A stretch of DNA of 64,000 nucleotides from an uncultured Clostridia bacterium (GTDB taxonomy: Bacteria; Acidobacteriota; Aminicenantia; UBA2199), in the NCBI GenBank assembly GCA_964633415.1, contig CAZWFY010000009.1:7389-71388 (forward strand). The letters run 5' to 3'. Under the pieces are notes generated by a model. It was not told the origin of the DNA. It saw only the letters and a list, made by a program, of their open reading frames with translations, and ran no database searches. Each line of letters begins with the position of its first letter. The first letter of the stretch is position 1. Below, in pieces: positions 1 to 64,000 of this stretch. The translations under genes were made by a program, and so were the position numbers.

Positions 1-942
1 TTTAAAATTGTAAATTTTTCCGGGCTTCATAGTTATATATTTTCTAAGATAATCCGTACGGACGATTTTGTTACCCTCAATAATGACTTTCCCAAGCCTG
101 TACCGGGGACCTAATTCAACGGGAATTGAAATTTTTATCATCTTTTGAAATTTCCCGAACAAAGTCATTCTATTTATTCTTGAGAACACAGGCTTACCGA
201 CTTTAGCTTCCAAATATCCCTTCTGCCTTAACCTGTCTCTGACATTCTTTAGGTCTTCTTCCATTTTATCTTTATTATAGACATCTTTTCCGGTCACTGC
301 AGATAAGATACCATGAACTTTGTTATTCTTCATACCCCATCTCAGAAAATATGGAGATACTGTTTTTTTATTCAAACCCGGAAAAACTATTGCTCCGATC
401 CTTGTTTTTGAACCGGGTGAAACCTTAATAAGAATGTCCACCCCGCCTTTTGATTTTTTCTCAATTATTTTTACTTTTCCGTCATTATAACTTTTCTCAA
501 TAAGCAGATCATTGATAACCTTTTCAATTTTTTTAATTTTTGAAGAGTTGTAATAAGAAAAGGTAGTTAAAACAATATTATTTTCCTGAAGCTTATCTTC
601 AATATCACTCTGTTTCAGCTTTTTATCAATCTCATACTTAACGGAATTAATAAGAGGGTTTTCAACTACAATGATTTTTACCTCTTTTCCACCCTCGATA
701 TCATTAACTTCGATCTTTATATTTTTAAAAAAACCGGTTTCCCAGAGTATTTTAAAATCTTTGCGAAGAACTTCAGGCGAATACTCCCCGCCGACTCTCG
801 ACTTAAGATAAAACAGGATAGTATCTTTTGAAACTTTCTTATTACCTTCAACATCTATCTTTTTTATATCCACTGCCATAAGCGACAGTGTAACAAAATA
901 AAGCAAAATTAATATGATGGAAATTTTTTTCATAAACGCCTC
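1..942 (-). CDS. bamA: Outer membrane protein assembly factor BamA, N-terminal POTRA region (partial, 3' end lies beyond the window start)
   Basis: Hand translation of the reverse strand from ATG at 942 stays open to position 1 (314 codons). Signal peptide MKKISIILILLYFVTLSLMA, then POTRA-like IDVEGNKKVSKDTILFYLKSRVGGEYSPEVLRKDFKILWETGFFKNIKIEV. Absent from the ORF track because it runs off the edge. Confidence 0.7.
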
Positions 943-1178
943 ACAAATATGGTTTTTTATATCATAGTTTAGTCTAAAATTCAATTTGGATTTTCTCGGT
1001 CATTCCGATACAAATTTAAAAATATGGAGAATTTCATAACTTTTCGGACGAATAAAAATGGCAAAGAGTTTCATGTTTATAAAAATTTTACACTTTTTTA
1101 ATAATCACAAATCCAATTTTATAAATACTTTTCAATTATCTGAAACTATTCCTTTAATAAATTTTTCATCAACAAATA

Positions 1179-1207
1179 TTGACTTAAAGATCATGTTTCC
1201 ATATACT
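1179..1207 (+). promoter_or_regulatory. Putative sigma70-like promoter: TTGACT, 17 nt spacer, TATACT, about 22 nt upstream of the ATG at 1229
   Basis: Hexamers read directly in the sequence; weak GGAG Shine-Dalgarno follows. Confidence 0.3.
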
Positions 1208-1228
1208 GAATCTTTACGGAGCAAAAAT

Positions 1229-2173
1229 ATGGGAACGGTTCTTATAACAGGAGGAGCAGGATTCATCGGATCTCATCTGTCCGATAGATTTTTAAAAGAG
1301 GGATGGGATGTGATTGTCCTTGACAACCTTCTTACAGGGTCATCAAACAATATTTCCCACCTTATTGGTAAAGAAAAATTTAAGTTCATTAAATATGATG
1401 TTACCGATTACCTTTTTTTTAAGGAGAATATCGACCTTATCCTTCACTTTGCCTGTCCCGCATCCCCTTTTGATTACGCACAGCATCCGATACATACAAT
1501 GAAAGTTGACTCTCTCGGAACTTTGAATACATTGGGACTTGCAAAGAATAAAAAAGCAAGATATCTTTTCGCATCCACTTCGGAAATTTACGGAAGTCCC
1601 GAACAGCATCCGCAAAAAGAAGATTATTGGGGTAACGTTAATCCGGTAGGTCCAAGATCGGTTTACGATGAAGCAAAGAGATTTTCCGAAGCCATGTGTA
1701 TGGCATATTTCAGAGAACACAATATAGATATAAGAATTGCAAGAATATTTAACACTTACGGAACAAGAATGAGACTTCTTGACGGCAGAGTAATTCCTAC
1801 ATTTATCCATCAGGCATTAAAAAATCAATCCATAACAATATTTGGTGACGGATCACAAACAAGGAGTTTCTGCTTCGTTGACGATATGGTGGAAGGGCTC
1901 TATAATTTTGCTACAAAAGACGGGCTTAACGGGGAGGTTGTTAATCTTGGAAATACCGAAGAACATTCAATAAAATTTCTCGCTGAAGAGATAATAAAAT
2001 TAACGGATTCATCATCGGATATTATCAATCATGATCTGCCTGAAGATGATCCTCCTGTCAGACAACCGGATATTTTAAAAGCAAACAGACTGCTTGGCTA
2101 CTCTCCTGAAATTTCTCTCTCGGACGGTCTTAAAAAAATCATTCCGTGGTTTAAGGAAAGAAAAGATGGATAA
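1229..2173 (+). CDS. UDP-glucuronate decarboxylase (UDP-xylose synthase)-like NAD-dependent epimerase/dehydratase
   Basis: Rossmann motif VLITGGAGFIGSHL. Catalytic YDEAKRFSE (YxxxK). GDGSQTRSFCFVDD typical of the UXS/ArnA-decarboxylase subfamily. Start moved to the internal Met (MGTVLITGG) because the 57-aa upstream extension of the ORF has no homology-like features. Confidence 0.8.
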   Translation: MGTVLITGGAGFIGSHLSDRFLKEGWDVIVLDNLLTGSSNNISHLIGKEKFKFIKYDVTDYLFFKENIDLILHFACPASPFDYAQHPIHTMKVDSLGTLNTLGLAKNKKARYLFASTSEIYGSPEQHPQKEDYWGNVNPVGPRSVYDEAKRFSEAMCMAYFREHNIDIRIARIFNTYGTRMRLLDGRVIPTFIHQALKNQSITIFGDGSQTRSFCFVDDMVEGLYNFATKDGLNGEVVNLGNTEEHSIKFLAEEIIKLTDSSSDIINHDLPEDDPPVRQPDILKANRLLGYSPEISLSDGLKKIIPWFKERKDG

Positions 2174-3095
2174 GAGAATTTTCGGTCCGGTACCTTCGAG
2201 ACGACTCGGGATATCACTCGGGATAGATGTTATACCTTTTAAAACCTGTACACTTGATTGTATATATTGTGAATGCGGAAGAACAACCGATCACGGATTG
2301 GAAAGAAAAAGATTCTTTAATCCCGATGAAGTTCTGGAAGAATTGAATGATTATTTAAAAAGAAATATCCCTCTGGATTATATAACATTTTCCGGATCCG
2401 GAGAACCGACATTAAACAGTGATATAGGCTATATTATTAGAGAAATAAAAAAAATCAGTAATGTCCCGGTTGCAGTCCTTACAAACGGCACACTACTTTA
2501 TGATAAAACGGTCAGGGATGAACTTCTTCCCGCAGATCTGGTTCTCCCCTCTCTTGATGCCGTATCCGAGAATATATTTAGAAAAATAAACAGGCCCGCA
2601 AAAGGACTTCATTCATCCGAAATAATTGAGGGTCTTGTTGAATTTTCAAATATTTATAAAGGGAAAATATGGCTTGAAGTCTTCTTTGCAGCAGGAGTGA
2701 ATGATTTTGAAGAAGAGTTGGATAAGCTTTATTCAACAATAAAAAGAATTTCTCCGGACAGAGTTCAGCTTAATTCTCTTGACAGACCTCCGGCATATAA
2801 AAATACTAAAGCAGTTGATATAAATTTTCTTGAACATGTTAAAAACAGATGGAATGATCTTAATGTAGATATAATTAAAAGGATTAGAATGAGGGAGGAT
2901 ATCCCCTCTTTTTCAAAGAATCTTGAAGAAAATATACTTAACACTATTTTAAGAAGACCGCTTACGGTTCAGGATCTTGAAACTTTAACCGGGAAAAGAC
3001 CCGCCGAACTTTTAAAATATATTGATGTCTTAGAGAAGGAAAAAAAGATCAAACCTAAAGTAATAGGCGATAAAATATTTTATACATCAAAATAA
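2166..3095 (+). CDS. Radical SAM protein (CxxxCxxC; COG0731-like Fe-S oxidoreductase)
   Basis: FGPVPSRRLGISLGIDVIPFKTCTLDCIYCECG carries the 4Fe-4S/SAM cysteine triad, and FSGSGEPTLN is the glycine-rich SAM motif. Start at MDKRIF (2166) overlaps the upstream stop by 8 nt. Confidence 0.75.
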   Translation: MDKRIFGPVPSRRLGISLGIDVIPFKTCTLDCIYCECGRTTDHGLERKRFFNPDEVLEELNDYLKRNIPLDYITFSGSGEPTLNSDIGYIIREIKKISNVPVAVLTNGTLLYDKTVRDELLPADLVLPSLDAVSENIFRKINRPAKGLHSSEIIEGLVEFSNIYKGKIWLEVFFAAGVNDFEEELDKLYSTIKRISPDRVQLNSLDRPPAYKNTKAVDINFLEHVKNRWNDLNVDIIKRIRMREDIPSFSKNLEENILNTILRRPLTVQDLETLTGKRPAELLKYIDVLEKEKKIKPKVIGDKIFYTSK

Positions 3096-3171
3096 AAACC
3101 TTTCTTAAATTATACATCTGACTCGATCAATTACACTTCATTTCTTAACTATTTTGTGATATATATTCTCG

Positions 3172-4059
3172 ATGAAATTTGTCACTTTGAAAAAGTGCCC
3201 TTTATGCGGTTCTTCCGAAATCATTGATTTCAAACACGGCACAATTAATGTAAAAAAAATTGATTCCGATAATTTCAAAATAACCGACAGCTCTTACGGC
3301 TCTCTATGGGATTTTTCCCGCTGTAAAAAATGTTCATTTGTTTTTTCTAATCCAAAACTTGATAAAGAGAGTCTTATTGAATTCTATTCGGCACTTGAAG
3401 ACACGGAATATAGTGAAGAAAAAGATGGAAGGGCAAAAAATTTCAAGACGGTATTAAATAGAATAAAAAAACTTCAACCCGCAGATAATTCACTTCTTGA
3501 TATAGGGTCGGCAAGCGGTATTTTTGTAAAACTTGCAAAAGAGAAAGGTTATAATGCAGATGGTATCGAACCATCCGGATTCCTCGTAAAAGAAGCTAAA
3601 GAAAAATTCGGTATAGACCTGTTTAGAGGAACTGTCGAAGAATTTAAAAATAAGCATCGATATTCGGTTATTACTCTTCTTGACATTATTGAGCATGTCC
3701 ACTCTCCGGAAAATTTTATCTCTCAAGTATCGGAATTACTTAATGATAAAGGTCTGCTTGTTATCGTTACGCCCGATATAGACAGTTTTACATCAAAGAT
3801 AACCGGCAGCAGATGGTGGCACTACAGAATAGCTCACATTAATTTTTTTAATAAAAAATCCCTTGAATATTTACTGAAAAAAAACGGATTGGAAATAGTA
3901 GAAGTAAAAAGATATGCATGGAACTTTTCTCTGTTTTATCTTTTATCAAGACTCTTCCCAATGCTCAAAAAGAAAAAAAGTTTACAAAACGTGCTTAAAA
4001 GGATAAACTTAAAAGTACAGCTTTTTGATTCGCTGGAGATATATGCAAGAAAAATATAA
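3172..4059 (+). CDS. Class I SAM-dependent methyltransferase with N-terminal Zn-ribbon (CPLCG...CKKC)
   Basis: Motif I LLDIGSASGIFVKLAKEKGYNADGIEPSG. Four Cys in two CxxC pairs at the N-terminus. Methyltransferase type 11/12-like. Confidence 0.7.
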   Translation: MKFVTLKKCPLCGSSEIIDFKHGTINVKKIDSDNFKITDSSYGSLWDFSRCKKCSFVFSNPKLDKESLIEFYSALEDTEYSEEKDGRAKNFKTVLNRIKKLQPADNSLLDIGSASGIFVKLAKEKGYNADGIEPSGFLVKEAKEKFGIDLFRGTVEEFKNKHRYSVITLLDIIEHVHSPENFISQVSELLNDKGLLVIVTPDIDSFTSKITGSRWWHYRIAHINFFNKKSLEYLLKKNGLEIVEVKRYAWNFSLFYLLSRLFPMLKKKKSLQNVLKRINLKVQLFDSLEIYARKI

Positions 4060-4951
4060 ATATTATATAGAGTCGCTGAGGTTGGAGAGATGGCCGAGAA
4101 GTCTTGCAATTCTTCCGGGTTATATTGCCGCAATTGTATTATTGCCTAAAGAAACCAAAAGTTTTTCTCTTCTTCAGTTGATTCTCTTCCCCTTTGCAGC
4201 TTATATTTTAACTCTTCTGGTCTCGACCGCAAACTATATCATCAATGAAATCGCAGATGCCCCTTTTGATGCTTATCACCCTGCAAAAAAAGAGAGACCT
4301 CTTGTAAAAGGTGTCATAAGTGCAAAGATACTTATGATCATATGGAGCATCATTATTGTTTTTACTTCCGTTGCAGCCTACCTGATTTTTCACAGCAGTA
4401 ATCTTCTTATAACACTCGGCACACTTTTATTAGCGGGAATTCTCTACAATATTCCGCCCATCAGAATAAAAGATATACCTTTCCTTGATTCTACACTTGA
4501 ATCCGCCAACAACCCTATAAGATTCTTGATCGGGTGGGTAGTTATAGCGGGCAACTCTTTCCCGTGGTGGCTTCTGATTTCATGGTGGGCTTTCGGAAAT
4601 TTTTTAATGATAGGGAAAAGAGTTGCCGAAAAAAAGTTTCTGAGTTCCGACGAATCTTCATCATACAGAAGATCATTGAGCAGATATACACAACGAAGTC
4701 TTTTCGTTTTTATGATCCTTAATGCTCTTATCTTTCTCGTTACATTCGCCCTTTTTGCAATAGGATCGGGAATGAATACTTTTCTATATTCGATTCCCTT
4801 TATTATCATTTATCTGATAATGTTCATTAAAAAATCTTTACAGGATATAGACGGTGCGGAAGAACCGGAAAAACTTCTTAAAAATCCCTATTTTGCTTTG
4901 TATACACTTTTTCTGGTTGCGATTTTTTTATTAGCATATATACTTAAATAG
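4043..4951 (+). CDS. UbiA-family prenyltransferase (polytopic membrane protein)
   Basis: NEIADAPFD matches the NxxxDxxxD Asp-rich motif. About 8 predicted TM helices. Start at MQEKYKYY (4043) overlaps the upstream gene by 17 nt. Confidence 0.65.
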   Translation: MQEKYKYYIESLRLERWPRSLAILPGYIAAIVLLPKETKSFSLLQLILFPFAAYILTLLVSTANYIINEIADAPFDAYHPAKKERPLVKGVISAKILMIIWSIIIVFTSVAAYLIFHSSNLLITLGTLLLAGILYNIPPIRIKDIPFLDSTLESANNPIRFLIGWVVIAGNSFPWWLLISWWAFGNFLMIGKRVAEKKFLSSDESSSYRRSLSRYTQRSLFVFMILNALIFLVTFALFAIGSGMNTFLYSIPFIIIYLIMFIKKSLQDIDGAEEPEKLLKNPYFALYTLFLVAIFLLAYILK

Positions 4952-5599
4952 ATGGAAATAGAATTAATTCTTAAAATTTTGCTCGCATCTGCTCTCGGTG
5001 GTCTTATAGGACTTGAAAGGGAACTCTCAGGGAAAGAGGCAGGATTGAGAACAAATATTCTCATAGCAATCGGAAGCACTCTTTTTACCGCCCTTTCATT
5101 TAAGATTGTCAAACTTTCCGGTTCCGGAGATCCTACAAGAATAATAGCTCAGGTAGTTACGGGAGTCGGATTTATCGGTGCAGGTTCGATTATACGTTCA
5201 AAAATATCGGTGCACGGACTTACTACAGCAGCTACAATATGGACGGTATCTGCGATAGGAGTTGTGATAGGTTCCGGATTTTACCTGACCGCTTTTTTAG
5301 TTACGATCCTGTTGGTTTTTATCCTCAATATTTTTAAACACGTTTCAGGACATATAAAAAATAAAATTAAACTCTCTTCATTTTCTCTCACAACAAAAAA
5401 TAAACTTAGTATAGTTACAAATATAAAAAACATTGTAATGGAGTGCGGAATAAATCATTTTGAATGGTCTGTTAAAAAAGTAAAATCAGGATATACAATT
5501 GAATTATCAATCTCATCTACAGATATTAAGAAAAAAAAATTTATGGAAAAGATAATGGAAATGGACGGAATATCAGAATTCTCAAGTGATTCGATCTGA
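4952..5599 (+). CDS. mgtC: MgtC/SapB family membrane protein
   Basis: ILKILLASALGGLIGLERELSGKEAGLRTNILIAIGSTLFT is the signature MgtC N-terminal region. C-terminal soluble domain present. ATG immediately follows the upstream stop. Confidence 0.8.
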   Translation: MEIELILKILLASALGGLIGLERELSGKEAGLRTNILIAIGSTLFTALSFKIVKLSGSGDPTRIIAQVVTGVGFIGAGSIIRSKISVHGLTTAATIWTVSAIGVVIGSGFYLTAFLVTILLVFILNIFKHVSGHIKNKIKLSSFSLTTKNKLSIVTNIKNIVMECGINHFEWSVKKVKSGYTIELSISSTDIKKKKFMEKIMEMDGISEFSSDSI

Positions 5600-6199
5600 A
5601 TGATAGAATTGCTCGTCGCCACATCAAATCAGGGTAAAAAAAAAGAAGTGGAGGAGTATCTTAAGCGGTTTATTCCGGATATCACTTTTATTTCCCTTTC
5701 ATCACTAAAAAATATAACCGAACCTGAAGAAGATTCAATCGATTTTTGGGGAAACAGTGTAAAAAAATCTGTCTACTACAGCTCTAAAGCAAAGGGAATT
5801 ATTACTATGGCAGATGATTCCGGATTATCCGTAGATTCTCTTGGCGGAAGACCGGGTGTTAATTCTTCAAGATATTCAGGTCAGGAATGTGATGACAAAA
5901 AAAATATAGAAAAACTTTTAAAAGAACTTTCCGGGGAAAAAAGAAGAGAGGCAAAATTTATAACGGTTATTACACTTTCCCTTAACGGTAAAATCATAAA
6001 AAGTTTCAGAGGAGAAGTTCAGGGAGTAATCTTAAATGAAAAAAGAGGTTCGGGAGGTTTCGGATATGATTCGGTCTTTTTTTATCCTCCGTTGAAGAAA
6101 ACATTCGCAGAACTTACCGTTAAAGAAAAAAACAAAATATCACACAGAGCAAAAGCTTTGGAAAAAATGAAAAACTTCCTGGTTGACTTCAAACATTGA
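5600..6199 (+). CDS. rdgB: Non-canonical purine NTP pyrophosphatase (RdgB/HAM1 family)
   Basis: LLVATSNQGKKKE, ADDSGLSVDSLGGRPGVNSSRYSG, GFGYDSVF and HRAKAL motifs. Confidence 0.85.
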   Translation: MIELLVATSNQGKKKEVEEYLKRFIPDITFISLSSLKNITEPEEDSIDFWGNSVKKSVYYSSKAKGIITMADDSGLSVDSLGGRPGVNSSRYSGQECDDKKNIEKLLKELSGEKRREAKFITVITLSLNGKIIKSFRGEVQGVILNEKRGSGGFGYDSVFFYPPLKKTFAELTVKEKNKISHRAKALEKMKNFLVDFKH

Positions 6200-6224
6200 A
6201 TCAGTTTAATTTTTTTATAAAGAA

Positions 6225-6539
6225 TCAATTCTTGATATGAAAAAGTAGTCTGAAAGTATCCATCACAAGGCACGATGTTGAATTTGTATTGTTTTTTTTC
6301 AAGAAAATATAATGAAGCTTTCCCCCTATAAACTGACCGGAGAAAAAGAAAAAAACCGAAATTAAAAATGACCGAGCTGACCATCCGAGTCCTGAAAATA
6401 TTCTTAGAGAAATAACAAACGGAACAGGCAGATGAACAGAAAGTACCCACTGGAGCGAAAACTTTTCAGTATTCGATCTCCAATAACCGAATGGAAGATT
6501 TAAAAAAAATATTATCACTCCAAAGAACAGATAACTCAA
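6225..6539 (-). CDS. Possible small membrane protein (104 aa, TTG start) downstream of the rSAM operon
   Basis: Strong AAGGAG sits 7 nt upstream of the TTG start on the minus strand. Product has 2-3 hydrophobic helices. No recognisable family. Confidence 0.25.
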   Translation of the reverse strand: MSYLFFGVIIFFLNLPFGYWRSNTEKFSLQWVLSVHLPVPFVISLRIFSGLGWSARSFLISVFFFFSGQFIGGKLHYIFLKKNNTNSTSCLVMDTFRLLFHIKN

Positions 6540-6656
6540 TTTTTTCTCCTTATAGACTACGGAAAAATTTTAACAAACACTTCTCAACAATTCAAATGAT
6601 GACATTCACGGAAAAGTCGGAGCAAGCAGAAAAAAATTTTATTCATTAATCATTTA

Positions 6657-7607
6657 TTAATACAATTTCTCTAACTTATACTCATAAGGAATAAACATTC
6701 GATCCTTTTTTCTCCCCAAAAATTCCAGAAGATGCTGACCGCAATTACTTCCTATTCTATTCTCTTCCAATTCTCCCACACTTTCGATTATTGAAAAGCC
6801 AGCGGATCTTAATTTTTCAATCTTTTTCGATAATTCCGTTTCCCGGGAAAGATCAAGAATATTGTCAAGTCTATTTTTAACGGCAGTCCTTGTCGGATTT
6901 ACAGGAGTTAATTTAATCAAAAATATTTCAGGATTAAAAACATCTTCAATAATCTCCGGCAAAAAAGGTGTATCCCTTGATATGGCAAAATTAAGAGTTA
7001 TCTTTCTGTCACCGTGATTATAAAAACTATTCCCATATTTTGCAATCTCTCTCAGACTCCATTTTTTCACAGGAATAGCTATATCTCTGTATTTTTCCGA
7101 TGTAGAATGTACTGAAAACTGCATTTGGAAATTACCATCTGCGTATAAATCTTTTTTTACACTAACAAGGTTCGAAAAAAAATTGTTACAACCGACTGGA
7201 GCAACTGTAGAAATGCTTGGTAAAAAACCCGGAGCTTCATAGTGATTATTAAAATTCTTTAATACATTCAATACCGAAGTATTGAATGCCGGTTCACCCA
7301 TTCTTGCAAACTGAATTTTAAACTTTTTTACATTTACCTTTAAGTCCGGGAATCTTTTGCGAATAAGAAAATCTATCTGAGAGAAAATCTCCTTTTCAGA
7401 AAGTTTCCCGTTATAATAAGAACCGGCATCACAAATAGGACATCCGACCGGACATCCGAATAAAGTTGAAACAATCAGAACCCATTTTTCGGATCTTTCT
7501 AATGGAGGCTGTAGAGACTCCACAAACTCCAAATATTTCCCTGACTCCATCTTTGCAATATATACGGTAGCTATATCTTCATTTCCGGATTTAAATAGTA
7601 TTTTCAT
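6657..7607 (-). CDS. Radical SAM enzyme, RlmN/Cfr-like fold
   Basis: GCPVGCPIC is CxxxCxxC. MGEPAFN, FSVHSTS, KLTPVNPTR and IGSNCGQH align with RlmN MGMGEP, ISLHAPN, IPWNPFPG and DAACGQL. The position of the RlmN Cys118 equivalent is Phe. Confidence 0.6.
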   Translation of the reverse strand: MKILFKSGNEDIATVYIAKMESGKYLEFVESLQPPLERSEKWVLIVSTLFGCPVGCPICDAGSYYNGKLSEKEIFSQIDFLIRKRFPDLKVNVKKFKIQFARMGEPAFNTSVLNVLKNFNNHYEAPGFLPSISTVAPVGCNNFFSNLVSVKKDLYADGNFQMQFSVHSTSEKYRDIAIPVKKWSLREIAKYGNSFYNHGDRKITLNFAISRDTPFLPEIIEDVFNPEIFLIKLTPVNPTRTAVKNRLDNILDLSRETELSKKIEKLRSAGFSIIESVGELEENRIGSNCGQHLLEFLGRKKDRMFIPYEYKLEKLY

Positions 7608-8497
7608 GAACTCCTCATATTAAAATATATTTCCATAGCGGTTTTCAAACCATCTCCGACAGCTATTGACACCTGTCTGAAAATCCCGTTCTTAGCATCA
7701 CCTATAATTAATGCTCTCTCTTTTATCATATCCGGAAGGTTGTTATCTCTGTATAATTCTGTGTATAGTACATTGTCGGAAACTCTTCCTGTTGCAAAAA
7801 TCACTGAATCGAATCGTCTGGAAAAATTCTCACTCCCTCCCAAAAAAGATACGATAAGCTTCCCGTCGGAATTATGTTCAATTGATTTTATATAGACACC
7901 GGATAATATCTCACTTTTATCAGACATCCTCACCCTTTCAACAAGAGTACTTAAAGCACGAGGTTTATTTGAACGTAAAGCAATAGTCGTATTATTTGAT
8001 CCGGAAAGAGAGAGAGCATAATCGAATGCAGCATCACCTCCACCGATAATCAGAAAATTTTTCCCCGATAGACCTATAAGTTCTGTAATCTCAAAAAAGA
8101 TATTTCCTTTAATTTCATCGGAAAATCCATCAACAGATTCCGGATATACAGGAACTGTTCCCGTTGCAAAAACGACATAGTCCGAAAAATATATACCTCT
8201 GTCAAAAAAAATTTTGAATCTGTTTTTTTTTCTGTCAAATTTAACGACTTCAACCTTTGAATAGATAACATCAATATCAAGTAAATCCAAGTGTTTACCA
8301 AAAAGATCCGATAAATTCTCTCCGCTTATTCCTTTCGGAAATCCCGGATAATTCTCTATCAAATATCCGTTACGAAGCAGCCCTCCGACTCTTTTCTTTT
8401 CGAACAGGAAAAAACCGATTCCAAATCTTTTTAGCTGAATTGCAAGAGAAATTCCTGCGGGACCGGCTCCGATGACGGAAACACTTCTGAAATTCAT
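7604..8497 (-). CDS. FAD/NAD(P)-dependent oxidoreductase, thioredoxin-reductase-like FNR type (no redox CxxC)
   Basis: VSVIGAGPAGISLAIQL is the FAD GxGxxG motif. LIIGGGDAAFDYALSL is the NAD(P) site. No CxxC disulfide. Overlaps the rSAM gene by 4 nt. Confidence 0.75.
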   Translation of the reverse strand: MNFRSVSVIGAGPAGISLAIQLKRFGIGFFLFEKKRVGGLLRNGYLIENYPGFPKGISGENLSDLFGKHLDLLDIDVIYSKVEVVKFDRKKNRFKIFFDRGIYFSDYVVFATGTVPVYPESVDGFSDEIKGNIFFEITELIGLSGKNFLIIGGGDAAFDYALSLSGSNNTTIALRSNKPRALSTLVERVRMSDKSEILSGVYIKSIEHNSDGKLIVSFLGGSENFSRRFDSVIFATGRVSDNVLYTELYRDNNLPDMIKERALIIGDAKNGIFRQVSIAVGDGLKTAMEIYFNMRSS

Positions 8498-9154
8498 TTA
8501 ACCGAACCGCTCTATAACCTCGTTTGCAAAAACCGGATATGCAAATCCATGTGAAATATTCAGAAGTGATGATAGATGGAAATCTCTATTATAAGTTGCA
8601 GTAAAATCAATCCCGAAAAAAGTATCATACCCTCTTACAAATGCTTCTCTTGCAGTTGTTTCACAACAGAGATGGGTCATCACTCCTCCGATAAGGACCT
8701 GGGTGACATTTTTTGCCTTTAAGATACTTTCCAGATTAGTATTGTAAAATGCATTATACTGCGTCTTTTCAATTACAACTGCTTTTTCACTTAATTCCGA
8801 GTCAATAAGTTCGGAATACTCATCTTCTTTTCTTATGAAATCACGCCACCATTTCCCCATCTGTTCCGCATTCTCTTTTGTATTAATATGACGTGTCATA
8901 ATTACAGGCATTGAGAATTCAAAAAAAATATCACTTATCATCTTGATATGTTTAATAATAGACTCCCCTTGAGGAATAAAAGCATGAGAATTCTTATCAA
9001 AAAAAAATTTTTGCATATCAAGAATCAGGAAACATATATTCCCTTTTTTCATTTTTAATTCGTGCATATCACGAAATTTCAGAATATTTTTTAAAATTCT
9101 ATTTTCAGGATCGTCTTTTATTAAAGAATCAAAATACTTCTCTTTAATCATCAT
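8498..9154 (-). CDS. Isochorismatase-family cysteine hydrolase
   Basis: ICFLILDMQ and VLIGGVMTHLCCETTAREAF match the nicotinamidase/isochorismatase fold with a catalytic Cys. Start taken at the internal MMIKEKYF. The ORF could extend to 9193. Confidence 0.7.
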   Translation of the reverse strand: MMIKEKYFDSLIKDDPENRILKNILKFRDMHELKMKKGNICFLILDMQKFFFDKNSHAFIPQGESIIKHIKMISDIFFEFSMPVIMTRHINTKENAEQMGKWWRDFIRKEDEYSELIDSELSEKAVVIEKTQYNAFYNTNLESILKAKNVTQVLIGGVMTHLCCETTAREAFVRGYDTFFGIDFTATYNRDFHLSSLLNISHGFAYPVFANEVIERFG

Positions 9155-9369
9155 TTCTCTTTCCCCAAACCTATTTTTCTCCCGCAGTTTCAATTAGAGA
9201 GGGTTTTAAAAATTTTTTCATTTGCTTTCCCTTTTTATTGAATAAGTAATTGATTTTAGACTAACAAAAACCATCAGTCAACAGATCAGAACAAAAACTT
9301 TTGCTTAATATTGATTATTTTTTTTAGGATACATAGAATGAACTTGTTAAGATTGATCGGGAGGAATAA

Positions 9370-9831
9370 ATGAAAAATTGTGAAGAGATACTTATTGAAA
9401 AAGGTACAAATATGATATTTGTAAAAGATGATGTCAATATAGATGAAGCCGTCAGAATTATGCTTAAAAACAATATCGGGGCAATTCTCGTAAAGAGAAA
9501 TGAAGAGGTGATCGGTATTTGGACGGAGCGTGATCTTATGAGAAATATTACAATGGACAATTTTGATCCGAAAAAAGCAATAATCAAAAATTATATGACA
9601 AAAAATCTGATTTCAGCTCTTTCCACTGATAGCGTATATAATCTTATGGATAAATTTCTCGGGAAAAGATTGCGTCATCTTCTTATTGAAAAAGAGGGCA
9701 AATATATCGGTCTTCTTTCAATCGGAGATGTCATAAAAGCAACATTAAGAGCAAAAACCGAAGAACTCAACGAATTAAAAGCCATGGTCAGTTGGGATTA
9801 TTATGAAGATTGGGGGTGGCAGAAGAAATAA
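9370..9831 (+). CDS. CBS-domain pair protein
   Basis: Two CBS-like units (GAILVKRNEEVIGIWTERDLMR and RHLLIEKEGKYIGLLSIGDVIKA). Confidence 0.7.
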   Translation: MKNCEEILIEKGTNMIFVKDDVNIDEAVRIMLKNNIGAILVKRNEEVIGIWTERDLMRNITMDNFDPKKAIIKNYMTKNLISALSTDSVYNLMDKFLGKRLRHLLIEKEGKYIGLLSIGDVIKATLRAKTEELNELKAMVSWDYYEDWGWQKK

Positions 9832-9833
9832 AA

Positions 9834-12368
9834 ATGATTAAAAAAACAAATTCCAAACTATTGTTTTTTTCTATCCCAATTATAGTGATATTGCTTTTTT
9901 TCATTGGGAAAAACTTATTGTTTGTTAAAAAAGCAGGACATGGAATGAATGTAATTCTGATAACCGTGGATACACTCAGAGCCGATCATGTCGGAGTTTA
10001 TAATAAAAATGAAGAGAGCATTACACCGAATATTGACAAACTTGCCGACGAAGGAGTTATCTTCAAACATTGTATAGCTCATACCCCTTTAACTCTTCCT
10101 TCTCACGTATCTATTCTTTCCGGAACATATCCTCTGTATCACCAGGTTAGAGATAACGGCAGTTTCATTGTTCCTGATGAGTTGAAATTTATCAGTGAAA
10201 TATTTAAAGAAAACGACTATTCCACTTCAGCTTTCATTGCTGCATTTGTTCTCCATTCAAAGTGGGGGCTCGCTCAGGGATTTGATACTTATAGTGATGA
10301 TTTTGATCTTTCACTCTATAAAACCGTCTCACTAAGTAAAATCGAATTTAAAGCGGAAAAAGTTTTTAACAATGCAAAAAAATGGATAAAGGAGAATAAA
10401 AAAAATAAATTTTTTTCATGGATACATCTTTACGATCCACATTATCCCTATTCTCCCCCATCCCCTTTTCTTAATAAATACAAAAAAGATCTTTACAAGG
10501 GAGAGATCGCATACACCGATTCTATGATTGGAAAATTCATAAAATTTTTAAAAGATGAAAATATTCTTGATAATACAATTATTATTTTAACAGCAGATCA
10601 CGGAGAAGGAAGAGGTGATCATAAAGAAGACAATCACGGTTTCTTCATTTACGAATCCGTTATACATGTGCCGGCTCTGATCAGAGCTCCTTTCAAATTC
10701 CATGTAAAAAATTTCACCCAAACGATAGGTCATGTTGACCTGATGCCTACGATTCTCGATCTTGTCGGTCTCCCGATTCCCGACTCATGTCAGGGAAGAT
10801 CACTCGTGAATGAATTAAACGGGGAAAAAGCAGTAAATGAAATTACATATACGGAAACATATTATCCTAAGTTTCATTATGGATGGTCGAATTTAAAAGC
10901 TCTCTATTCCGGTAATTATAAATTTATTCTTTCACCGAAACCCGAGCTTTTTAATATTTCCACCGACAGGAATGAATCTGATAACATCTATTTTAAATAT
11001 TTTAATCAAGCCGGAAAGATTAAAAAACAGATGGAAATTTTTATAAAAAAGTTTTCAGAGAACAGAATATCTCCGATAAAGAACAATAAAATGAACACTG
11101 CCGATATGAAAAGATTTAAATCTTTAGGATATCTTTCAGGAAGTATAAAGATTGATAACAAAACACCACTTGCAGATCCGAAGGAAAAGTTTTTTATTGT
11201 TAAAAAAATCAAAAACGCTATGAGTTTTGTCAAAGCAGGTGATCTGGATTCTGCAACAAAACTGGTTATGGAGATACTCGGAAATGACAACCGGATAATT
11301 GACGCTCACGTTGTTCTCGGGAACATCTATGTTGATAAGAGCAATTATAAAGAAGCTTTACAATGTTTTAACAGAGCAATGAAATTAAAACCTCACTATA
11401 ACATTATAATGGGCAATGTGTTGAATTGTTATATAAAATTAAAAATGTATGATGCCGGCATAAACAGGGGGATTGATTTTTTAAAGATTTTCCCGAGAGA
11501 TGCAACGATCCTATTGAAACTCGGTGAATTCTATTTTTTAAAAAAAGAGTATAAAAAGTCGGAAAAATATTTCACTAACTCTTTGGAACAAAACCATTTT
11601 AATTCAAAAGTTCTATTCCGCCTTGCTGAAATAAATATTATAAAAAACAATAAGAAAAAAGCCAAAGAATTTATAGAAAAGATAAAAAACATTAAACCTG
11701 ATCATAAAATGCTTCCATATCTTTATATAAAGCTCAATCTTTTGGAAGGAAATCTATCCAAGGCAGTTAAACTGCAGGAACAAGAGATAAAAAACAATCC
11801 TCTGAACGCCGATTCGATTTATAATCTCGGATTGCTTAATCTTAGACAAAATAATCATAAGAAAGCCCTTGGAAACTTTTTTTCCGCAAAAAAACTAAAT
11901 CCCGGACTGAGAGGACTTAATTTGAGAATTGCACAAATCCTCGGACGTAGAGGTAACCATAAAAAAGCTGAAAAATATTTAAGGGAAGAACTCAAGTATT
12001 TTCATAATTCAATTCCTGCTTACTATGGTCTGGCAATTGAATTATATCAACAGAGAAGATTAAAAGCTGCAGTTATAAATTTCAAAAAGGCTATTGCTCT
12101 CAAACCTGATTTTGTAGATGCTCTTTTTAACCTCGGAGTTGTTTTATCCGAAATGGGGGAAAAAAAAGAGGCTATATCATATTTCGAAAAACTTATCATG
12201 ATGAAACCTAAAGATATCTATGCAAGAATAAAACTTGGAGAGTTAGTAAGAATAACCGACAAAAAAAGAGCATTATCTCATTTCAAAATCGCTTTAACAC
12301 TGGCAATTGAAAAAGGGGACAAAGCATTAATTAAAAAAATAAAAGCATGGATCTCATACCTCAAATAA
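9834..12368 (+). CDS. Membrane-anchored sulfatase-fold (alkaline phosphatase superfamily) enzyme fused to a C-terminal TPR domain
   Basis: Metal-site motif NVILITVDTLRADHVG. The site equivalent to CxPxR reads HTPLTLPSHVSILSG. N-terminal TM. About 350 aa of TPR repeats at the C-terminus. Confidence 0.75.
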   Translation: MIKKTNSKLLFFSIPIIVILLFFIGKNLLFVKKAGHGMNVILITVDTLRADHVGVYNKNEESITPNIDKLADEGVIFKHCIAHTPLTLPSHVSILSGTYPLYHQVRDNGSFIVPDELKFISEIFKENDYSTSAFIAAFVLHSKWGLAQGFDTYSDDFDLSLYKTVSLSKIEFKAEKVFNNAKKWIKENKKNKFFSWIHLYDPHYPYSPPSPFLNKYKKDLYKGEIAYTDSMIGKFIKFLKDENILDNTIIILTADHGEGRGDHKEDNHGFFIYESVIHVPALIRAPFKFHVKNFTQTIGHVDLMPTILDLVGLPIPDSCQGRSLVNELNGEKAVNEITYTETYYPKFHYGWSNLKALYSGNYKFILSPKPELFNISTDRNESDNIYFKYFNQAGKIKKQMEIFIKKFSENRISPIKNNKMNTADMKRFKSLGYLSGSIKIDNKTPLADPKEKFFIVKKIKNAMSFVKAGDLDSATKLVMEILGNDNRIIDAHVVLGNIYVDKSNYKEALQCFNRAMKLKPHYNIIMGNVLNCYIKLKMYDAGINRGIDFLKIFPRDATILLKLGEFYFLKKEYKKSEKYFTNSLEQNHFNSKVLFRLAEINIIKNNKKKAKEFIEKIKNIKPDHKMLPYLYIKLNLLEGNLSKAVKLQEQEIKNNPLNADSIYNLGLLNLRQNNHKKALGNFFSAKKLNPGLRGLNLRIAQILGRRGNHKKAEKYLREELKYFHNSIPAYYGLAIELYQQRRLKAAVINFKKAIALKPDFVDALFNLGVVLSEMGEKKEAISYFEKLIMMKPKDIYARIKLGELVRITDKKRALSHFKIALTLAIEKGDKALIKKIKAWISYLK

Positions 12369-12450
12369 AATATTGCAACAAGAACAGGATAAAATCACTT
12401 GACTATCAGATTTAATATTGATAACATCAAAAAATATCTATTTACCGGAA

Positions 12451-12936
12451 ATGAAAATGAAAAAATATATATTTATAGGAATAACGATTCTGTCACTGTT
12501 TATCTTTTCCATCTCATGCAAAAAAAAATTCGGTGAATTCAATCTTCAGCAACTTTCCGGAAATATAGTCTATAATGCCGTAAATAACACCTCTTCTCTT
12601 CAACTTCAGGTAAAAGGAACTACATTAAATTATATTAAAGGTTCATTTAAAAAATGGTATTTTGTTATCTACAACAGCGATAATGAAGAATTGTTAAAAA
12701 TTTCAGATGAAAACTATATGAATATCAGTTCCGATATAGAGGTTCAAAAAACAGATGTAGATCTTTACTATGATGGATTTCTGATTGTTAAAACAACAAA
12801 GAATATTCCCGGAGACATATTAAACGGGGGAACTCCCGACAGACTGTTATTAAGATGTACAATAGAAGATCAGTATGGAAATAAAACCGAACATGTTTTA
12901 ATGGGTCTTGTCCAGTATTTTAAAATCGAATTTTAA
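12451..12936 (+). CDS. Hypothetical lipoprotein
   Basis: MKMKKYIFIGITILSLFIFSISC signal peptide with lipobox Cys. No family recognised. Confidence 0.45.
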   Translation: MKMKKYIFIGITILSLFIFSISCKKKFGEFNLQQLSGNIVYNAVNNTSSLQLQVKGTTLNYIKGSFKKWYFVIYNSDNEELLKISDENYMNISSDIEVQKTDVDLYYDGFLIVKTTKNIPGDILNGGTPDRLLLRCTIEDQYGNKTEHVLMGLVQYFKIEF

Positions 12937-13183
12937 TTTAAACACAATCGTTGTTTAATAATCCGTTAACTTTTACTTCGGAATTAGGAAAAAGAATTCA
13001 AAATAATGAATAAATAGTCACCTATAATCCAAAATATTGATTTTTTTTTTACAACAAAATATCAGATCTTAAGCAAATCCAATGATATCTATAATATACA
13101 CTAATTACACTTGGAAATTTATTTTGGTATGAAACTTGCATTTATATATTGTGTTTAAAAAAAAACAATAAAAAGGAGGATTC

Positions 13184-16100
13184 ATGAAAAAGATTGTGTT
13201 ATTTATTTTTGCAGTCACACTTCTGGTTTTTCTTGGAAATAATATCTATTCCCAAGAACAATCCGGAGAGGTTATCGGAACTGTCGTATTAGAAGACGGT
13301 TCTGCTATTCCCGGAGTTCTTATCGAAGCAAGCGGTAAGAATCTGATAGGAAAGAAAACTGCCGTTTCCGATGAAAACGGAGCTTTTAGAATTCTGGGAT
13401 TACCCCCGGGAGAGTATAACTTTGTTTTCACACTTGAAGGATTTAAAACCTACAAGAGAAACGGAGTAACGATAGTTCTCGGAAAAACCATTAAACTGAA
13501 CATCGTAATGGAAACGGGCGTTATAAAAGAAGAGGTGGTTGTTTCCGGAATGGCACCGGTTATTGATGTCAGAAACAGTGCGGCTGCCGTAAACATCTCC
13601 AAGGAAGTTTTCCTCAAACTCCCCAAGGGACGTGATTTTACAAGTCTTATTGTAACTCAGGCAGGAGCAAATAATGAAAACATCGGTGGCGGACTTCAGA
13701 TGGAAGGTGCATCAAGTTCAGAGAACACTTTTTTTGTTGACGGTGTTAACACGACAACAATAGAAGGCGGAGTTTCCGGACAGAACATCAGCTATGACTA
13801 CATTGAAGAAGTACAGACCAAAACTACCGGTTATAATGCAGAGTTCGGCGGATCAATGGGTGGAGTTGTAAATGTAATAACGAAGAGTGGTGGTAATGAA
13901 TTCCACGGCGATCTGATCACATATTTCAATGCGGATTTCCTTAATGGAGAACCGAGAGATTCTCTAAGATTAAATCCTATTGACAGTACGAAAGCCGAAT
14001 ATTTTCATTATCCGAAAGACAAATATACTTCCATTGAGCCCGGTTTTTCTCTCGGCGGTTATCTGATAAAGGATAAAGTTTGGTTCTACGGAAGTTTTGT
14101 TCCGAGATTATTCAAACAGACAAGACAAGTAGATGCTATCGGACATCCGGAAGCAGCCGGAAAAGAGTATTCATACACGAGAACTTATTTTAAGGGATCG
14201 GGAAAAATTTCAGCGGCAATCACACCAAAACTTAGATTAACATTGTCGGGAACTCTTGATTCGCAGGAAGTTAAAAAAACACTTCCTCCTCAGTCAGGAT
14301 CATTTAATCCAAACGCATCCACATATGAGGATTACGGTTATAAGTATCCCGGACTGACACTTGCAGCAGGAATTGACTGGTCTATCGGAGATAACTCTTT
14401 CCTGAATGTTCAGGGAGGATATTTCCGTACAAATGCATACAGCACGAATATTCCTGAAAATGTACCGACAAGATTACGTCATATATATTCAAACTATGAT
14501 ATTCCGGGAATGCCGGATGATCTTAAAGTTCCCAGAGGATACTCAAATGTAGGATGGAGTGATATCTATCTTGATACAAAAAATATCGCAAGAAAAGTTT
14601 CAGCTAAAGCCGACTTCACAACTTATCTGAATGCAGGCGGTGAACATGTAATTAAAACAGGTTTCGGATGGAACCAGTTGTTCATGGATAAGAGTCAGGG
14701 TATCAATACACCTTACTGGGCTTTCTATTGGGGCAAATCCATCTATACAAAATTAGACGGTACCGTTGTTCCGGTAAAATACGGTTATGCAAGAGAACTC
14801 GGACCTTACGGAACAATTGCAGATGCAACAAGCAACAGATTTTCCTTCTACCTTCAGGATAGTTGGACAATTAAAGATAAGTTGACGATAAATTATGGTG
14901 TCAGACTTGAACAGGAAGAGATTCCTGCAATGGCTAAGGGTCATCCTACAGCTTTTGAATTTAAGTTTTTTGACAAGATCGCACCGAGATTCGGTTTTGC
15001 ATATGATATGAAAGGCAACGGAAAAACAAAGCTTTTCGGTAGTGCCGGAATCTATTATGATGTTATGAAACTCGACATGGTCGCCGGTTCTTTCGGTGGA
15101 TTAAAATGGGAAGATTCATGGTATGAAATCGTAAATCTTGACTGGAGACTTTATGACGGTCAGAAAGGATGGAGTTTTACAGGTTCAACCGATCCTATCA
15201 ACGGCGGACAGTTCTTAGAACATAAGAACCACAGAATCCCATCATTTGATACTATCCAACCGGCAGACTCAATGAAACCCATAAGCAAGATGGAGGTTTC
15301 TCTCGGATTTGCCCAGGAATTAAGCAACAACCTGGCTTTTACATTAAGAGGTTCATACAACAAAATGCTTCAGACTATCGAAGATATCGGTGTTCAGACT
15401 CCTTTGGGAGAAAAATACTTTATCGCTAATCCCGGTAGTGATTGGATAAATGCAAAGTATAAAGAATCCGGTGATGCAGGACTTATGCCTCCGGGAAGGA
15501 AATGTCCGGCTCCTAACAGAGAATATTATTCTCTTACATTCCAACTTGATAAAAAATTCTCAGATAACTGGTTGGGTGGTGCTTCATTAACCTTAAGCAG
15601 ACTTACAGGTAACCATTCGGGTCTTGCAAGTTCCGATGAATACGGAAGACATAATCCCGGTGTTGAAAGATATTGGGATCTCTGGTTCTTTATGTATGAT
15701 TCACACATGAAAGAAGTTATCGGACTGCTTCCGACGGACAGACCGATGGATTTTAAATTCTACGGAGCATACACCTTTGATTTCGGTCTTACAGTCGGTT
15801 TTAACGGTTATGCAAAGAGTGGAACTCCATTGTCAACCGAATTCATGCTCGACAACCAGCAGGGATGGTATCCGAACGGTAGAGCCGACCTCGGAAGAAC
15901 ACCATTCATCTGGCAGATCGATTCTTACATTGAATACACATTAAAGCTCGGTAAAGCTAATCTTCAGCTAAGTGCCAATATCTCCAATCTCACAAACAAC
16001 AATATCGCAAGAAGAACATACACTCGTATTTATGACGCAGCCGTATATCTCAGTGATTCGGAAATCGCACAGGGTTTTGATGTTGATACCGTCATGAAAT

Positions 16101-16192
16101 CTCTGGGACTTGAACGTGACCCGAGATTCTTGATGAATCATACTTTCCTTCCTCCAATCTCAATCAGACTCGGAGCTAAAATATCATTCTAA
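13184..16192 (+). CDS. TonB-dependent outer-membrane receptor (CarbopepD_reg-like domain + plug + beta-barrel)
   Basis: AAGGAGG RBS. Signal peptide. GTVVLEDGSAIPGVLIEASG...ENGAFRILGLPPGEY is a carboxypeptidase-regulatory-like domain. Plug FFVDGVNTT...GGVVNVITKSGGNEFHG. C-terminal ...GAKISF ends in an aromatic residue. Confidence 0.8.
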   Translation: MKKIVLFIFAVTLLVFLGNNIYSQEQSGEVIGTVVLEDGSAIPGVLIEASGKNLIGKKTAVSDENGAFRILGLPPGEYNFVFTLEGFKTYKRNGVTIVLGKTIKLNIVMETGVIKEEVVVSGMAPVIDVRNSAAAVNISKEVFLKLPKGRDFTSLIVTQAGANNENIGGGLQMEGASSSENTFFVDGVNTTTIEGGVSGQNISYDYIEEVQTKTTGYNAEFGGSMGGVVNVITKSGGNEFHGDLITYFNADFLNGEPRDSLRLNPIDSTKAEYFHYPKDKYTSIEPGFSLGGYLIKDKVWFYGSFVPRLFKQTRQVDAIGHPEAAGKEYSYTRTYFKGSGKISAAITPKLRLTLSGTLDSQEVKKTLPPQSGSFNPNASTYEDYGYKYPGLTLAAGIDWSIGDNSFLNVQGGYFRTNAYSTNIPENVPTRLRHIYSNYDIPGMPDDLKVPRGYSNVGWSDIYLDTKNIARKVSAKADFTTYLNAGGEHVIKTGFGWNQLFMDKSQGINTPYWAFYWGKSIYTKLDGTVVPVKYGYARELGPYGTIADATSNRFSFYLQDSWTIKDKLTINYGVRLEQEEIPAMAKGHPTAFEFKFFDKIAPRFGFAYDMKGNGKTKLFGSAGIYYDVMKLDMVAGSFGGLKWEDSWYEIVNLDWRLYDGQKGWSFTGSTDPINGGQFLEHKNHRIPSFDTIQPADSMKPISKMEVSLGFAQELSNNLAFTLRGSYNKMLQTIEDIGVQTPLGEKYFIANPGSDWINAKYKESGDAGLMPPGRKCPAPNREYYSLTFQLDKKFSDNWLGGASLTLSRLTGNHSGLASSDEYGRHNPGVERYWDLWFFMYDSHMKEVIGLLPTDRPMDFKFYGAYTFDFGLTVGFNGYAKSGTPLSTEFMLDNQQGWYPNGRADLGRTPFIWQIDSYIEYTLKLGKANLQLSANISNLTNNNIARRTYTRIYDAAVYLSDSEIAQGFDVDTVMKSLGLERDPRFLMNHTFLPPISIRLGAKISF

Positions 16193-16228
16193 GCTCATAA
16201 CTGAATAAATCAGTTATAAAATAAAAAG

Positions 16229-16263
16229 AGCCCTCTTGTTTGCACAAGAGGGCTTTTTTTTTA
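16229..16263 (+). terminator. Rho-independent terminator (11-bp GC-rich stem agccctcttgt/acaagagggct, then a T9 run)
   Basis: Perfect inverted repeat followed by a poly-T, read directly 37 nt after the receptor stop codon. Confidence 0.75.
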
Positions 16264-16487
16264 TATCTTTAGGTATTAAATAGTATCTTTCTCTTGACCA
16301 GAATTTTATTTAAATCATCAACGAAGACTCTTATCTAAGCGTAAAGTCAACAGAGAAATTACAAGAACTAATTGATCTTGATATAACATATTCAATAAAT
16401 AGTTGAAATTTTCCTGATAATATTCCATTTTAGCAAAAGTAAGTTTCAGCTAACAGGATATTTGTTTTAATATTTAAATATCAAAAA

Positions 16488-17510
16488 TTATTTGGCTCCT
16501 TTAAGACTATCAACAACAGCTTTAATACCGTCTGCTTCCGGAGATTTCGGATCCAATTTAAGAAATTTTTTAAAACTTTCAACAGCAGATTTGATATCAC
16601 CCTTATTAAGATAAGCATAGCCAAGCTTTAAATATGGTACTGACCATTTCGGTTTTATTTTAGATGCTATTTTATAATACTTGATTGCACCTTCGGAGTT
16701 ATTGTTACCAAAATAGATCTCTCCTACATTATATGCAAGGATCTCATCTTTAGGATTCATATTTATCGACTTCATAAAATATTCCTGCCCTCTCTTAAGA
16801 TCATTCTTCTTAACCAAAACCTCACCTATTCCCGCAAGAGATTTTGCTTTAATCTCAATTCCGTCTCTATTTTCTTTAGCATTTTTTATTACCGATTCAT
16901 ATTCGGTTATTGCTTTTTCATACTCTGCTTTTTCCTTGAAACATTTACCTATATAAAAATGAACCTGATATATATCAGGATGCTTATCGGCAAAATTTTG
17001 AAATGAAATAAGAGCTTTATCATATTTTTTTTCTTTTAAGAGTTTAATCCCCTCATCTATTGATTTTACATCCGATTTCAATTGTTCCGTAGCTATCTCT
17101 TCCACTGACTTTTTTAAAACCATCTTAACATCACGGTTTTTGTTCATTGTAAAAACTTCGAGACTTTTTGTGGCAGGAGAATAATTTTTATAAGTAACTG
17201 TAATTTTCCAGTAACCGTATCCAAGCGTTGAAAAGATCCATACTCCTTTTTTGTTTGTAACAGTGCTGAAAACCCGTCTGTTTTCTTCTTTAATAGGAAT
17301 TATCTCAGGTTTACTCCCCGATTTCTTAATTGATCCGATCAATTGAATTTCCACATTTGCTCCGGAAACGGGAGATTTGTCTTCAAAAAAAACAAACCCT
17401 TTCAGTCTGCCTTTACCTACTCCTGTTTGTGAATAAGCAATCTGGGATAGTAATAAAATCCCGGATATCATAAAAATAAGAAACATTTTTTTTTGTAAAT
17501 TCATTATCAC
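16488..17510 (-). CDS. Secreted TPR-repeat protein with N-terminal CarbopepD_reg-like domain
   Basis: Signal peptide. GRLKGFVFFEDKSPVSGANVEIQ beta-sandwich-like N-terminus. At least four TPR-like repeats (YQVHFYIGKCF..., AYNVGEIYF...). Confidence 0.6.
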   Translation of the reverse strand: MIMNLQKKMFLIFMISGILLLSQIAYSQTGVGKGRLKGFVFFEDKSPVSGANVEIQLIGSIKKSGSKPEIIPIKEENRRVFSTVTNKKGVWIFSTLGYGYWKITVTYKNYSPATKSLEVFTMNKNRDVKMVLKKSVEEIATEQLKSDVKSIDEGIKLLKEKKYDKALISFQNFADKHPDIYQVHFYIGKCFKEKAEYEKAITEYESVIKNAKENRDGIEIKAKSLAGIGEVLVKKNDLKRGQEYFMKSINMNPKDEILAYNVGEIYFGNNNSEGAIKYYKIASKIKPKWSVPYLKLGYAYLNKGDIKSAVESFKKFLKLDPKSPEADGIKAVVDSLKGAK

Positions 17511-17531
17511 TCCTAAAATTATATATAAAAT

Positions 17532-18503
17532 TTAATTTTTTATCGCAAATTTTATTTTTTTTCTTGTCTCTTTATTATCTGTATGGTTCTTGAGTATTAC
17601 TGTCATAACATATTTTCCCTGTTTTAAATCTATTGGAAATTTAATTGTATAATTATCCGACATATCATCCAGGTCCTTTTCAGTCAGCCTTATCTTAAAC
17701 TCTCTTTTTTTCACAATTTCCTTTTTTGTTTTCATTCTTACTATTTTCAAAGTCACTCCTATTGTGGTGGTATTATAAAGCCCTCCTTCCTCAGGTGTAA
17801 AAGAGATCGTAGAAAATGGAATAGTGAGTGAAAGTAATATTTTACCCTTGGACTTTTTATTCAACTTAATATTAAAATCCATAGGGATTTTTTCTCTGGA
17901 CACTTTAGGTTTAAGCATAATTCCAACAGTATTTAGCATTCCGATCTGTCTGGCACTGATCGGTGAAATTTTAAAATCATTTATTTGAAAATAATCAACA
18001 AAAATCACAGGAAAATTACCATACAACCAGACAATATGAGGATATGAATCTAAGGGTCTTTCTCCTGATCGAGAATAAATTTTACCCTGATAGAACCTTC
18101 GTTGGGACGGAGGTCCCAATATCATGTATATTCTTCCTCTATCTGTTTTCCATCCGCTTTTTTTCCCATTCCTGAAATATTTGTTGGCATATCTCATTCT
18201 GTTGTAGTATTCGGTTTTAAACTCATTCTCTTCCGTTCCGGGATCAGGATCTCTTTTTTCCCAGAACTCCTTTTTGAAAATCTCACGATCTTTCTGATTT
18301 GTCAGCGATAAGAATTTTTTCCTTTCCTGCTTTGTTATTATAAGAGAAACCTCATTCAGAAATATTTTATCATTTTCCGGTAGACTTTTGACAAGGATTC
18401 CGGAGCTGTTACAACCGTTTGTTAATATAAGAGTTGTCAAGAAAAACAAAAAAATAACAAATAAGATATTTCTATTTTTTATCTGCATTTCCATTCCTCC
18501 CAT
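17532..18503 (-). CDS. GWxTD-domain protein
   Basis: GWKTDRGRIYMILGPPSQRRF matches the GWxTD signature. N-terminal signal or lipoprotein-like sequence. The true start may be an internal Met, since 32 nt overlap the next gene. Confidence 0.65.
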   Translation of the reverse strand: MGGMEMQIKNRNILFVIFLFFLTTLILTNGCNSSGILVKSLPENDKIFLNEVSLIITKQERKKFLSLTNQKDREIFKKEFWEKRDPDPGTEENEFKTEYYNRMRYANKYFRNGKKSGWKTDRGRIYMILGPPSQRRFYQGKIYSRSGERPLDSYPHIVWLYGNFPVIFVDYFQINDFKISPISARQIGMLNTVGIMLKPKVSREKIPMDFNIKLNKKSKGKILLSLTIPFSTISFTPEEGGLYNTTTIGVTLKIVRMKTKKEIVKKREFKIRLTEKDLDDMSDNYTIKFPIDLKQGKYVMTVILKNHTDNKETRKKIKFAIKN

Positions 18504-20532
18504 TCAGCTTGTTGATCTTTTCTATTATCTTTTTTTGTTTAGGCATTATCGCAAGGGATTTTTTCCATATTCCGAGAGCTTGATCTCTTTTGCCCAATTT
18601 AAGATAAGCATCACCAATAGAATTTAATATATCAATGTTTGTCCCTGTATAATCAAGAATCTTTCTGAAATATTCTATTGCCTTTTCATAATCTTTTAAT
18701 GCCATAAGCGAATAACCCATAACCTGATAGAAATTATAGCGTTGATTAGTTTTGAGAAATTTTGTTCCGATTGAAATGTTTTTTCTGTGTTGCCCCAATA
18801 AAAAGAGAATCTTACAATAATCATATGCAATTATACTATTCCTTGGATTTTTATAGTAGGATTCTCTTAATATCTTATATCCTTTCAGATAATTTTCGGA
18901 ATTAACATATTGGTTCCCTATTGTATTGGAAATATATGGGTCATTCTTTAAGTTGGATAATGAAATATTCCATGCTCTCTTAATTATTTTATTAAGCGGA
19001 ATTATAAAAGGAACTGTTTCCACAGCGATAATTTTACCTTTAGAGAACAATTTTACTTCAATTTCATAATAGGAAGGTTTGAAACCCTTCAGATCAAACG
19101 AATGGAAAACATTAATATTCTTCGGGAAATTTAAAATTTCCAATTTATTTTTTTTAATAGCAACTAAATCTTTTTTCAATGAAATCAATACATAGCTTCC
19201 GTTATAATCATTCTCATTCATACCGATTATTTGACAATACACATGCAATTTATCATTTTGTGAAAAATCATTTTTAGGAGACATAACCATCTGTTTATTG
19301 TTAATTAAAAACGGCTTGAGTATATTTCTATTATTCTCTTTTATCTCATATGACAGGATAGGTTTCATAATTATAGGAGTTTTAGGATTGGGAATAACAA
19401 CTCTTTTTTCCATAGATGTAAACTCTTTGGAAACAACATTTCTTATTAAAATATTAATATCATATTTTCCTTCGATCAACGGAAACATATCCTGGAAATT
19501 AAAAAGTTTATTATAAATAGATGAAAGTTTTTTTACATCTATTGAAACGGGAACTTTTTTACTGAAACTGTAAACAACCTTTTTATTCTCATTGATAGCA
19601 CTACCTATCACTTCGAGAGTGGAATAGAGTTTGTCATCACGTCTCTCAAGAGAAAGCTTTTTAGGTTCGATCAGATAGTGAACAAAAAATATTCCGTTAT
19701 CATCTCTTATTACACTTATCTTCGAGCTGTTTGGAATATAATTTGTTGAATATTCCACATCTATATACTCTTTATACTTCAACAATTTTGATGCATAAGC
19801 TGTATTTATCCTCTTAGTAGGGGCTTCCACTACTCTTTTCTGGATAAGAATATCGGAAGCCATAGTCGGTTTTCCAAAAGAATTTATATCACCCTCTATG
19901 AGATTTAAGGATACTTTTGCCACATCCGGATCTATTCTAACCAGCTCATTATACGATTTCTTTGTATCACCAGTACTTCCTTTATAATGCATAAGTAGGG
20001 AAGCCGGACCATTTTGAATCGGACTATACAATACATAGTCACCGCTATTATACGGCTTGAAAAAAACAACGTTAAATGCATTAGGAAGCCCGTACTTCGC
20101 AAGCCCCTGATAATACCAGATAACAATCGGTCTCAATTCAGTCTCATGTTCATATCTTAAAATCGATTTCGGCTTACCAAGTGTTATATATATCCTCCCC
20201 ATTTCCGTTTTCCATCCGGGAGTGGGTGTACCTCTTCCGAAAGTATCGGTAGCATATTTCAGTCGTTTATAATGTTCATTTTTATATTCATTGATTATTG
20301 TATTATGATTCGGATCTCTGTTTTTCCAGAAAGCATTGATAAACATATCTCTCTGCAGGTCGGTCTCAAGCATTTTAAAAATTTTTCTTTCAGCCTTTGT
20401 GATTATATAAGCTACATCTTTCTCCAACCATTTTCTATATCTTAAACCGAGTTTATGACTTTTTTTTGCCGGTATTAAAAAATTAACCGAAACAACAAGA
20501 ATAATCAGTCCGAATAAGAATCTCCTTTTCAT
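18472..20532 (-). CDS. GWxTD-domain protein with C-terminal TPR repeats (paralog of the downstream gene)
   Basis: Signal peptide. GWKTEMGRIYITLGKPKSILRYE motif in the same position as in the neighbour. C-terminal TPR-like repeats (AIEYFRKILDY..., ALGIWKKSLAI...). Confidence 0.65.
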   Translation of the reverse strand: MKRRFLFGLIILVVSVNFLIPAKKSHKLGLRYRKWLEKDVAYIITKAERKIFKMLETDLQRDMFINAFWKNRDPNHNTIINEYKNEHYKRLKYATDTFGRGTPTPGWKTEMGRIYITLGKPKSILRYEHETELRPIVIWYYQGLAKYGLPNAFNVVFFKPYNSGDYVLYSPIQNGPASLLMHYKGSTGDTKKSYNELVRIDPDVAKVSLNLIEGDINSFGKPTMASDILIQKRVVEAPTKRINTAYASKLLKYKEYIDVEYSTNYIPNSSKISVIRDDNGIFFVHYLIEPKKLSLERRDDKLYSTLEVIGSAINENKKVVYSFSKKVPVSIDVKKLSSIYNKLFNFQDMFPLIEGKYDINILIRNVVSKEFTSMEKRVVIPNPKTPIIMKPILSYEIKENNRNILKPFLINNKQMVMSPKNDFSQNDKLHVYCQIIGMNENDYNGSYVLISLKKDLVAIKKNKLEILNFPKNINVFHSFDLKGFKPSYYEIEVKLFSKGKIIAVETVPFIIPLNKIIKRAWNISLSNLKNDPYISNTIGNQYVNSENYLKGYKILRESYYKNPRNSIIAYDYCKILFLLGQHRKNISIGTKFLKTNQRYNFYQVMGYSLMALKDYEKAIEYFRKILDYTGTNIDILNSIGDAYLKLGKRDQALGIWKKSLAIMPKQKKIIEKINKLNGRNGNADKK

Positions 20533-20589
20533 TTTTCCTCCTGCACATTCGTTAAAATTATAGCATTATATCTTGAAAAATCAACAAAT

Positions 20590-22242
20590 TCAGTTTGTTT
20601 CGGATGTGATATATTTCATGTCGGATTTATCGGTAAGAAGATCAATAACAGAGATAACACAACTATATTCACCTTCTTTAAATTTAGGAAAATTTATAGA
20701 AATTGAAAATATTCTATTCTCGGATACCAATATTTTCTCATTATCAAATCTTACATTTCCAAAACCATCGGTTATTTTTATATGAATCTTTAGTTTTCCG
20801 AGTTTTTTCTCACCTTCTTTTCTCAGATAAAAACCGTTTATTGAAATTTTTAATTTTTTTTGATTGAAAACAGCATTCAATATTTTTACCGCCGGTATTT
20901 TTTTTTCCATTTTTTTAAAATAATTTTTTATATAATCCTGTCTTATATTGTTATCAAAAACAACTCTATATTTTTCATCGGACGTCACTACTTTTATTTT
21001 CCCCTTTTTATCATCCGAAGGAGAATATGTCAGCATGTATAAAATATCCTTTTTCTTTACAATTTTATCTAAGGATTTTTTAATATTATTGGAGGATATA
21101 AGATCACCGCCTGTTATCCTTGTCAATTCCCTGAAATTATTTTCAATGTCGGTTGAGACTCTTTTATACTCTATATCATTAGAAAGAAGACTGTTTTGGG
21201 TTTTTATAAATATAGTTTGAAAAACCGCACCTACTTTATAAAACAGCTTGGAAATCTGTTTGGTCGGAAAATCCTGACTGACATTAAGCGAGAGATTTAT
21301 CCTTACCAATAAACTTGAAAGGATCTGTGCATAAGATATATCCTCCCCTCTGTCACTTATCCGAAGGTTGTTTATTAGATTTTTCACATAATTAACTATT
21401 TCCCCGGTCGGTTTTAATCTTGGGAACAACTCCATCTGATAAAAATTCACAACCCATTTTTCCCCTTTGATTCTATCGAGATATTGAGCAAAATTATAAT
21501 AACCGTTAATACTGGGAGTCAGATATCTTCTCTTATATTCATTCCATAATTTAAGGTAATCCCCAAGCATTTTTCTTACTTCATCCGCCGGATTAGACCT
21601 TCCTCCTCCCGAAGCTAATTCAGACCTCATTCTGTAAATAATTGTCTTTATCTTCTCAACTTCCGTTACCTGTCTCATTCTTGCTTTTTTACTCTCTTTG
21701 GAGATCATTTTTAATACAAGTTCGAGAATCCTTTTCTTTCCTTTTAAATTATCAAGTATAAAGGTTCTGTTATTGACAAAGATCATCAACCTGTCTCTCT
21801 CTCTTAAAACTTTTTCAAATATATAAGTAACTCCCTCCCTTAGAGATTTGTTCAATTTAGTCGTTCTGAATACGAGAACAAAATATCTTGAAGATTCTTT
21901 TCTTTTCTGAATTATTTCACTGTTTTCTTTAAGATCATCAACAATAATCGTTATACTTTTCCTTTTGATCCAGAAACCGTTGATCTTCTGCAATTTTCCG
22001 TCTTCATACAGTTTAAAATCCCCTTTTTTAAGTTCATCAATAGGTTTCCCTTTATAAAACACTCTTACGGGAACTTCGACATTAACGACGGAAACATTTT
22101 CAACAATTCGCTTCTCTTTTTTTTTAATTGATCCGTATAAACTCAAGGATAAAACAGATATGATCAGCGACAATAAAATAAAGCTTTTTTTTAAGTTAAA
22201 CTTATCTCTTTCCATTTGAGATTTTATACGTATTGCATTCAT
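20590..22242 (-). CDS. Hypothetical membrane-anchored protein, N-terminus resembling VWFA-related (TIGR03436-type) domain
   Basis: Single N-terminal TM. VSVVNVEVPVRVFYKGKPIDELKKGDFKLYEDGKLQKI resembles the conserved start of vWFA-related Acidobacterial-type proteins. The rest is unassigned. Confidence 0.4.
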   Translation of the reverse strand: MNAIRIKSQMERDKFNLKKSFILLSLIISVLSLSLYGSIKKKEKRIVENVSVVNVEVPVRVFYKGKPIDELKKGDFKLYEDGKLQKINGFWIKRKSITIIVDDLKENSEIIQKRKESSRYFVLVFRTTKLNKSLREGVTYIFEKVLRERDRLMIFVNNRTFILDNLKGKKRILELVLKMISKESKKARMRQVTEVEKIKTIIYRMRSELASGGGRSNPADEVRKMLGDYLKLWNEYKRRYLTPSINGYYNFAQYLDRIKGEKWVVNFYQMELFPRLKPTGEIVNYVKNLINNLRISDRGEDISYAQILSSLLVRINLSLNVSQDFPTKQISKLFYKVGAVFQTIFIKTQNSLLSNDIEYKRVSTDIENNFRELTRITGGDLISSNNIKKSLDKIVKKKDILYMLTYSPSDDKKGKIKVVTSDEKYRVVFDNNIRQDYIKNYFKKMEKKIPAVKILNAVFNQKKLKISINGFYLRKEGEKKLGKLKIHIKITDGFGNVRFDNEKILVSENRIFSISINFPKFKEGEYSCVISVIDLLTDKSDMKYITSETN

Positions 22243-22320
22243 AATAGTTATTGTTTTTCTATTCGGAATATTTTATTATGCTCTAAATGAAAAAAATCTT
22301 TACGAAGTATAATAAAAACA

Positions 22321-23919
22321 ATGTTTAAGATTAATGATGATCATAAAAGAGAACTTGAAAAAAAAGAGATAACCGTACAATCTTTTTTTTCTCAACTTGA
22401 GAAAATCAGTACCGGCAGTTCATATATTGAACTTGACAGACCTTCTCTTCCGTATGACGGGATAAAGATTTTATCAACTGAGGAACAAGAGAGAATGATC
22501 TCCATATTTTCAAAAAAAAGCAGATTTTATAAAATATCTAAATTTGTTCCCGCTTCCGGTGCGGCAACGAGAATGTTCAAAACGCTGTTCGAAATAAGAC
22601 ATTTGTTGGGATCAAATTCATTTTCAGACAAAATTTTAATGGAAAATTATGAGAATAATCATACTTTAGTGGAATTTGAAACATTTTTAAAAGGAATATA
22701 CTTAAAAAAATTTGCTTTCTCAGAAGATATTTATGTGATTCTAAAGAAAATTGGATTGGGAACCAAAGAGGTTTTGCAAAAAGAAAATTACAGTATAATT
22801 GTCAACTCGATTCTCGATAAAAATGGACTCGACTATGGTAATACACCTAAAGCTCTCATAAAATTCCATAAATATCAGGATACGGGAATAACACCTCTTG
22901 AAGAACACATAAGCGAAACCTGCCTCTATATGGGAAACGATAATCGTGAAAAAATGATTCATTTCACTCTATCTGATCAATATAATGATAAAATTTCTCT
23001 TTTTCTTGATGAGTTAAAAATAAAGTTCTCAAAGATAGGAATGAATTTTTCATATGAAATATCTTCTCAAAATAAAAATACGGATACGGTTGCAATTGAT
23101 CTTAAAGGTAATCCCGTCACTACTCCCGAAGGTAAATTACTCTTCAGACCCGGAGGACACGGCTCTCTCCTCTATAATTTAAACAATATGGACAACGATC
23201 TTATCTTTATCAAAAACATTGATAACATCACAACTTATGATCGTATAAACAGCTCTGTCAATTATAAAAAAATAATGGGTGGAATGATAATTGAGATAAG
23301 AGAAAAAGTTTTTAAATATTTAAACCTTCTTCCGGAGATAAGAAAAGATTCTGAAATTATAAACGATATATATTGTTATTCAAAAGATGTATTGAATATC
23401 GGTTTCAGTAAAGATTTCTCCGAATTTGATATTAATAAAAAAAAAGAGATATTGAAAAACAGACTCAATCGACCTATCAGAGTTTGCGGTATGGTTGAAA
23501 ACAGAGGAGAACCCGGTGGAGGACCATTTTGGATAAAGGGAAATTCCGGCGAAAACATTCTGCAAATCGTGGAAAAAGCTCAGATCAACACATCCGACCT
23601 GAAGCAGATGGAAATCTTAAAAAATTCAAAATATTTTAATCCCGTTGATATCGTCTGCAGCATAACTGATTTCAAAGGGGAAAAATTTCACCTCCCGGAT
23701 TTTTCAGATGAAACGAAATATTTTGTTTCCGAAAAAGATTATAACGGAGAAAAAATCAGAGTATTGGAACATCCCGGACTATGGAATGGAGCAATGTACG
23801 ATTGGATCACTATCTTTGTCGAAACACCTGTTGAAACTTTCAACCCTGTAAAAAGTGTTAACGATCTTTTGAAGAACAATCATATTCCCAAAAAAAATAT
23901 ATGTTTTTATTCAAGATAA
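22321..23919 (+). CDS. DUF4301-like protein, putative UGPase-type nucleotidyltransferase fold
   Basis: PASGAATRMFK, IFIKNIDNITTYD, RPGGHGSLLYNL and ENRGEPGGGPFWIK resemble the UDP-sugar pyrophosphorylase motifs LNGGLGTxMG, SNxDNL, PxGHGD and EGG, respectively. Confidence 0.45.
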   Translation: MFKINDDHKRELEKKEITVQSFFSQLEKISTGSSYIELDRPSLPYDGIKILSTEEQERMISIFSKKSRFYKISKFVPASGAATRMFKTLFEIRHLLGSNSFSDKILMENYENNHTLVEFETFLKGIYLKKFAFSEDIYVILKKIGLGTKEVLQKENYSIIVNSILDKNGLDYGNTPKALIKFHKYQDTGITPLEEHISETCLYMGNDNREKMIHFTLSDQYNDKISLFLDELKIKFSKIGMNFSYEISSQNKNTDTVAIDLKGNPVTTPEGKLLFRPGGHGSLLYNLNNMDNDLIFIKNIDNITTYDRINSSVNYKKIMGGMIIEIREKVFKYLNLLPEIRKDSEIINDIYCYSKDVLNIGFSKDFSEFDINKKKEILKNRLNRPIRVCGMVENRGEPGGGPFWIKGNSGENILQIVEKAQINTSDLKQMEILKNSKYFNPVDIVCSITDFKGEKFHLPDFSDETKYFVSEKDYNGEKIRVLEHPGLWNGAMYDWITIFVETPVETFNPVKSVNDLLKNNHIPKKNICFYSR

Positions 23920-24007
23920 ATCTGCTGTCACATATATTATTCATGATCATACTATTCTTGAAAAACAAAAAATTGACTAATTTCAGTAATTATAATAGCA
24001 TTTTCGT

Positions 24008-24493
24008 ATGAACTTATTCTCTTTTATAGGATGGTCAGGAAGCGGAAAAACCACTATCATCACACTTTTAATAAAAGAACTTATTTCGAGAGATTTCAGT
24101 ATTACCTCAATAAAACATGTTCCGGGGAAATTTTACCTTGAACCGGAATCAAAAGACAGCTTTAAATATCTTGCAAATGGTGCCGAAGAAGCTTTTATCC
24201 TCAGCTCAAAAGAATTAATAAATACAATGCTGATCGATGAAAACTTTAATATATTTGACAAATACAAGAAAAAATTTGATCAATATGACATGGTTTTTGC
24301 AGAGGGATTAAGCTACGGCAATTATCCCGTGTTTGAAGTTTTTGACTCAACAAAGAATGACCGTCTGAAAGGAGATCCGAAAAAAATAACGGCAATTATC
24401 GGAGATAAAAATATTATTGAAGGGATCAGGTTTTTTGAAAGAGATGACATTGTTGGAATTGCCGACTTTATAGAGAAATTAACAAAAAAATAG
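24008..24493 (+). CDS. mobB: MobB-like P-loop NTPase (molybdopterin-guanine dinucleotide biosynthesis adapter family)
   Basis: FSFIGWSGSGKTT Walker A, IKH, KDS and ADFIEKL align along the length of MobB. Confidence 0.65.
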   Translation: MNLFSFIGWSGSGKTTIITLLIKELISRDFSITSIKHVPGKFYLEPESKDSFKYLANGAEEAFILSSKELINTMLIDENFNIFDKYKKKFDQYDMVFAEGLSYGNYPVFEVFDSTKNDRLKGDPKKITAIIGDKNIIEGIRFFERDDIVGIADFIEKLTKK

Positions 24494-24526
24494 AATTTGA
24501 TACATTTTTTCAAGAAGGAGGAAACT

Positions 24527-24943
24527 ATGAAAAGTTATAGAAAAGAGTTGTGGTTTGAATCTAAAGAAAGAAGGAAGTTTTTTCACATAACACCTTTAAT
24601 TCGGAAATGCCTCAAGGAGAGCGGCATAAAGGAAGGAATTCTTCTTTGTAATGCCATGCATATTACTGCAAGTGTTTTTATTAACGATAATGAATCCGGA
24701 CTGCATGCCGATTTTGAAAAATGGCTCGAAAAGCTTGCACCGGAAAAACCATACTCACAATATAAACATAATGGTTTTGAAGATAACGGAGATGCACATC
24801 TTAAAAGAACCGTCATGGGAAGAGAAGTTGTAGTCGCAATAACAGACGGAAATCTTGATTTCGGTCCTTGGGAAGAGATCTTTTACGGCGAATTTGACGG
24901 AAAAAGAAGAAAAAGAGTACTTGTTAAAATAATAGGCGAATAA
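24527..24943 (+). CDS. YjbQ/UPF0047 family protein (secondary thiamine-phosphate synthase-like)
   Basis: [36 protein letters not shown]...[35 protein letters not shown] matches YjbQ family conservation. AAGGAGG RBS 8 nt upstream of the chosen ATG. Confidence 0.7.
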
Positions 24944-25154
24944 ATTTGTTAAAAAAAATAAAAATAATCATTCATTTATCATAATAAGTGTGATAAAATC
25001 CTTCCTTAAAAAAAGGTTTAATAAAATGACAACTTTTTCAAAGAGAAAAAAGTGAATCCGGGCAAAGATATCAATATGATTGATAAAAAAACCCTGATAT
25101 CCTTTTCATTCATCAGGTTTAAAAAAAACAAATCAAAAATACAGGGGTATTTTA

Positions 25155-25445
25155 ATGGAAAAAGATGAAAAACTGATCAATTCCGAAGCACTGGAACGAA
25201 GATCAAAGAAAAAACCTTCTCCAAAAGAGAATAGTTTGTACGTTATAAGCAAATATTGTAAGGGATGCGGACTTTGCGTTGATGTTTGTCCCACAGGTAC
25301 ACTGTTACTTGAAGACAACGTCGAGAGTAAATTCGGAATTTCAGTCAGAGTTGATGCACCGGAGTTCTGTATAGGATGCAAGATATGTGAGAACAGATGC
25401 CCCGATTTTGCAATATTTTCCAATTATGACCAGGAGAAACAATGA
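25155..25445 (+). CDS. porD: 2-oxoacid:ferredoxin oxidoreductase delta subunit (2x[4Fe-4S] ferredoxin)
   Basis: CKGCGLCVDVCP and CIGCKICENRCP cluster motifs. Immediately upstream of, and overlapping, the alpha subunit. Confidence 0.8.
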   Translation: MEKDEKLINSEALERRSKKKPSPKENSLYVISKYCKGCGLCVDVCPTGTLLLEDNVESKFGISVRVDAPEFCIGCKICENRCPDFAIFSNYDQEKQ

Positions 25446-26563
25446 CAAAAAGAAAAGTATATCAGGGTAATATAATCGTAGCAAAAGCGGCAATAGCGGC
25501 CGGATGTAACTTTTTTGCGGGATATCCGATAACACCTTCTTCGGAGATAGCTCAATATATGTCAAGAGAATTCCCGAAAATAGACAGAGATTTTATCCAG
25601 ATGGAAGATGAGATCGCTTCTCTCGGAGCTTGTATCGGAGCTTCACTTTCCGGGAAAAAAGTTTTAACCGCAACAAGCGGACCGGGATTTTCCCTTATGC
25701 AGGAACACCTCGGTCTTGCTGTAATGGCGGAAATCCCCCTTGTAATAGTAAATGTTATGAGAGGAGGTCCCTCCACAGGAATGCCGACAAAACCTTCTCA
25801 AGCGGATATAATGCAAGCCAAATGGGGAACACATGGAGATCATCCTATAATCACACTATATCCTGCCTTTGCAGATGAAATTTTTTCAGAAACGGTAAGA
25901 GCTTTTAATTTATCCGAAAAGTTCTGGAATCCTGTCATTCTGCTTCTTGACGAAGTTATTGCCAAAGCTCATGAAGATATAGAAATTCCCGACCAGAAGA
26001 ATATTGAAATATATAAATACAAATCGAATACATTAAAGGATCTTAATATCTATGACAGAATAATCGGCGAAAAACCACCGAGAGTTGATTTTTTCGAAGG
26101 ATATCCCATTCATATAGACGGACTTGAACATGATTCTCACGGATGGCCTTCTTACGATGCGGATACAGCAGATAAAATGCAAAATTTAAGACTACAAAAG
26201 ATCAATGATCATCTTGATGAAATAATAGAGTTTAAAGAATATTTTATGGATGATGCGGAAATTATGGTCTTTTCTTTCGGTGTCTCTGCAAGAGGAGCTC
26301 TTGCAGCTGTAAGAGAAGCAAGATCAAAGGGAATCAAAGTCGGTCTTTTTCAAGCTTTAACAATATGGCCATTTCCTGAAAAAGCACTCATTGAAAGATT
26401 TAAAAAGATAAAAAAGGTGCTTACTGTTGAAATGAATATGGGACAGACCAAATATGAGATAGACAGAATTGCAACTGACGATATTGAAAGAAAAGCATTG
26501 CTTAGAGCAAACGGCATACCTTTTACACCTAAAGAAATTGTAAAATCAATCGAGGAGTTTTAA
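25442..26563 (+). CDS. porA: 2-oxoacid:ferredoxin oxidoreductase alpha subunit
   Basis: GNIIVAKAAIAAGCNFFAGYPITPSSEI N-terminal signature of POR/KOR alpha. Confidence 0.85.
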   Translation: MTKRKVYQGNIIVAKAAIAAGCNFFAGYPITPSSEIAQYMSREFPKIDRDFIQMEDEIASLGACIGASLSGKKVLTATSGPGFSLMQEHLGLAVMAEIPLVIVNVMRGGPSTGMPTKPSQADIMQAKWGTHGDHPIITLYPAFADEIFSETVRAFNLSEKFWNPVILLLDEVIAKAHEDIEIPDQKNIEIYKYKSNTLKDLNIYDRIIGEKPPRVDFFEGYPIHIDGLEHDSHGWPSYDADTADKMQNLRLQKINDHLDEIIEFKEYFMDDAEIMVFSFGVSARGALAAVREARSKGIKVGLFQALTIWPFPEKALIERFKKIKKVLTVEMNMGQTKYEIDRIATDDIERKALLRANGIPFTPKEIVKSIEEF

Positions 26564-26564
26564 A

Positions 26565-27410
26565 ATGAGAAATTATGAAAAATATATCAGATACAGAACT
26601 TTTCCTACTCCCTGGTGTCCGGGATGCGGGGACGGAACAATCCTCAAATCAATTGCAATGGCATTTGCCGAACTTGACATTGATCCTAACGATATAATTG
26701 TCGTAGCGGGAATCGGATGTTCAGGAAGAATGCCTACATTCTTTAATACAAATACACTTCACACAACTCACGGCAGAGCACTTACATTTGCAACGGGAAT
26801 AAAACTTGCGAGACCTGAAAAGATGGTTGTTGTTATTTCAGGTGACGGAGATGCATTGGCAATAGGCGGAAATCATTTGATTCATGCAGCAAGAAGAAAT
26901 ATCGGTATTAAAATGATCTTACTGAATAACGGAGTATACGGAATGACAGGAGGTCAGGTATCACCTTTAACTCCTCAAAAATTTATAACCGAAACAACTC
27001 CCTATGGTAATATTGAGCCTAAATTCTTAGCCGCTGAACTCTTAATTGCAGCAAGAGCTACATTTGTTGCCCGTGAAACGGTAAACAGACCGGTTCAGCT
27101 AAAAAATGTCATTAAAAAATCTTTTCTTCACTCGGGTTTCTCGGTTGTCGAGGCAATAAGCAATTGTCATATTAATCTCGGTCGGAGAAATAAGATGAAA
27201 AATCCTGTCAAGATGACCAAATGGATCGGGGAAAGAACCGTAACAAAAGAACAATATGCAAAACTAACTCCAAAAGAGAGAGAACACAAATATCCCGTAG
27301 GTGTCCTTCAGGAGACAACGGACAGATATGAATATTCCGAACTTTATCATAAACATATAGTCCCGGCCGCGAAACAAGCGGTAGCGGAGAATAATAAGGG
27401 GAAAAAATGA
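26565..27410 (+). CDS. porB: 2-oxoacid:ferredoxin oxidoreductase beta subunit (TPP-binding)
   Basis: WCPGCGDG and GDGDALAIGGNHLIHAARRN TPP/Mg site. Confidence 0.85.
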   Translation: MRNYEKYIRYRTFPTPWCPGCGDGTILKSIAMAFAELDIDPNDIIVVAGIGCSGRMPTFFNTNTLHTTHGRALTFATGIKLARPEKMVVVISGDGDALAIGGNHLIHAARRNIGIKMILLNNGVYGMTGGQVSPLTPQKFITETTPYGNIEPKFLAAELLIAARATFVARETVNRPVQLKNVIKKSFLHSGFSVVEAISNCHINLGRRNKMKNPVKMTKWIGERTVTKEQYAKLTPKEREHKYPVGVLQETTDRYEYSELYHKHIVPAAKQAVAENNKGKK

Positions 27411-27943
27411 ACGAAAGATATGAGATAAGATATGGTGCGGTCGGCGGTCAAGGTATAATAACGGCAGGAGCTCTGCTGGTTGATATTGCAGTGGAAAAAG
27501 AGAATAAATATGCACTTGAAAGTCCTACATATACTGCAACCGTCAGAGGAGGTCCGACAAAAGTTGATGTTCTGATCTCCGATAAAAAAATTGTCTTTCC
27601 TCAGGCAAGTGCAATTGATTTTTTTCTATGCACATTCCAAAAAACATTTGATCTCTATAAAAGCCGGTTAAAAGATGATGCCATCGTTGTTGTTGATTCC
27701 AATCTTGTTACGGATCTCGGTGACACTCACAATTGGAAGGTTTATCAGATCCCGATAATAAATGAGACAAAAAAGAAACTCGGGAATATAGTTTTAACTT
27801 CTGTTGTCACTTTATCAATAACTCAGAAACTGACGGAAATCATTGAATATGACAATATGTTAGCTTTTATTAAAAACTGGGCTCCGAAAGGATTTCTTGA
27901 TCTGAATATCAAGGCAATCGAAATAGGTCGTGATCTGGTTTAA
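27407..27943 (+). CDS. porG: 2-oxoacid:ferredoxin oxidoreductase gamma subunit
   Basis: GAVGGQGIITAGALL motif. 4-nt overlap with beta. Confidence 0.8.
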   Translation: MNERYEIRYGAVGGQGIITAGALLVDIAVEKENKYALESPTYTATVRGGPTKVDVLISDKKIVFPQASAIDFFLCTFQKTFDLYKSRLKDDAIVVVDSNLVTDLGDTHNWKVYQIPIINETKKKLGNIVLTSVVTLSITQKLTEIIEYDNMLAFIKNWAPKGFLDLNIKAIEIGRDLV

Positions 27944-27990
27944 CATCTGTTAAAGTTGACTTTTTTTTTAATTAACATAAAATTTCAATT

Positions 27991-29295
27991 ATGGATACTT
28001 ATAAAGATTTTTTAAAAGAACTCGATTGGCGAGGAATGATCCATAACATCACTCCGGGTGCGGAAAGGCAGCTTGAGAAAGAGATGACAATCGCTTATGT
28101 CGGGATTGATCCTACAGCAGATTCACTTCATATCGGACACCTTGTTTCACTGATGATGTTGAAACACTTCCAGATGAAAGGACATAAACCGCTTGTTCTG
28201 GTTGGAGGTGCAACCGGAATGATAGGAGATCCGTCGGGAAAATCCGAAGAGAGAAATCTGCTTGATGAAAAAACTTTATTACAAAATCAGAGATTGATTA
28301 AAGATCAGATATCAAAATTTCTCAACTTTGACACAAATATAAACAATTGTGCCGAAATGGTTAACAATTACGACTGGATGAAGAAATATTCTTTCCTTGA
28401 TTTTATAAGAGAGATCGGCAAACATATTACCGTTAATTATATGATAGCAAAAGATTCGGTAAAAAAAAGAATAGGTGAGGACTCCTCATCAGGGATGTCT
28501 TTTACGGAGTTTTCCTATCAACTCGTTCAAGCTACCGATTTTCTTGAACTCTATCTTAATAAAAACTGTAAACTTCAAATGGGAGGATCCGACCAGTGGG
28601 GCAATATCACGACGGGGATCGAACTGATAAGAAAAAAGACAGGCGGGGAAGTATTTGCTCTGACATGTCCTCTGATAACAAAAAGCGACGGGTCAAAATT
28701 CGGCAAAACAGAGACCGGAAATATATGGCTCGATCCGGATAAAACTTCTCCATATAAGTTTTATCAATTCTGGATAGATACATCGGATAAAGATGCGGAA
28801 AAATATATAAAGATATTCACTATTCTTAATAAACATGAAATAGAAGAACTTATTAACGAACATAATAAAGCTCCTCATCTGAGATTACTTCAGAAAAAAC
28901 TTGCGGAAGAGATTACCATCATGGTCCATTCCAAAGAGGATTTTTTTAATGCAAAAGAGGCTTCCGGAATACTATTCGGAGCAGGGACAAAAGAAACTCT
29001 GGAAAATTTAAATGAAAAAGATTTTCTATCGGTGTTTGACGGAGTACCTAATTTCAATATTCCGGAGAAAGATCTCTCATCGGGAGTCAACATCACGGAT
29101 CTTTTGTCGGTTCGGACAAATATACTATCATCAAAAAGTGAAGCGAGAAGACTTATAAAAAACGGTGGTTTAAGTATAAATAAGGAAAAAATATTAAATG
29201 AAACTCAAATAATCAATTCGGATTTTCTTATAAACGGAAAATATATTCTTGCTCAAATTGGAAAGAAAAAATATTTTCTGATAATAATCAAATAG
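27991..29295 (+). CDS. tyrS: Tyrosine--tRNA ligase
   Basis: HIGH motif (LHIGHLV), [19 protein letters not shown] (KMSKS equivalent) and C-terminal S4-like domain. Confidence 0.9.
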
Positions 29296-29306
29296 CTTCC
29301 GGAAAA

Positions 29307-30611
29307 TCAACCCGATCTCTCTGCTATTTTAACAATGTTATGCAATAAAAACTTAGTAAGGAAACTTCTATTATCTCCCTCCATTAGAGTTAAAATCACA
29401 TCGGAATAAATCTTAAAATTCTTTAGTCTCTTTTTAGGGACAGAACTCTTTGATGGAGATCTCAATCTTAACGGATTGATATATCTTCTCCCTCTCTGAA
29501 TCCCATAATGGAGATGCGGTCCGGTTGAACGTCCGGTGCTTCCGACATATCCGATAATTTTCCCCTGAACAACATATTTTCCTCTCCTTATACCTGGTTT
29601 TATTCCTGATAAATGGTAATAATGTGTTTTATAATTATTTTTGTGAGAGATTATGATAAACCGTCCTCTGACCCGACTATATCCGGTCCTAAAAACAACT
29701 CCGTCTCCGGAAACACGTATCACAGTCCCTCTTGGTGCTCCGAAATCCACACCGTTATGATTTGCCGAAAAACCAAGTATCGGATGTTTTCTTAATCCGA
29801 AACGTGATGTAACTCTCATAAAGGGCAGAGGGCATCTCAGGAACATTTTTCTTACTGCTTTTCCATCAGGATGGAAATATGAATATTTTCCCTTTTGGAA
29901 TTCAAATCTTACAGTCCGAATAATTTTCCCCCTGTTTACAAACTTAGCGGCAATTAAATGACCGTATCCTACAAATTTATTTTGCACATATTTTTTTTCT
30001 ATTAAAACCGTAAAAGAATCATTTTGTCTTATATCTCTGTTGAAATCCACATCATATTCAAAAAGTGAAGCCATCAGATCAGCGAGTTCACCTTTTTCTC
30101 CCAATCTAAGTATCGTTTGAAAAAGAGACTCTTCAATCACTCCTTTGATTACCGAAAGTTTGGTTTTTATTGGAATATTGATCACATCGGCAGAAAATTT
30201 TCCTTTTTTATTTTTTATTAATAAAAAACTACTATAATTAATAAAATATTTTATACTTCCCAAACCCGACCCATTATATCTAACCACATATTCATTTCCG
30301 ATTTTAATTTTCCTTACATCAAATACTTTTGTTACGGCATTGATGATTATCTCTCTCTCATTAGCATTAATATTTTCATCATACAGAATCTTTTCAATAG
30401 TTGTACCGCTTCTTACCTTTCGCTTGAATTCAATAAAAGGCGGAGACAGAGTTTGTATATTTATATTTCCGCTTGTAACACTTTCAACCTGCCTGTTATC
30501 GGTAGTGAAAAATCCAAAAAACATTTTAATAAGTGAAACTGCCATAAATAAAAGCAGGAAAATTATTACAAAAGCTCTAACTCTTATTAAATATATTTTT
30601 TTTATCTTCAT
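29307..30611 (-). CDS. M23-family metallopeptidase (membrane-anchored)
   Basis: HNGVDFGAPRGTVIRVSGDGVV and GSTGRSTGPHLHYGI are HxxxD/HxH zinc motifs of LytM/M23. N-terminal TM. Confidence 0.8.
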   Translation of the reverse strand: MKIKKIYLIRVRAFVIIFLLLFMAVSLIKMFFGFFTTDNRQVESVTSGNINIQTLSPPFIEFKRKVRSGTTIEKILYDENINANEREIIINAVTKVFDVRKIKIGNEYVVRYNGSGLGSIKYFINYSSFLLIKNKKGKFSADVINIPIKTKLSVIKGVIEESLFQTILRLGEKGELADLMASLFEYDVDFNRDIRQNDSFTVLIEKKYVQNKFVGYGHLIAAKFVNRGKIIRTVRFEFQKGKYSYFHPDGKAVRKMFLRCPLPFMRVTSRFGLRKHPILGFSANHNGVDFGAPRGTVIRVSGDGVVFRTGYSRVRGRFIIISHKNNYKTHYYHLSGIKPGIRRGKYVVQGKIIGYVGSTGRSTGPHLHYGIQRGRRYINPLRLRSPSKSSVPKKRLKNFKIYSDVILTLMEGDNRSFLTKFLLHNIVKIAERSG

Positions 30612-30761
30612 AGAAACTGATTCTACTAATGTTATAGGAGTAAATCAAATTTAAATTAGATACTTTTTATTAATAAAAAAATTTAAATATTTATAAAGGT
30701 TTTAAGATTAAACTTTGCTCAACTTTCAGTTGATCGGTTAATCTGATATAATTGTAACACT

Positions 30762-33356
30762 ATGATTAAGTATGCTATGAAAAAAATCTTCGGAACAAGA
30801 AATGAGAGGGAACTAAAAAAATTCATACCGACAGTAGAAAAGATCAACGATCTGGAGCCGTCAATAGTTAAACTTTCCGATGAAGAGTTGAAAAACAAGA
30901 CAATTCATTTCAGAGAAAGGATAAAATCAGGTGAAACACTTGATGATATTCTACCCGAAGCATTCGCCGTAGTAAGAGAGACAGGGAAACGTGTCCTGAA
31001 TATGAGGCATTTTGATGTTCAGTTAATGGGTGGAATTGTCCTTCATCAGGGTAAAATTGCTGAAATGAAAACAGGGGAAGGGAAAACTCTCGTAGCTACT
31101 CTTTCCGCATATTTAAATGCATTGGAAGGGAAAGGTGTTCATGTAGTCACCGTTAACGATTATCTCGCCCAGAGAGATTCTGAGTGGATGGGTAATATTT
31201 ATAGATTCCTTGGGCTGTCAGTCGGGGTTATTCAACATGAAATGGATGATATGGAGAGAAAAGAGGCATACAATTGTGATGTAACTTACGGAACTAACAA
31301 TGAATTCGGGTTCGATTATCTTAGAGATAATATGAAATTTGATGTGGATCTTTTATGCCAGAAAGAATTTAATTTTGCAATTGTCGACGAAGTTGACTCT
31401 ATTCTCATTGATGAAGCGAGAACACCCTTGATAATTTCAGGTCCTACTGAAGAATCAACATCAATCTATTATCAGGTAAATGATTTTGTTAAAAGGATAA
31501 AGAAAGATAGTGAAACATATGAAGTTGATGAAAAATCTAAAACAGTTGTTTTAACCGAAAAAGGTATAACCGAAGCAGAAAAGTTTTTTAAAGTTAATAA
31601 CCTCTATGATCTTAACAATATGGATACTCTCCATCAAACTTATCAATCTCTTAAAGCACATCTTCTGTTTTCAAGAGATGTTGATTATCTGGTAAAAGAT
31701 AATCAGGTTATTATCGTTGATGAATTTACCGGCAGGATGATGCCGGGGAGAAGATTCTCCGACGGACTTCATCAAGCTCTCGAAGCAAAAGAAAATGTCA
31801 AGATAGAGCAGGAGTATCAGACACTTGCAACTATAACATTTCAGAATCTTTTCAGAATGTATAAAAAGTTATCGGGAATGACCGGAACAGCTGTAACGGA
31901 AGCTCCTGAATTTAATGCAATATATAACCTTGATGTAATTGAAATCCCGACAAATAAAACACTTATTAGAATAGAATATCCCGATGTTATTTTCGGTAGT
32001 AAAGATGAAAAATGGAATGCTGTTGCAAATGAGATAAAAGAGTTGAATCGTAAAGGACAACCTGTTCTTGTCGGTACAATCTCAATTGAAAATTCGGAAT
32101 TGATAAGCAGAAAATTGAAAAGGGAGCAGGTAAAACACCATGTTCTAAATGCTAAATATCATGAAATGGAAGCAGAAATAGTTGCTCAGGCCGGAAGAAA
32201 AGGATCCGTTACGATAGCTACAAATATGGCCGGAAGAGGAACCGACATTATTCTCGGTGGAAATCCGGAATTCATCTTAATTGAAGAACTTAAAAAGAAA
32301 GGATATACTCCGGAAACAGCACCCGGAGATATGACTGAAACTCTTATGGAAGATGTAAAAGCCAGACAAAAAATAGAGCAAAAAGATGTCCTTGCACTTG
32401 GGGGACTCCATATTCTCGGAACGGAAAGACACGAATCAAGAAGAATTGACAATCAGTTGAGAGGAAGATCGGGAAGACAGGGTGATCCCGGGTCATCGCG
32501 TTTTTACATATCTCTTGAAGATGACCTGATGAAAATACTCGGGAGTGAAAGGATTCGCGGATTATTGGTCAGAGCCGGTATGAATGAAGGGAATCCGATT
32601 GAGAACAGATTTGTCACAAAAGCTATTGAGAATGCCCAGAAACAGATAGAAGGACAAAACTTTCTTATGAGAAAACATCTCCTTGAATATGATGATGTAA
32701 TGAATAAACAGAGAAAGCTTATCTATTCAATAAGAAAAGATATTTTATACGGGAAAGATTTTAAAGATCACATTTCGGAATTGACAACGGAGATATTCGA
32801 CAGTATCTTAGGCTATCACTGTGATGAAAACAAGGAACCGGAAGAGTGGAATTTTGACTCGTTTAAAAAGGAAATAACCGCTCAATTCGGAATAAACGTT
32901 GATGATGTAATTAAAGAAGACTATATTGATGTCCCCTATTTTGAACTTAGAGACACTTTATTAAATTATTTAAAATCAATTTACTCGGAAAAAGAGCAGA
33001 TGATCGGATCTGACAACTTAAGAGAATTCGAACGTTGGGTAATGTTACAGATAATAGATTCTCAATGGAAGGATCATCTGTTAAATGTAGATCATCTTAA
33101 AGAAGGCATAGGGTTAAGGGGATATGCACAAAAGGATCCGCTCATTGAGTATAAGAAAGAGAGTTTCGAACTCTTTCAGGAACTTCAGGACAGAATTGAT
33201 GACGAAATTATTAAAACACTTTTCCTGTTTCAACCTGTTCCGGAAGAAGAGATTGAGAGTTTGAGAAAAAAGAAAAAATCCAGTCTCTCTAAACCAAGTT
33301 CCAAAATGCCCGGAAGAAGGTCGGGAAAAAGAAAAAAGAAAAAAAAGAGAAGGTAA
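30762..33356 (+). CDS. secA: Preprotein translocase ATPase SecA
   Basis: Full-length SecA ([15 protein letters not shown]..., [10 protein letters not shown] Walker [20 protein letters not shown]). The C-terminus is a K/R-rich tail without a zinc finger. Confidence 0.95.
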
Positions 33357-33361
33357 TTAAT

Positions 33362-34828
33362 ATGGAAAATAAATTTACCGAATATGATGGACTCACGTTT
33401 GATGATGTCTTACTTGTCCCCGGATATTCCGAGGCTATTCCGCGAGAAGTAGATGTTTCTGCAAAATTATGTAAAGACATTATTCTTAACATTCCTTTGA
33501 TATCAGCCGCAATGGATACTGTTTCGGAATCCCGGATGGCTATTGCTATGGCTCAGATGGGAGGAATATCAATTATACATAAGAATATGTCTATCGAAGA
33601 ACAAGCTCTCGAAGTAAGAAAAGTTAAAAGATCCGAATCCGGAATAATTGTTGACCCGATAACTCTTAATCCTGAAAATAAAATATACGAAGCCCTGCAA
33701 CTTGTTAAAAACAAGGGTATTTCCGGTCTTCCGATTATTGATAAAAAAGGTAAACTGAAAGGTATTCTGACAAACAGAGATATGAGATTTGCCACGGAAA
33801 CAGAACGAGAGATAAAAGAATTTATGACATCTGAAAATCTTATAACAGTAAGCGAGGATACTTCTCCGGAAGAAGCCAAAAAACTTCTGAATCAAAACAA
33901 GATAGAAAAACTTCCTGTAGTTGATAAAACCAATACACTTGTAGGTTTAATAACATTAAAGGATATTCTTAAATCCGAACAATTTCCGAAAGCATCAAAG
34001 GATAGTTTCGGCAGATTACTTGTGGGAGCTGCAGTTGGAACGGCAAAAGATACAATGGAGAGGGTTAAAGCCCTTATTAGAGAAAGAGCAGATGTAATTG
34101 TTGTCGATACATCTCACGGCCATTCTAAAAAAGTTCTTGATACCGTAAAAAAAATAAGAAAATCCTACAAGGATATTGCAATTATAGGCGGAAATATTGC
34201 CACTGGAGAAGCCGCTCTGGCACTAATTGAAGCAGGTGCCGATGCCGTTAAAGTAGGAATAGGTCCGGGCTCAATATGCACAACGAGAATTGTCACCGGA
34301 GCGGGGATGCCTCAAATAGCAGCTCTTATCGAGATAAAAAAAGCTGTGAAAAACAGAGTTCCGATTATAGCCGACGGAGGTATCAAATTTTCGGGAGATG
34401 TCACAAAAGCACTTGCAGCAGGAGCTGACACCGTCATGATAGGATCACTGCTTGCGGGAACCGATGAAAGCCCGGGGGAACTTATTATATATCAGGGACG
34501 GACCTATAAAAAATATAGAGGAATGGGTTCTATAAGTGCCATGAAACAAGGCAGCAAGGACAGATATTTTCAGGAAGATGAATATTCGGAATCAAAGTTA
34601 ATACCGGAAGGAATAGAAGGCAGAGTCCCATATAGAGGAAGTGTTATGGAGATAGTTCCGTTAATGATAGGCGGGATACGTGCCGGAATGGGATTAACAG
34701 GATGCAAAACAATTGTGGACCTTCACAACAAAGCAAAATTTGTCAAGATCACAGGAGCATCATTGAAGGAGAGTCACGTTCATGATGTTATGATCACGGA
34801 AGAGTCCCCCAATTATCGTTTGGACTGA
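33362..34828 (+). CDS. guaB: IMP dehydrogenase
   Basis: CBS pair plus [11 protein letters not shown] catalytic Cys loop and [12 protein letters not shown]. Confidence 0.9.
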
Positions 34829-34871
34829 TCTGATATCTTTTTTTATTTCCAATAATACTTTTGTATCGGTA

Positions 34872-35936
34872 TCAAATTTTTATAAGGTTATATTCCGTAT
34901 TACCGAATCCCAACTCTTTCGAATGATCAAGTTGAACTCTATAAGGGATATCGTATGAAACCCCGGACAATTTTTTCCCTATTCTCTCCTCAACAAGATC
35001 AAGTGATGCCGAATCAATCGCTACCGGGTCACTTGATATAAGAATACCTATATCCGGAGCGATCTGTTCATAAGAATTCATACAATCACAATCTTTTGAG
35101 ATATTTGTAAGAAAATTAATAAAGATCATCTTTCCCATCTTCGTTTTACTAACCCCCAAAGCATGTTCCACTATCTTCTTTTGAAGTCTTTCGTAACTTT
35201 CACTCCAGTTATATCCGACTGCATCAAATCTACAGACAGCAAGGCATTCACCGCAACCTATGCAAACGCTTTTATTAATATAAGCTTTCCCTTCAACAAA
35301 CGATATAGCTTCCACCGGGCACCACTTTATACACTCTCCGCAGGCAGTGCAGAATTTTTTTTTTATTTTCGGTTTTGATGTAGAGTGCTGGACCATCTTT
35401 CCTCTACGGCTCGAAAGTCCCATTCCAAGATTTTTCAGAGTTCCTCCGAATCCTGAAACAATGTGCCCTGTAAAATGTGTAACAACAACTAATGATTGTA
35501 TCTTTTCAACAAGTGAAGCGATAGAAACTTTATTGTAAAATTTTCCTTCTATCGCTATCTCAATTTCTTCATCTCCCATCAATCCGTCGGACATAATTAT
35601 CGGCATTCCCGTATTCTCTATTGAAAATCCCTGTCTGTTTGCATGCATAATGTGATCTATCGCATTTGTTCTGTTCCCTCGGTATAGTGTCGATGTCTCC
35701 GTTAGAAAAGGCAAACCACCCATATCTTTTATAAGCTCTCCAATTACTTTTAAATAGGTCGACCTTACAAACCCACTCTTCGGACCTTCTCCGAAGTGAG
35801 TTTTGACGGCAACCATATCTTTTTTACTGATAAATGAAAAAAAAGAATTTTCCTTTAAGCTCTTTTTAAATTTCCCAATAAGACTATCTTCGGATTCACT
35901 TTCTTTGATCTCAATAAAAAATACTTTAGAACTCAT
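34872..35936 (-). CDS. DUF362-domain protein with 2x[4Fe-4S] ferredoxin insert
   Basis: CTACGECIKWCP and CIGCGECLAVC motifs within a DUF362-like scaffold. Confidence 0.6.
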   Translation of the reverse strand: MSSKVFFIEIKESESEDSLIGKFKKSLKENSFFSFISKKDMVAVKTHFGEGPKSGFVRSTYLKVIGELIKDMGGLPFLTETSTLYRGNRTNAIDHIMHANRQGFSIENTGMPIIMSDGLMGDEEIEIAIEGKFYNKVSIASLVEKIQSLVVVTHFTGHIVSGFGGTLKNLGMGLSSRRGKMVQHSTSKPKIKKKFCTACGECIKWCPVEAISFVEGKAYINKSVCIGCGECLAVCRFDAVGYNWSESYERLQKKIVEHALGVSKTKMGKMIFINFLTNISKDCDCMNSYEQIAPDIGILISSDPVAIDSASLDLVEERIGKKLSGVSYDIPYRVQLDHSKELGFGNTEYNLIKI

Positions 35937-36025
35937 TAATTCTTTCCCTCCGTTAACTTTTAATTATAGAATAATCTATTCTTTTTTTGAATTCGATATT
36001 AAGATAATCTGATCAGAAAGATTAG

Positions 36026-38329
36026 TTAAAGATCTTTTCTGTTTTCAATAACATCTTCTATTTTATCTCTTAATCCCTCTACTAAAGCTTTAATCTCACT
36101 TAAAGATGCCCCTCTTTTATAAGCAGCATCAAGATTCCTTGAAACCGTTTCAAGCTCGGTAAGGCTGAAATATCCCGCATTTCCCTTTAAAGTATGTGCG
36201 ATCCTTGCAATCATCTCATTTTCTTCTGAAATTTTATCTCTACTTATCACCTTATTTAAAAAGCTCCTTTTCTCACTCAAATCTTCCAGAAGTACATTGA
36301 ATGCTTTTCCGAATAAATTATCCTTTTTCGGAATTCTGTCCGTATCTCTCTGTTTAATCATTTCACTTTCACTGTTACTCTCTGCCGACTCAAAAAGCCT
36401 GTACATCTCAGAGAATAACAGTTCAAAATCTATAGGTTTCGACATGAGAGAATCAATGATATCACTAAGGTCATCTCCATTCTCAAACTTTAGATCCGCC
36501 GTCAAAAGGATTATAGGTATTTTTACCTTCTTTTTCCTTAATTCTATTGCCGCTTCCATACCTGATAATTCAGGCATCTTATTATCCATTATTATTATAT
36601 CCGGATTATAAAAATCAATTTGATGCAATAACTCTTTTCCATCATTAACAAGTTTAACAAAATTAAAGCCTCTCATCCTCAAAGCTTCATTTAATAATTC
36701 CCGATTAAAAATATCATCTTCGGCTACAACTATTCTTCTGTTTAAATATTTGTCAATATCTTCACGATTGATGGAATTTTTCTTGTCAGACAATTTATAT
36801 TCTATTACCTCCGTTCTATTTGCAGGCAATGTTACGGAAAACTTGGAACCTTTTCCAAAACCCGATTCAAAACTGATCTCACCACCCATTAGTTCTGCAA
36901 GATTTTTTGAAATCACAAGACCGAGACCGGTTCCGGAACTATTAATCATTAATGAATTCTTGTCTGAAAAAAACGGGTCGAAGATCCTTTGCTTTGAATC
37001 CTCTTCAATCCCAATCCCCGTATCAGTCACTGAAAACTTTATAACTTCGGATTCAGATATATAATCTATATCAAGTGTCACCGATCCTTCTATAGTAAAT
37101 TTTAATGAGTTTGAAAGGAAATTTCCCAATATCTGCTGTATTCGCCTCATATCTCCATAAACTGTTTTAGGTACGGTCTCTCTTTTTTTTATCTCAAACC
37201 GTACAGCTTTTTCACTAAAAAGATGATCAAATAACGAGGAAATATTTTCAATAAGATCATCTACTTCATATTGTTGAATATTCAATTTTATTTTTCCCGC
37301 TTCAATTTTTGAAACATCAAGAATATCATTAATCAGGTTTTCTAAAATCTTCCCCGATTTTTTTATATTTGAAACATATTTTTTCTGCTTATCATTAGTA
37401 TCCGTTCCGGTCATAAGATCAGCAAATCCATTTATGGCATTTAAAGGAGTTCTCATATCATGAGACATATTCGCTAAAAATACAGACTTGAATTTTACAG
37501 CCTCTTCCGCTCTGTTTTTCTGAATTTCCATCTCATTATATGCTGACTCCAATTCCTGCTCCATTTCAACCCTTAATGTAATATCTTTTTTAATTGCACC
37601 GTAACCGATTATTTCATCATTATCAAGTTTGACCGGAAAAATTGTTGCTTCTTCTATAAAGTCTTCACCGTTTTTTTTTCTGTTGGTAAATTCACCCTGC
37701 CAGACTTCTCCCGAACTTATTGTTTCCCACAGATATTCAAAATATTTCTTCGGATACTTTGCAGCCGGAGATTTCAGAATCCTCGGATTCTTTCCTATAG
37801 CTTCATCAAATGAATATCCCGTATTTATTTCAAAAAAACGATTAACATACTCAATATTTCCTTTTGTATCCGTTAGAACAATTGAATCTGCGGCTTGATC
37901 GACAAGCGTTGCCATTCGTGCCAACTGGAGTTCGGATTGTTTGCGTATCGTTATATCTTCGATTATTCCATCTATTATAAAAGATTTATCATCAATATAT
38001 CCTGCAATTTTTTCCGTCAATTTAACCCAGATCATATCTCCGTTCTTCTTCTTTAGTTTGATTTCACTACCATGGACCTCATTATTGTTTTTTAATATTT
38101 CAATCAAATTATTCCTGTCTGAGGATTCACAATACAATTCGGAAACTTTGATATTTAGCATCTCTTCCTCGGAATCATAATTCAAAATATCAACCATAAA
38201 CCTATTTACTTTTAAAAACTTTCCTTTTGAAGTAGTTCTGAAAATCCCTACCGGAATATTAGAGAGGATGGTCTCAAAATTTTTGATCTCTTTTTTATTG
38301 AGATCATCAATCTCTATTTTTTTTTTCAT
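36026..38329 (-). CDS. Hybrid sensor histidine kinase: PAS domains, HisKA/HATPase, receiver and C-terminal HPt
   Basis: H-box MSHDMRTPLNAINGF. G-boxes GTGLGLVISK. REC IVVAEDD...IIIMDNKMPELSGMEA. HPt IAHTLKGNAGYFSL. Confidence 0.8.
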   Translation of the reverse strand: MKKKIEIDDLNKKEIKNFETILSNIPVGIFRTTSKGKFLKVNRFMVDILNYDSEEEMLNIKVSELYCESSDRNNLIEILKNNNEVHGSEIKLKKKNGDMIWVKLTEKIAGYIDDKSFIIDGIIEDITIRKQSELQLARMATLVDQAADSIVLTDTKGNIEYVNRFFEINTGYSFDEAIGKNPRILKSPAAKYPKKYFEYLWETISSGEVWQGEFTNRKKNGEDFIEEATIFPVKLDNDEIIGYGAIKKDITLRVEMEQELESAYNEMEIQKNRAEEAVKFKSVFLANMSHDMRTPLNAINGFADLMTGTDTNDKQKKYVSNIKKSGKILENLINDILDVSKIEAGKIKLNIQQYEVDDLIENISSLFDHLFSEKAVRFEIKKRETVPKTVYGDMRRIQQILGNFLSNSLKFTIEGSVTLDIDYISESEVIKFSVTDTGIGIEEDSKQRIFDPFFSDKNSLMINSSGTGLGLVISKNLAELMGGEISFESGFGKGSKFSVTLPANRTEVIEYKLSDKKNSINREDIDKYLNRRIVVAEDDIFNRELLNEALRMRGFNFVKLVNDGKELLHQIDFYNPDIIIMDNKMPELSGMEAAIELRKKKVKIPIILLTADLKFENGDDLSDIIDSLMSKPIDFELLFSEMYRLFESAESNSESEMIKQRDTDRIPKKDNLFGKAFNVLLEDLSEKRSFLNKVISRDKISEENEMIARIAHTLKGNAGYFSLTELETVSRNLDAAYKRGASLSEIKALVEGLRDKIEDVIENRKDL

Positions 38330-38372
38330 TATCGGAACAGATTATAATTATCTTTCAGCATATATAAAATTG

Positions 38373-39005
38373 CTAATCAAGAGACCTTTTAATTTCAGAA
38401 ATAGCAAGTTCCACTTCGGCTCTTTCATCTATGTTTTGAGGAGCAATGATCAGCAGATAAAAATTTACTTCCCGTAATTTAAAACGCCTTAGAACGATCT
38501 TATCAAGATTATTAATATCCATAGATATATTATTAGCTTCACTCTGATGTAAAAAAGATTCGGCTTTTTCAAGAGATTCACCTAGAATAGATGCATAAGC
38601 GGCAAGAACCTGATCTTCAGCAGGGCTATTGTAAACCGCCAATGGCAAACCATCCTCATCCGCAATAACAGCTCCCTCAAAGGAACCTCTTTTACACATT
38701 ACAGCCAGCAATTTATAGAGAGGATCATCACCGTCAATTTCAAAATCAATATTTTTTTCAACCGTTTTATTTTCAGATGAATAATCCTTAAAAACATCCG
38801 GATCTTCAATATTTTCGGACAACTCTCTATTGGCATTGAAATCATCGTGTTTAATAAAATTTGTTGAATAATTTACTTCCGTTAACTCCGACTTAAAGAC
38901 AGATGAAGAATTAATACCTCCAACGGTTTCTTCACCTCCCGATAACTCCTTCAGGAGATCTACCGTTTCGGAAAGATCAAAAGAGTCCGGCAATAGGTTC
39001 GTCAT
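38373..39005 (-). CDS. Roadblock/LC7 (MglB-like) domain protein with acidic N-terminal extension
   Basis: C-terminal KRGSFEGAVIADEDGLPLAVYNSPAEDQVLAAYASILGE is Roadblock-like. The first ~100 aa are acidic and low-complexity. Overlaps the upstream parA-like gene by 29 nt. Confidence 0.5.
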   Translation of the reverse strand: MTNLLPDSFDLSETVDLLKELSGGEETVGGINSSSVFKSELTEVNYSTNFIKHDDFNANRELSENIEDPDVFKDYSSENKTVEKNIDFEIDGDDPLYKLLAVMCKRGSFEGAVIADEDGLPLAVYNSPAEDQVLAAYASILGESLEKAESFLHQSEANNISMDINNLDKIVLRRFKLREVNFYLLIIAPQNIDERAEVELAISEIKRSLD

Positions 39006-39786
39006 TTTCTTCTCCTTTCAAAAGTTTGCTGTTCCTCTCCTGAAGTTCGAGGGCAAGATCAATAAATATACGCCCCTGTTCAGCTCCGTTTGGCATCAAT
39101 GAGACGGGTACGGCAAACATTCCGGCTCTTTCAAAATATTCATTAAACGGAATTACAGTTCTAAATAGTGTCTTTTCGGGGAACACATCATTAATCTTTG
39201 AAAATATATCAGACTCAATTCTACTGGAAGAATTAAACATATTAATAAGAACTCCTTCAAGATCAAGAGTCGGGTTTTTTTCATCCCGGACCATTTTCAT
39301 AGCTTTTAAAAATAGTGGAATGGTTTTCAGTGAAAAAGTTTTGCAATTTACCACAAGAATAGTCGAATCACTCACGGAAAGGAGAGAAGTTACAACCGAC
39401 CCTATTCCCGCAGGTGCATCAATAATAATATATTTATATTTATCCGAAAGACCTTTAATTGCATTCCCGAGATCTCCATTCCTTGCCATATTCTCAATAA
39501 GATCTATATCCTTAGGTTCGGGACTTCCCATACCGAGAATATTCAGGAATTTATCCTTAGTCATTTCAACCGCACTTGAAATATCGGAACTTACTTTCAA
39601 AACATCTATTATCCCCAATTTAGTCCTTTTTTTCAGATTACTTGCAACAGAGATACCTCCTTGAGGATCACCGTCCACAAGTAAAACCGAGTTTCCCAGT
39701 TTTCCAAGAGTATAGGCAAGATTAAATGCGATAGTTGTCTTACCGACCCCGCCTTTCTGACTCGCAATAGTAATTATTTTTGACAT
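38977..39786 (-). CDS. ParA/MinD-family P-loop ATPase
   Basis: KIITIASQKGGVGKTTIAFNLA deviant Walker A and LLVDGDPQG. Confidence 0.8.
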   Translation of the reverse strand: MSKIITIASQKGGVGKTTIAFNLAYTLGKLGNSVLLVDGDPQGGISVASNLKKRTKLGIIDVLKVSSDISSAVEMTKDKFLNILGMGSPEPKDIDLIENMARNGDLGNAIKGLSDKYKYIIIDAPAGIGSVVTSLLSVSDSTILVVNCKTFSLKTIPLFLKAMKMVRDEKNPTLDLEGVLINMFNSSSRIESDIFSKINDVFPEKTLFRTVIPFNEYFERAGMFAVPVSLMPNGAEQGRIFIDLALELQERNSKLLKGEENDEPIAGLF

Positions 39787-39809
39787 TAGTATAACTCCGG
39801 TTTACATCT

Positions 39810-40718
39810 TTACCTTTTGAAAAATTCAAAGGGAAAATCATTATTGATCTGTAGGAGAGATTCAATATTCCCCTTTATATCTCCGTCCATAAGAACAATA
39901 AGATCATCTATTCCCATATAAGAATTTTTTTTTACATCTTTAATCCCGAGAAGAAACTCCATTTTTCTCGTTATCTTAATTTTTTCCGATCTTTTGGAAA
40001 AATCACTTAACATAGAATTACATTCATCAATGTAGGTAAAATTTTTCATTAGAATATTCATTATACCAATTTTTTCATTTTCTTGGAAATCTTCGGAAAT
40101 ATTTGAATAATCAACAATAAACCTACCCTTATTTAGAAAAAATATTCTGTTTAATGCTTTTTCTCCGGTAAACTTTCCGAATTTACAGGAGATAATAAAA
40201 CCATTTTTAACAATTAACTCAGCTGCCATATCCGGAAACTTTATTTTAGCGGATTTGCTACCCAGTTCCGCACTCTGAAGCAGATCTGCCAAAGGAAACT
40301 TTTCAAGATTTCCAGTTAAAAGCTCATCATTTATCCTGTTGGTTTTCGATCTCCTTATTGAAGCTTTTATTCTTGCTCTCAATTCAGCTTTATTAACAGG
40401 TTTTATAATATAATCATCCGCACCTATCTCAAACCCTTTAACTTTGACATCGGCACGGTCAACCGAAGTCAGCATTAAGATCGGAATATGAGAATATTTC
40501 GAATCGGATTTTATATCTTTTAATATTTCAATCCCATCCTTTCCAGGCATCATAACATCGAGAAGAATAAGATCCGGAAAAATCTCAGACATCATTTCAA
40601 TTCCCACTTTCCCGTTTTCAGCATTGTATACGATATAACCCGAATCAGACAAATATTCATCAAGAACTGCAACAGTAACTTTATCATCGTCAATTATCAA
40701 TATTTTAAGCTTTTCCAT
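39810..40718 (-). CDS. Response regulator: receiver domain fused to DUF4388 (PATAN-like) domain
   Basis: REC ILIIDDD...DLILLDVMMPGKDG...LTSV. C-terminal LTGNLEKFPLADLLQSAELGSKSAKIKF...GEKAL matches the DUF4388 consensus L.G.L..f.L.DLLQ. Confidence 0.65.
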   Translation of the reverse strand: MEKLKILIIDDDKVTVAVLDEYLSDSGYIVYNAENGKVGIEMMSEIFPDLILLDVMMPGKDGIEILKDIKSDSKYSHIPILMLTSVDRADVKVKGFEIGADDYIIKPVNKAELRARIKASIRRSKTNRINDELLTGNLEKFPLADLLQSAELGSKSAKIKFPDMAAELIVKNGFIISCKFGKFTGEKALNRIFFLNKGRFIVDYSNISEDFQENEKIGIMNILMKNFTYIDECNSMLSDFSKRSEKIKITRKMEFLLGIKDVKKNSYMGIDDLIVLMDGDIKGNIESLLQINNDFPFEFFKR

Positions 40719-40735
40719 TTGAATTTCGATTAATT

Positions 40736-41485
40736 CTATCCTTTAAAATCAAGATTTTCATCAAGCAGAGATACTCCGCACTTAAGATTTTCCAACCAAA
40801 TAAAGAACTTTTCAATATTTTCCTTTCCCGGCAATACCGCACCATGCTGAGGTGCAATCTGTTCTATATCAAGTTTTCTAACCATATTCACCCATTTTTT
40901 CAATATTTCATTTCCGGGAATAAATCTCTTATGAAAAATTTCCATATATTTTATATGTTCATCAAAATTTTCAACTCTATTATAATTCTGACCGAATGAA
41001 GCACCGAGATCTCCTGAAAAAAGTATCTTCGATTCAGGATCATATATTTGAAAATTAGCAGCAGAATGCATAAAGTGTGCAGGAATAACACTTAAATTCC
41101 TTTCTCCGACCTTTATTTCCATACCATCATCGGGAATAGGATTGATCCTTTTTGAAATATAATCATCAATCCCGAAATGCATGACAAATCTTGTCCAGTG
41201 TTCCGAAAGATATGCTTTGGCTTCGGTCAGCATCAGCCATGCATTACCGGAAGCAACAATATCCGGATCCTGATGTGAAAAAAATATATGTTTTAATTTT
41301 GAAACACTTACAACTTCCGCTATCTCCTTTATAAGCGATGAAAAAACTTTATGACCTCCGGGGTCAAGGATCATCGCCTCATCACCATCCACAATCACAA
41401 ATTGTGTCGCCTGAATCATACCTCCAACGGCAAGATCATCAAACATAACGCATTTATGTTCATTGTTTTGATAAAGTATTTCCAT
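40736..41485 (-). CDS. MBL-fold / flavodiiron-like di-iron domain protein (ODP-type candidate sensor)
   Basis: FFSHQDPDIVASG lies at the position of the MBL HxHxDH motif. Downstream His/Asp ligands (PAHFMHSA, SGDLG, PQHGAV) are spaced as in the FprA N-domain or ODP. Confidence 0.45.
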   Translation of the reverse strand: MEILYQNNEHKCVMFDDLAVGGMIQATQFVIVDGDEAMILDPGGHKVFSSLIKEIAEVVSVSKLKHIFFSHQDPDIVASGNAWLMLTEAKAYLSEHWTRFVMHFGIDDYISKRINPIPDDGMEIKVGERNLSVIPAHFMHSAANFQIYDPESKILFSGDLGASFGQNYNRVENFDEHIKYMEIFHKRFIPGNEILKKWVNMVRKLDIEQIAPQHGAVLPGKENIEKFFIWLENLKCGVSLLDENLDFKG

Positions 41486-41497
41486 GATATTCCCCTT

Positions 41498-41872
41498 TTA
41501 AAGAACAGAAAGAACCTTGGCGATCTCTTCGGAGGCTCTTGACATTCCAAGGAAGACAAGTCCCAATTTAGCTTCCGGTCTTGCCAGTGCAAGAAGAACC
41601 GAATGAGGTCCGGCTTCAGTAATAACAACATATCCGTTTTCTCCCTTAATGAAAAGCTGATTTATTTTTCCTCTTTTTAACTCTTCAGCAGCTTTTGCTC
41701 CCATATTTAAGATAGCTGCACTCATTGCAGCAACTTGAGTCTCCTCCGTTCCCTGAGGAAGTATATTTGCGATCATTAATCCGTCTTCGGAAATTATTGC
41801 ACTGGCTTCAAAATCGGTAGTACTCGACTGAAGTTTGATCAAAATATTATTTAATTCTTCCGGCTTTGACAT
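41498..41872 (-). CDS. Roadblock/LC7 (MglB-like) domain protein
   Basis: ASAIISEDGLMIANI...QLFIKGENGYVVITEAG...LALARPEAKLGLV is the canonical Roadblock pattern. 124 aa. Confidence 0.7.
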   Translation of the reverse strand: MSKPEELNNILIKLQSSTTDFEASAIISEDGLMIANILPQGTEETQVAAMSAAILNMGAKAAEELKRGKINQLFIKGENGYVVITEAGPHSVLLALARPEAKLGLVFLGMSRASEEIAKVLSVL

Positions 41873-42041
41873 CTTTCCTCCTCTTGATCTAAAAACTTTA
41901 ATTTAATTAAACTTTGTATTGATTACAATTGCAAGCTTCTAATTATTTATTTTAACAATAAAAGTCTGAAATGTCAAAAGTCCGTACATCAGCAAGTAGA
42001 TTGGTCTTGACCATATAATACCTAAGAATTATAATGGTTTT

Positions 42042-42518
42042 ATGAAAGATGAAATTACGGACTTTTTAAATTCTGCAATAAAAGAAGCAGAAATAGGGAT
42101 TAATTCGGGAGATGGTGGTCCGTTCGGAGCAATAATAGTTAAGGACGGTGTAATCATCTCTTCAGCTCATAACGAGGTGATTAGCAGCAATGACCCCACC
42201 GCCCATGCTGAAATTCTTGCTATCAGAAGAGCTTCCGAAAAGCTATGTAGATTTGATCTGTCGGATTGTGAGATTTATTCAACATGCGAACCATGCCCAA
42301 TGTGTTTTTCAGCAATTCACTGGGCGAAAATCAAAAAGCTCTATTACGGATGTACAAACCAGGATGCTGCAAAGATAGGTTTTGATGATAAATTTATTTA
42401 TGATGTTATAAAGGGCGACAGTATAGATTCAAGATTAAAATCAATCCAGATTAACAGGGATAAATGTCTTCCCCTTTTCAAATTATGGGATAACAAAACC
42501 GACAAGACACCTTACTGA
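42042..42518 (+). CDS. CDA-fold deaminase, guanine deaminase (B. subtilis GuaD)-like
   Basis: PTAHAEILAIR and CEPCPMCFSAIHWAKIKKLYYG zinc site. The strong similarity to B. subtilis GuaD is recalled from memory. TadA is the alternative. Confidence 0.65.
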   Translation: MKDEITDFLNSAIKEAEIGINSGDGGPFGAIIVKDGVIISSAHNEVISSNDPTAHAEILAIRRASEKLCRFDLSDCEIYSTCEPCPMCFSAIHWAKIKKLYYGCTNQDAAKIGFDDKFIYDVIKGDSIDSRLKSIQINRDKCLPLFKLWDNKTDKTPY

Positions 42519-42663
42519 CAATCAGGTTATTATATTAATTATCAGTGATATTTTTTAAAAGAATATTGGATTGGAAAGACAGTATGTAAATATATACATT
42601 CAGTGATTTTTAATGTCAATATATTTTTAAAAATTAACGGATATCCTTTCTCAGTTCGTTACT

Positions 42664-42692
42664 TGACAGAAATAATGCTAAGCCTTAGAATG
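42664..42692 (+). promoter_or_regulatory. Putative sigma70 promoter TTGACA, 17 nt spacer, TAGAAT upstream of tatA
   Basis: Consensus -35 with near-consensus -10, followed by AAGGAG RBS and ATG at 42710. Coordinates may be off by 1. Confidence 0.35.
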
Positions 42693-42709
42693 ATACAAAA
42701 GGAGATAAA

Positions 42710-42901
42710 ATGATTGGAAGTCTCGGAATTTGGGAAATTTTATTAATTTTTGTTGTTATTGCACTACTTTTTGGCGGAAAGAAACTTCCTGAACTCGGCA
42801 AGGGGCTTGGAGACGGAATAAAAAACTTTAAAAATTCATTAAAGAAAGACACTGATGAAGATAAAGAGGAAAAACAGACCGAGAATGAGAAGGATAATTG
42901 A
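42710..42901 (+). CDS. tatA: Twin-arginine translocase subunit TatA/E
   Basis: [41 protein letters not shown] is a TM helix plus amphipathic helix typical of TatA. Confidence 0.85.
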
Positions 42902-43952
42902 AGAGGCAATAGAGAAGAGAAAGAAAAAACAGCTTGAGATTGAAAATATATTAAAAGATATCGGAGAGTCTATTGGAAAGTCTTCTTTTTTTAAAAGCAG
43001 AAAACGCCGTTTACAAAATCTTTTTTCAAAATTCTCCGAATCCCTTTTTGAATTGATAACCGCTCAGGATAGGGAGTGGGATGAACTCTCTAACAACCAT
43101 TATTCATCAATTTTTAATTCGCTCAGTTCTCAAATTGAAGATCTCTCGGCAAAATTTTCAAACTTTAAAACAGTTACCGGAAATTTTATTGACCTTGAGA
43201 ACAGGCTCGGAGAGTTGATAAAAAAAATTCCCGCCGATACCGGTGTTAAAGAGAAAAACGAATTAAAAAAAATTAAGGATGAGATATCTCCGGTTCAATA
43301 TTCGGATTTTGAAAAGAGATTCAGAGGAAATTCCGAAAAGATCTACGAGAGACAGGAAAAGTATATACAATATTTCAAAGGACAGCAGAATATACTCGAT
43401 ATAGGATGCGGAAGAGGAGAGTTTATCCAACTGCTTTCTGAAAATAATATTGATGCCGAAGGTATTGATATTTCTTCATCAATGCTTAAAGAGGCTAAGG
43501 GAAAAGGTCTGAAATGTAGTGAAGAAGATGCGCTTCAATTTTTAAAGAATAGAAAAGAGAATTCATTGGGAGGAATATTTTCAGCTCAAGTTATTGAACA
43601 CTTCCCTTCAAACTATCTGATTGAGATAGTTGCGGAATCACACAGGGTTTTAAGGAAAGGCGGAATAATTATTTTTGAAACACTTAATCCTCTTTCGCTT
43701 TTTGCTCTTACAAACATCTATTTTCTTGATATAACACATCAAAAACCGCTTCATCCGGAATTTATGAGATATCTCTTTAAGGCATATAATTTTTCAAACG
43801 TTGATATACTCTATTCGGAACCTCTGGATAAACACTACTTAGAGGAAATTCCGGTAGGAAACGGGATTGCGAAACAATTTAACTCAAATGTTGATAAACT
43901 TAATAAAATTCTGTTTTCCTCACCCGATTATGCTATTATCGGGGAAAAATAA
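42885..43952 (+). CDS. Coiled-coil protein with C-terminal class I SAM-dependent methyltransferase domain
   Basis: [15 protein letters not shown] motif I and IIFETLNP. N-terminal ~170 aa predicted coiled coil. Start uncertain; the chosen ATG overlaps tatA by 17 nt. Confidence 0.55.
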
Positions 43953-45745
43953 TGAAGAATATAAGAAACTTTTCTATTATTGCCCATATTGACCATGGGA
44001 AGACAACTCTCTCAGATAGAATACTCGAGATCACAAATGCTGTCTCAAAAAGAGATATGCAGGAACAGATACTTGATTCTATGGAACTTGAAAGAGAAAG
44101 AGGTATTACAATAAAATCTCACTTTGTACGACTTGAATATACATATAAAAACAGAGAAAAATATCTCCTTAATCTTATCGACACTCCCGGACATATTGAT
44201 TTTAACTATGAGGTATCACGTTCACTCTCCGCATGCGAAGGAGCGGTTCTTGTAATTGACTCAACGCAGGGAGTTGAAGCTCAAACCGTTGCGAATACTT
44301 ATCTCGCCGTTGAAAATGACCTTTCTTTAATTCCGGTTATGAATAAAATTGATCTTCCCAATAATGAACTTGAAAAATCTCTTGATCAGATGGAAAGTAT
44401 TATCGGTCTTTCCCGGGATGAATCACTTAACGTCAGTGCAAAAACCGGAGAAGGTGTAAAAGAGATTCTCGATGCAATCATAGAGAGGATCCCCCCTCCG
44501 GAGGGAGATAAATCGAAACCACTTCGTGCTCTTATTTTTGATTCATGGTTTGACCCCTACAGAGGTGTCATAATACTGGTAAGAATTATTGACGGAGAAC
44601 TGAAAAAAGGAGAAAAAATAAAATTCCTTTCAAACGGAGCGGTTTATGAAATAAATGAGCTTGGCGTTCATACTCCCAAGATTGAACCTCTTAAACAACT
44701 TTCGGCAGGAGAGGTCGGATATCTTATAGGAAGTATAAAGAAAATTTCCGAAGTAAAGGTCGGTGATACAATTACTTTGGCAAAGGAGGAGAACATAAAA
44801 CCTCTTCCGGGTTTTAAAGAACCACAGCCTATGGTATTTGCCGGATTTTATCCGGGAGAAGGATCCAGCCATGAAGAGCTCAGAGAAGCAATAGAAAAAC
44901 TCATACTAAATGACTCATCATTAAAATTCGAACCTGAGAATTCTCCTGCCCTCGGCATCGGGTTCAGATGCGGATTTCTCGGACTTCTGCATAAAGAGAT
45001 CATTCAGGAAAGATTGGAAAGAGAATATAATTTATCTATAGTTACAACAGCTCCTTCCGTCAGATATAGAGTGACGACAACAAAGGGAGAGATCTTTGAG
45101 ATCGAATCACCGGCAGACCTCCCCCCTCCTCAACATCTGGCAAAAATAGAAGAACCCTATATTGAAGCAATTATAATAACACCTGATTCATATCTCGGAA
45201 ATATAATGAAACTTCTTCAAAATCGGAGAGGTATTCATAAAAAAATGGACTACATAAGTTCAAAAAGAGTTCATCTGACATATGAACTCCCTCTTGCAGA
45301 AGTTTTATACGATTTTTTCAATAAAATAAAATCGATTTCCCAAGGATATGCATCCTTTGATTATGAACTTCTGGATTACAGAGAATCTCCTCTGATAAAG
45401 CTTGATATTTTGATCAATCAGATGCCTGTCGATGCACTTGCATTAATTGTTCATAAAGACAAAGCTTTTACATACGGGAACCTATTGACATCAAAGATGA
45501 AAAAATCGATTCCAAAACAACTTTTTGAAGTAGTTATTCAAGCTGCAATAAATAAACGAGTAATTGCCAAAACAGTAGTAAAAGCATTGAGAAAAAATGT
45601 TCTTGCAAAATGTTACGGCGGCGATATTTCAAGAAAAATGAAACTTCTTGAAAAACAGAAGAAAGGAAAGAAGAGGATGAAAAGAATAGGAAAAGTAGAT
45701 ATTCCTCAGGAAGCTTTTCTTGCAGCTCTTGAATTGGAAGACTGA
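43952..45745 (+). CDS. lepA: Elongation factor 4 (LepA)
   Basis: [26 protein letters not shown] and NKIDLP GTPase motifs plus the LepA-specific C-terminus. Confidence 0.95.
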
Positions 45746-45776
45746 TTGGTAAAATAGATTTTAAGGAGAATAGTAA

Positions 45777-47156
45777 ATGGAAAACAGTATTGAAAAAAAT
45801 AAATTTCCCGGAAGTTTCTGGACGGCAAATTTAACCGAACTATTTGAAAGAGGTGCCTATTATGCGATGGCAAGCTTTGTTGTCCTATACCTCGGACAGT
45901 TGGGTCTGGGTGACTATTGGCCAAGTACTTTGAACGGAGTTCTATGGACTCTTGTATATTTTCTTCCCATTCTGTCGGGAACAATTGCGGACAGGGTCGG
46001 GTTTAAAAAATCCCTTCTATTTGCTTTTATTCTGCTTACCGCAGGATATATGTTGATGGGCTATCCGGTATGGTTTGGAGGAAATGTTTTAAGCCATACA
46101 GTAGAAAGTACCGTAACGGCGGGTTTAAGTGTAACAATCCCGATATTTTTTGCGATTCTCCTGATAGGTATGGGTGGATCCATTATAAAACCATGTATAT
46201 CGGGAACAGTACAAAAAACATCGGGGAAAAGAGCAACACTTGCATTTGCAATATTCTATATGGTTATCAATATAGGTTCACTTTTAGGAAGAGCTATAAG
46301 CTATTTTACCAGAACCGGGTTTGACAATCTCAGTCTTATATTTGCCGTTTCCGTTATAAGTTCAATCATTGCATTTTTCGTTGTTCTTTTTTTCTATACT
46401 GATATTGATAAATCGGAAAGAGTAAAACGTGTTATGAAAGAAGCCAAATCGGTAAAAAGAATTCTGCTCGATATGGTTCTGGTTCTTAAAAACAAACGAT
46501 TCGCTCTTTTTTTAATAGTTTCAAGCGGATTCTTTTTTATCTACTCACAAGTATACAATGTTATCCCGCTCTATCTGAAGAAAGTTGTTGAACTGGATCC
46601 CGCAGTCGATATAATTACCATGGCAAATCCGTTTGTTATTGTTTTTTTCCAATTACTGATCACAAAAAAATTCGGAAAAATGAAACCTATAAATTCAATA
46701 ATTGTAGGAATTATTATAATAGGTATAGCAATGATCATAAATCTTGTTCCGATATTTCTGGCAGGAGGCGTCAGCAAAATGGTACTTGGAGATTTTATTC
46801 CAATCGGATCTCTGTTTGCGGTTCTGACCGTTGCTATGATCGCTTTCGGTGAACTTTTTACATCAGCAAGAACATATGAATACATCGGAGCATTGGCTCC
46901 CAAAGGGCAGGAGGGTCTGTTTCTCGGATATGCAAATCTCCCGGTGGCTATCGGGGCTCTGGTAGGCGGACCGGCAGGTGCATTTATTTTTAATGAAATA
47001 ATGTGCAGACATTCGGAGAAATTGCAGACAGGACTTCTCAAGCTTAATCCGTTCTGGAACTCTTTAGGATGGATAATCCTTATGGCTGTAGGTCTGTTCT
47101 CAGCTCTCTCAATGTGGCTCTATAACAGATGGTTAAACAATAATCCCGTAAAATAG
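45777..47156 (+). CDS. MFS transporter, proton-dependent oligopeptide (POT/PTR2)-like
   Basis: TELFERGAYYAMASF resembles the POT ExxERFxYYG motif. 12-14 TM helices. Confidence 0.65.
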   Translation: MENSIEKNKFPGSFWTANLTELFERGAYYAMASFVVLYLGQLGLGDYWPSTLNGVLWTLVYFLPILSGTIADRVGFKKSLLFAFILLTAGYMLMGYPVWFGGNVLSHTVESTVTAGLSVTIPIFFAILLIGMGGSIIKPCISGTVQKTSGKRATLAFAIFYMVINIGSLLGRAISYFTRTGFDNLSLIFAVSVISSIIAFFVVLFFYTDIDKSERVKRVMKEAKSVKRILLDMVLVLKNKRFALFLIVSSGFFFIYSQVYNVIPLYLKKVVELDPAVDIITMANPFVIVFFQLLITKKFGKMKPINSIIVGIIIIGIAMIINLVPIFLAGGVSKMVLGDFIPIGSLFAVLTVAMIAFGELFTSARTYEYIGALAPKGQEGLFLGYANLPVAIGALVGGPAGAFIFNEIMCRHSEKLQTGLLKLNPFWNSLGWIILMAVGLFSALSMWLYNRWLNNNPVK

Positions 47157-47179
47157 ATAGATACAATTTTTCAGATATC

Positions 47180-47986
47180 TTAAGCTGAATTATCTCTGAT
47201 ATTATCAAGTATCTCCGAAGCTATCTCTTCAATCGGTTTATTCGTAACTTTGATGATCTTACAATTTTTTATTCTATTAAAAATAGAATGGGCAAAATTC
47301 AATTCACTCTGTACATACATTCTATCCGCATAATTTCCGGTCCCTCCGCCAAGATGTTTATCTCTGACACTTCTTAATATAGAGAGAGCACCCGCTGATG
47401 TATCAAGCCCGAAAATACTTTTATCAGCAACTTCAAACAGAATATCCGGAGGTTCCATTCCTTCAATAATAGGAACATTAGCAACCATCCAGCCTTTAAA
47501 TGCAAAATAAATGCTCAAAGGGGTCTTGAATGTTCTTGAAACTCCGACAAGAATAAGTTCGGCTTTATCAAGTTCTTCTATCCTCTGTCCGTCATCATGT
47601 CGGAATGCAAATTCCATTGCTTCGATTCTTTGGAAATAAGATTTATTTAATTTCCGGAACAATCCCGGAACTTCGCTCGGAGTTGCAGAGAGACGCTCTG
47701 CAAGCTGAGCAAGAAGAGGTCCCATGAGATCAATCGTAACCACTTCATTTAACATTCCGAATTCAAGTATTTTATTTCTTAATCTTTCGGAAACAATGGT
47801 ATGAACAACAAAACCGTTAACCCTTCTGGCTCTTTTTATGATTTTTTCAATTCTATTCTCACTCCTCACTTTGGAATTAATTATCAACTCAACTTCGTCT
47901 GTTCCGAACTGAGCAATTGCAGATTTTAATGCACCTTCGGCCGTCCTTCCTGTTCCATCCGAAATAATGAATATCTGTTGTTTCAT
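47180..47986 (-). CDS. Pyruvate,phosphate dikinase / PEP synthase regulatory protein (kinase-pyrophosphorylase, DUF299)
   Basis: IFIISDGTGRTAE and ILVGVSRTFKTPLSIY P-loop are characteristic of PpsR/YdiA. Confidence 0.8.
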   Translation of the reverse strand: MKQQIFIISDGTGRTAEGALKSAIAQFGTDEVELIINSKVRSENRIEKIIKRARRVNGFVVHTIVSERLRNKILEFGMLNEVVTIDLMGPLLAQLAERLSATPSEVPGLFRKLNKSYFQRIEAMEFAFRHDDGQRIEELDKAELILVGVSRTFKTPLSIYFAFKGWMVANVPIIEGMEPPDILFEVADKSIFGLDTSAGALSILRSVRDKHLGGGTGNYADRMYVQSELNFAHSIFNRIKNCKIIKVTNKPIEEIASEILDNIRDNSA

Positions 47987-48062
47987 AATACTATATTCTA
48001 CTTAAATCCTTTTAAGTATTAAAGTATATTAGAAGCTTTTTAATCCGAGGTATAATTTTGAT

Positions 48063-48100
48063 CAAAAAAGTACGAAGGCGGATTAGTTTGAATCCGCCTC
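48063..48100 (-). terminator. Probable intrinsic terminator of the tricorn-like gene (9-bp stem ggcggatt.../...aatccgcc, T-run a few nt downstream on the minus strand)
   Basis: Inverted repeat aggcggatt-agtttg-aatccgcct. On the minus strand it is followed by ttcgtacTTTTTT. Confidence 0.4.
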
Positions 48101-48117
48101 CGTATCATATGATTTTT

Positions 48118-51100
48118 CTATTTCTCTTTTAAAATAACTTCGACCGCTTTTCTTAATTGTTTATCCTTTCCCATAGAAACCGACTCATAATCATTTAAAA
48201 CCCGATAGTCGGGATAAAGCTGTTGGTTCTCAAGATATTTTCCGTCATTTCCGAGCATTCCTACCTGAGGAATCCCGAAATATAAACTTCTATCCTGAAG
48301 TGTTTCCCACCAGACTGCTGTTCCTGTCCCGGGAACAGGCATCCCGACAAGTTTTCCTATTTTTAGTGCTTTATAGGAAAAAGGGAACATATGTGCATCG
48401 GAATAGTTTGACTCACTCATTACAACAACCGATTTTTTTACCCATCTGTTCATCGGTTCTATTCCTATAGCTCTTTTTCTCGGATAAAATGTCATATATT
48501 TTTTTCCAGATAAAAGAATTACCAGATCATTATGAAGCCATCCTCCTCCGTTAAATCTGGTGTCAACGACAATTCCGTCCTTATTGTAATTTCTTCCCAT
48601 TATTTCGGAATAGATCGTTCTGAAACTATGACTATCCATTCCCCTTATATGAACATACCCTATCTTTCCACCGGAAAGTTTCTCAGTCTCATCTCTTCTG
48701 CTTTTCACCCATCTTTCATAGAGAAGATTGTTTAACCTGTGCAAAGAGATTGGTTTTATTTTTTCAGTCCATGACTTACCCGTAGAAGGATCCGTCAGAC
48801 TAACGAGAATATATTTTCCGGATTTTCTGTTGAGAATAGTATAATAATTCAACCCTTTTACAATCGGAATCCCATCGATTTTCTTTATTATAACTCCGTT
48901 TTTCACTTTGGAATCGGCTCTGTCAAAAGGACCTTTTTCAATAACCTCAGCTACTTTCAAACCGGGTCCGTTAAAACCGGTATCAAAAAACAGTCCCATA
49001 CTTGCCGTGGAATCCCCGTTTCTTGATCTTACTCTATACCCTGATCCTGTATGAGATGCATTTAACTCACCAAGCATTTCACTAAGCAATTCTGCGAAAT
49101 CATAGTTGTTATTTATTGACGGAAGAAATTTTTTATAAAATTCTTTATAATATTTCCAGTCAATATTGTGGAGATTCGGATCGTAAAATTTTTCTTTAAC
49201 CTGCCTCCAGACATGCTCAAACATATATTCCCTTTCTCTCTCCGAATTAACCTCCATTTCTGCAGAAACAGACACCGGTTTTTGCATTCCGTTGGTAAGA
49301 TTTACTTTAACGATCCTTGTACCGGCAAGAACAAACACATTCTTTCCTTTCTTGTCAAATACCAAGCCTCTTCCTGCCGATCTGAATTTTGTAACAAGTT
49401 TAACTTTCTTTTCACGTAAAACATTTGACCAGAGAGCAAACCCCTTTTTATATCTACTTATATATACAAGAGTTTTCTCATCAGGACTTAAAGCGGAATC
49501 AACAAGATTGGATGACCTGACGGTTAACTTAACAACTCTGTCTTCTATATTCTTCAGATCTATAGCAATATTTTTTATTTTTTCTTTTTCCTTACTCTTT
49601 TTTTCTTCCTTTTTACTTTTCCCATTCTCTACATCTTTCTTGTTTTTCTTTTCCATCTCCTTTTTCAAAGCATATTCAGCCTTTGACAGAGTGAATTTAT
49701 CAAACGAATCTTTTGTGAAGAACATAGCGTAAACATCAAATTGTGCACCCCAGCTTCCGTGACTCCGCATTCCGTATTTATCCGAAGCCCATATCATAAA
49801 ATCTCCTTTTTTACTCCAGATCGGCATCTCGTCCGCATATCCGCTTTTTGTAAGATTTACAACACTCTTACTACAGGAAGCATCAACAAGTCCGACTTCA
49901 TCGATCCATATTTTTTTGTCCAGATACTGAACCAGCAACCATTTGCTGTCAGGGGACCAGGAAAACCACTGATCTCCGTCACTGTAGGAATAGTTCTTAT
50001 CTCCCGATAACACCGTTCTTACCTTTTTTGATTTAAGATTTATTACTCTCAATGTTGTTCTTGTTTCCAGAAATGCCACCTCTTCCCCGTTTGGACTGTA
50101 AAGTGGCTGGAAGGTATCTTTATCACTCTCAAGTATGGGATAAGTTTTTATTAGAGTTGATGCATAAAAATATGGTTCATCTTTACTCTCTATCTTTGCC
50201 TCATAAAGATTCCAGCTGTTATTTAACTCTCCTGCAAAAAGAAGTTTCCGTCCATCCGGGCTGAAACTTACACTTCTCTCCTGCTCGGGAGTATTTGTTA
50301 TCCTTTTTGTAATTCCATAATCAACCGATGTAACAAAAACCTCACCTCTCGCAATATAAGCAACCTCTTTCCCATTCGGAGAGAGAACATATTGAGTAAT
50401 TCCGGAGGATACATTGATGTGTTTAACAGGATTTGTAGATTCATCAGGATTTATATCAACATTCACTTTTAAAGGATTAACTTCATTTTTTTTCTTTATA
50501 AAAATCTTCCCGTTATATCCGAAACATAGTTCATCATTCTTTGATATTGACAGAAATCTAACAGGATTTTTTGTGAAAAATGTTATCTGTTTCTTTTCAT
50601 TAACATTGTTAAGATTCATCTCCCATACATTAAAGCTCCCCGATTTCTCACTAATAAAGAAGACATTTTCTTGATCACTGCTCCACAAAGGATTTCTGTC
50701 TTCTCCCTTAAATTCAGTAAGTTTTTTATGTTTCTTTGATTTAATGTCATATAACCATATATCTCTTGCAACAGAAGAAACATGATGTTTTCTCCATCTG
50801 TTTTCATACCCTTTCCGGTCGTGATAAAGAATCTTATCTCCGTTTTTATTCATAACCGCATCTATTGCAGGTGAAGTCAAAATCCGGTTCGGTAACCCGC
50901 CCTTTACATTAACACTGTATAGTTCCGGTAATACTCCCGAAGGAAAGAGAACGGATTTAACGGAATCCATTCTTGACGAATAAAAAATAACGTATTCTCC
51001 TTCCGGAGTAAATCCGGTCGGAATATCTCCGGCACTGTGAAAGGTCAACCTTTTTGCTTTTCCTCCATCAATGGAAATATAGAATATATCAAAATTCCCG

Positions 51101-51357
51101 AACCTGTCCGAAGCAAATGCGATAAACTTTCCGTCCGGCGACCAAACCGGTTTAAAATCATATGCACTGTGTCTTGTCAGTTGCACAGCCTTCCCACCTG
51201 CTGAATCAACAATAAATATATCACCCTGGAAACTGAAAGCAATCTGTTCTCCACTTGGCGATATAGCCGGATATCTCATCCAGTTTTCAGATGAATAAAG
51301 ATTCATTATCGAAATCAGAAATAGTAGTGAAAATAAAATTGTTTTAAAATTTTTCAT
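48118..51357 (-). CDS. Tricorn protease homolog (tandem beta-propellers + PDZ + S41 peptidase)
   Basis: Signal peptide. WMRYPAISPSGEQIAFSFQGDIFIV and repeated PD40/TolB-like blades. C-terminal IVVDTRFNGGGW and VMSESNYSDAH S41-like core. 1079 aa matches tricorn length. Confidence 0.7.
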   Translation of the reverse strand: MKNFKTILFSLLFLISIMNLYSSENWMRYPAISPSGEQIAFSFQGDIFIVDSAGGKAVQLTRHSAYDFKPVWSPDGKFIAFASDRFGNFDIFYISIDGGKAKRLTFHSAGDIPTGFTPEGEYVIFYSSRMDSVKSVLFPSGVLPELYSVNVKGGLPNRILTSPAIDAVMNKNGDKILYHDRKGYENRWRKHHVSSVARDIWLYDIKSKKHKKLTEFKGEDRNPLWSSDQENVFFISEKSGSFNVWEMNLNNVNEKKQITFFTKNPVRFLSISKNDELCFGYNGKIFIKKKNEVNPLKVNVDINPDESTNPVKHINVSSGITQYVLSPNGKEVAYIARGEVFVTSVDYGITKRITNTPEQERSVSFSPDGRKLLFAGELNNSWNLYEAKIESKDEPYFYASTLIKTYPILESDKDTFQPLYSPNGEEVAFLETRTTLRVINLKSKKVRTVLSGDKNYSYSDGDQWFSWSPDSKWLLVQYLDKKIWIDEVGLVDASCSKSVVNLTKSGYADEMPIWSKKGDFMIWASDKYGMRSHGSWGAQFDVYAMFFTKDSFDKFTLSKAEYALKKEMEKKNKKDVENGKSKKEEKKSKEKEKIKNIAIDLKNIEDRVVKLTVRSSNLVDSALSPDEKTLVYISRYKKGFALWSNVLREKKVKLVTKFRSAGRGLVFDKKGKNVFVLAGTRIVKVNLTNGMQKPVSVSAEMEVNSEREREYMFEHVWRQVKEKFYDPNLHNIDWKYYKEFYKKFLPSINNNYDFAELLSEMLGELNASHTGSGYRVRSRNGDSTASMGLFFDTGFNGPGLKVAEVIEKGPFDRADSKVKNGVIIKKIDGIPIVKGLNYYTILNRKSGKYILVSLTDPSTGKSWTEKIKPISLHRLNNLLYERWVKSRRDETEKLSGGKIGYVHIRGMDSHSFRTIYSEIMGRNYNKDGIVVDTRFNGGGWLHNDLVILLSGKKYMTFYPRKRAIGIEPMNRWVKKSVVVMSESNYSDAHMFPFSYKALKIGKLVGMPVPGTGTAVWWETLQDRSLYFGIPQVGMLGNDGKYLENQQLYPDYRVLNDYESVSMGKDKQLRKAVEVILKEK

Positions 51358-51476
51358 ATAATTCTCCTTAACACTTTTGTAGATTTTTCTTAAATATATT
51401 ATACGATTAAAAAGAGAAAAGGTTAAAAATGAAAAAAAAAAATACTAACAAATCTTTCAATATACAATATCTCTAA

Positions 51477-53366
51477 TTACAATTTTATTGTTCTCTTAGA
51501 TCTTTTCAGTTCCCCTCTCATTTTATCTAACTGTTTCTTATAATAATCAATATTATCGACGGCGGTTCTCAATGCATTGTATGCCGCTTTATAAGCATCT
51601 TCATATCTTTCATTTGCAAGATAAGCTTCCGAAAGCGTATCAAATATATGAGCCGCTTCCTTTAACCTTATAGCTTGCAGAGCAAGTCTTAACCCCTTCT
51701 TTGGAGACCTCACGGATTCATCTTTGCAAGTAATTAAAAGCCAAGCAAGATTATTTAAAATTTCCGGTTGATTTTCATTTAGATATAAACTTTTTTCATA
51801 ATTGCTCTCCGCAAGTTTCCATTTTGACTGTTCATAATAGAGGGATGCAAGAGTTGCATATAAACGAGGATCGGCAGGAGATGAATCAATCTTCTTTTCT
51901 AAAGCTTTTATAATAATATTTGTTTCGAATTTACGGATAGAAAGAGTTGTGGATGGTGACAAAGAAAAAAATGTAAAAATCAGCAGGATAAACAGATATG
52001 ATATTATCGATTTTTTAACCTTAGATCCATGTTTCCGGATAATCCTTTTATCCTTCATACACTCCGTCAGGAAATCTACTCTCTCCCCTATTGTAAAATG
52101 ATGCCAGTTGGAGCCTCTCTTCTCATTTCCCGCAAGGAATCTGATCTTTTGAAAAGCAGAAATGAGGAGTCCGGGATCAACATCAGATTCAAAACAGAAA
52201 AGATCTGCCTCCCGTTCAAAATTTCTCATAAAATAAGCAAATATATACCTGAAATAAACAATAAAAAAGATAATATAAACAGAAGCAATAAAAAAATTGA
52301 AAAAACCCGTTCCGGAATTATTACTTAGATTAAAAAACATATTAAAACCGAATTGAAAATTTAATACTGCTAATTCAACAAGGGTTATCATTCCGCTTCC
52401 GATTATTATGAATCCGATAAAAAACAGAAGATAGTAAAATAAATGTCTCTTTTTTACATGCCCTGTTTCATGACTTATAACGGCAATCATTTCATCATCA
52501 TTAAGAATATTTTTAAGACCCGGAGTAATAAGAAGATATCTGAAACGCTTAAAAAAACCTATTACCGCAGCCGTAATAAGATCACCTCCGAAAGAGTTCC
52601 AATAAAGAATCTTTTTAAACTCGATACCTTGAGCTCTCGAATAATTCAATATCGATCTTTTTAAATTTCCCTCTTCCATTTCCGAACAGTTCCACATTCT
52701 GACAATAAGCGAAGGAGACAGGAATATGAAAAGTAGTAAAAAAAGGATTAAAAATACGAGCTGAAAAAGAAAAGACGAACTATTCCGAACAACCCATTCT
52801 ATTTTTATTAGACCGAGTATATCGGATAAAAGCGTGATTCCTATCCATGGAATAAGAACCACAAGGTTAAACTTAATATTCTCGATAATATATCTGTATG
52901 GATTTAATCCGTATCCTATCTCTTCTCCAAAGAACCTGAAACTCCAATACCAGATAATAGCAAGATGCAAAATAAAAACAGCTATCATTGATATATTTAC
53001 GAAAGTTCCGATCCCGGAAAAACCGAAAAGAGAATAGAGAATCGGTTTAAGATCAAATACAAACAACTCGAGAGAAAAGAATATAAGTGCTAAAAATGAA
53101 TTTTTGTCTGTATTTTTTACTATATCTCTTTTTATATTAATATCTTCCCCATCTCTCTCCTCAAATCCCTTCTTCAATTTCACAAATCTCATCCTGTTCA
53201 AATGGGAAAATATCATTAAGATAAGCATGATGAAAAGAATATCCTCCAAAGGTGAAAAAAGAGTGTTCTGCGTTATCGGAGCAACAGAAAAAAGAACTAC
53301 AGCTACAATAAAATATATAAAATTTTTGTATATCATTAACCGTCCCTTAATTGATTTGTCTGTCAA
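51477..53366 (-). CDS. Polytopic membrane M48-family zinc metalloprotease fused to C-terminal TPR repeats
   Basis: HETGHVKKRH is HExxH. More than 8 TM helices. C-terminal TPR-like repeats (YATLASLYYEQSKW..., LNNLAWLLI...). Confidence 0.7.
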   Translation of the reverse strand: MTDKSIKGRLMIYKNFIYFIVAVVLFSVAPITQNTLFSPLEDILFIMLILMIFSHLNRMRFVKLKKGFEERDGEDINIKRDIVKNTDKNSFLALIFFSLELFVFDLKPILYSLFGFSGIGTFVNISMIAVFILHLAIIWYWSFRFFGEEIGYGLNPYRYIIENIKFNLVVLIPWIGITLLSDILGLIKIEWVVRNSSSFLFQLVFLILFLLLFIFLSPSLIVRMWNCSEMEEGNLKRSILNYSRAQGIEFKKILYWNSFGGDLITAAVIGFFKRFRYLLITPGLKNILNDDEMIAVISHETGHVKKRHLFYYLLFFIGFIIIGSGMITLVELAVLNFQFGFNMFFNLSNNSGTGFFNFFIASVYIIFFIVYFRYIFAYFMRNFEREADLFCFESDVDPGLLISAFQKIRFLAGNEKRGSNWHHFTIGERVDFLTECMKDKRIIRKHGSKVKKSIISYLFILLIFTFFSLSPSTTLSIRKFETNIIIKALEKKIDSSPADPRLYATLASLYYEQSKWKLAESNYEKSLYLNENQPEILNNLAWLLITCKDESVRSPKKGLRLALQAIRLKEAAHIFDTLSEAYLANERYEDAYKAAYNALRTAVDNIDYYKKQLDKMRGELKRSKRTIKL

Positions 53367-53420
53367 TTTTATTACTTATAACCATTAATTGCAATAGATC
53401 CGAAGCGGTGGTAGAATAAC

Positions 53421-54419
53421 ATGTTTAAAAAGGAAAATATGATGATTGATAAAGCTTTTAATTCAATTTTGGATACGGTTGGAAACACTCCCATTGTGAA
53501 ACTTAACAAGGTAACATCTGAGATAAAAGGTGAAATATTTGCAAAACTTGAATTTTTCAATCCGATGGGAAGTGTTAAAGACAGAGCTGCAAAATATATG
53601 ATAGAACAAGCGGAAAAAGATGGCAGGATTAAAGAGGGACAATTGATTATCGAAAGTTCTTCGGGAAATACAGCTCTTGGTCTTGCACTTATAGCTATCC
53701 AGAAGGGGTACAAGCTGAAAGTGGTTGTCAGAGATAGAATCAGTCCCGAAAAACTTAACCTTCTTGAGACTTTGGGTGTTGATGTACTTAAGGTTGACAG
53801 TTCACTTCCTCCGGAATCTCCCGAAAGCTACAACAATATTACTCCAAAGCTTGTTAAGGAGACAAAAAATTCCTATTTTCCAGACCAACATAATAATCCG
53901 GAAAATAATGACTCACATTACAATTCCACAGGCCCGGAGATATGGGAGCAGATGGAAGGTAAAATAGACTATTTTATTGCAGGTATAGGCACGGGAGGAA
54001 CTATAGGGGGAGTCGCAAAATTCCTCAAAGAGAAAGATCCCGGGATCAAGATCATAGCAATAGATCCCGAAGGTTCCATATTTTATGATTATTTTAAATA
54101 TAAAAAGATGGTTGAACCCAAACCATATCTAATAGAAGGTCTCGGTGATGAATTTCTCATCAAATGTGCCGACTTTTCAAACATAGATGATATGTTTAGA
54201 GTATCGGACAGAGATTCATTCCTCTTTGCAAGAAAACTGTTAAAAGAAGAGGGGATCCTTGCAGGAGGTTCCTCGGGTGCAGCACTATGGGGAGCATTAA
54301 AACTTGCAAAAGAGATTAATAAAGATGCCCGGATTGTCACAATATTTCCCGATAGTTCAAACAGATATCTCAGTACAATATTCAACGATGAATGGATGAA
54401 AGAGAAAGGATTCCTTTAA
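53421..54419 (+). CDS. Cysteine synthase family PLP-dependent enzyme (CysK/CysM/CBS-like)
   Basis: GNTPIVKLN, PLP lysine in SVKDRAA, SSGNTALGLALIA and GIGTGGT motifs. Confidence 0.8.
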   Translation: MFKKENMMIDKAFNSILDTVGNTPIVKLNKVTSEIKGEIFAKLEFFNPMGSVKDRAAKYMIEQAEKDGRIKEGQLIIESSSGNTALGLALIAIQKGYKLKVVVRDRISPEKLNLLETLGVDVLKVDSSLPPESPESYNNITPKLVKETKNSYFPDQHNNPENNDSHYNSTGPEIWEQMEGKIDYFIAGIGTGGTIGGVAKFLKEKDPGIKIIAIDPEGSIFYDYFKYKKMVEPKPYLIEGLGDEFLIKCADFSNIDDMFRVSDRDSFLFARKLLKEEGILAGGSSGAALWGALKLAKEINKDARIVTIFPDSSNRYLSTIFNDEWMKEKGFL

Positions 54420-54420
54420 A

Positions 54421-56055
54421 TCAATCCTTGTTTTTTAGTTTTATATAATGGTCAATGAGTGCATTAGTTGAACTGTCATGATTTTTTACATCCGGTTTCT
54501 CACTGTTAAGTTCAGAAAATATTTTTTCCGATAATCTTTTACCCGATTCCACACCCCACTGATCAAATGAATCAATATTCCAGATAACTCCCTGGACAAA
54601 AACCTTATGTTCATAGATTGCTATTAACTTTCCGAGAAAATAGGGAGATAATTCATCCATAACCATAGTATTTGACGGACGATTGCCTCTGCAAACAAGA
54701 TGTGGAATGATTTTTTCATCCCTTCCGTTAATTCTTAATTTTTCCTCTTCAACCCCGAATGCAAGAGCTTCACTCTGTGCAATCATATTTGATATCAGCA
54801 TATCATGGAACTCGTCTCTTCCTTTTCCGGATCTTGCAAACCCTATAAAATCCACCGGAATAATATCCGTTCCCTGATGCAAAAGCTGGAAAAAAGAGTG
54901 TTGAGCATTTGTACCTCTATCTCCGAAAATCACCGGAACCGTATCAATCAAAACACTTTTTCCATTTATATCAACACTTTTTCCATTGGACTCCATCTCC
55001 AGTTGCTGAAGATATTTAGTGAAATATTTGAGCTCTTCACCGTATGGAATAACTGCCGCTGCACTTCTGCCAAAAAAATTCCTATTCCAAATTCCGATCA
55101 GACCGAGTAGAACGGGGATGTTTCTTCTAAAAGGAGCATATCTGAAATGGTTGTCTACGGAATGAAACCCTTTTAAAAATCGATCATACTTTTCACGCCC
55201 TAAAGATATCATCAGCGAAAGATTTACTGCAGATGATACCGAAAATCTTCCCCCTATCCATTCTCCTATCTCAAAAACATTGTCCTCTTGAATCCCAAAC
55301 GCCAGAGCATTATCCTTTTTTGCGGTTATTGCAATAAAATGATCTTTAATCGGATTTGTGATTTTCAATCTATTACTTAGCCAGTCAACGGCAGATCCGG
55401 CATTCATCATTGTCTCTTTTGTTGAAAATGATTTTGAAATAATTATAAAAAGTGTCTCCTCAGGATCAAGTTTCTTATAAACATTTTCGGAGAACGTTCT
55501 GTCTAAATTGGAAATAAAATATTGATTTATCCCTTCCGATCCATATCTTTTCAAAGCACAATAGGACATTAACGGACCTAAATATGATCCTCCTATTCCG
55601 ATATTCACTATATTTCTGATTCTCTTTCCTGTCCCGCCTTTCCTTTCCCCGGAAACTATACCGTTGGAAAACTTCTGCATTTTTTTATACGTTGAAGATA
55701 CAATCTGTTCTACATCAGTTCCGGATATCACTGATTTATCACTAAAGACATCTCTTGATACGGTATGAAGAGCAGGCCTGTTCTCTGTGGCATTAACTTT
55801 CCCCCCGTTAAACAGATCTTCGATCTTTTCTCCAAGAGAAACTTTTTTCGCTAATTTAACAAGAAGATCAACACTCTCTTCCGTTAACTGATTTTTTGAA
55901 TAATCAAAATAGATACCATCTTCATAAAGAGAAAATGTTTTTCCTCTTTTGTTATCTTTAGCAAAAAGTTTTTCAATGTTTATACTTTTAATTTCTTCAA
56001 AGTGATTCTTGACAGTCTTCCACTCTGTTAAATCCGATATACTATTTTTTTCCAT
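54421..56055 (-). CDS. pgi: Glucose-6-phosphate isomerase
   Basis: DYSKNQLTEE, NIGIGGSYLGP and GGRFSVSSAVN PGI signatures. 544 aa. Confidence 0.9.
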   Translation of the reverse strand: MEKNSISDLTEWKTVKNHFEEIKSINIEKLFAKDNKRGKTFSLYEDGIYFDYSKNQLTEESVDLLVKLAKKVSLGEKIEDLFNGGKVNATENRPALHTVSRDVFSDKSVISGTDVEQIVSSTYKKMQKFSNGIVSGERKGGTGKRIRNIVNIGIGGSYLGPLMSYCALKRYGSEGINQYFISNLDRTFSENVYKKLDPEETLFIIISKSFSTKETMMNAGSAVDWLSNRLKITNPIKDHFIAITAKKDNALAFGIQEDNVFEIGEWIGGRFSVSSAVNLSLMISLGREKYDRFLKGFHSVDNHFRYAPFRRNIPVLLGLIGIWNRNFFGRSAAAVIPYGEELKYFTKYLQQLEMESNGKSVDINGKSVLIDTVPVIFGDRGTNAQHSFFQLLHQGTDIIPVDFIGFARSGKGRDEFHDMLISNMIAQSEALAFGVEEEKLRINGRDEKIIPHLVCRGNRPSNTMVMDELSPYFLGKLIAIYEHKVFVQGVIWNIDSFDQWGVESGKRLSEKIFSELNSEKPDVKNHDSSTNALIDHYIKLKNKD

Positions 56056-56083
56056 AAACTTTTAATACTTCAATACAAAAATA

Positions 56084-56845
56084 TTATAAAAAATATTCTC
56101 TGTAATATTTCAAAGATTTTTCAAGATCCGCCCTTGAATGGGGTTCAAGAGTAACGGTAAACCTGTTGGGAAGTTCTGACAATACACTCTTCACCTCCTC
56201 CCAGCAGATATCCCCTTCGCCAAGAGGAAGGTGGTCATCGCCGCTCCCATTATTATCGTGGAAATGAAAGTGAATAGGTTTTTCCGAACTCAGAAGTAAT
56301 AACCATTCCTTGAAAGGGATAGTTCCGAAAACTCTATGATGTCCAAAATCAAAACAGTGAATAAGATTATTGTTATTTATTCTTTTTTCGAGATCCAAAG
56401 CCATAACCGGTGTCTGATCCGCAATATTTTCAATTGCTACAAGAGGAGGAGAATAAGCCATGAGTTTTTTAAAGAAAATCGAAGAGTTTTTCAACCACAT
56501 ATCTTTATACTCTCTATAATATATATTATCAAAATTATAATGAACAACAACGAGATAGGAATTCCATTGTTTCCCCATCTCCATAACTTTTTTTAATTTA
56601 TTAAAACTAAGATCTCTTATTTCAGAATCAGACCCGCCTGTAGATATATCAAGGAAAGGGGCATGAATCGTATTTGATCCGAATTTCTTAAGTATCTTTG
56701 AAAACTTTTTTATTTCCTCTTCATCAATATCTTTTAATGTCTCTCCATCAAGATATATTTCCGGATTAATTCCGTTCTCAAAGAAAAATCTCCACTCATT
56801 AATAAAATTTGCGGCTTTTACTCTGACAAAAAGATCCTTAAACAT
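56084..56845 (-). CDS. Xylose-isomerase-like TIM-barrel protein (sugar phosphate isomerase/epimerase family)
   Basis: IHAPFLDISTG...YLVVVHYNFD...HFHFHDNNGSGDDHLPLGEG is the AP-endonuclease-2/TIM-barrel metal-site pattern. Confidence 0.55.
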   Translation of the reverse strand: MFKDLFVRVKAANFINEWRFFFENGINPEIYLDGETLKDIDEEEIKKFSKILKKFGSNTIHAPFLDISTGGSDSEIRDLSFNKLKKVMEMGKQWNSYLVVVHYNFDNIYYREYKDMWLKNSSIFFKKLMAYSPPLVAIENIADQTPVMALDLEKRINNNNLIHCFDFGHHRVFGTIPFKEWLLLLSSEKPIHFHFHDNNGSGDDHLPLGEGDICWEEVKSVLSELPNRFTVTLEPHSRADLEKSLKYYREYFL

Positions 56846-56850
56846 TTATA

Positions 56851-57219
56851 CTAATCCATTAGCTGTTCAAATTTAATTGACAAGTCTTTTACACTCAAAG
56901 GTTTCGGAATAAAATTTTCAACTTTTTTTCCGAATATTTTATCTTCAAGATACTGCTTGCCATATCCTGAAGTAAAAAGAATTTTGACATCAGGATATTC
57001 ACTTTTAAGGATCTCTCCAACTTCATTTCCCTTTAAGTCAGGCATTTCAACATCCAATAACACTAAAAATATTTTCCCATATAGTTCTCTAAACAGCTTT
57101 ATCCCGTCCTTTCCTGATGACGCCGTAACACAGTTGTAACCCATCATCTCAATCATCGCAGCACCGGTATCCCGGATTATTTTTTCATCATCAATAAGTA
57201 GGATAATTTTTTTTTTCAT
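56851..57219 (-). CDS. Single-domain response regulator (CheY-like receiver)
   Basis: ILLIDDE...VLLDVEMPDLKGNEV...ILFTSGYG carry the conserved Asp pocket, phospho-Asp and Thr/Lys positions. Confidence 0.8.
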   Translation of the reverse strand: MKKKIILLIDDEKIIRDTGAAMIEMMGYNCVTASSGKDGIKLFRELYGKIFLVLLDVEMPDLKGNEVGEILKSEYPDVKILFTSGYGKQYLEDKIFGKKVENFIPKPLSVKDLSIKFEQLMD

Positions 57220-57224
57220 ATCTT

Positions 57225-58283
57225 CTATTTTCTAATAACTCTTACACCTCTGATCTTCTGATCTACCGGAAACTCTCCGAGAAGAATATAACCGCTTTTC
57301 ATATTTTTCACAAGTACTTTCACCTTCACTCTTTCCCACTCAAATATATTGTCATAGAGAGACTGAAGAGATGAAACACTTATACCGAATTCAGCAGTTA
57401 AAGTGATCTTCTTACTCAAATCCCCGGGTTTTATCACTCTGTTTATCATTGGATAACCGCTCTGTTTTCTATCGCCACTCTTTTCAAAAGAGAAAACAGC
57501 GGAAAAAACAAGTTTTTTAATATCCGTATCACCTATGTTTTTTACTTTCAAATCAATTAAAGGATAAATAATAACATCACCTGCTTTTTGAATCTTATAT
57601 ATCCACTCACTCTTATAATTATCAACTTTTAAAGAACTTTTTAAATTTTCATCTTCAGCACTATCCAAATCAAGAAACTCTCTATTGCCTTTAATAACCT
57701 GTTTTACAGGATAAGTCCCACCGATCCTTGAAGGAGGTGAACCCTTAGTTCTTGCAAAAATCTTTACTCTCAATTTTTTCCAGTTTTCTAATTTTTCATA
57801 GAATGCCTTTACAGAAGAAGCAGTATAACCGTTAGCTCCCGATAAAACGATTTTCTCACTGATTTCACCCGGCTTGAGAGGATTCTGCATACTTTTGGAA
57901 TATCCTGAAGTATGAGTCTTTCCGGTCAGAACAAATTCAAAAACCCCCTCAAAATCTACGAATTGTAACGGTTCACTGCCAATATTTTTAACCTTTAAGG
58001 ATATAACAGGAACTATCTTGACCATAACATCTTTGAAATTAGTCTTAACTTCCCGCCATTCCGTTTCCTGCCAGACAATTTCCATTGATCTTCTTACCTG
58101 ACTGCTATTCCATGTGGATTTAAATGAAGTGACAATCACAATCGCAGCAATAAGAAAAGCGGCAATAAGAATAAAATTAATCCAATATTTAGGATCATTT
58201 ATCCTCTGCTTCAAATCTTTTTTTTCCCCGTTATATTTATTGAATATGGAATCATTGTCATTCATTATTTCCTCCGCCTGCAA
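57225..58283 (-). CDS. Hypothetical membrane-anchored protein with two internal repeats
   Basis: N-terminal TM. Two ~110-aa units share VxIxPxIxLKVKNIGxxxxxxxxFxxVFxF...KPGxxSxKIxLxxxxGxxxSSxxxxYxxxxxWxxxxVKxxxK. Confidence 0.45.
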   Translation of the reverse strand: MQAEEIMNDNDSIFNKYNGEKKDLKQRINDPKYWINFILIAAFLIAAIVIVTSFKSTWNSSQVRRSMEIVWQETEWREVKTNFKDVMVKIVPVISLKVKNIGSEPLQFVDFEGVFEFVLTGKTHTSGYSKSMQNPLKPGEISEKIVLSGANGYTASSVKAFYEKLENWKKLRVKIFARTKGSPPSRIGGTYPVKQVIKGNREFLDLDSAEDENLKSSLKVDNYKSEWIYKIQKAGDVIIYPLIDLKVKNIGDTDIKKLVFSAVFSFEKSGDRKQSGYPMINRVIKPGDLSKKITLTAEFGISVSSLQSLYDNIFEWERVKVKVLVKNMKSGYILLGEFPVDQKIRGVRVIRK

Positions 58284-58308
58284 TCACTATTTTAACAAAA
58301 AGAGATAT

Positions 58309-58338
58309 AAAAAAAAAGGGGGGCGAAAAAGCCCCCCC
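58309..58338 (-). terminator. Rho-independent terminator for gdhA (ggggggc/gcccccc stem, T9 on minus strand)
   Basis: aaaaaaaaaGGGGGGCgaaaaaGCCCCCCC lies 27 nt downstream (on the minus strand) of the gdhA stop. Confidence 0.75.
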
Positions 58339-58364
58339 ATTGTATTTTCAGGTTTTTTTAACTA

Positions 58365-59726
<1,362 letters not shown>

Positions 59727-59829
59727 TTATCTCCTTTAAATCATTTTTTTTTGAATTCAATTTTTATCAAAAATATGTTAAGATGTCAACTATTTGTTAA
59801 TAAAATAAATTTTTTTTTGGAGACATAAA

Positions 59830-61011
59830 ATGGACAGATTATCTGCAAGAGTAAAGAGGATATCCGCCTCACCTACACTTGAACTTTTAAAGATCAAAAA
59901 CTCAATGATTAAAAAAGGTGATACTATATTGGATTTTGGTGCGGGAGAGCCTGATTTCAACACTCCTGATTTTATAAAAAAAGCCGGAATTGAGGCGATT
60001 AATAATAATTTCACCAAATATACTTCCGTTACAGGTATTCCGGAACTTAAGAAAGCGATTGCAGTGAATTATAAAAAAGAGCAGGGTTTTTTACCTGAGG
60101 ATAAAGAGATAATTGTAACACCGGGCAGCAAATACGGACTTTATCTGATAATTCAGGCTCTTATTGATGAAGGAGATGAAGTTATTATCCCTAAACCATA
60201 CTGGGTGACCTATCCTCAGCTTGTAAGTTTTGCAGGAGGAAAAGTTATCTATGCAGATCATATAAACGGAGTTGACCTATTCACAATTACCGCTGAATCC
60301 TATATAGAAAAGTATAGCGAAAAAACAAAGGCAATTATAGTAAACTCTCCTTCAAATCCCACCGGAGAAATAATGTCGGATTCCGAACTAAAAAGACTAC
60401 TTGAATTCTTCACAAAAAAGGATGTTTTTATTATTTTCGATGATTGTTACAGAAAGATCGTTTATACGGAAAAAGAATTCACATCACCGATCTCCCTTTT
60501 TCCGGATTCCTTCGGGAATCTTGCAATTGTAAGTTCACTCTCTAAAACATTTTCTATGACAGGTTGGAGAATAGGATATACAATTGCTCCTGAGTTTATC
60601 TGCAACTCAATGTCAAAAATTCAGGGACACTCCACATCAAACCCATGCTCAATATCTCAGAAATCTGCAATTGCAGCTCTTTTGGAAGAGGAAGGATCGG
60701 TTTTATCTATGGTTAAAAAATATAAACAAAGAAGAGATCTCATAACTCAAAAAATAAGAGAGATAGGAAATCTGAAATTTAAAATCCCTCAGGGAGCCTT
60801 TTACTTTTTTGTGGATTTCTCTTATTATATAACAAAAATGGGATTTAAGAATGATAAAGATTTTGCAATGGATATTCTGAATAAGCTGAAAATCATAACT
60901 GTTCCGGGATCTGCATTCGGAGCGGAAGGATATCTGCGAATTTCCTATGCAGCATCATTGGATATTCTTAAAGAGGGATTCAACAGACTTGAAAAATATT
61001 TGAACGGATAA
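59830..61011 (+). CDS. Class I/II pyridoxal-phosphate-dependent aminotransferase (aspartate aminotransferase-like)
   Basis: PLP-Lys motif SLSKTFSMTGWRIGY. NPTGEIMS. 393 aa. Confidence 0.85.
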   Translation: MDRLSARVKRISASPTLELLKIKNSMIKKGDTILDFGAGEPDFNTPDFIKKAGIEAINNNFTKYTSVTGIPELKKAIAVNYKKEQGFLPEDKEIIVTPGSKYGLYLIIQALIDEGDEVIIPKPYWVTYPQLVSFAGGKVIYADHINGVDLFTITAESYIEKYSEKTKAIIVNSPSNPTGEIMSDSELKRLLEFFTKKDVFIIFDDCYRKIVYTEKEFTSPISLFPDSFGNLAIVSSLSKTFSMTGWRIGYTIAPEFICNSMSKIQGHSTSNPCSISQKSAIAALLEEEGSVLSMVKKYKQRRDLITQKIREIGNLKFKIPQGAFYFFVDFSYYITKMGFKNDKDFAMDILNKLKIITVPGSAFGAEGYLRISYAASLDILKEGFNRLEKYLNG

Positions 61012-61012
61012 T

Positions 61013-62692
61013 ATGGAGCTTGACTATAAAGGAAGAACATTTTCTTTTTCAAAAAATAAGAGGAAAAAAAGAAAAAGAAGAGTTGTTATTATATTATTTT
61101 CCCTGCTGTTTTTTCTTTTGGTAACTCTTTACATCTCTCATAGCGATTACGGTAAAATAAAAAAGATTGAATCACTGCTTCTTACAAATAGACTTAACAA
61201 AGCTGAAAAAGTTTTTAATGATATAAAAAATTCTTTTTTTCATAAAAATTCAAAGAGAGAACTTAAAGCCTTAATATACCTCTTTAAAGGAAAACTCAAA
61301 ACCGGAAATGATATATTGAAAAAGCTTAAAGTAAAGAGATCATATATTAATTATAAATCATTTCTGGATTTTTTTTCCTACAATTCAAAATATGATCTTT
61401 TAAAAATTTATTCCGAATTTCTTTATGATTTTTACAATAGGGATCCCGAACTGCTTATCTCAATTGCTTCGGCATCATCGGCACTTTATCTGCCGCAAAA
61501 ATCAGACAAATTTTTAAAACTTGCGATTGAATCCGGAGAAGATCAAAATAGTGGAAAGATAAAAATATTAAAGGATATAAATAAAACCTTAAGAAGTGGA
61601 AAGATCAATTTTGTGTTTGACTCCAATAAAGACCCGATAGCATACTATGACATTGCAAAAAGAGAAGCTGTTCCTATGATAAAAGGATTTGACTTCTCTG
61701 AATTCGGCAGATCCGTAAGAACCGGAATCAAGTTTTTCACTCTTACCATTGATAAATTTGTTCAGGATAAGGTGGACAGACTATTCAGAGGGAAACACGG
61801 ATCTCTTGTTTTTATAGATCTTGATGACGGAAGTATTATTTCCGCTTATTCCAAACCATTTAATACAAATTTTCCAAACTCTGCATTTACAGAAAAATAT
61901 GAACCCGGATCAATAATCAAATGCATAACAATGTTTTCATACCTCAATTCTCAGGTTGATGACATTTTTCCGTTTAACTGCAAAGGTAATATGCTTATCG
62001 ACGGCAAAATTTTTTACGACTGGATAAAACACGGGAATCTGAATGATCCGGTCACGGCTCTCGCCCGATCCTGCAATCTATCCTTTGCCAAAATGGGGAT
62101 TTTGATTGGAAAGCAGAAGCTGTCCGACACTCTGAAACTTTTCCGGTTTAACAACCCTCCGATCAACGACCTTTTTTTAAAATTAAAGACGGGAAGTTTT
62201 AATGAAAACATCAACAATGATTTTTCACTTGCCAAACTATCCATAGGACTTAATGAAATAGAGGAGACTACATTTCATATGGCATTAATCAGTTCATTGA
62301 TAGCATCAGACGGAATCTCCGCATCTCCTTTTTTAATCATAAACAGAAAGAATATTTTAAAACTCGGTAATTATTACCATAAATCATCTGTTATGGAAGT
62401 AATGAAAAACAACATGGCATACAGTAAGATTCGGTTTGCCATGAACCGTGTCGTTGAAGATAAAAACGGAACCGGAAGAAGAGCAAAAAAAGACAACTTA
62501 AAATTTGCAATTAAAACCGGAACGGCAGGGAGTAAGAAACTTGGATTCGACTCTGTTATTATTGGTTTTTTCCCCTATGAATCTCCAAGATTTTCATTTG
62601 CAATCAGGCTTGAAAGAGCGGGAAAAGCAGAATTAGCGGGAGCCGGATTCCTTAAAGATTTTTTAACCGGTGTTACGGAAAGGAACAGATAA
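61013..62692 (+). CDS. Membrane-anchored penicillin-binding transpeptidase-domain protein
   Basis: SxxK (GSIIK), SxN (SCN) and KTG (KTGTAGS) motifs in order. GSLVFIDLDDGSIISAYS resembles the PBP2/FtsI start of the TP domain. N-terminal TM plus a non-canonical helical N-domain. Confidence 0.65.
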   Translation: MELDYKGRTFSFSKNKRKKRKRRVVIILFSLLFFLLVTLYISHSDYGKIKKIESLLLTNRLNKAEKVFNDIKNSFFHKNSKRELKALIYLFKGKLKTGNDILKKLKVKRSYINYKSFLDFFSYNSKYDLLKIYSEFLYDFYNRDPELLISIASASSALYLPQKSDKFLKLAIESGEDQNSGKIKILKDINKTLRSGKINFVFDSNKDPIAYYDIAKREAVPMIKGFDFSEFGRSVRTGIKFFTLTIDKFVQDKVDRLFRGKHGSLVFIDLDDGSIISAYSKPFNTNFPNSAFTEKYEPGSIIKCITMFSYLNSQVDDIFPFNCKGNMLIDGKIFYDWIKHGNLNDPVTALARSCNLSFAKMGILIGKQKLSDTLKLFRFNNPPINDLFLKLKTGSFNENINNDFSLAKLSIGLNEIEETTFHMALISSLIASDGISASPFLIINRKNILKLGNYYHKSSVMEVMKNNMAYSKIRFAMNRVVEDKNGTGRRAKKDNLKFAIKTGTAGSKKLGFDSVIIGFFPYESPRFSFAIRLERAGKAELAGAGFLKDFLTGVTERNR

Positions 62693-64000
62693 ATGAAAAA
62701 ACGACTCTCTTTCATATTTATTGTATTATTTCTTCTTAACTATCTTTCTTATTCGATAACGGTTGTATTCCCGTTTAAAGTGAGCTTGAAAGAGGATAAA
62801 TCATTACAATGGCTCGGTAAAGCGGTATCTTTGTATATAGATTGCGGATTCAAGCTGAACGGCATTAACTCTTTTAGTAATGCGGATACCGATTCTTTTC
62901 TAAAAAAATACAGGATAACCTTCCCCTACAATATCTCTAAAGCACTATTAATACACATTTCCAAAGAGATAGGAGCAGACAGGCTGATATGGGGGGAGAT
63001 CTCATCATCGGATAATTTAAAAAACCAATCTCCGAGACACATAATCATCAAAACCTTTGTAATAGACATCAAAAATTTCACACAAAAATATCTTCCGGTT
63101 ATTAAAGGAATTCCCGGAAATATTTTCGAGATGGAACAGAAACTATTTAACTATGTTTTTAACCTCTATTCTCCCGGAAAAGATCAAATTATTTTCCCTG
63201 ATATTGAATTTGACAAATCAGGTTATGAAATATTTGTAAAAGCAATGTTAATAGACAATTTTGAAGAAAGAATAAAATTATTTAAAAAGATCCCTGTTGA
63301 TAAAGATCATACTTCCGACCTGCTTAATCTTGAGTTGGCGAAATCTCTTTTTTTTACAAATTCAAGTAGTGAAGCGGAAGAATATTTAAAAAAGATAGAA
63401 GATGACAGTTACCTGAAAGGTGAAAAATGCTTTCTTTTAGGGATAATAAACTATTTCGACGGGCAAATGGATGAATCAATGAATAATTTCTCCAAAGTTT
63501 TAGGAACAAAGGTATTCACAGCAGAGGCTCTCAGTAACTACGGAATGCTCTTAGGTTTGACTCATGACTATAAAGAAGGAATAAAATATCTTAAAAGATC
63601 TCTGAAGATTAAAAAGACCGACGAAGCCTATCTTAATATAATGTATATATATATGCTTGATAAAAGATTATCCGAAGCTAAGAGTGCCCTCGTTTCAGCA
63701 CTCACAAAATTTCCATACTCCGATGATCTTAGAAATATACTGAAAAAATTTCTCGATGAATTTCCACTTTCAAAACGGGCAAGTGAAGTTTTTTCAAAAT
63801 ATATCCCGGGGTTTAATATCGGGAATAAAAAATATAGGATCCATTTTAAACTTATAAATCCTTTCATTCCGGGAATCAACGATGAGTCTTCCACAGGAAA
63901 TATCGGATCGGAATATAACGGAGCAAACGACAACCCCGATCCTATGATTAATGAACTGGACAGGAAGCTTTGGAAAAATCCTTTTTCAGGAGACTCATAC
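62693..64000 (+). CDS. Secreted TPR-repeat protein (partial, continues past window end)
   Basis: ATG directly follows the upstream stop. Signal peptide MKKRLSFIFIVLFLLNYLSYS. Open to the window end with TPR-like repeats (AEALSNYGMLLG..., AYLNIMYIYML...). Not in the ORF track because it has no stop. Confidence 0.55.
   Translation, partial: MKKRLSFIFIVLFLLNYLSYSITVVFPFKVSLKEDKSLQWLGKAVSLYIDCGFKLNGINSFSNADTDSFLKKYRITFPYNISKALLIHISKEIGADRLIWGEISSSDNLKNQSPRHIIIKTFVIDIKNFTQKYLPVIKGIPGNIFEMEQKLFNYVFNLYSPGKDQIIFPDIEFDKSGYEIFVKAMLIDNFEERIKLFKKIPVDKDHTSDLLNLELAKSLFFTNSSSEAEEYLKKIEDDSYLKGEKCFLLGIINYFDGQMDESMNNFSKVLGTKVFTAEALSNYGMLLGLTHDYKEGIKYLKRSLKIKKTDEAYLNIMYIYMLDKRLSEAKSALVSALTKFPYSDDLRNILKKFLDEFPLSKRASEVFSKYIPGFNIGNKKYRIHFKLINPFIPGINDESSTGNIGSEYNGANDNPDPMINELDRKLWKNPFSGDSY

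Follow-up and report, generated by a model that had tools for sequence, protein, structure and literature searches.

Our preferred reading of the locus described here, in which we place about even confidence, is that it encodes a self-contained cytoplasmic phosphorelay module of anaerobes, which responds to O2 or Fe(II) and controls a Roadblock-bridged, ParA-type nucleotide switch. The output of this cassette is probably spatial. The cassette occupies positions 36026-41872, on the minus strand, of the 64-kb window (the whole stretch of DNA that was analysed). An earlier note made from the same DNA had not recognised it as a described system, and the searchable literature yielded no description of it.

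All six open reading frames are present at these coordinates, and their products are six soluble proteins of one close-packed operon, in the order 5′ to 3′: Robl1, ODP, REC-PATAN, ParA/MinD-type ATPase, Robl2 and hybrid histidine kinase. The junctions consist of gaps of 12, 17 and 23 nt, a 29-nt overlap between ParA and Robl2, and a final gap of 43 nt. The earlier note was therefore correct that the genes are co-directional and tightly packed, and its spacing of 3-29 nt holds for most junctions but is slightly off for the last. Its domain assignments were all right: Pfam recovers the ParA/MinD-type ATPase, both domains of the REC-DUF4388 regulator, and the PAS-HK-REC-HPt kinase, while the two Roadblock proteins are supported by Pfam (Robl1) and by AlphaFold2 and Foldseek (Robl2). 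A promoter-like site about 77 nt 5′ of the first gene (41949-41977, minus strand; TTGACA-17-TAAAAT with a TG extension, 11/12 matches) is likely the operon promoter, although it is a consensus match only, and such sites in the region do not exceed shuffled expectation in number.

The cassette core recurs at about 50 loci in Aminicenantes/Acidobacteriota, Desulfobacterota and Nitrospirota. It comprises Robl1, a sensor, REC-PATAN, the ParA-type ATPase and Robl2, together with a histidine kinase, and its content and order are conserved across loci while the housekeeping flanks vary. The ParA and Robl2 genes are adjacent or overlapping in every locus, the REC-PATAN gene lies directly upstream of the ParA gene in 45/49, and Robl1 is found in 42 of the 43 loci that are not truncated by a contig end. 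Minimal variants also exist, in which Robl1, ParA and Robl2 stand alone (L017 and L018). Catalytic and phospho-acceptor residues of the cassette proteins are conserved. The earlier note had named neighbourhood conservation in relatives as the point on which its proposal could fail; the neighbourhood is conserved across phyla, and that refutation fails.

The predicted O2/Fe(II) sensor is a 249-aa oxygen-binding di-iron protein (ODP; 40736-41485, minus strand). It had been described as an MBL/flavodiiron-like di-iron sensor candidate and can now be placed in the bona fide ODP family, by Pfam (PF19583, 243 bits) and by a full-length match to the solved ODPs 6qrq and 6qnm (248 bits). Its HQDPD, PAHFxHS, FSGD and PQHG motifs are identical to those of 6qrq/6qnm, and the metal-site motifs are at least 95% conserved among 44 cassette ODPs. 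According to PMC7319448, which cites Muok 2019, ODP senses O2/Fe(II), and signal-transduction operons of diverse kinds have recruited it. A close comparison is with the ODP-chemoreceptor systems by which Treponema denticola and Thermotoga maritima sense O2/Fe(II), which employ the same ODP family, at full length and with conserved metal-site motifs. In those systems, however, the pathway runs through a methyl-accepting chemotaxis protein, whose gene neighbours that of the ODP, whereas in the cassette the pathway consists of kinase, REC-PATAN, ParA and Roadblock proteins, and the constant neighbour of the ODP gene is Robl1. The cassette sensor is modular: the slot is filled by an ODP in most loci and by a small PAS protein in some. 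For example, a stand-alone PAS protein adjoins Robl1 in the ODP-less loci L041, L043 and L046 and, by the custom-HMM table alone, in L042. A link to oxygen is also suggested by the flanks of the cassette, where genes for cytochrome bd, rubrerythrin, desulfoferrodoxin, FDP, Fur or hemerythrin lie in L005, L033, L054, L057 and L059.

The kinase (767 aa; 36026-38329, minus strand) is a soluble hybrid histidine kinase with a PAS-PAS-HisKA-HATPase-REC-Hpt architecture by Pfam. No hydrophobic segment was found in it, and its H-box (SHDMRTP), REC aspartate and Hpt HTLKG motif are evident in the sequence. A histidine kinase is present in most cassettes, with position and architecture that differ between loci. 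The REC-PATAN gene (39810-40718) encodes a REC domain (aa 1-125; 40344-40718, minus strand; Response_reg, 99.6 bits) followed by a PATAN domain (DUF4388/PatA_N, PF14332; aa 133-302; 39813-40322, minus strand; 33.6 bits against a cut-off of 25). PATAN domains bind an ATPase, PilB1 (bioRxiv 10.1101/2021.06.11.447907). In cyanobacterial PatA-type regulators, PATAN and receiver are likewise joined, and the PATAN-PilB1 contact controls a spatial process; however, the cassette has the reverse order (REC-PATAN instead of PATAN-REC), its adjacent ATPase is of the ParA/MinD type and not a PilB-type hexameric secretion ATPase, and no pilus genes were found near cassette loci.

The ATPase (269 aa; 38977-39786, minus strand) is a ParA/MinD-type deviant Walker A protein (AAA_31, 115 bits; CbiA, 70 bits) with a KGGVGKTT motif containing the signature lysine, and with the Walker A′ and B aspartates. 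Its best solved relative is Myxococcus xanthus ParA (8ray, 110 bits), and against none of the curated NCBIfam subfamilies does it reach the cut-off. About 7 of the 49 cassette ParAs are without a lysine of Walker A or without the aspartate of Walker A′. Judged by these substitutions, such proteins would be incapable of cycling as ATPases, which implies that ATPase cycling is not universally required, and in these lineages ParA may be a scaffold.

The two Roadblock proteins are quite different from each other. Robl1 (124 aa; 41498-41872, minus strand) is a single-domain Roadblock/LC7 protein (Robl_LC7, 63.5 bits) whose nearest solved structures are the Asgard Roadblocks 7f8m and 9jue and, in third place, Streptomyces CvnB5 (3leq, E 4e-10). 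MglB matches it at an E of about 0.007 only and is thus more distant from Robl1 than are CvnB and the Asgard-type Roadblocks. Robl2 (38373-39005) falls under the Pfam Robl_LC7 cut-off (17 bits against 23), and the Roadblock fold of its C-terminal domain (aa 95-210; 38376-38723, minus strand) is confirmed at the level of the AlphaFold2 model, in which these residues have a pLDDT of 80-92 and an a-b-b-a-b-b-b-a topology. The best Foldseek matches are MglB, Asgard Roadblock, LAMTOR and Rag C-terminal domains (E about 2e-6; target-normalised TM 0.66-0.77). The domain is preceded by a conserved N-terminal peptide (aa 1-22; 38940-39005, minus strand), with the consensus DSSEIQEAxxLFxEL, an invariant E13, a nearly invariant L21 and a modelled helix at aa 12-21, and by a disordered acidic linker (aa 23-94; 38724-38939, minus strand; pLDDT below 50) whose length and composition differ by lineage. 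Residues 1-94 contain 24 D/E and 7 K/R (pI 4.05), which, with the 29-nt overlap with the ParA 3′ end, bears out the long acidic extension and gene overlap reported before. The overlap is kept in L005-L008 and most other loci. A conserved Shine-Dalgarno sequence, AAGGAG, lies inside the ParA gene, 7 nt 5′ of the Robl2 ATG, and the two genes are translationally coupled. Robl2 proteins form a small clade with sharp limits, of 207 representatives in 1.84 billion proteins, which always accompanies the cassette ParA.

Gene fusions indicate how these proteins might be connected. There are about 70 diverged clusters of ParA-Robl2 fused proteins (389-451 aa, identities down to 38%), and in two loci, L058 and L059, REC-PATAN-Robl_LC7 fusion genes adjoin ParA-Robl2 fusion genes. 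The Roadblock domain of these REC-PATAN fusions matches the Robl1 HMM (E 6e-14 and 4e-13), and no match to it was obtained with the Robl2 HMM. The two types of fusion together argue for a Roadblock heterodimer that would bridge REC-PATAN and the ATPase. They also lend strong independent support, from gene organisation, to the ParA-like ATPase as the probable nucleotide-binding partner of the Roadblock proteins. The earlier proposal of an Mgl-like switch with ParA in the role of the GTPase is supported in this part. The reported absence of a GTPase also holds, because no small GTPase is encoded in the 64-kb window, where the other P-loop ORFs are MobB and LepA only, or within ±10 kb of any of the about 50 cassette loci.

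A possible scenario is as follows. O2 (or Fe(II)) would bind the di-iron site of the ODP, and the ODP with its neighbour Robl1 would modulate the PAS-containing soluble kinase. The kinase would then phosphorylate REC-PATAN on its REC domain, in the window by way of an internal REC-Hpt relay and in other lineages directly. Robl1 and Robl2 would pair as a heterodimer whose Robl1 half holds REC-PATAN and whose Robl2 half holds the ATPase, and further contacts would come from the N-terminal peptide of Robl2 and the acidic GLF tail of ParA. Depending on whether REC-PATAN is phosphorylated, the ParA-type protein would change either its ATP-dependent state, dimer or monomer, or its binding to partners; it would be the output switch and would take the place of the MglA or CvnD GTPases of classical Roadblock modules. 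No recurrent target genes were found flanking the cassette among the loci; the target would be encoded elsewhere, the likeliest class being a spatial process that an anaerobe adjusts on oxygen exposure, such as the organisation of the division site or the nucleoid, or the positioning of a motility or respiratory machine. Points against the scenario are the restriction of oxygen-defence neighbours to 5/52 loci, the Walker A losses in some cassette ParAs and the acidic character of the Robl2 peptide.

A different possibility, which we regard as rather unlikely, is a ParA-partner system for cargo positioning, of the ParA/ParB, McdA/McdB or PpfA/TlpT type. ParA would be distributed as a gradient along the nucleoid or the membrane, and Robl2, as adaptor, would stimulate ATP hydrolysis through its N-terminal peptide, so that a cargo, either the soluble ODP-kinase-regulator complex or another body, is spaced and inherited. 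Signalling arrays can indeed be positioned by the products of ParA-like genes that lie within signalling operons. Like ParA-ParB, MinD-MinE, McdA-McdB, PomZ-PomXY and PpfA-TlpT, the cassette has a deviant Walker A ATPase that retains the signature lysine on which sandwich dimers depend, and a translationally coupled partner directly 3′ with the typical adaptor layout of short conserved N-terminal peptide, disordered linker and dimerisation domain. However, the dimerisation domain here has a Roadblock fold, which was not found among described ParA partners, and the peptide is acidic, whereas the ATPase-stimulating peptides of ParB, MinE and PomX are basic. The ‘PRNVRL’ arginines that give Soj/ParA non-specific DNA binding are replaced in the window ATPase (across the family, Arg occupies the two positions in 2/49 and 0/49 members). 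The protein shows no evident amphipathic helix for membrane targeting, and its C-terminus is a conserved acidic tail that ends in GLF. The ParA-Robl2 fusions found in many relatives are hard to square with a diffusion-ratchet, because a ratchet needs ATPase and stimulator on separate bodies, and the dead Walker A motifs of several lineages also speak against it.

An improbable alternative, in our view, makes the ParA-like protein no spatial switch but an anti-activator of the FleN/MinD type or an assembly chaperone, with control over the transcription or assembly of an enzyme of oxygen defence, for instance cytochrome bd oxidase. FleN and the Mrp/NBP35-type maturation factors are ParA/MinD relatives (weak hits), cytochrome bd genes in L005, L054 and L057 directly adjoin the cassette or its ParA-Robl2 gene, and sigma-54 activators neighbour the fused systems of L058 and L059. 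Such neighbours nevertheless occur in a minority of loci; the MrpORP, ApbC and FleN models score far under their cut-offs, and the ATPase sequence has no Fe-S-binding CXXC motif.

We give equally little credence to Robl1 and Robl2 being conventional regulators of an MglA-like GTPase encoded elsewhere, with the cassette feeding O2 information to an Mgl module and the ParA-like protein as an accessory. Many Desulfobacterota do encode MglA homologues. In the MglA/MglB systems of Myxococcus xanthus and Thermus, a small GTPase is paired with a Roadblock GAP, with MglC as a second Roadblock paralogue and the response regulator RomR as input; the cassette similarly encodes two Roadblock paralogues, a P-loop NTPase and a response regulator, and MglB and the Robl2 domain can be superposed. 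Roadblock and PATAN genes are often linked to MglA/MglB, and 328/749 MglB homologues are ‘orphans’ with no identified partner (PMC4316618). In contrast to MglA, a TRAFAC-class Ras-like GTPase, the cassette NTPase is of the SIMIBI class; Robl2 carries an N-terminal peptide and disordered linker, and an ODP sensor and histidine kinase are built in. Against an MglA partner are also the lack of a GTPase near any locus, the fusion of Robl2 to ParA and to no GTPase, the resemblance of Robl1 to CvnB and Asgard Roadblocks, and the small Robl2 clade confined to the company of the cassette ParA. Finally, a chance adjacency of unrelated signalling genes, for which the sole argument is that two-component genes are abundant in bacteria generally, is refuted by the neighbourhood analysis and has a negligible probability, because content, order and the ParA/Robl2 overlap are conserved across phyla with differing flanks and the components are linked by domain fusions.

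The conservons of Streptomyces, which consist of the histidine kinase CvnA, the Roadblock CvnB, the DUF742 protein CvnC and the GTPase CvnD, resemble the cassette in joining histidine kinase, Roadblock and P-loop NTPase in one operon as a signalling complex, and Robl1 is similar to CvnB5. The cassette differs in having neither a DUF742 protein nor a GTPase, in its soluble rather than membrane-bound kinase, and in its two Roadblocks, REC-PATAN regulator and ODP sensor. The host ranges also differ, the cassette being found in Gram-negative anaerobes and the conservons in Actinobacteria.

Six co-directional ORFs occupy positions 36026-41872 on the minus strand, and Pfam and NCBIfam searches bear out the domain calls on which the earlier note had based its description of a signalling island. 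In gene order, they encode a single-domain Roadblock/LC7 protein (Robl1; 41498-41872, Pfam Robl_LC7 63.5 bits); an oxygen-binding di-iron protein of the MBL fold (ODP; 40736-41485, PF19583 243 bits, cut-off 27.2); a response regulator composed of a receiver and a DUF4388/PATAN domain (REC-PATAN; 39810-40718, Response_reg 99.6 bits, PF14332 33.6 bits against a cut-off of 25); a ParA/MinD-type ATPase (ParA; 38977-39786, Pfam/NCBIfam); a second Roadblock protein of 210 aa (Robl2; 38373-39005), for which Robl_LC7 is sub-threshold in Pfam; and a hybrid histidine kinase (HK; 36026-38329) with the Pfam architecture PAS-PAS-HisKA-HATPase-REC-Hpt. The successive junctions are gaps of 12, 17 and 23 nt, a 29-nt overlap between ParA and Robl2, and a gap of 43 nt; the Shine-Dalgarno sequence of Robl2 is located within the ParA gene, at its 3′ end. 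Robl1 is preceded, at a distance of about 77 nt, by a strong promoter-like site, and neither tRNA genes nor Rfam elements were found in the window. All six proteins are acidic and none has a hydrophobic segment; the system is therefore cytoplasmic. On the same strand, 89 nt downstream of the kinase, is a gene for a DUF362 protein with two 4Fe-4S motifs (34872-35936). It was rejected as a seventh member and is probably outside the system, because it is kept only in contigs of the same species (L001-L003) and is absent from L008 and the other related loci.

Robl1 is assigned to the Roadblock/LC7 fold by Pfam, and its closest solved relatives are the Asgard Roadblocks 7f8m and 9jue and Streptomyces CvnB5. 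These relationships come from a sequence search, with E values of 1.6e-24 for the Asgard Roadblock, 4e-10 for CvnB5 and 0.007-0.06 for MglB structures. For Robl2, sequence comparison returned a Pfam Robl_LC7 score of 17 bits, under the cut-off of 23, a single profile match to PDB sequences (E value 0.62), and an hhalign probability of 0.5% against single-sequence Robl1. Its Roadblock fold was recognized from an AlphaFold2 model, built on an alignment of 21 homologues, and from Foldseek. The model consists of a short N-terminal helix (residues 12-21), a disordered linker (residues 23-89) and a confident domain (residues 95-210, pLDDT 80-92) with a-b-b-a-b-b-b-a topology. The top Foldseek matches in the PDB are MglB, Asgard Roadblocks, LAMTOR subunits and Rag C-terminal domains (E value ~2e-6, TM 0.66-0.77 normalised to target). 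Among homologues the C-terminal domain is highly conserved, as is the N-terminal peptide (consensus DSSEIQEAxxLFxEL, with E13 invariant); the linker differs among them in both length and composition, and in the window lineage it is acidic (24 D/E versus 7 K/R in residues 1-94). When 1.84 billion representative proteins were searched exhaustively, only 207 members of the Robl2 family were recovered, 165 of them at an E value of 1e-10 or below. This makes Robl2 a small clade with sharp limits, distinct from generic MglB.

Several metagenome contigs carry an identical ParA protein together with the same six genes, and homologues of Robl2 are hosted by Aminicenantes/Acidobacteriota, Desulfobacterales and Thermodesulfovibrionales. 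The order Robl1-ODP-(HK)-REC-PATAN-ParA-Robl2, including the ParA/Robl2 overlap, is kept in four distant neighbourhoods, namely those of Desulfatibacillum alkenivorans DSM 16219, a Thermodesulfovibrionales MAG, a metagenome contig and an Acidobacteriota MAG. The cassette is present in two cultured strains, D. alkenivorans DSM 16219 and Desulfuromusa kysingii DSM 7343, and experiments are therefore feasible. A scan of species-representative genomes gave 48 loci, which were scored with custom HMMs, presence being counted on the 43 loci not cut by a contig end. ParA and Robl2 are adjacent or overlapping in every tabulated locus, and in 45 of 49 the gene immediately upstream of ParA is that for REC-PATAN; Robl1 is found in 42 and ODP in 36 of the 43 uncut loci. 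A kinase is present in most loci, with variable position and architecture. Beyond the cassette the flanks hold variable housekeeping genes, and in the flank census genes for pili, flagella, chemotaxis or division do not recur. Chance adjacency is excluded, since content, order and the ParA/Robl2 overlap are kept across phyla while the flanks vary.

The remaining genes differ among lineages. A minimal form, with only Robl1, ParA and Robl2 plus a kinase, occurs at loci L017 and L018. In four loci (L041, L042, L043 and L046) the order is HK-REC-PATAN-ParA-Robl2-Robl1, and a small stand-alone PAS protein after Robl1 replaces ODP, in the case of L042 by the custom-HMM table only. Two paralogous ODP genes surround Robl1 in several loci (L007, L015, L021, L032, L036 and L044), Desulfobacterales among them, while L009 has the order Robl1-ODP-ODP; in L007 a coiled-coil protein of ~267 aa precedes the ODP-Robl1-ODP group. 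Directly after Robl2, many Desulfuromonadales and Nitrospirota loci and some Acidobacteriota loci have an extra response regulator of ~367-377 aa, which is absent from the window and is composed of a REC domain, an N-terminal segment with a sub-threshold PATAN match and a C-terminal TPR region (L006:10541-11650, L049:10384-11487 and L051:2429-3553, with equivalents in L019, L037, L039, L040, L047, L048, L050, L052, L053 and L056). Three MAGs labelled "uncultured Clostridia bacterium" (L011, L012 and L018) have cassettes 40-47% identical to that of the window and an Aminicenantes-type gene order; the taxonomic labels of these bins may be unreliable.

ParA and Robl2 are also found covalently joined. 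At L054 the two form a single ORF of 401 aa, and a search with this protein retrieved ~70 clusters of 389-451 aa at 97-100% coverage and with identity down to 38%. With so many diverged clusters, a frameshift artefact or assembly error can be rejected, and the ParA-Robl2 fusion stands as a real and diversified family. At two further fusion loci, L058 and L059, a neighbouring gene encodes a REC-PATAN-Robl_LC7 protein, the Roadblock domain of which matches the Robl1 HMM (E values 6e-14 and 4e-13) and not the Robl2 HMM, whereas the ParA-fused Roadblock domain matches the Robl2 HMM (E values 1e-39 to 1e-51). Four proteins of the window thus collapse to two chains, REC-PATAN~Robl1 and ParA~Robl2. 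Roadblock domains typically dimerise; most simply, Robl1 and Robl2 would form a heterodimer that brings a phosphorylatable regulator to the ATPase. Between the two fusion genes, L058 and L059 share a conserved 205-aa cysteine-rich protein (L058:9211-9828, minus strand; L059:7343-7960, plus strand) with the motifs CPFGPS, SPFCSVHQP, LGCK and HMCCYY and no Pfam match. Because it fills the slot expected for a sensor, it may sense metals or redox state in ODP's stead. Near the ParA-Robl2 fusion and cytochrome bd genes of L057, a 799-aa REC-PATAN-PATAN-like-DegV protein (14534-16933, minus strand) presents an unusual tie of a PATAN regulator to a fatty-acid-binding DegV domain.

The window ODP aligns over its full length with the solved ODPs 6qrq and 6qnm (248 bits; residues 2-243 on 6qrq), and its HQDPD, PAHFxHS, FSGD and PQHG motifs are identical to theirs and at least 95% conserved in 44 cassette ODPs. 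By these sequence features it is a true member of the ODP family and a predicted O2/Fe(II) binder. In the regulator, Pfam places REC at aa 6-118, followed by PATAN at aa 135-232; D54 is invariant among cassette homologues, the acidic pocket and K106 are conserved, and Foldseek matches of the whole model are dominated by receiver domains. The kinase has the HisKA H-box SHDMRTP, the REC aspartate and the Hpt motif HTLKG, all of its domains scoring above Pfam cut-offs. The parts of a His-Asp-His-Asp phosphorelay are complete, from HisKA, HATPase, REC and Hpt in the kinase to the terminal REC, and phosphotransfer along them is predicted.

In a possible scheme, O2, Fe(II) or redox state would be sensed by ODP (by PAS in the variants), which acts together with Robl1, its constant neighbour, to modulate the soluble kinase. 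REC-PATAN would then receive phosphate, in the window via the kinase's own REC-Hpt relay; a Robl1:Robl2 heterodimer would tether REC-PATAN to the ParA-type protein, and the output would be the ATP-dependent dimer state of the latter. There is a precedent for contact between PATAN and an ATPase in PilB1 of Synechocystis (bioRxiv 10.1101/2021.06.11.447907). Taken from ODP through to the ParA switch, we would believe the inferred scheme about as readily as doubt it. We rate its core higher, namely that ParA and Robl2 function as a single physical unit, which a two-component system controls and for which ODP provides the input.

Most of the host lineages, judged by their taxonomy, are anaerobes. 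In D. alkenivorans (L005), the cassette is flanked on one side by cytochrome bd oxidase, Rrf2 and rubrerythrin genes and on the other by Fur, rubrerythrin, desulfoferrodoxin, rubredoxin and flavodiiron genes. The ParA-Robl2 fusion abuts cytochrome bd genes in L057 and L054, a hemerythrin gene precedes Robl1 in L033, and two hemerythrins are encoded nearby in L059. Overall, oxygen-related neighbours were seen at 5 of 52 loci, a suggestive link to O2 that is not universal. A summary of Muok et al. (2019) in PMC7319448 describes ODP as a sensor of O2 and iron that has been recruited to signal-transduction operons, those for chemotaxis included. Alternatively, the ParA-like protein might have a FleN-like or maturation role connected with cytochrome bd, but only a minority of the loci point that way.

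The window ParA has the motifs SQKGGVGKTT (deviant Walker A, with the signature lysine), VDGDPQG (Walker A′) and IIIDAPAG (Walker B), with both aspartates present. It scored below the cut-off of every curated NCBIfam subfamily model compared (MinD, chromosomal and plasmid ParA, BcsQ, FlhG/FleN, MipZ and Mrp), the best being minD_arch at 91 bits against a cut-off of 201.75; its best solved relative is Myxococcus xanthus ParA (8ray, 110 bits). In place of the PRNVRL(S/A)E of 8ray and of ParA/Soj 1wcv, it has IPFNEYFE. The two arginine columns of PRNVRL, which serve non-specific DNA binding in Soj/ParA and the second of which corresponds to Bacillus subtilis Soj R189, hold Arg in 2 and 0 of 49 cassette ParAs; the Soj-type DNA-binding mode is therefore not conserved, and a Soj-like nucleoid-binding ParA is judged unlikely. 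The nucleotide motifs are intact in ~42 of 49 family members and degenerate in seven or eight, with KGGVGQTA (Walker A Lys to Gln) and the Walker A′ change D40A in L034, L035 and L045, and the signature Lys replaced by Leu or Gln in L023, L025, L026 and L028. Both sub-lineages retain the other cassette genes and look like pseudo-ATPase or scaffold versions of the cassette. The C-terminus (aa 250-269, window 38980-39039) is a conserved acidic tail that ends in G-L-F-COOH; it is absent from a short-tailed subclade (L022, L027, L030, L031 and L033), and a linker takes its place in the fusions. The GLF tail recalls acidic-tail docking motifs.

A classical ParA-adaptor system for cargo positioning would agree with the layout of the genes and with the peptide-linker-dimer build of Robl2. 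We disfavour this reading: ParA and Robl2 can be covalently fused, the Soj arginines are missing, no membrane helix is evident, and Walker A is degenerate in ~7 of the 49 homologues. As in known ParA-partner pairs, the cassette ATPase has an adjacent cognate partner; here, however, the partner is a Roadblock and the ATPase is without the DNA-binding signature.

To our knowledge, the only roles so far established for Roadblock/LC7 dimers are as platforms and regulators for small GTPases (MglA, Rag and CvnD) and as subunits of dynein. The earlier note had pictured an Mgl-like polarity island without a GTPase, and indeed there is no small P-loop GTPase in the 64-kb window and no small GTPase candidate within 10 kb on either side at ~50 related loci; the only GTPases in the Pfam census of the flanks are of the EF-G/LepA type. 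The cassette shares the Roadblock fold of Robl1 and Robl2 with MglA/MglB, but has no counterpart of the MglA-type GTPase encoded near the Roadblock gene. With the Streptomyces conservon (CvnABCD) it has in common a histidine kinase and a Roadblock in one operon; however, neither CvnC (DUF742) nor CvnD (an MglA-group GTPase) was found among the six proteins or flanking genes. Without GTPase and DUF742, the cassette is therefore set apart from both systems by their defining components, despite a Roadblock-NTPase-like way of working. PatA-type regulators likewise combine PATAN with a receiver, but in PatA an N-terminal PATAN precedes a C-terminal REC, the reverse of the cassette order. That the Roadblocks act on an MglA encoded elsewhere in the genome is improbable, and the fusions would be left unexplained. 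An anti-phage defence system was rejected, PADLOC having returned weak generic-domain matches only.

The suggestion that the ParA-like ATPase takes the place of a GTPase is thus supported in part: the gene fusions considerably strengthen the case for the ATPase as the predicted Roadblock partner, while polarity and GTPase-like switching are hypotheses. Among prokaryotic MglB/Roadblock homologues, close to half (328 of 749) lack a neighbouring GTPase gene and count as orphans, none of them characterised as of 2015 (Wuichet and Sogaard-Andersen, PMC4316618). If the proposal is correct, a ParA/MinD-type ATPase would be the nucleotide-binding partner for one clade of these orphans, an assignment made because of gene fusion, beyond adjacency. 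Orphan MglB-like proteins would thereby gain their first assigned function, and the partners of ParA a new class; a 25-year-old prediction, that Roadblock proteins regulate NTPases, would extend from TRAFAC GTPases to SIMIBI ATPases. We found no description of a ParA-Roadblock-PATAN-ODP system in the literature searchable here, the coverage of which is incomplete. Only tentatively, and inclining somewhat to doubt, do we propose the full version, in which Roadblock dimers regulate a SIMIBI-class ParA/MinD ATPase, Robl1:Robl2 couples REC-PATAN to it, and the whole is a GTPase-free, O2-responsive spatial switch in strict anaerobes. In sulfate reducers, metal reducers and Aminicenantes, a possible spatial regulator would then have a sensor already known for O2/Fe(II) upstream of it; the reorganisation of obligate anaerobes upon oxygen exposure is little understood.

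Several other features of the window were observed. A 63-aa TatA/B/E gene (42710-42901, plus strand), inferred from the source annotation at L001:6886-7077, overlaps the start of a 365-aa methyltransferase ORF (42855-43952), the long N-terminal extension of which may be over-called. Between 16488 and 22242 on the minus strand is a run of secreted or TPR proteins, two with a GWxTD domain and one of 550 aa without a Pfam match, adjoined by a DUF4301 protein (22321-23919, plus strand) with a very high score of 584 bits. Finally, at 56084-58283 on the minus strand, a lone single-domain receiver (56851-57219) lies between a 352-aa protein without a Pfam match and a xylose-isomerase-like TIM-barrel protein, and these genes may be another small signalling unit.
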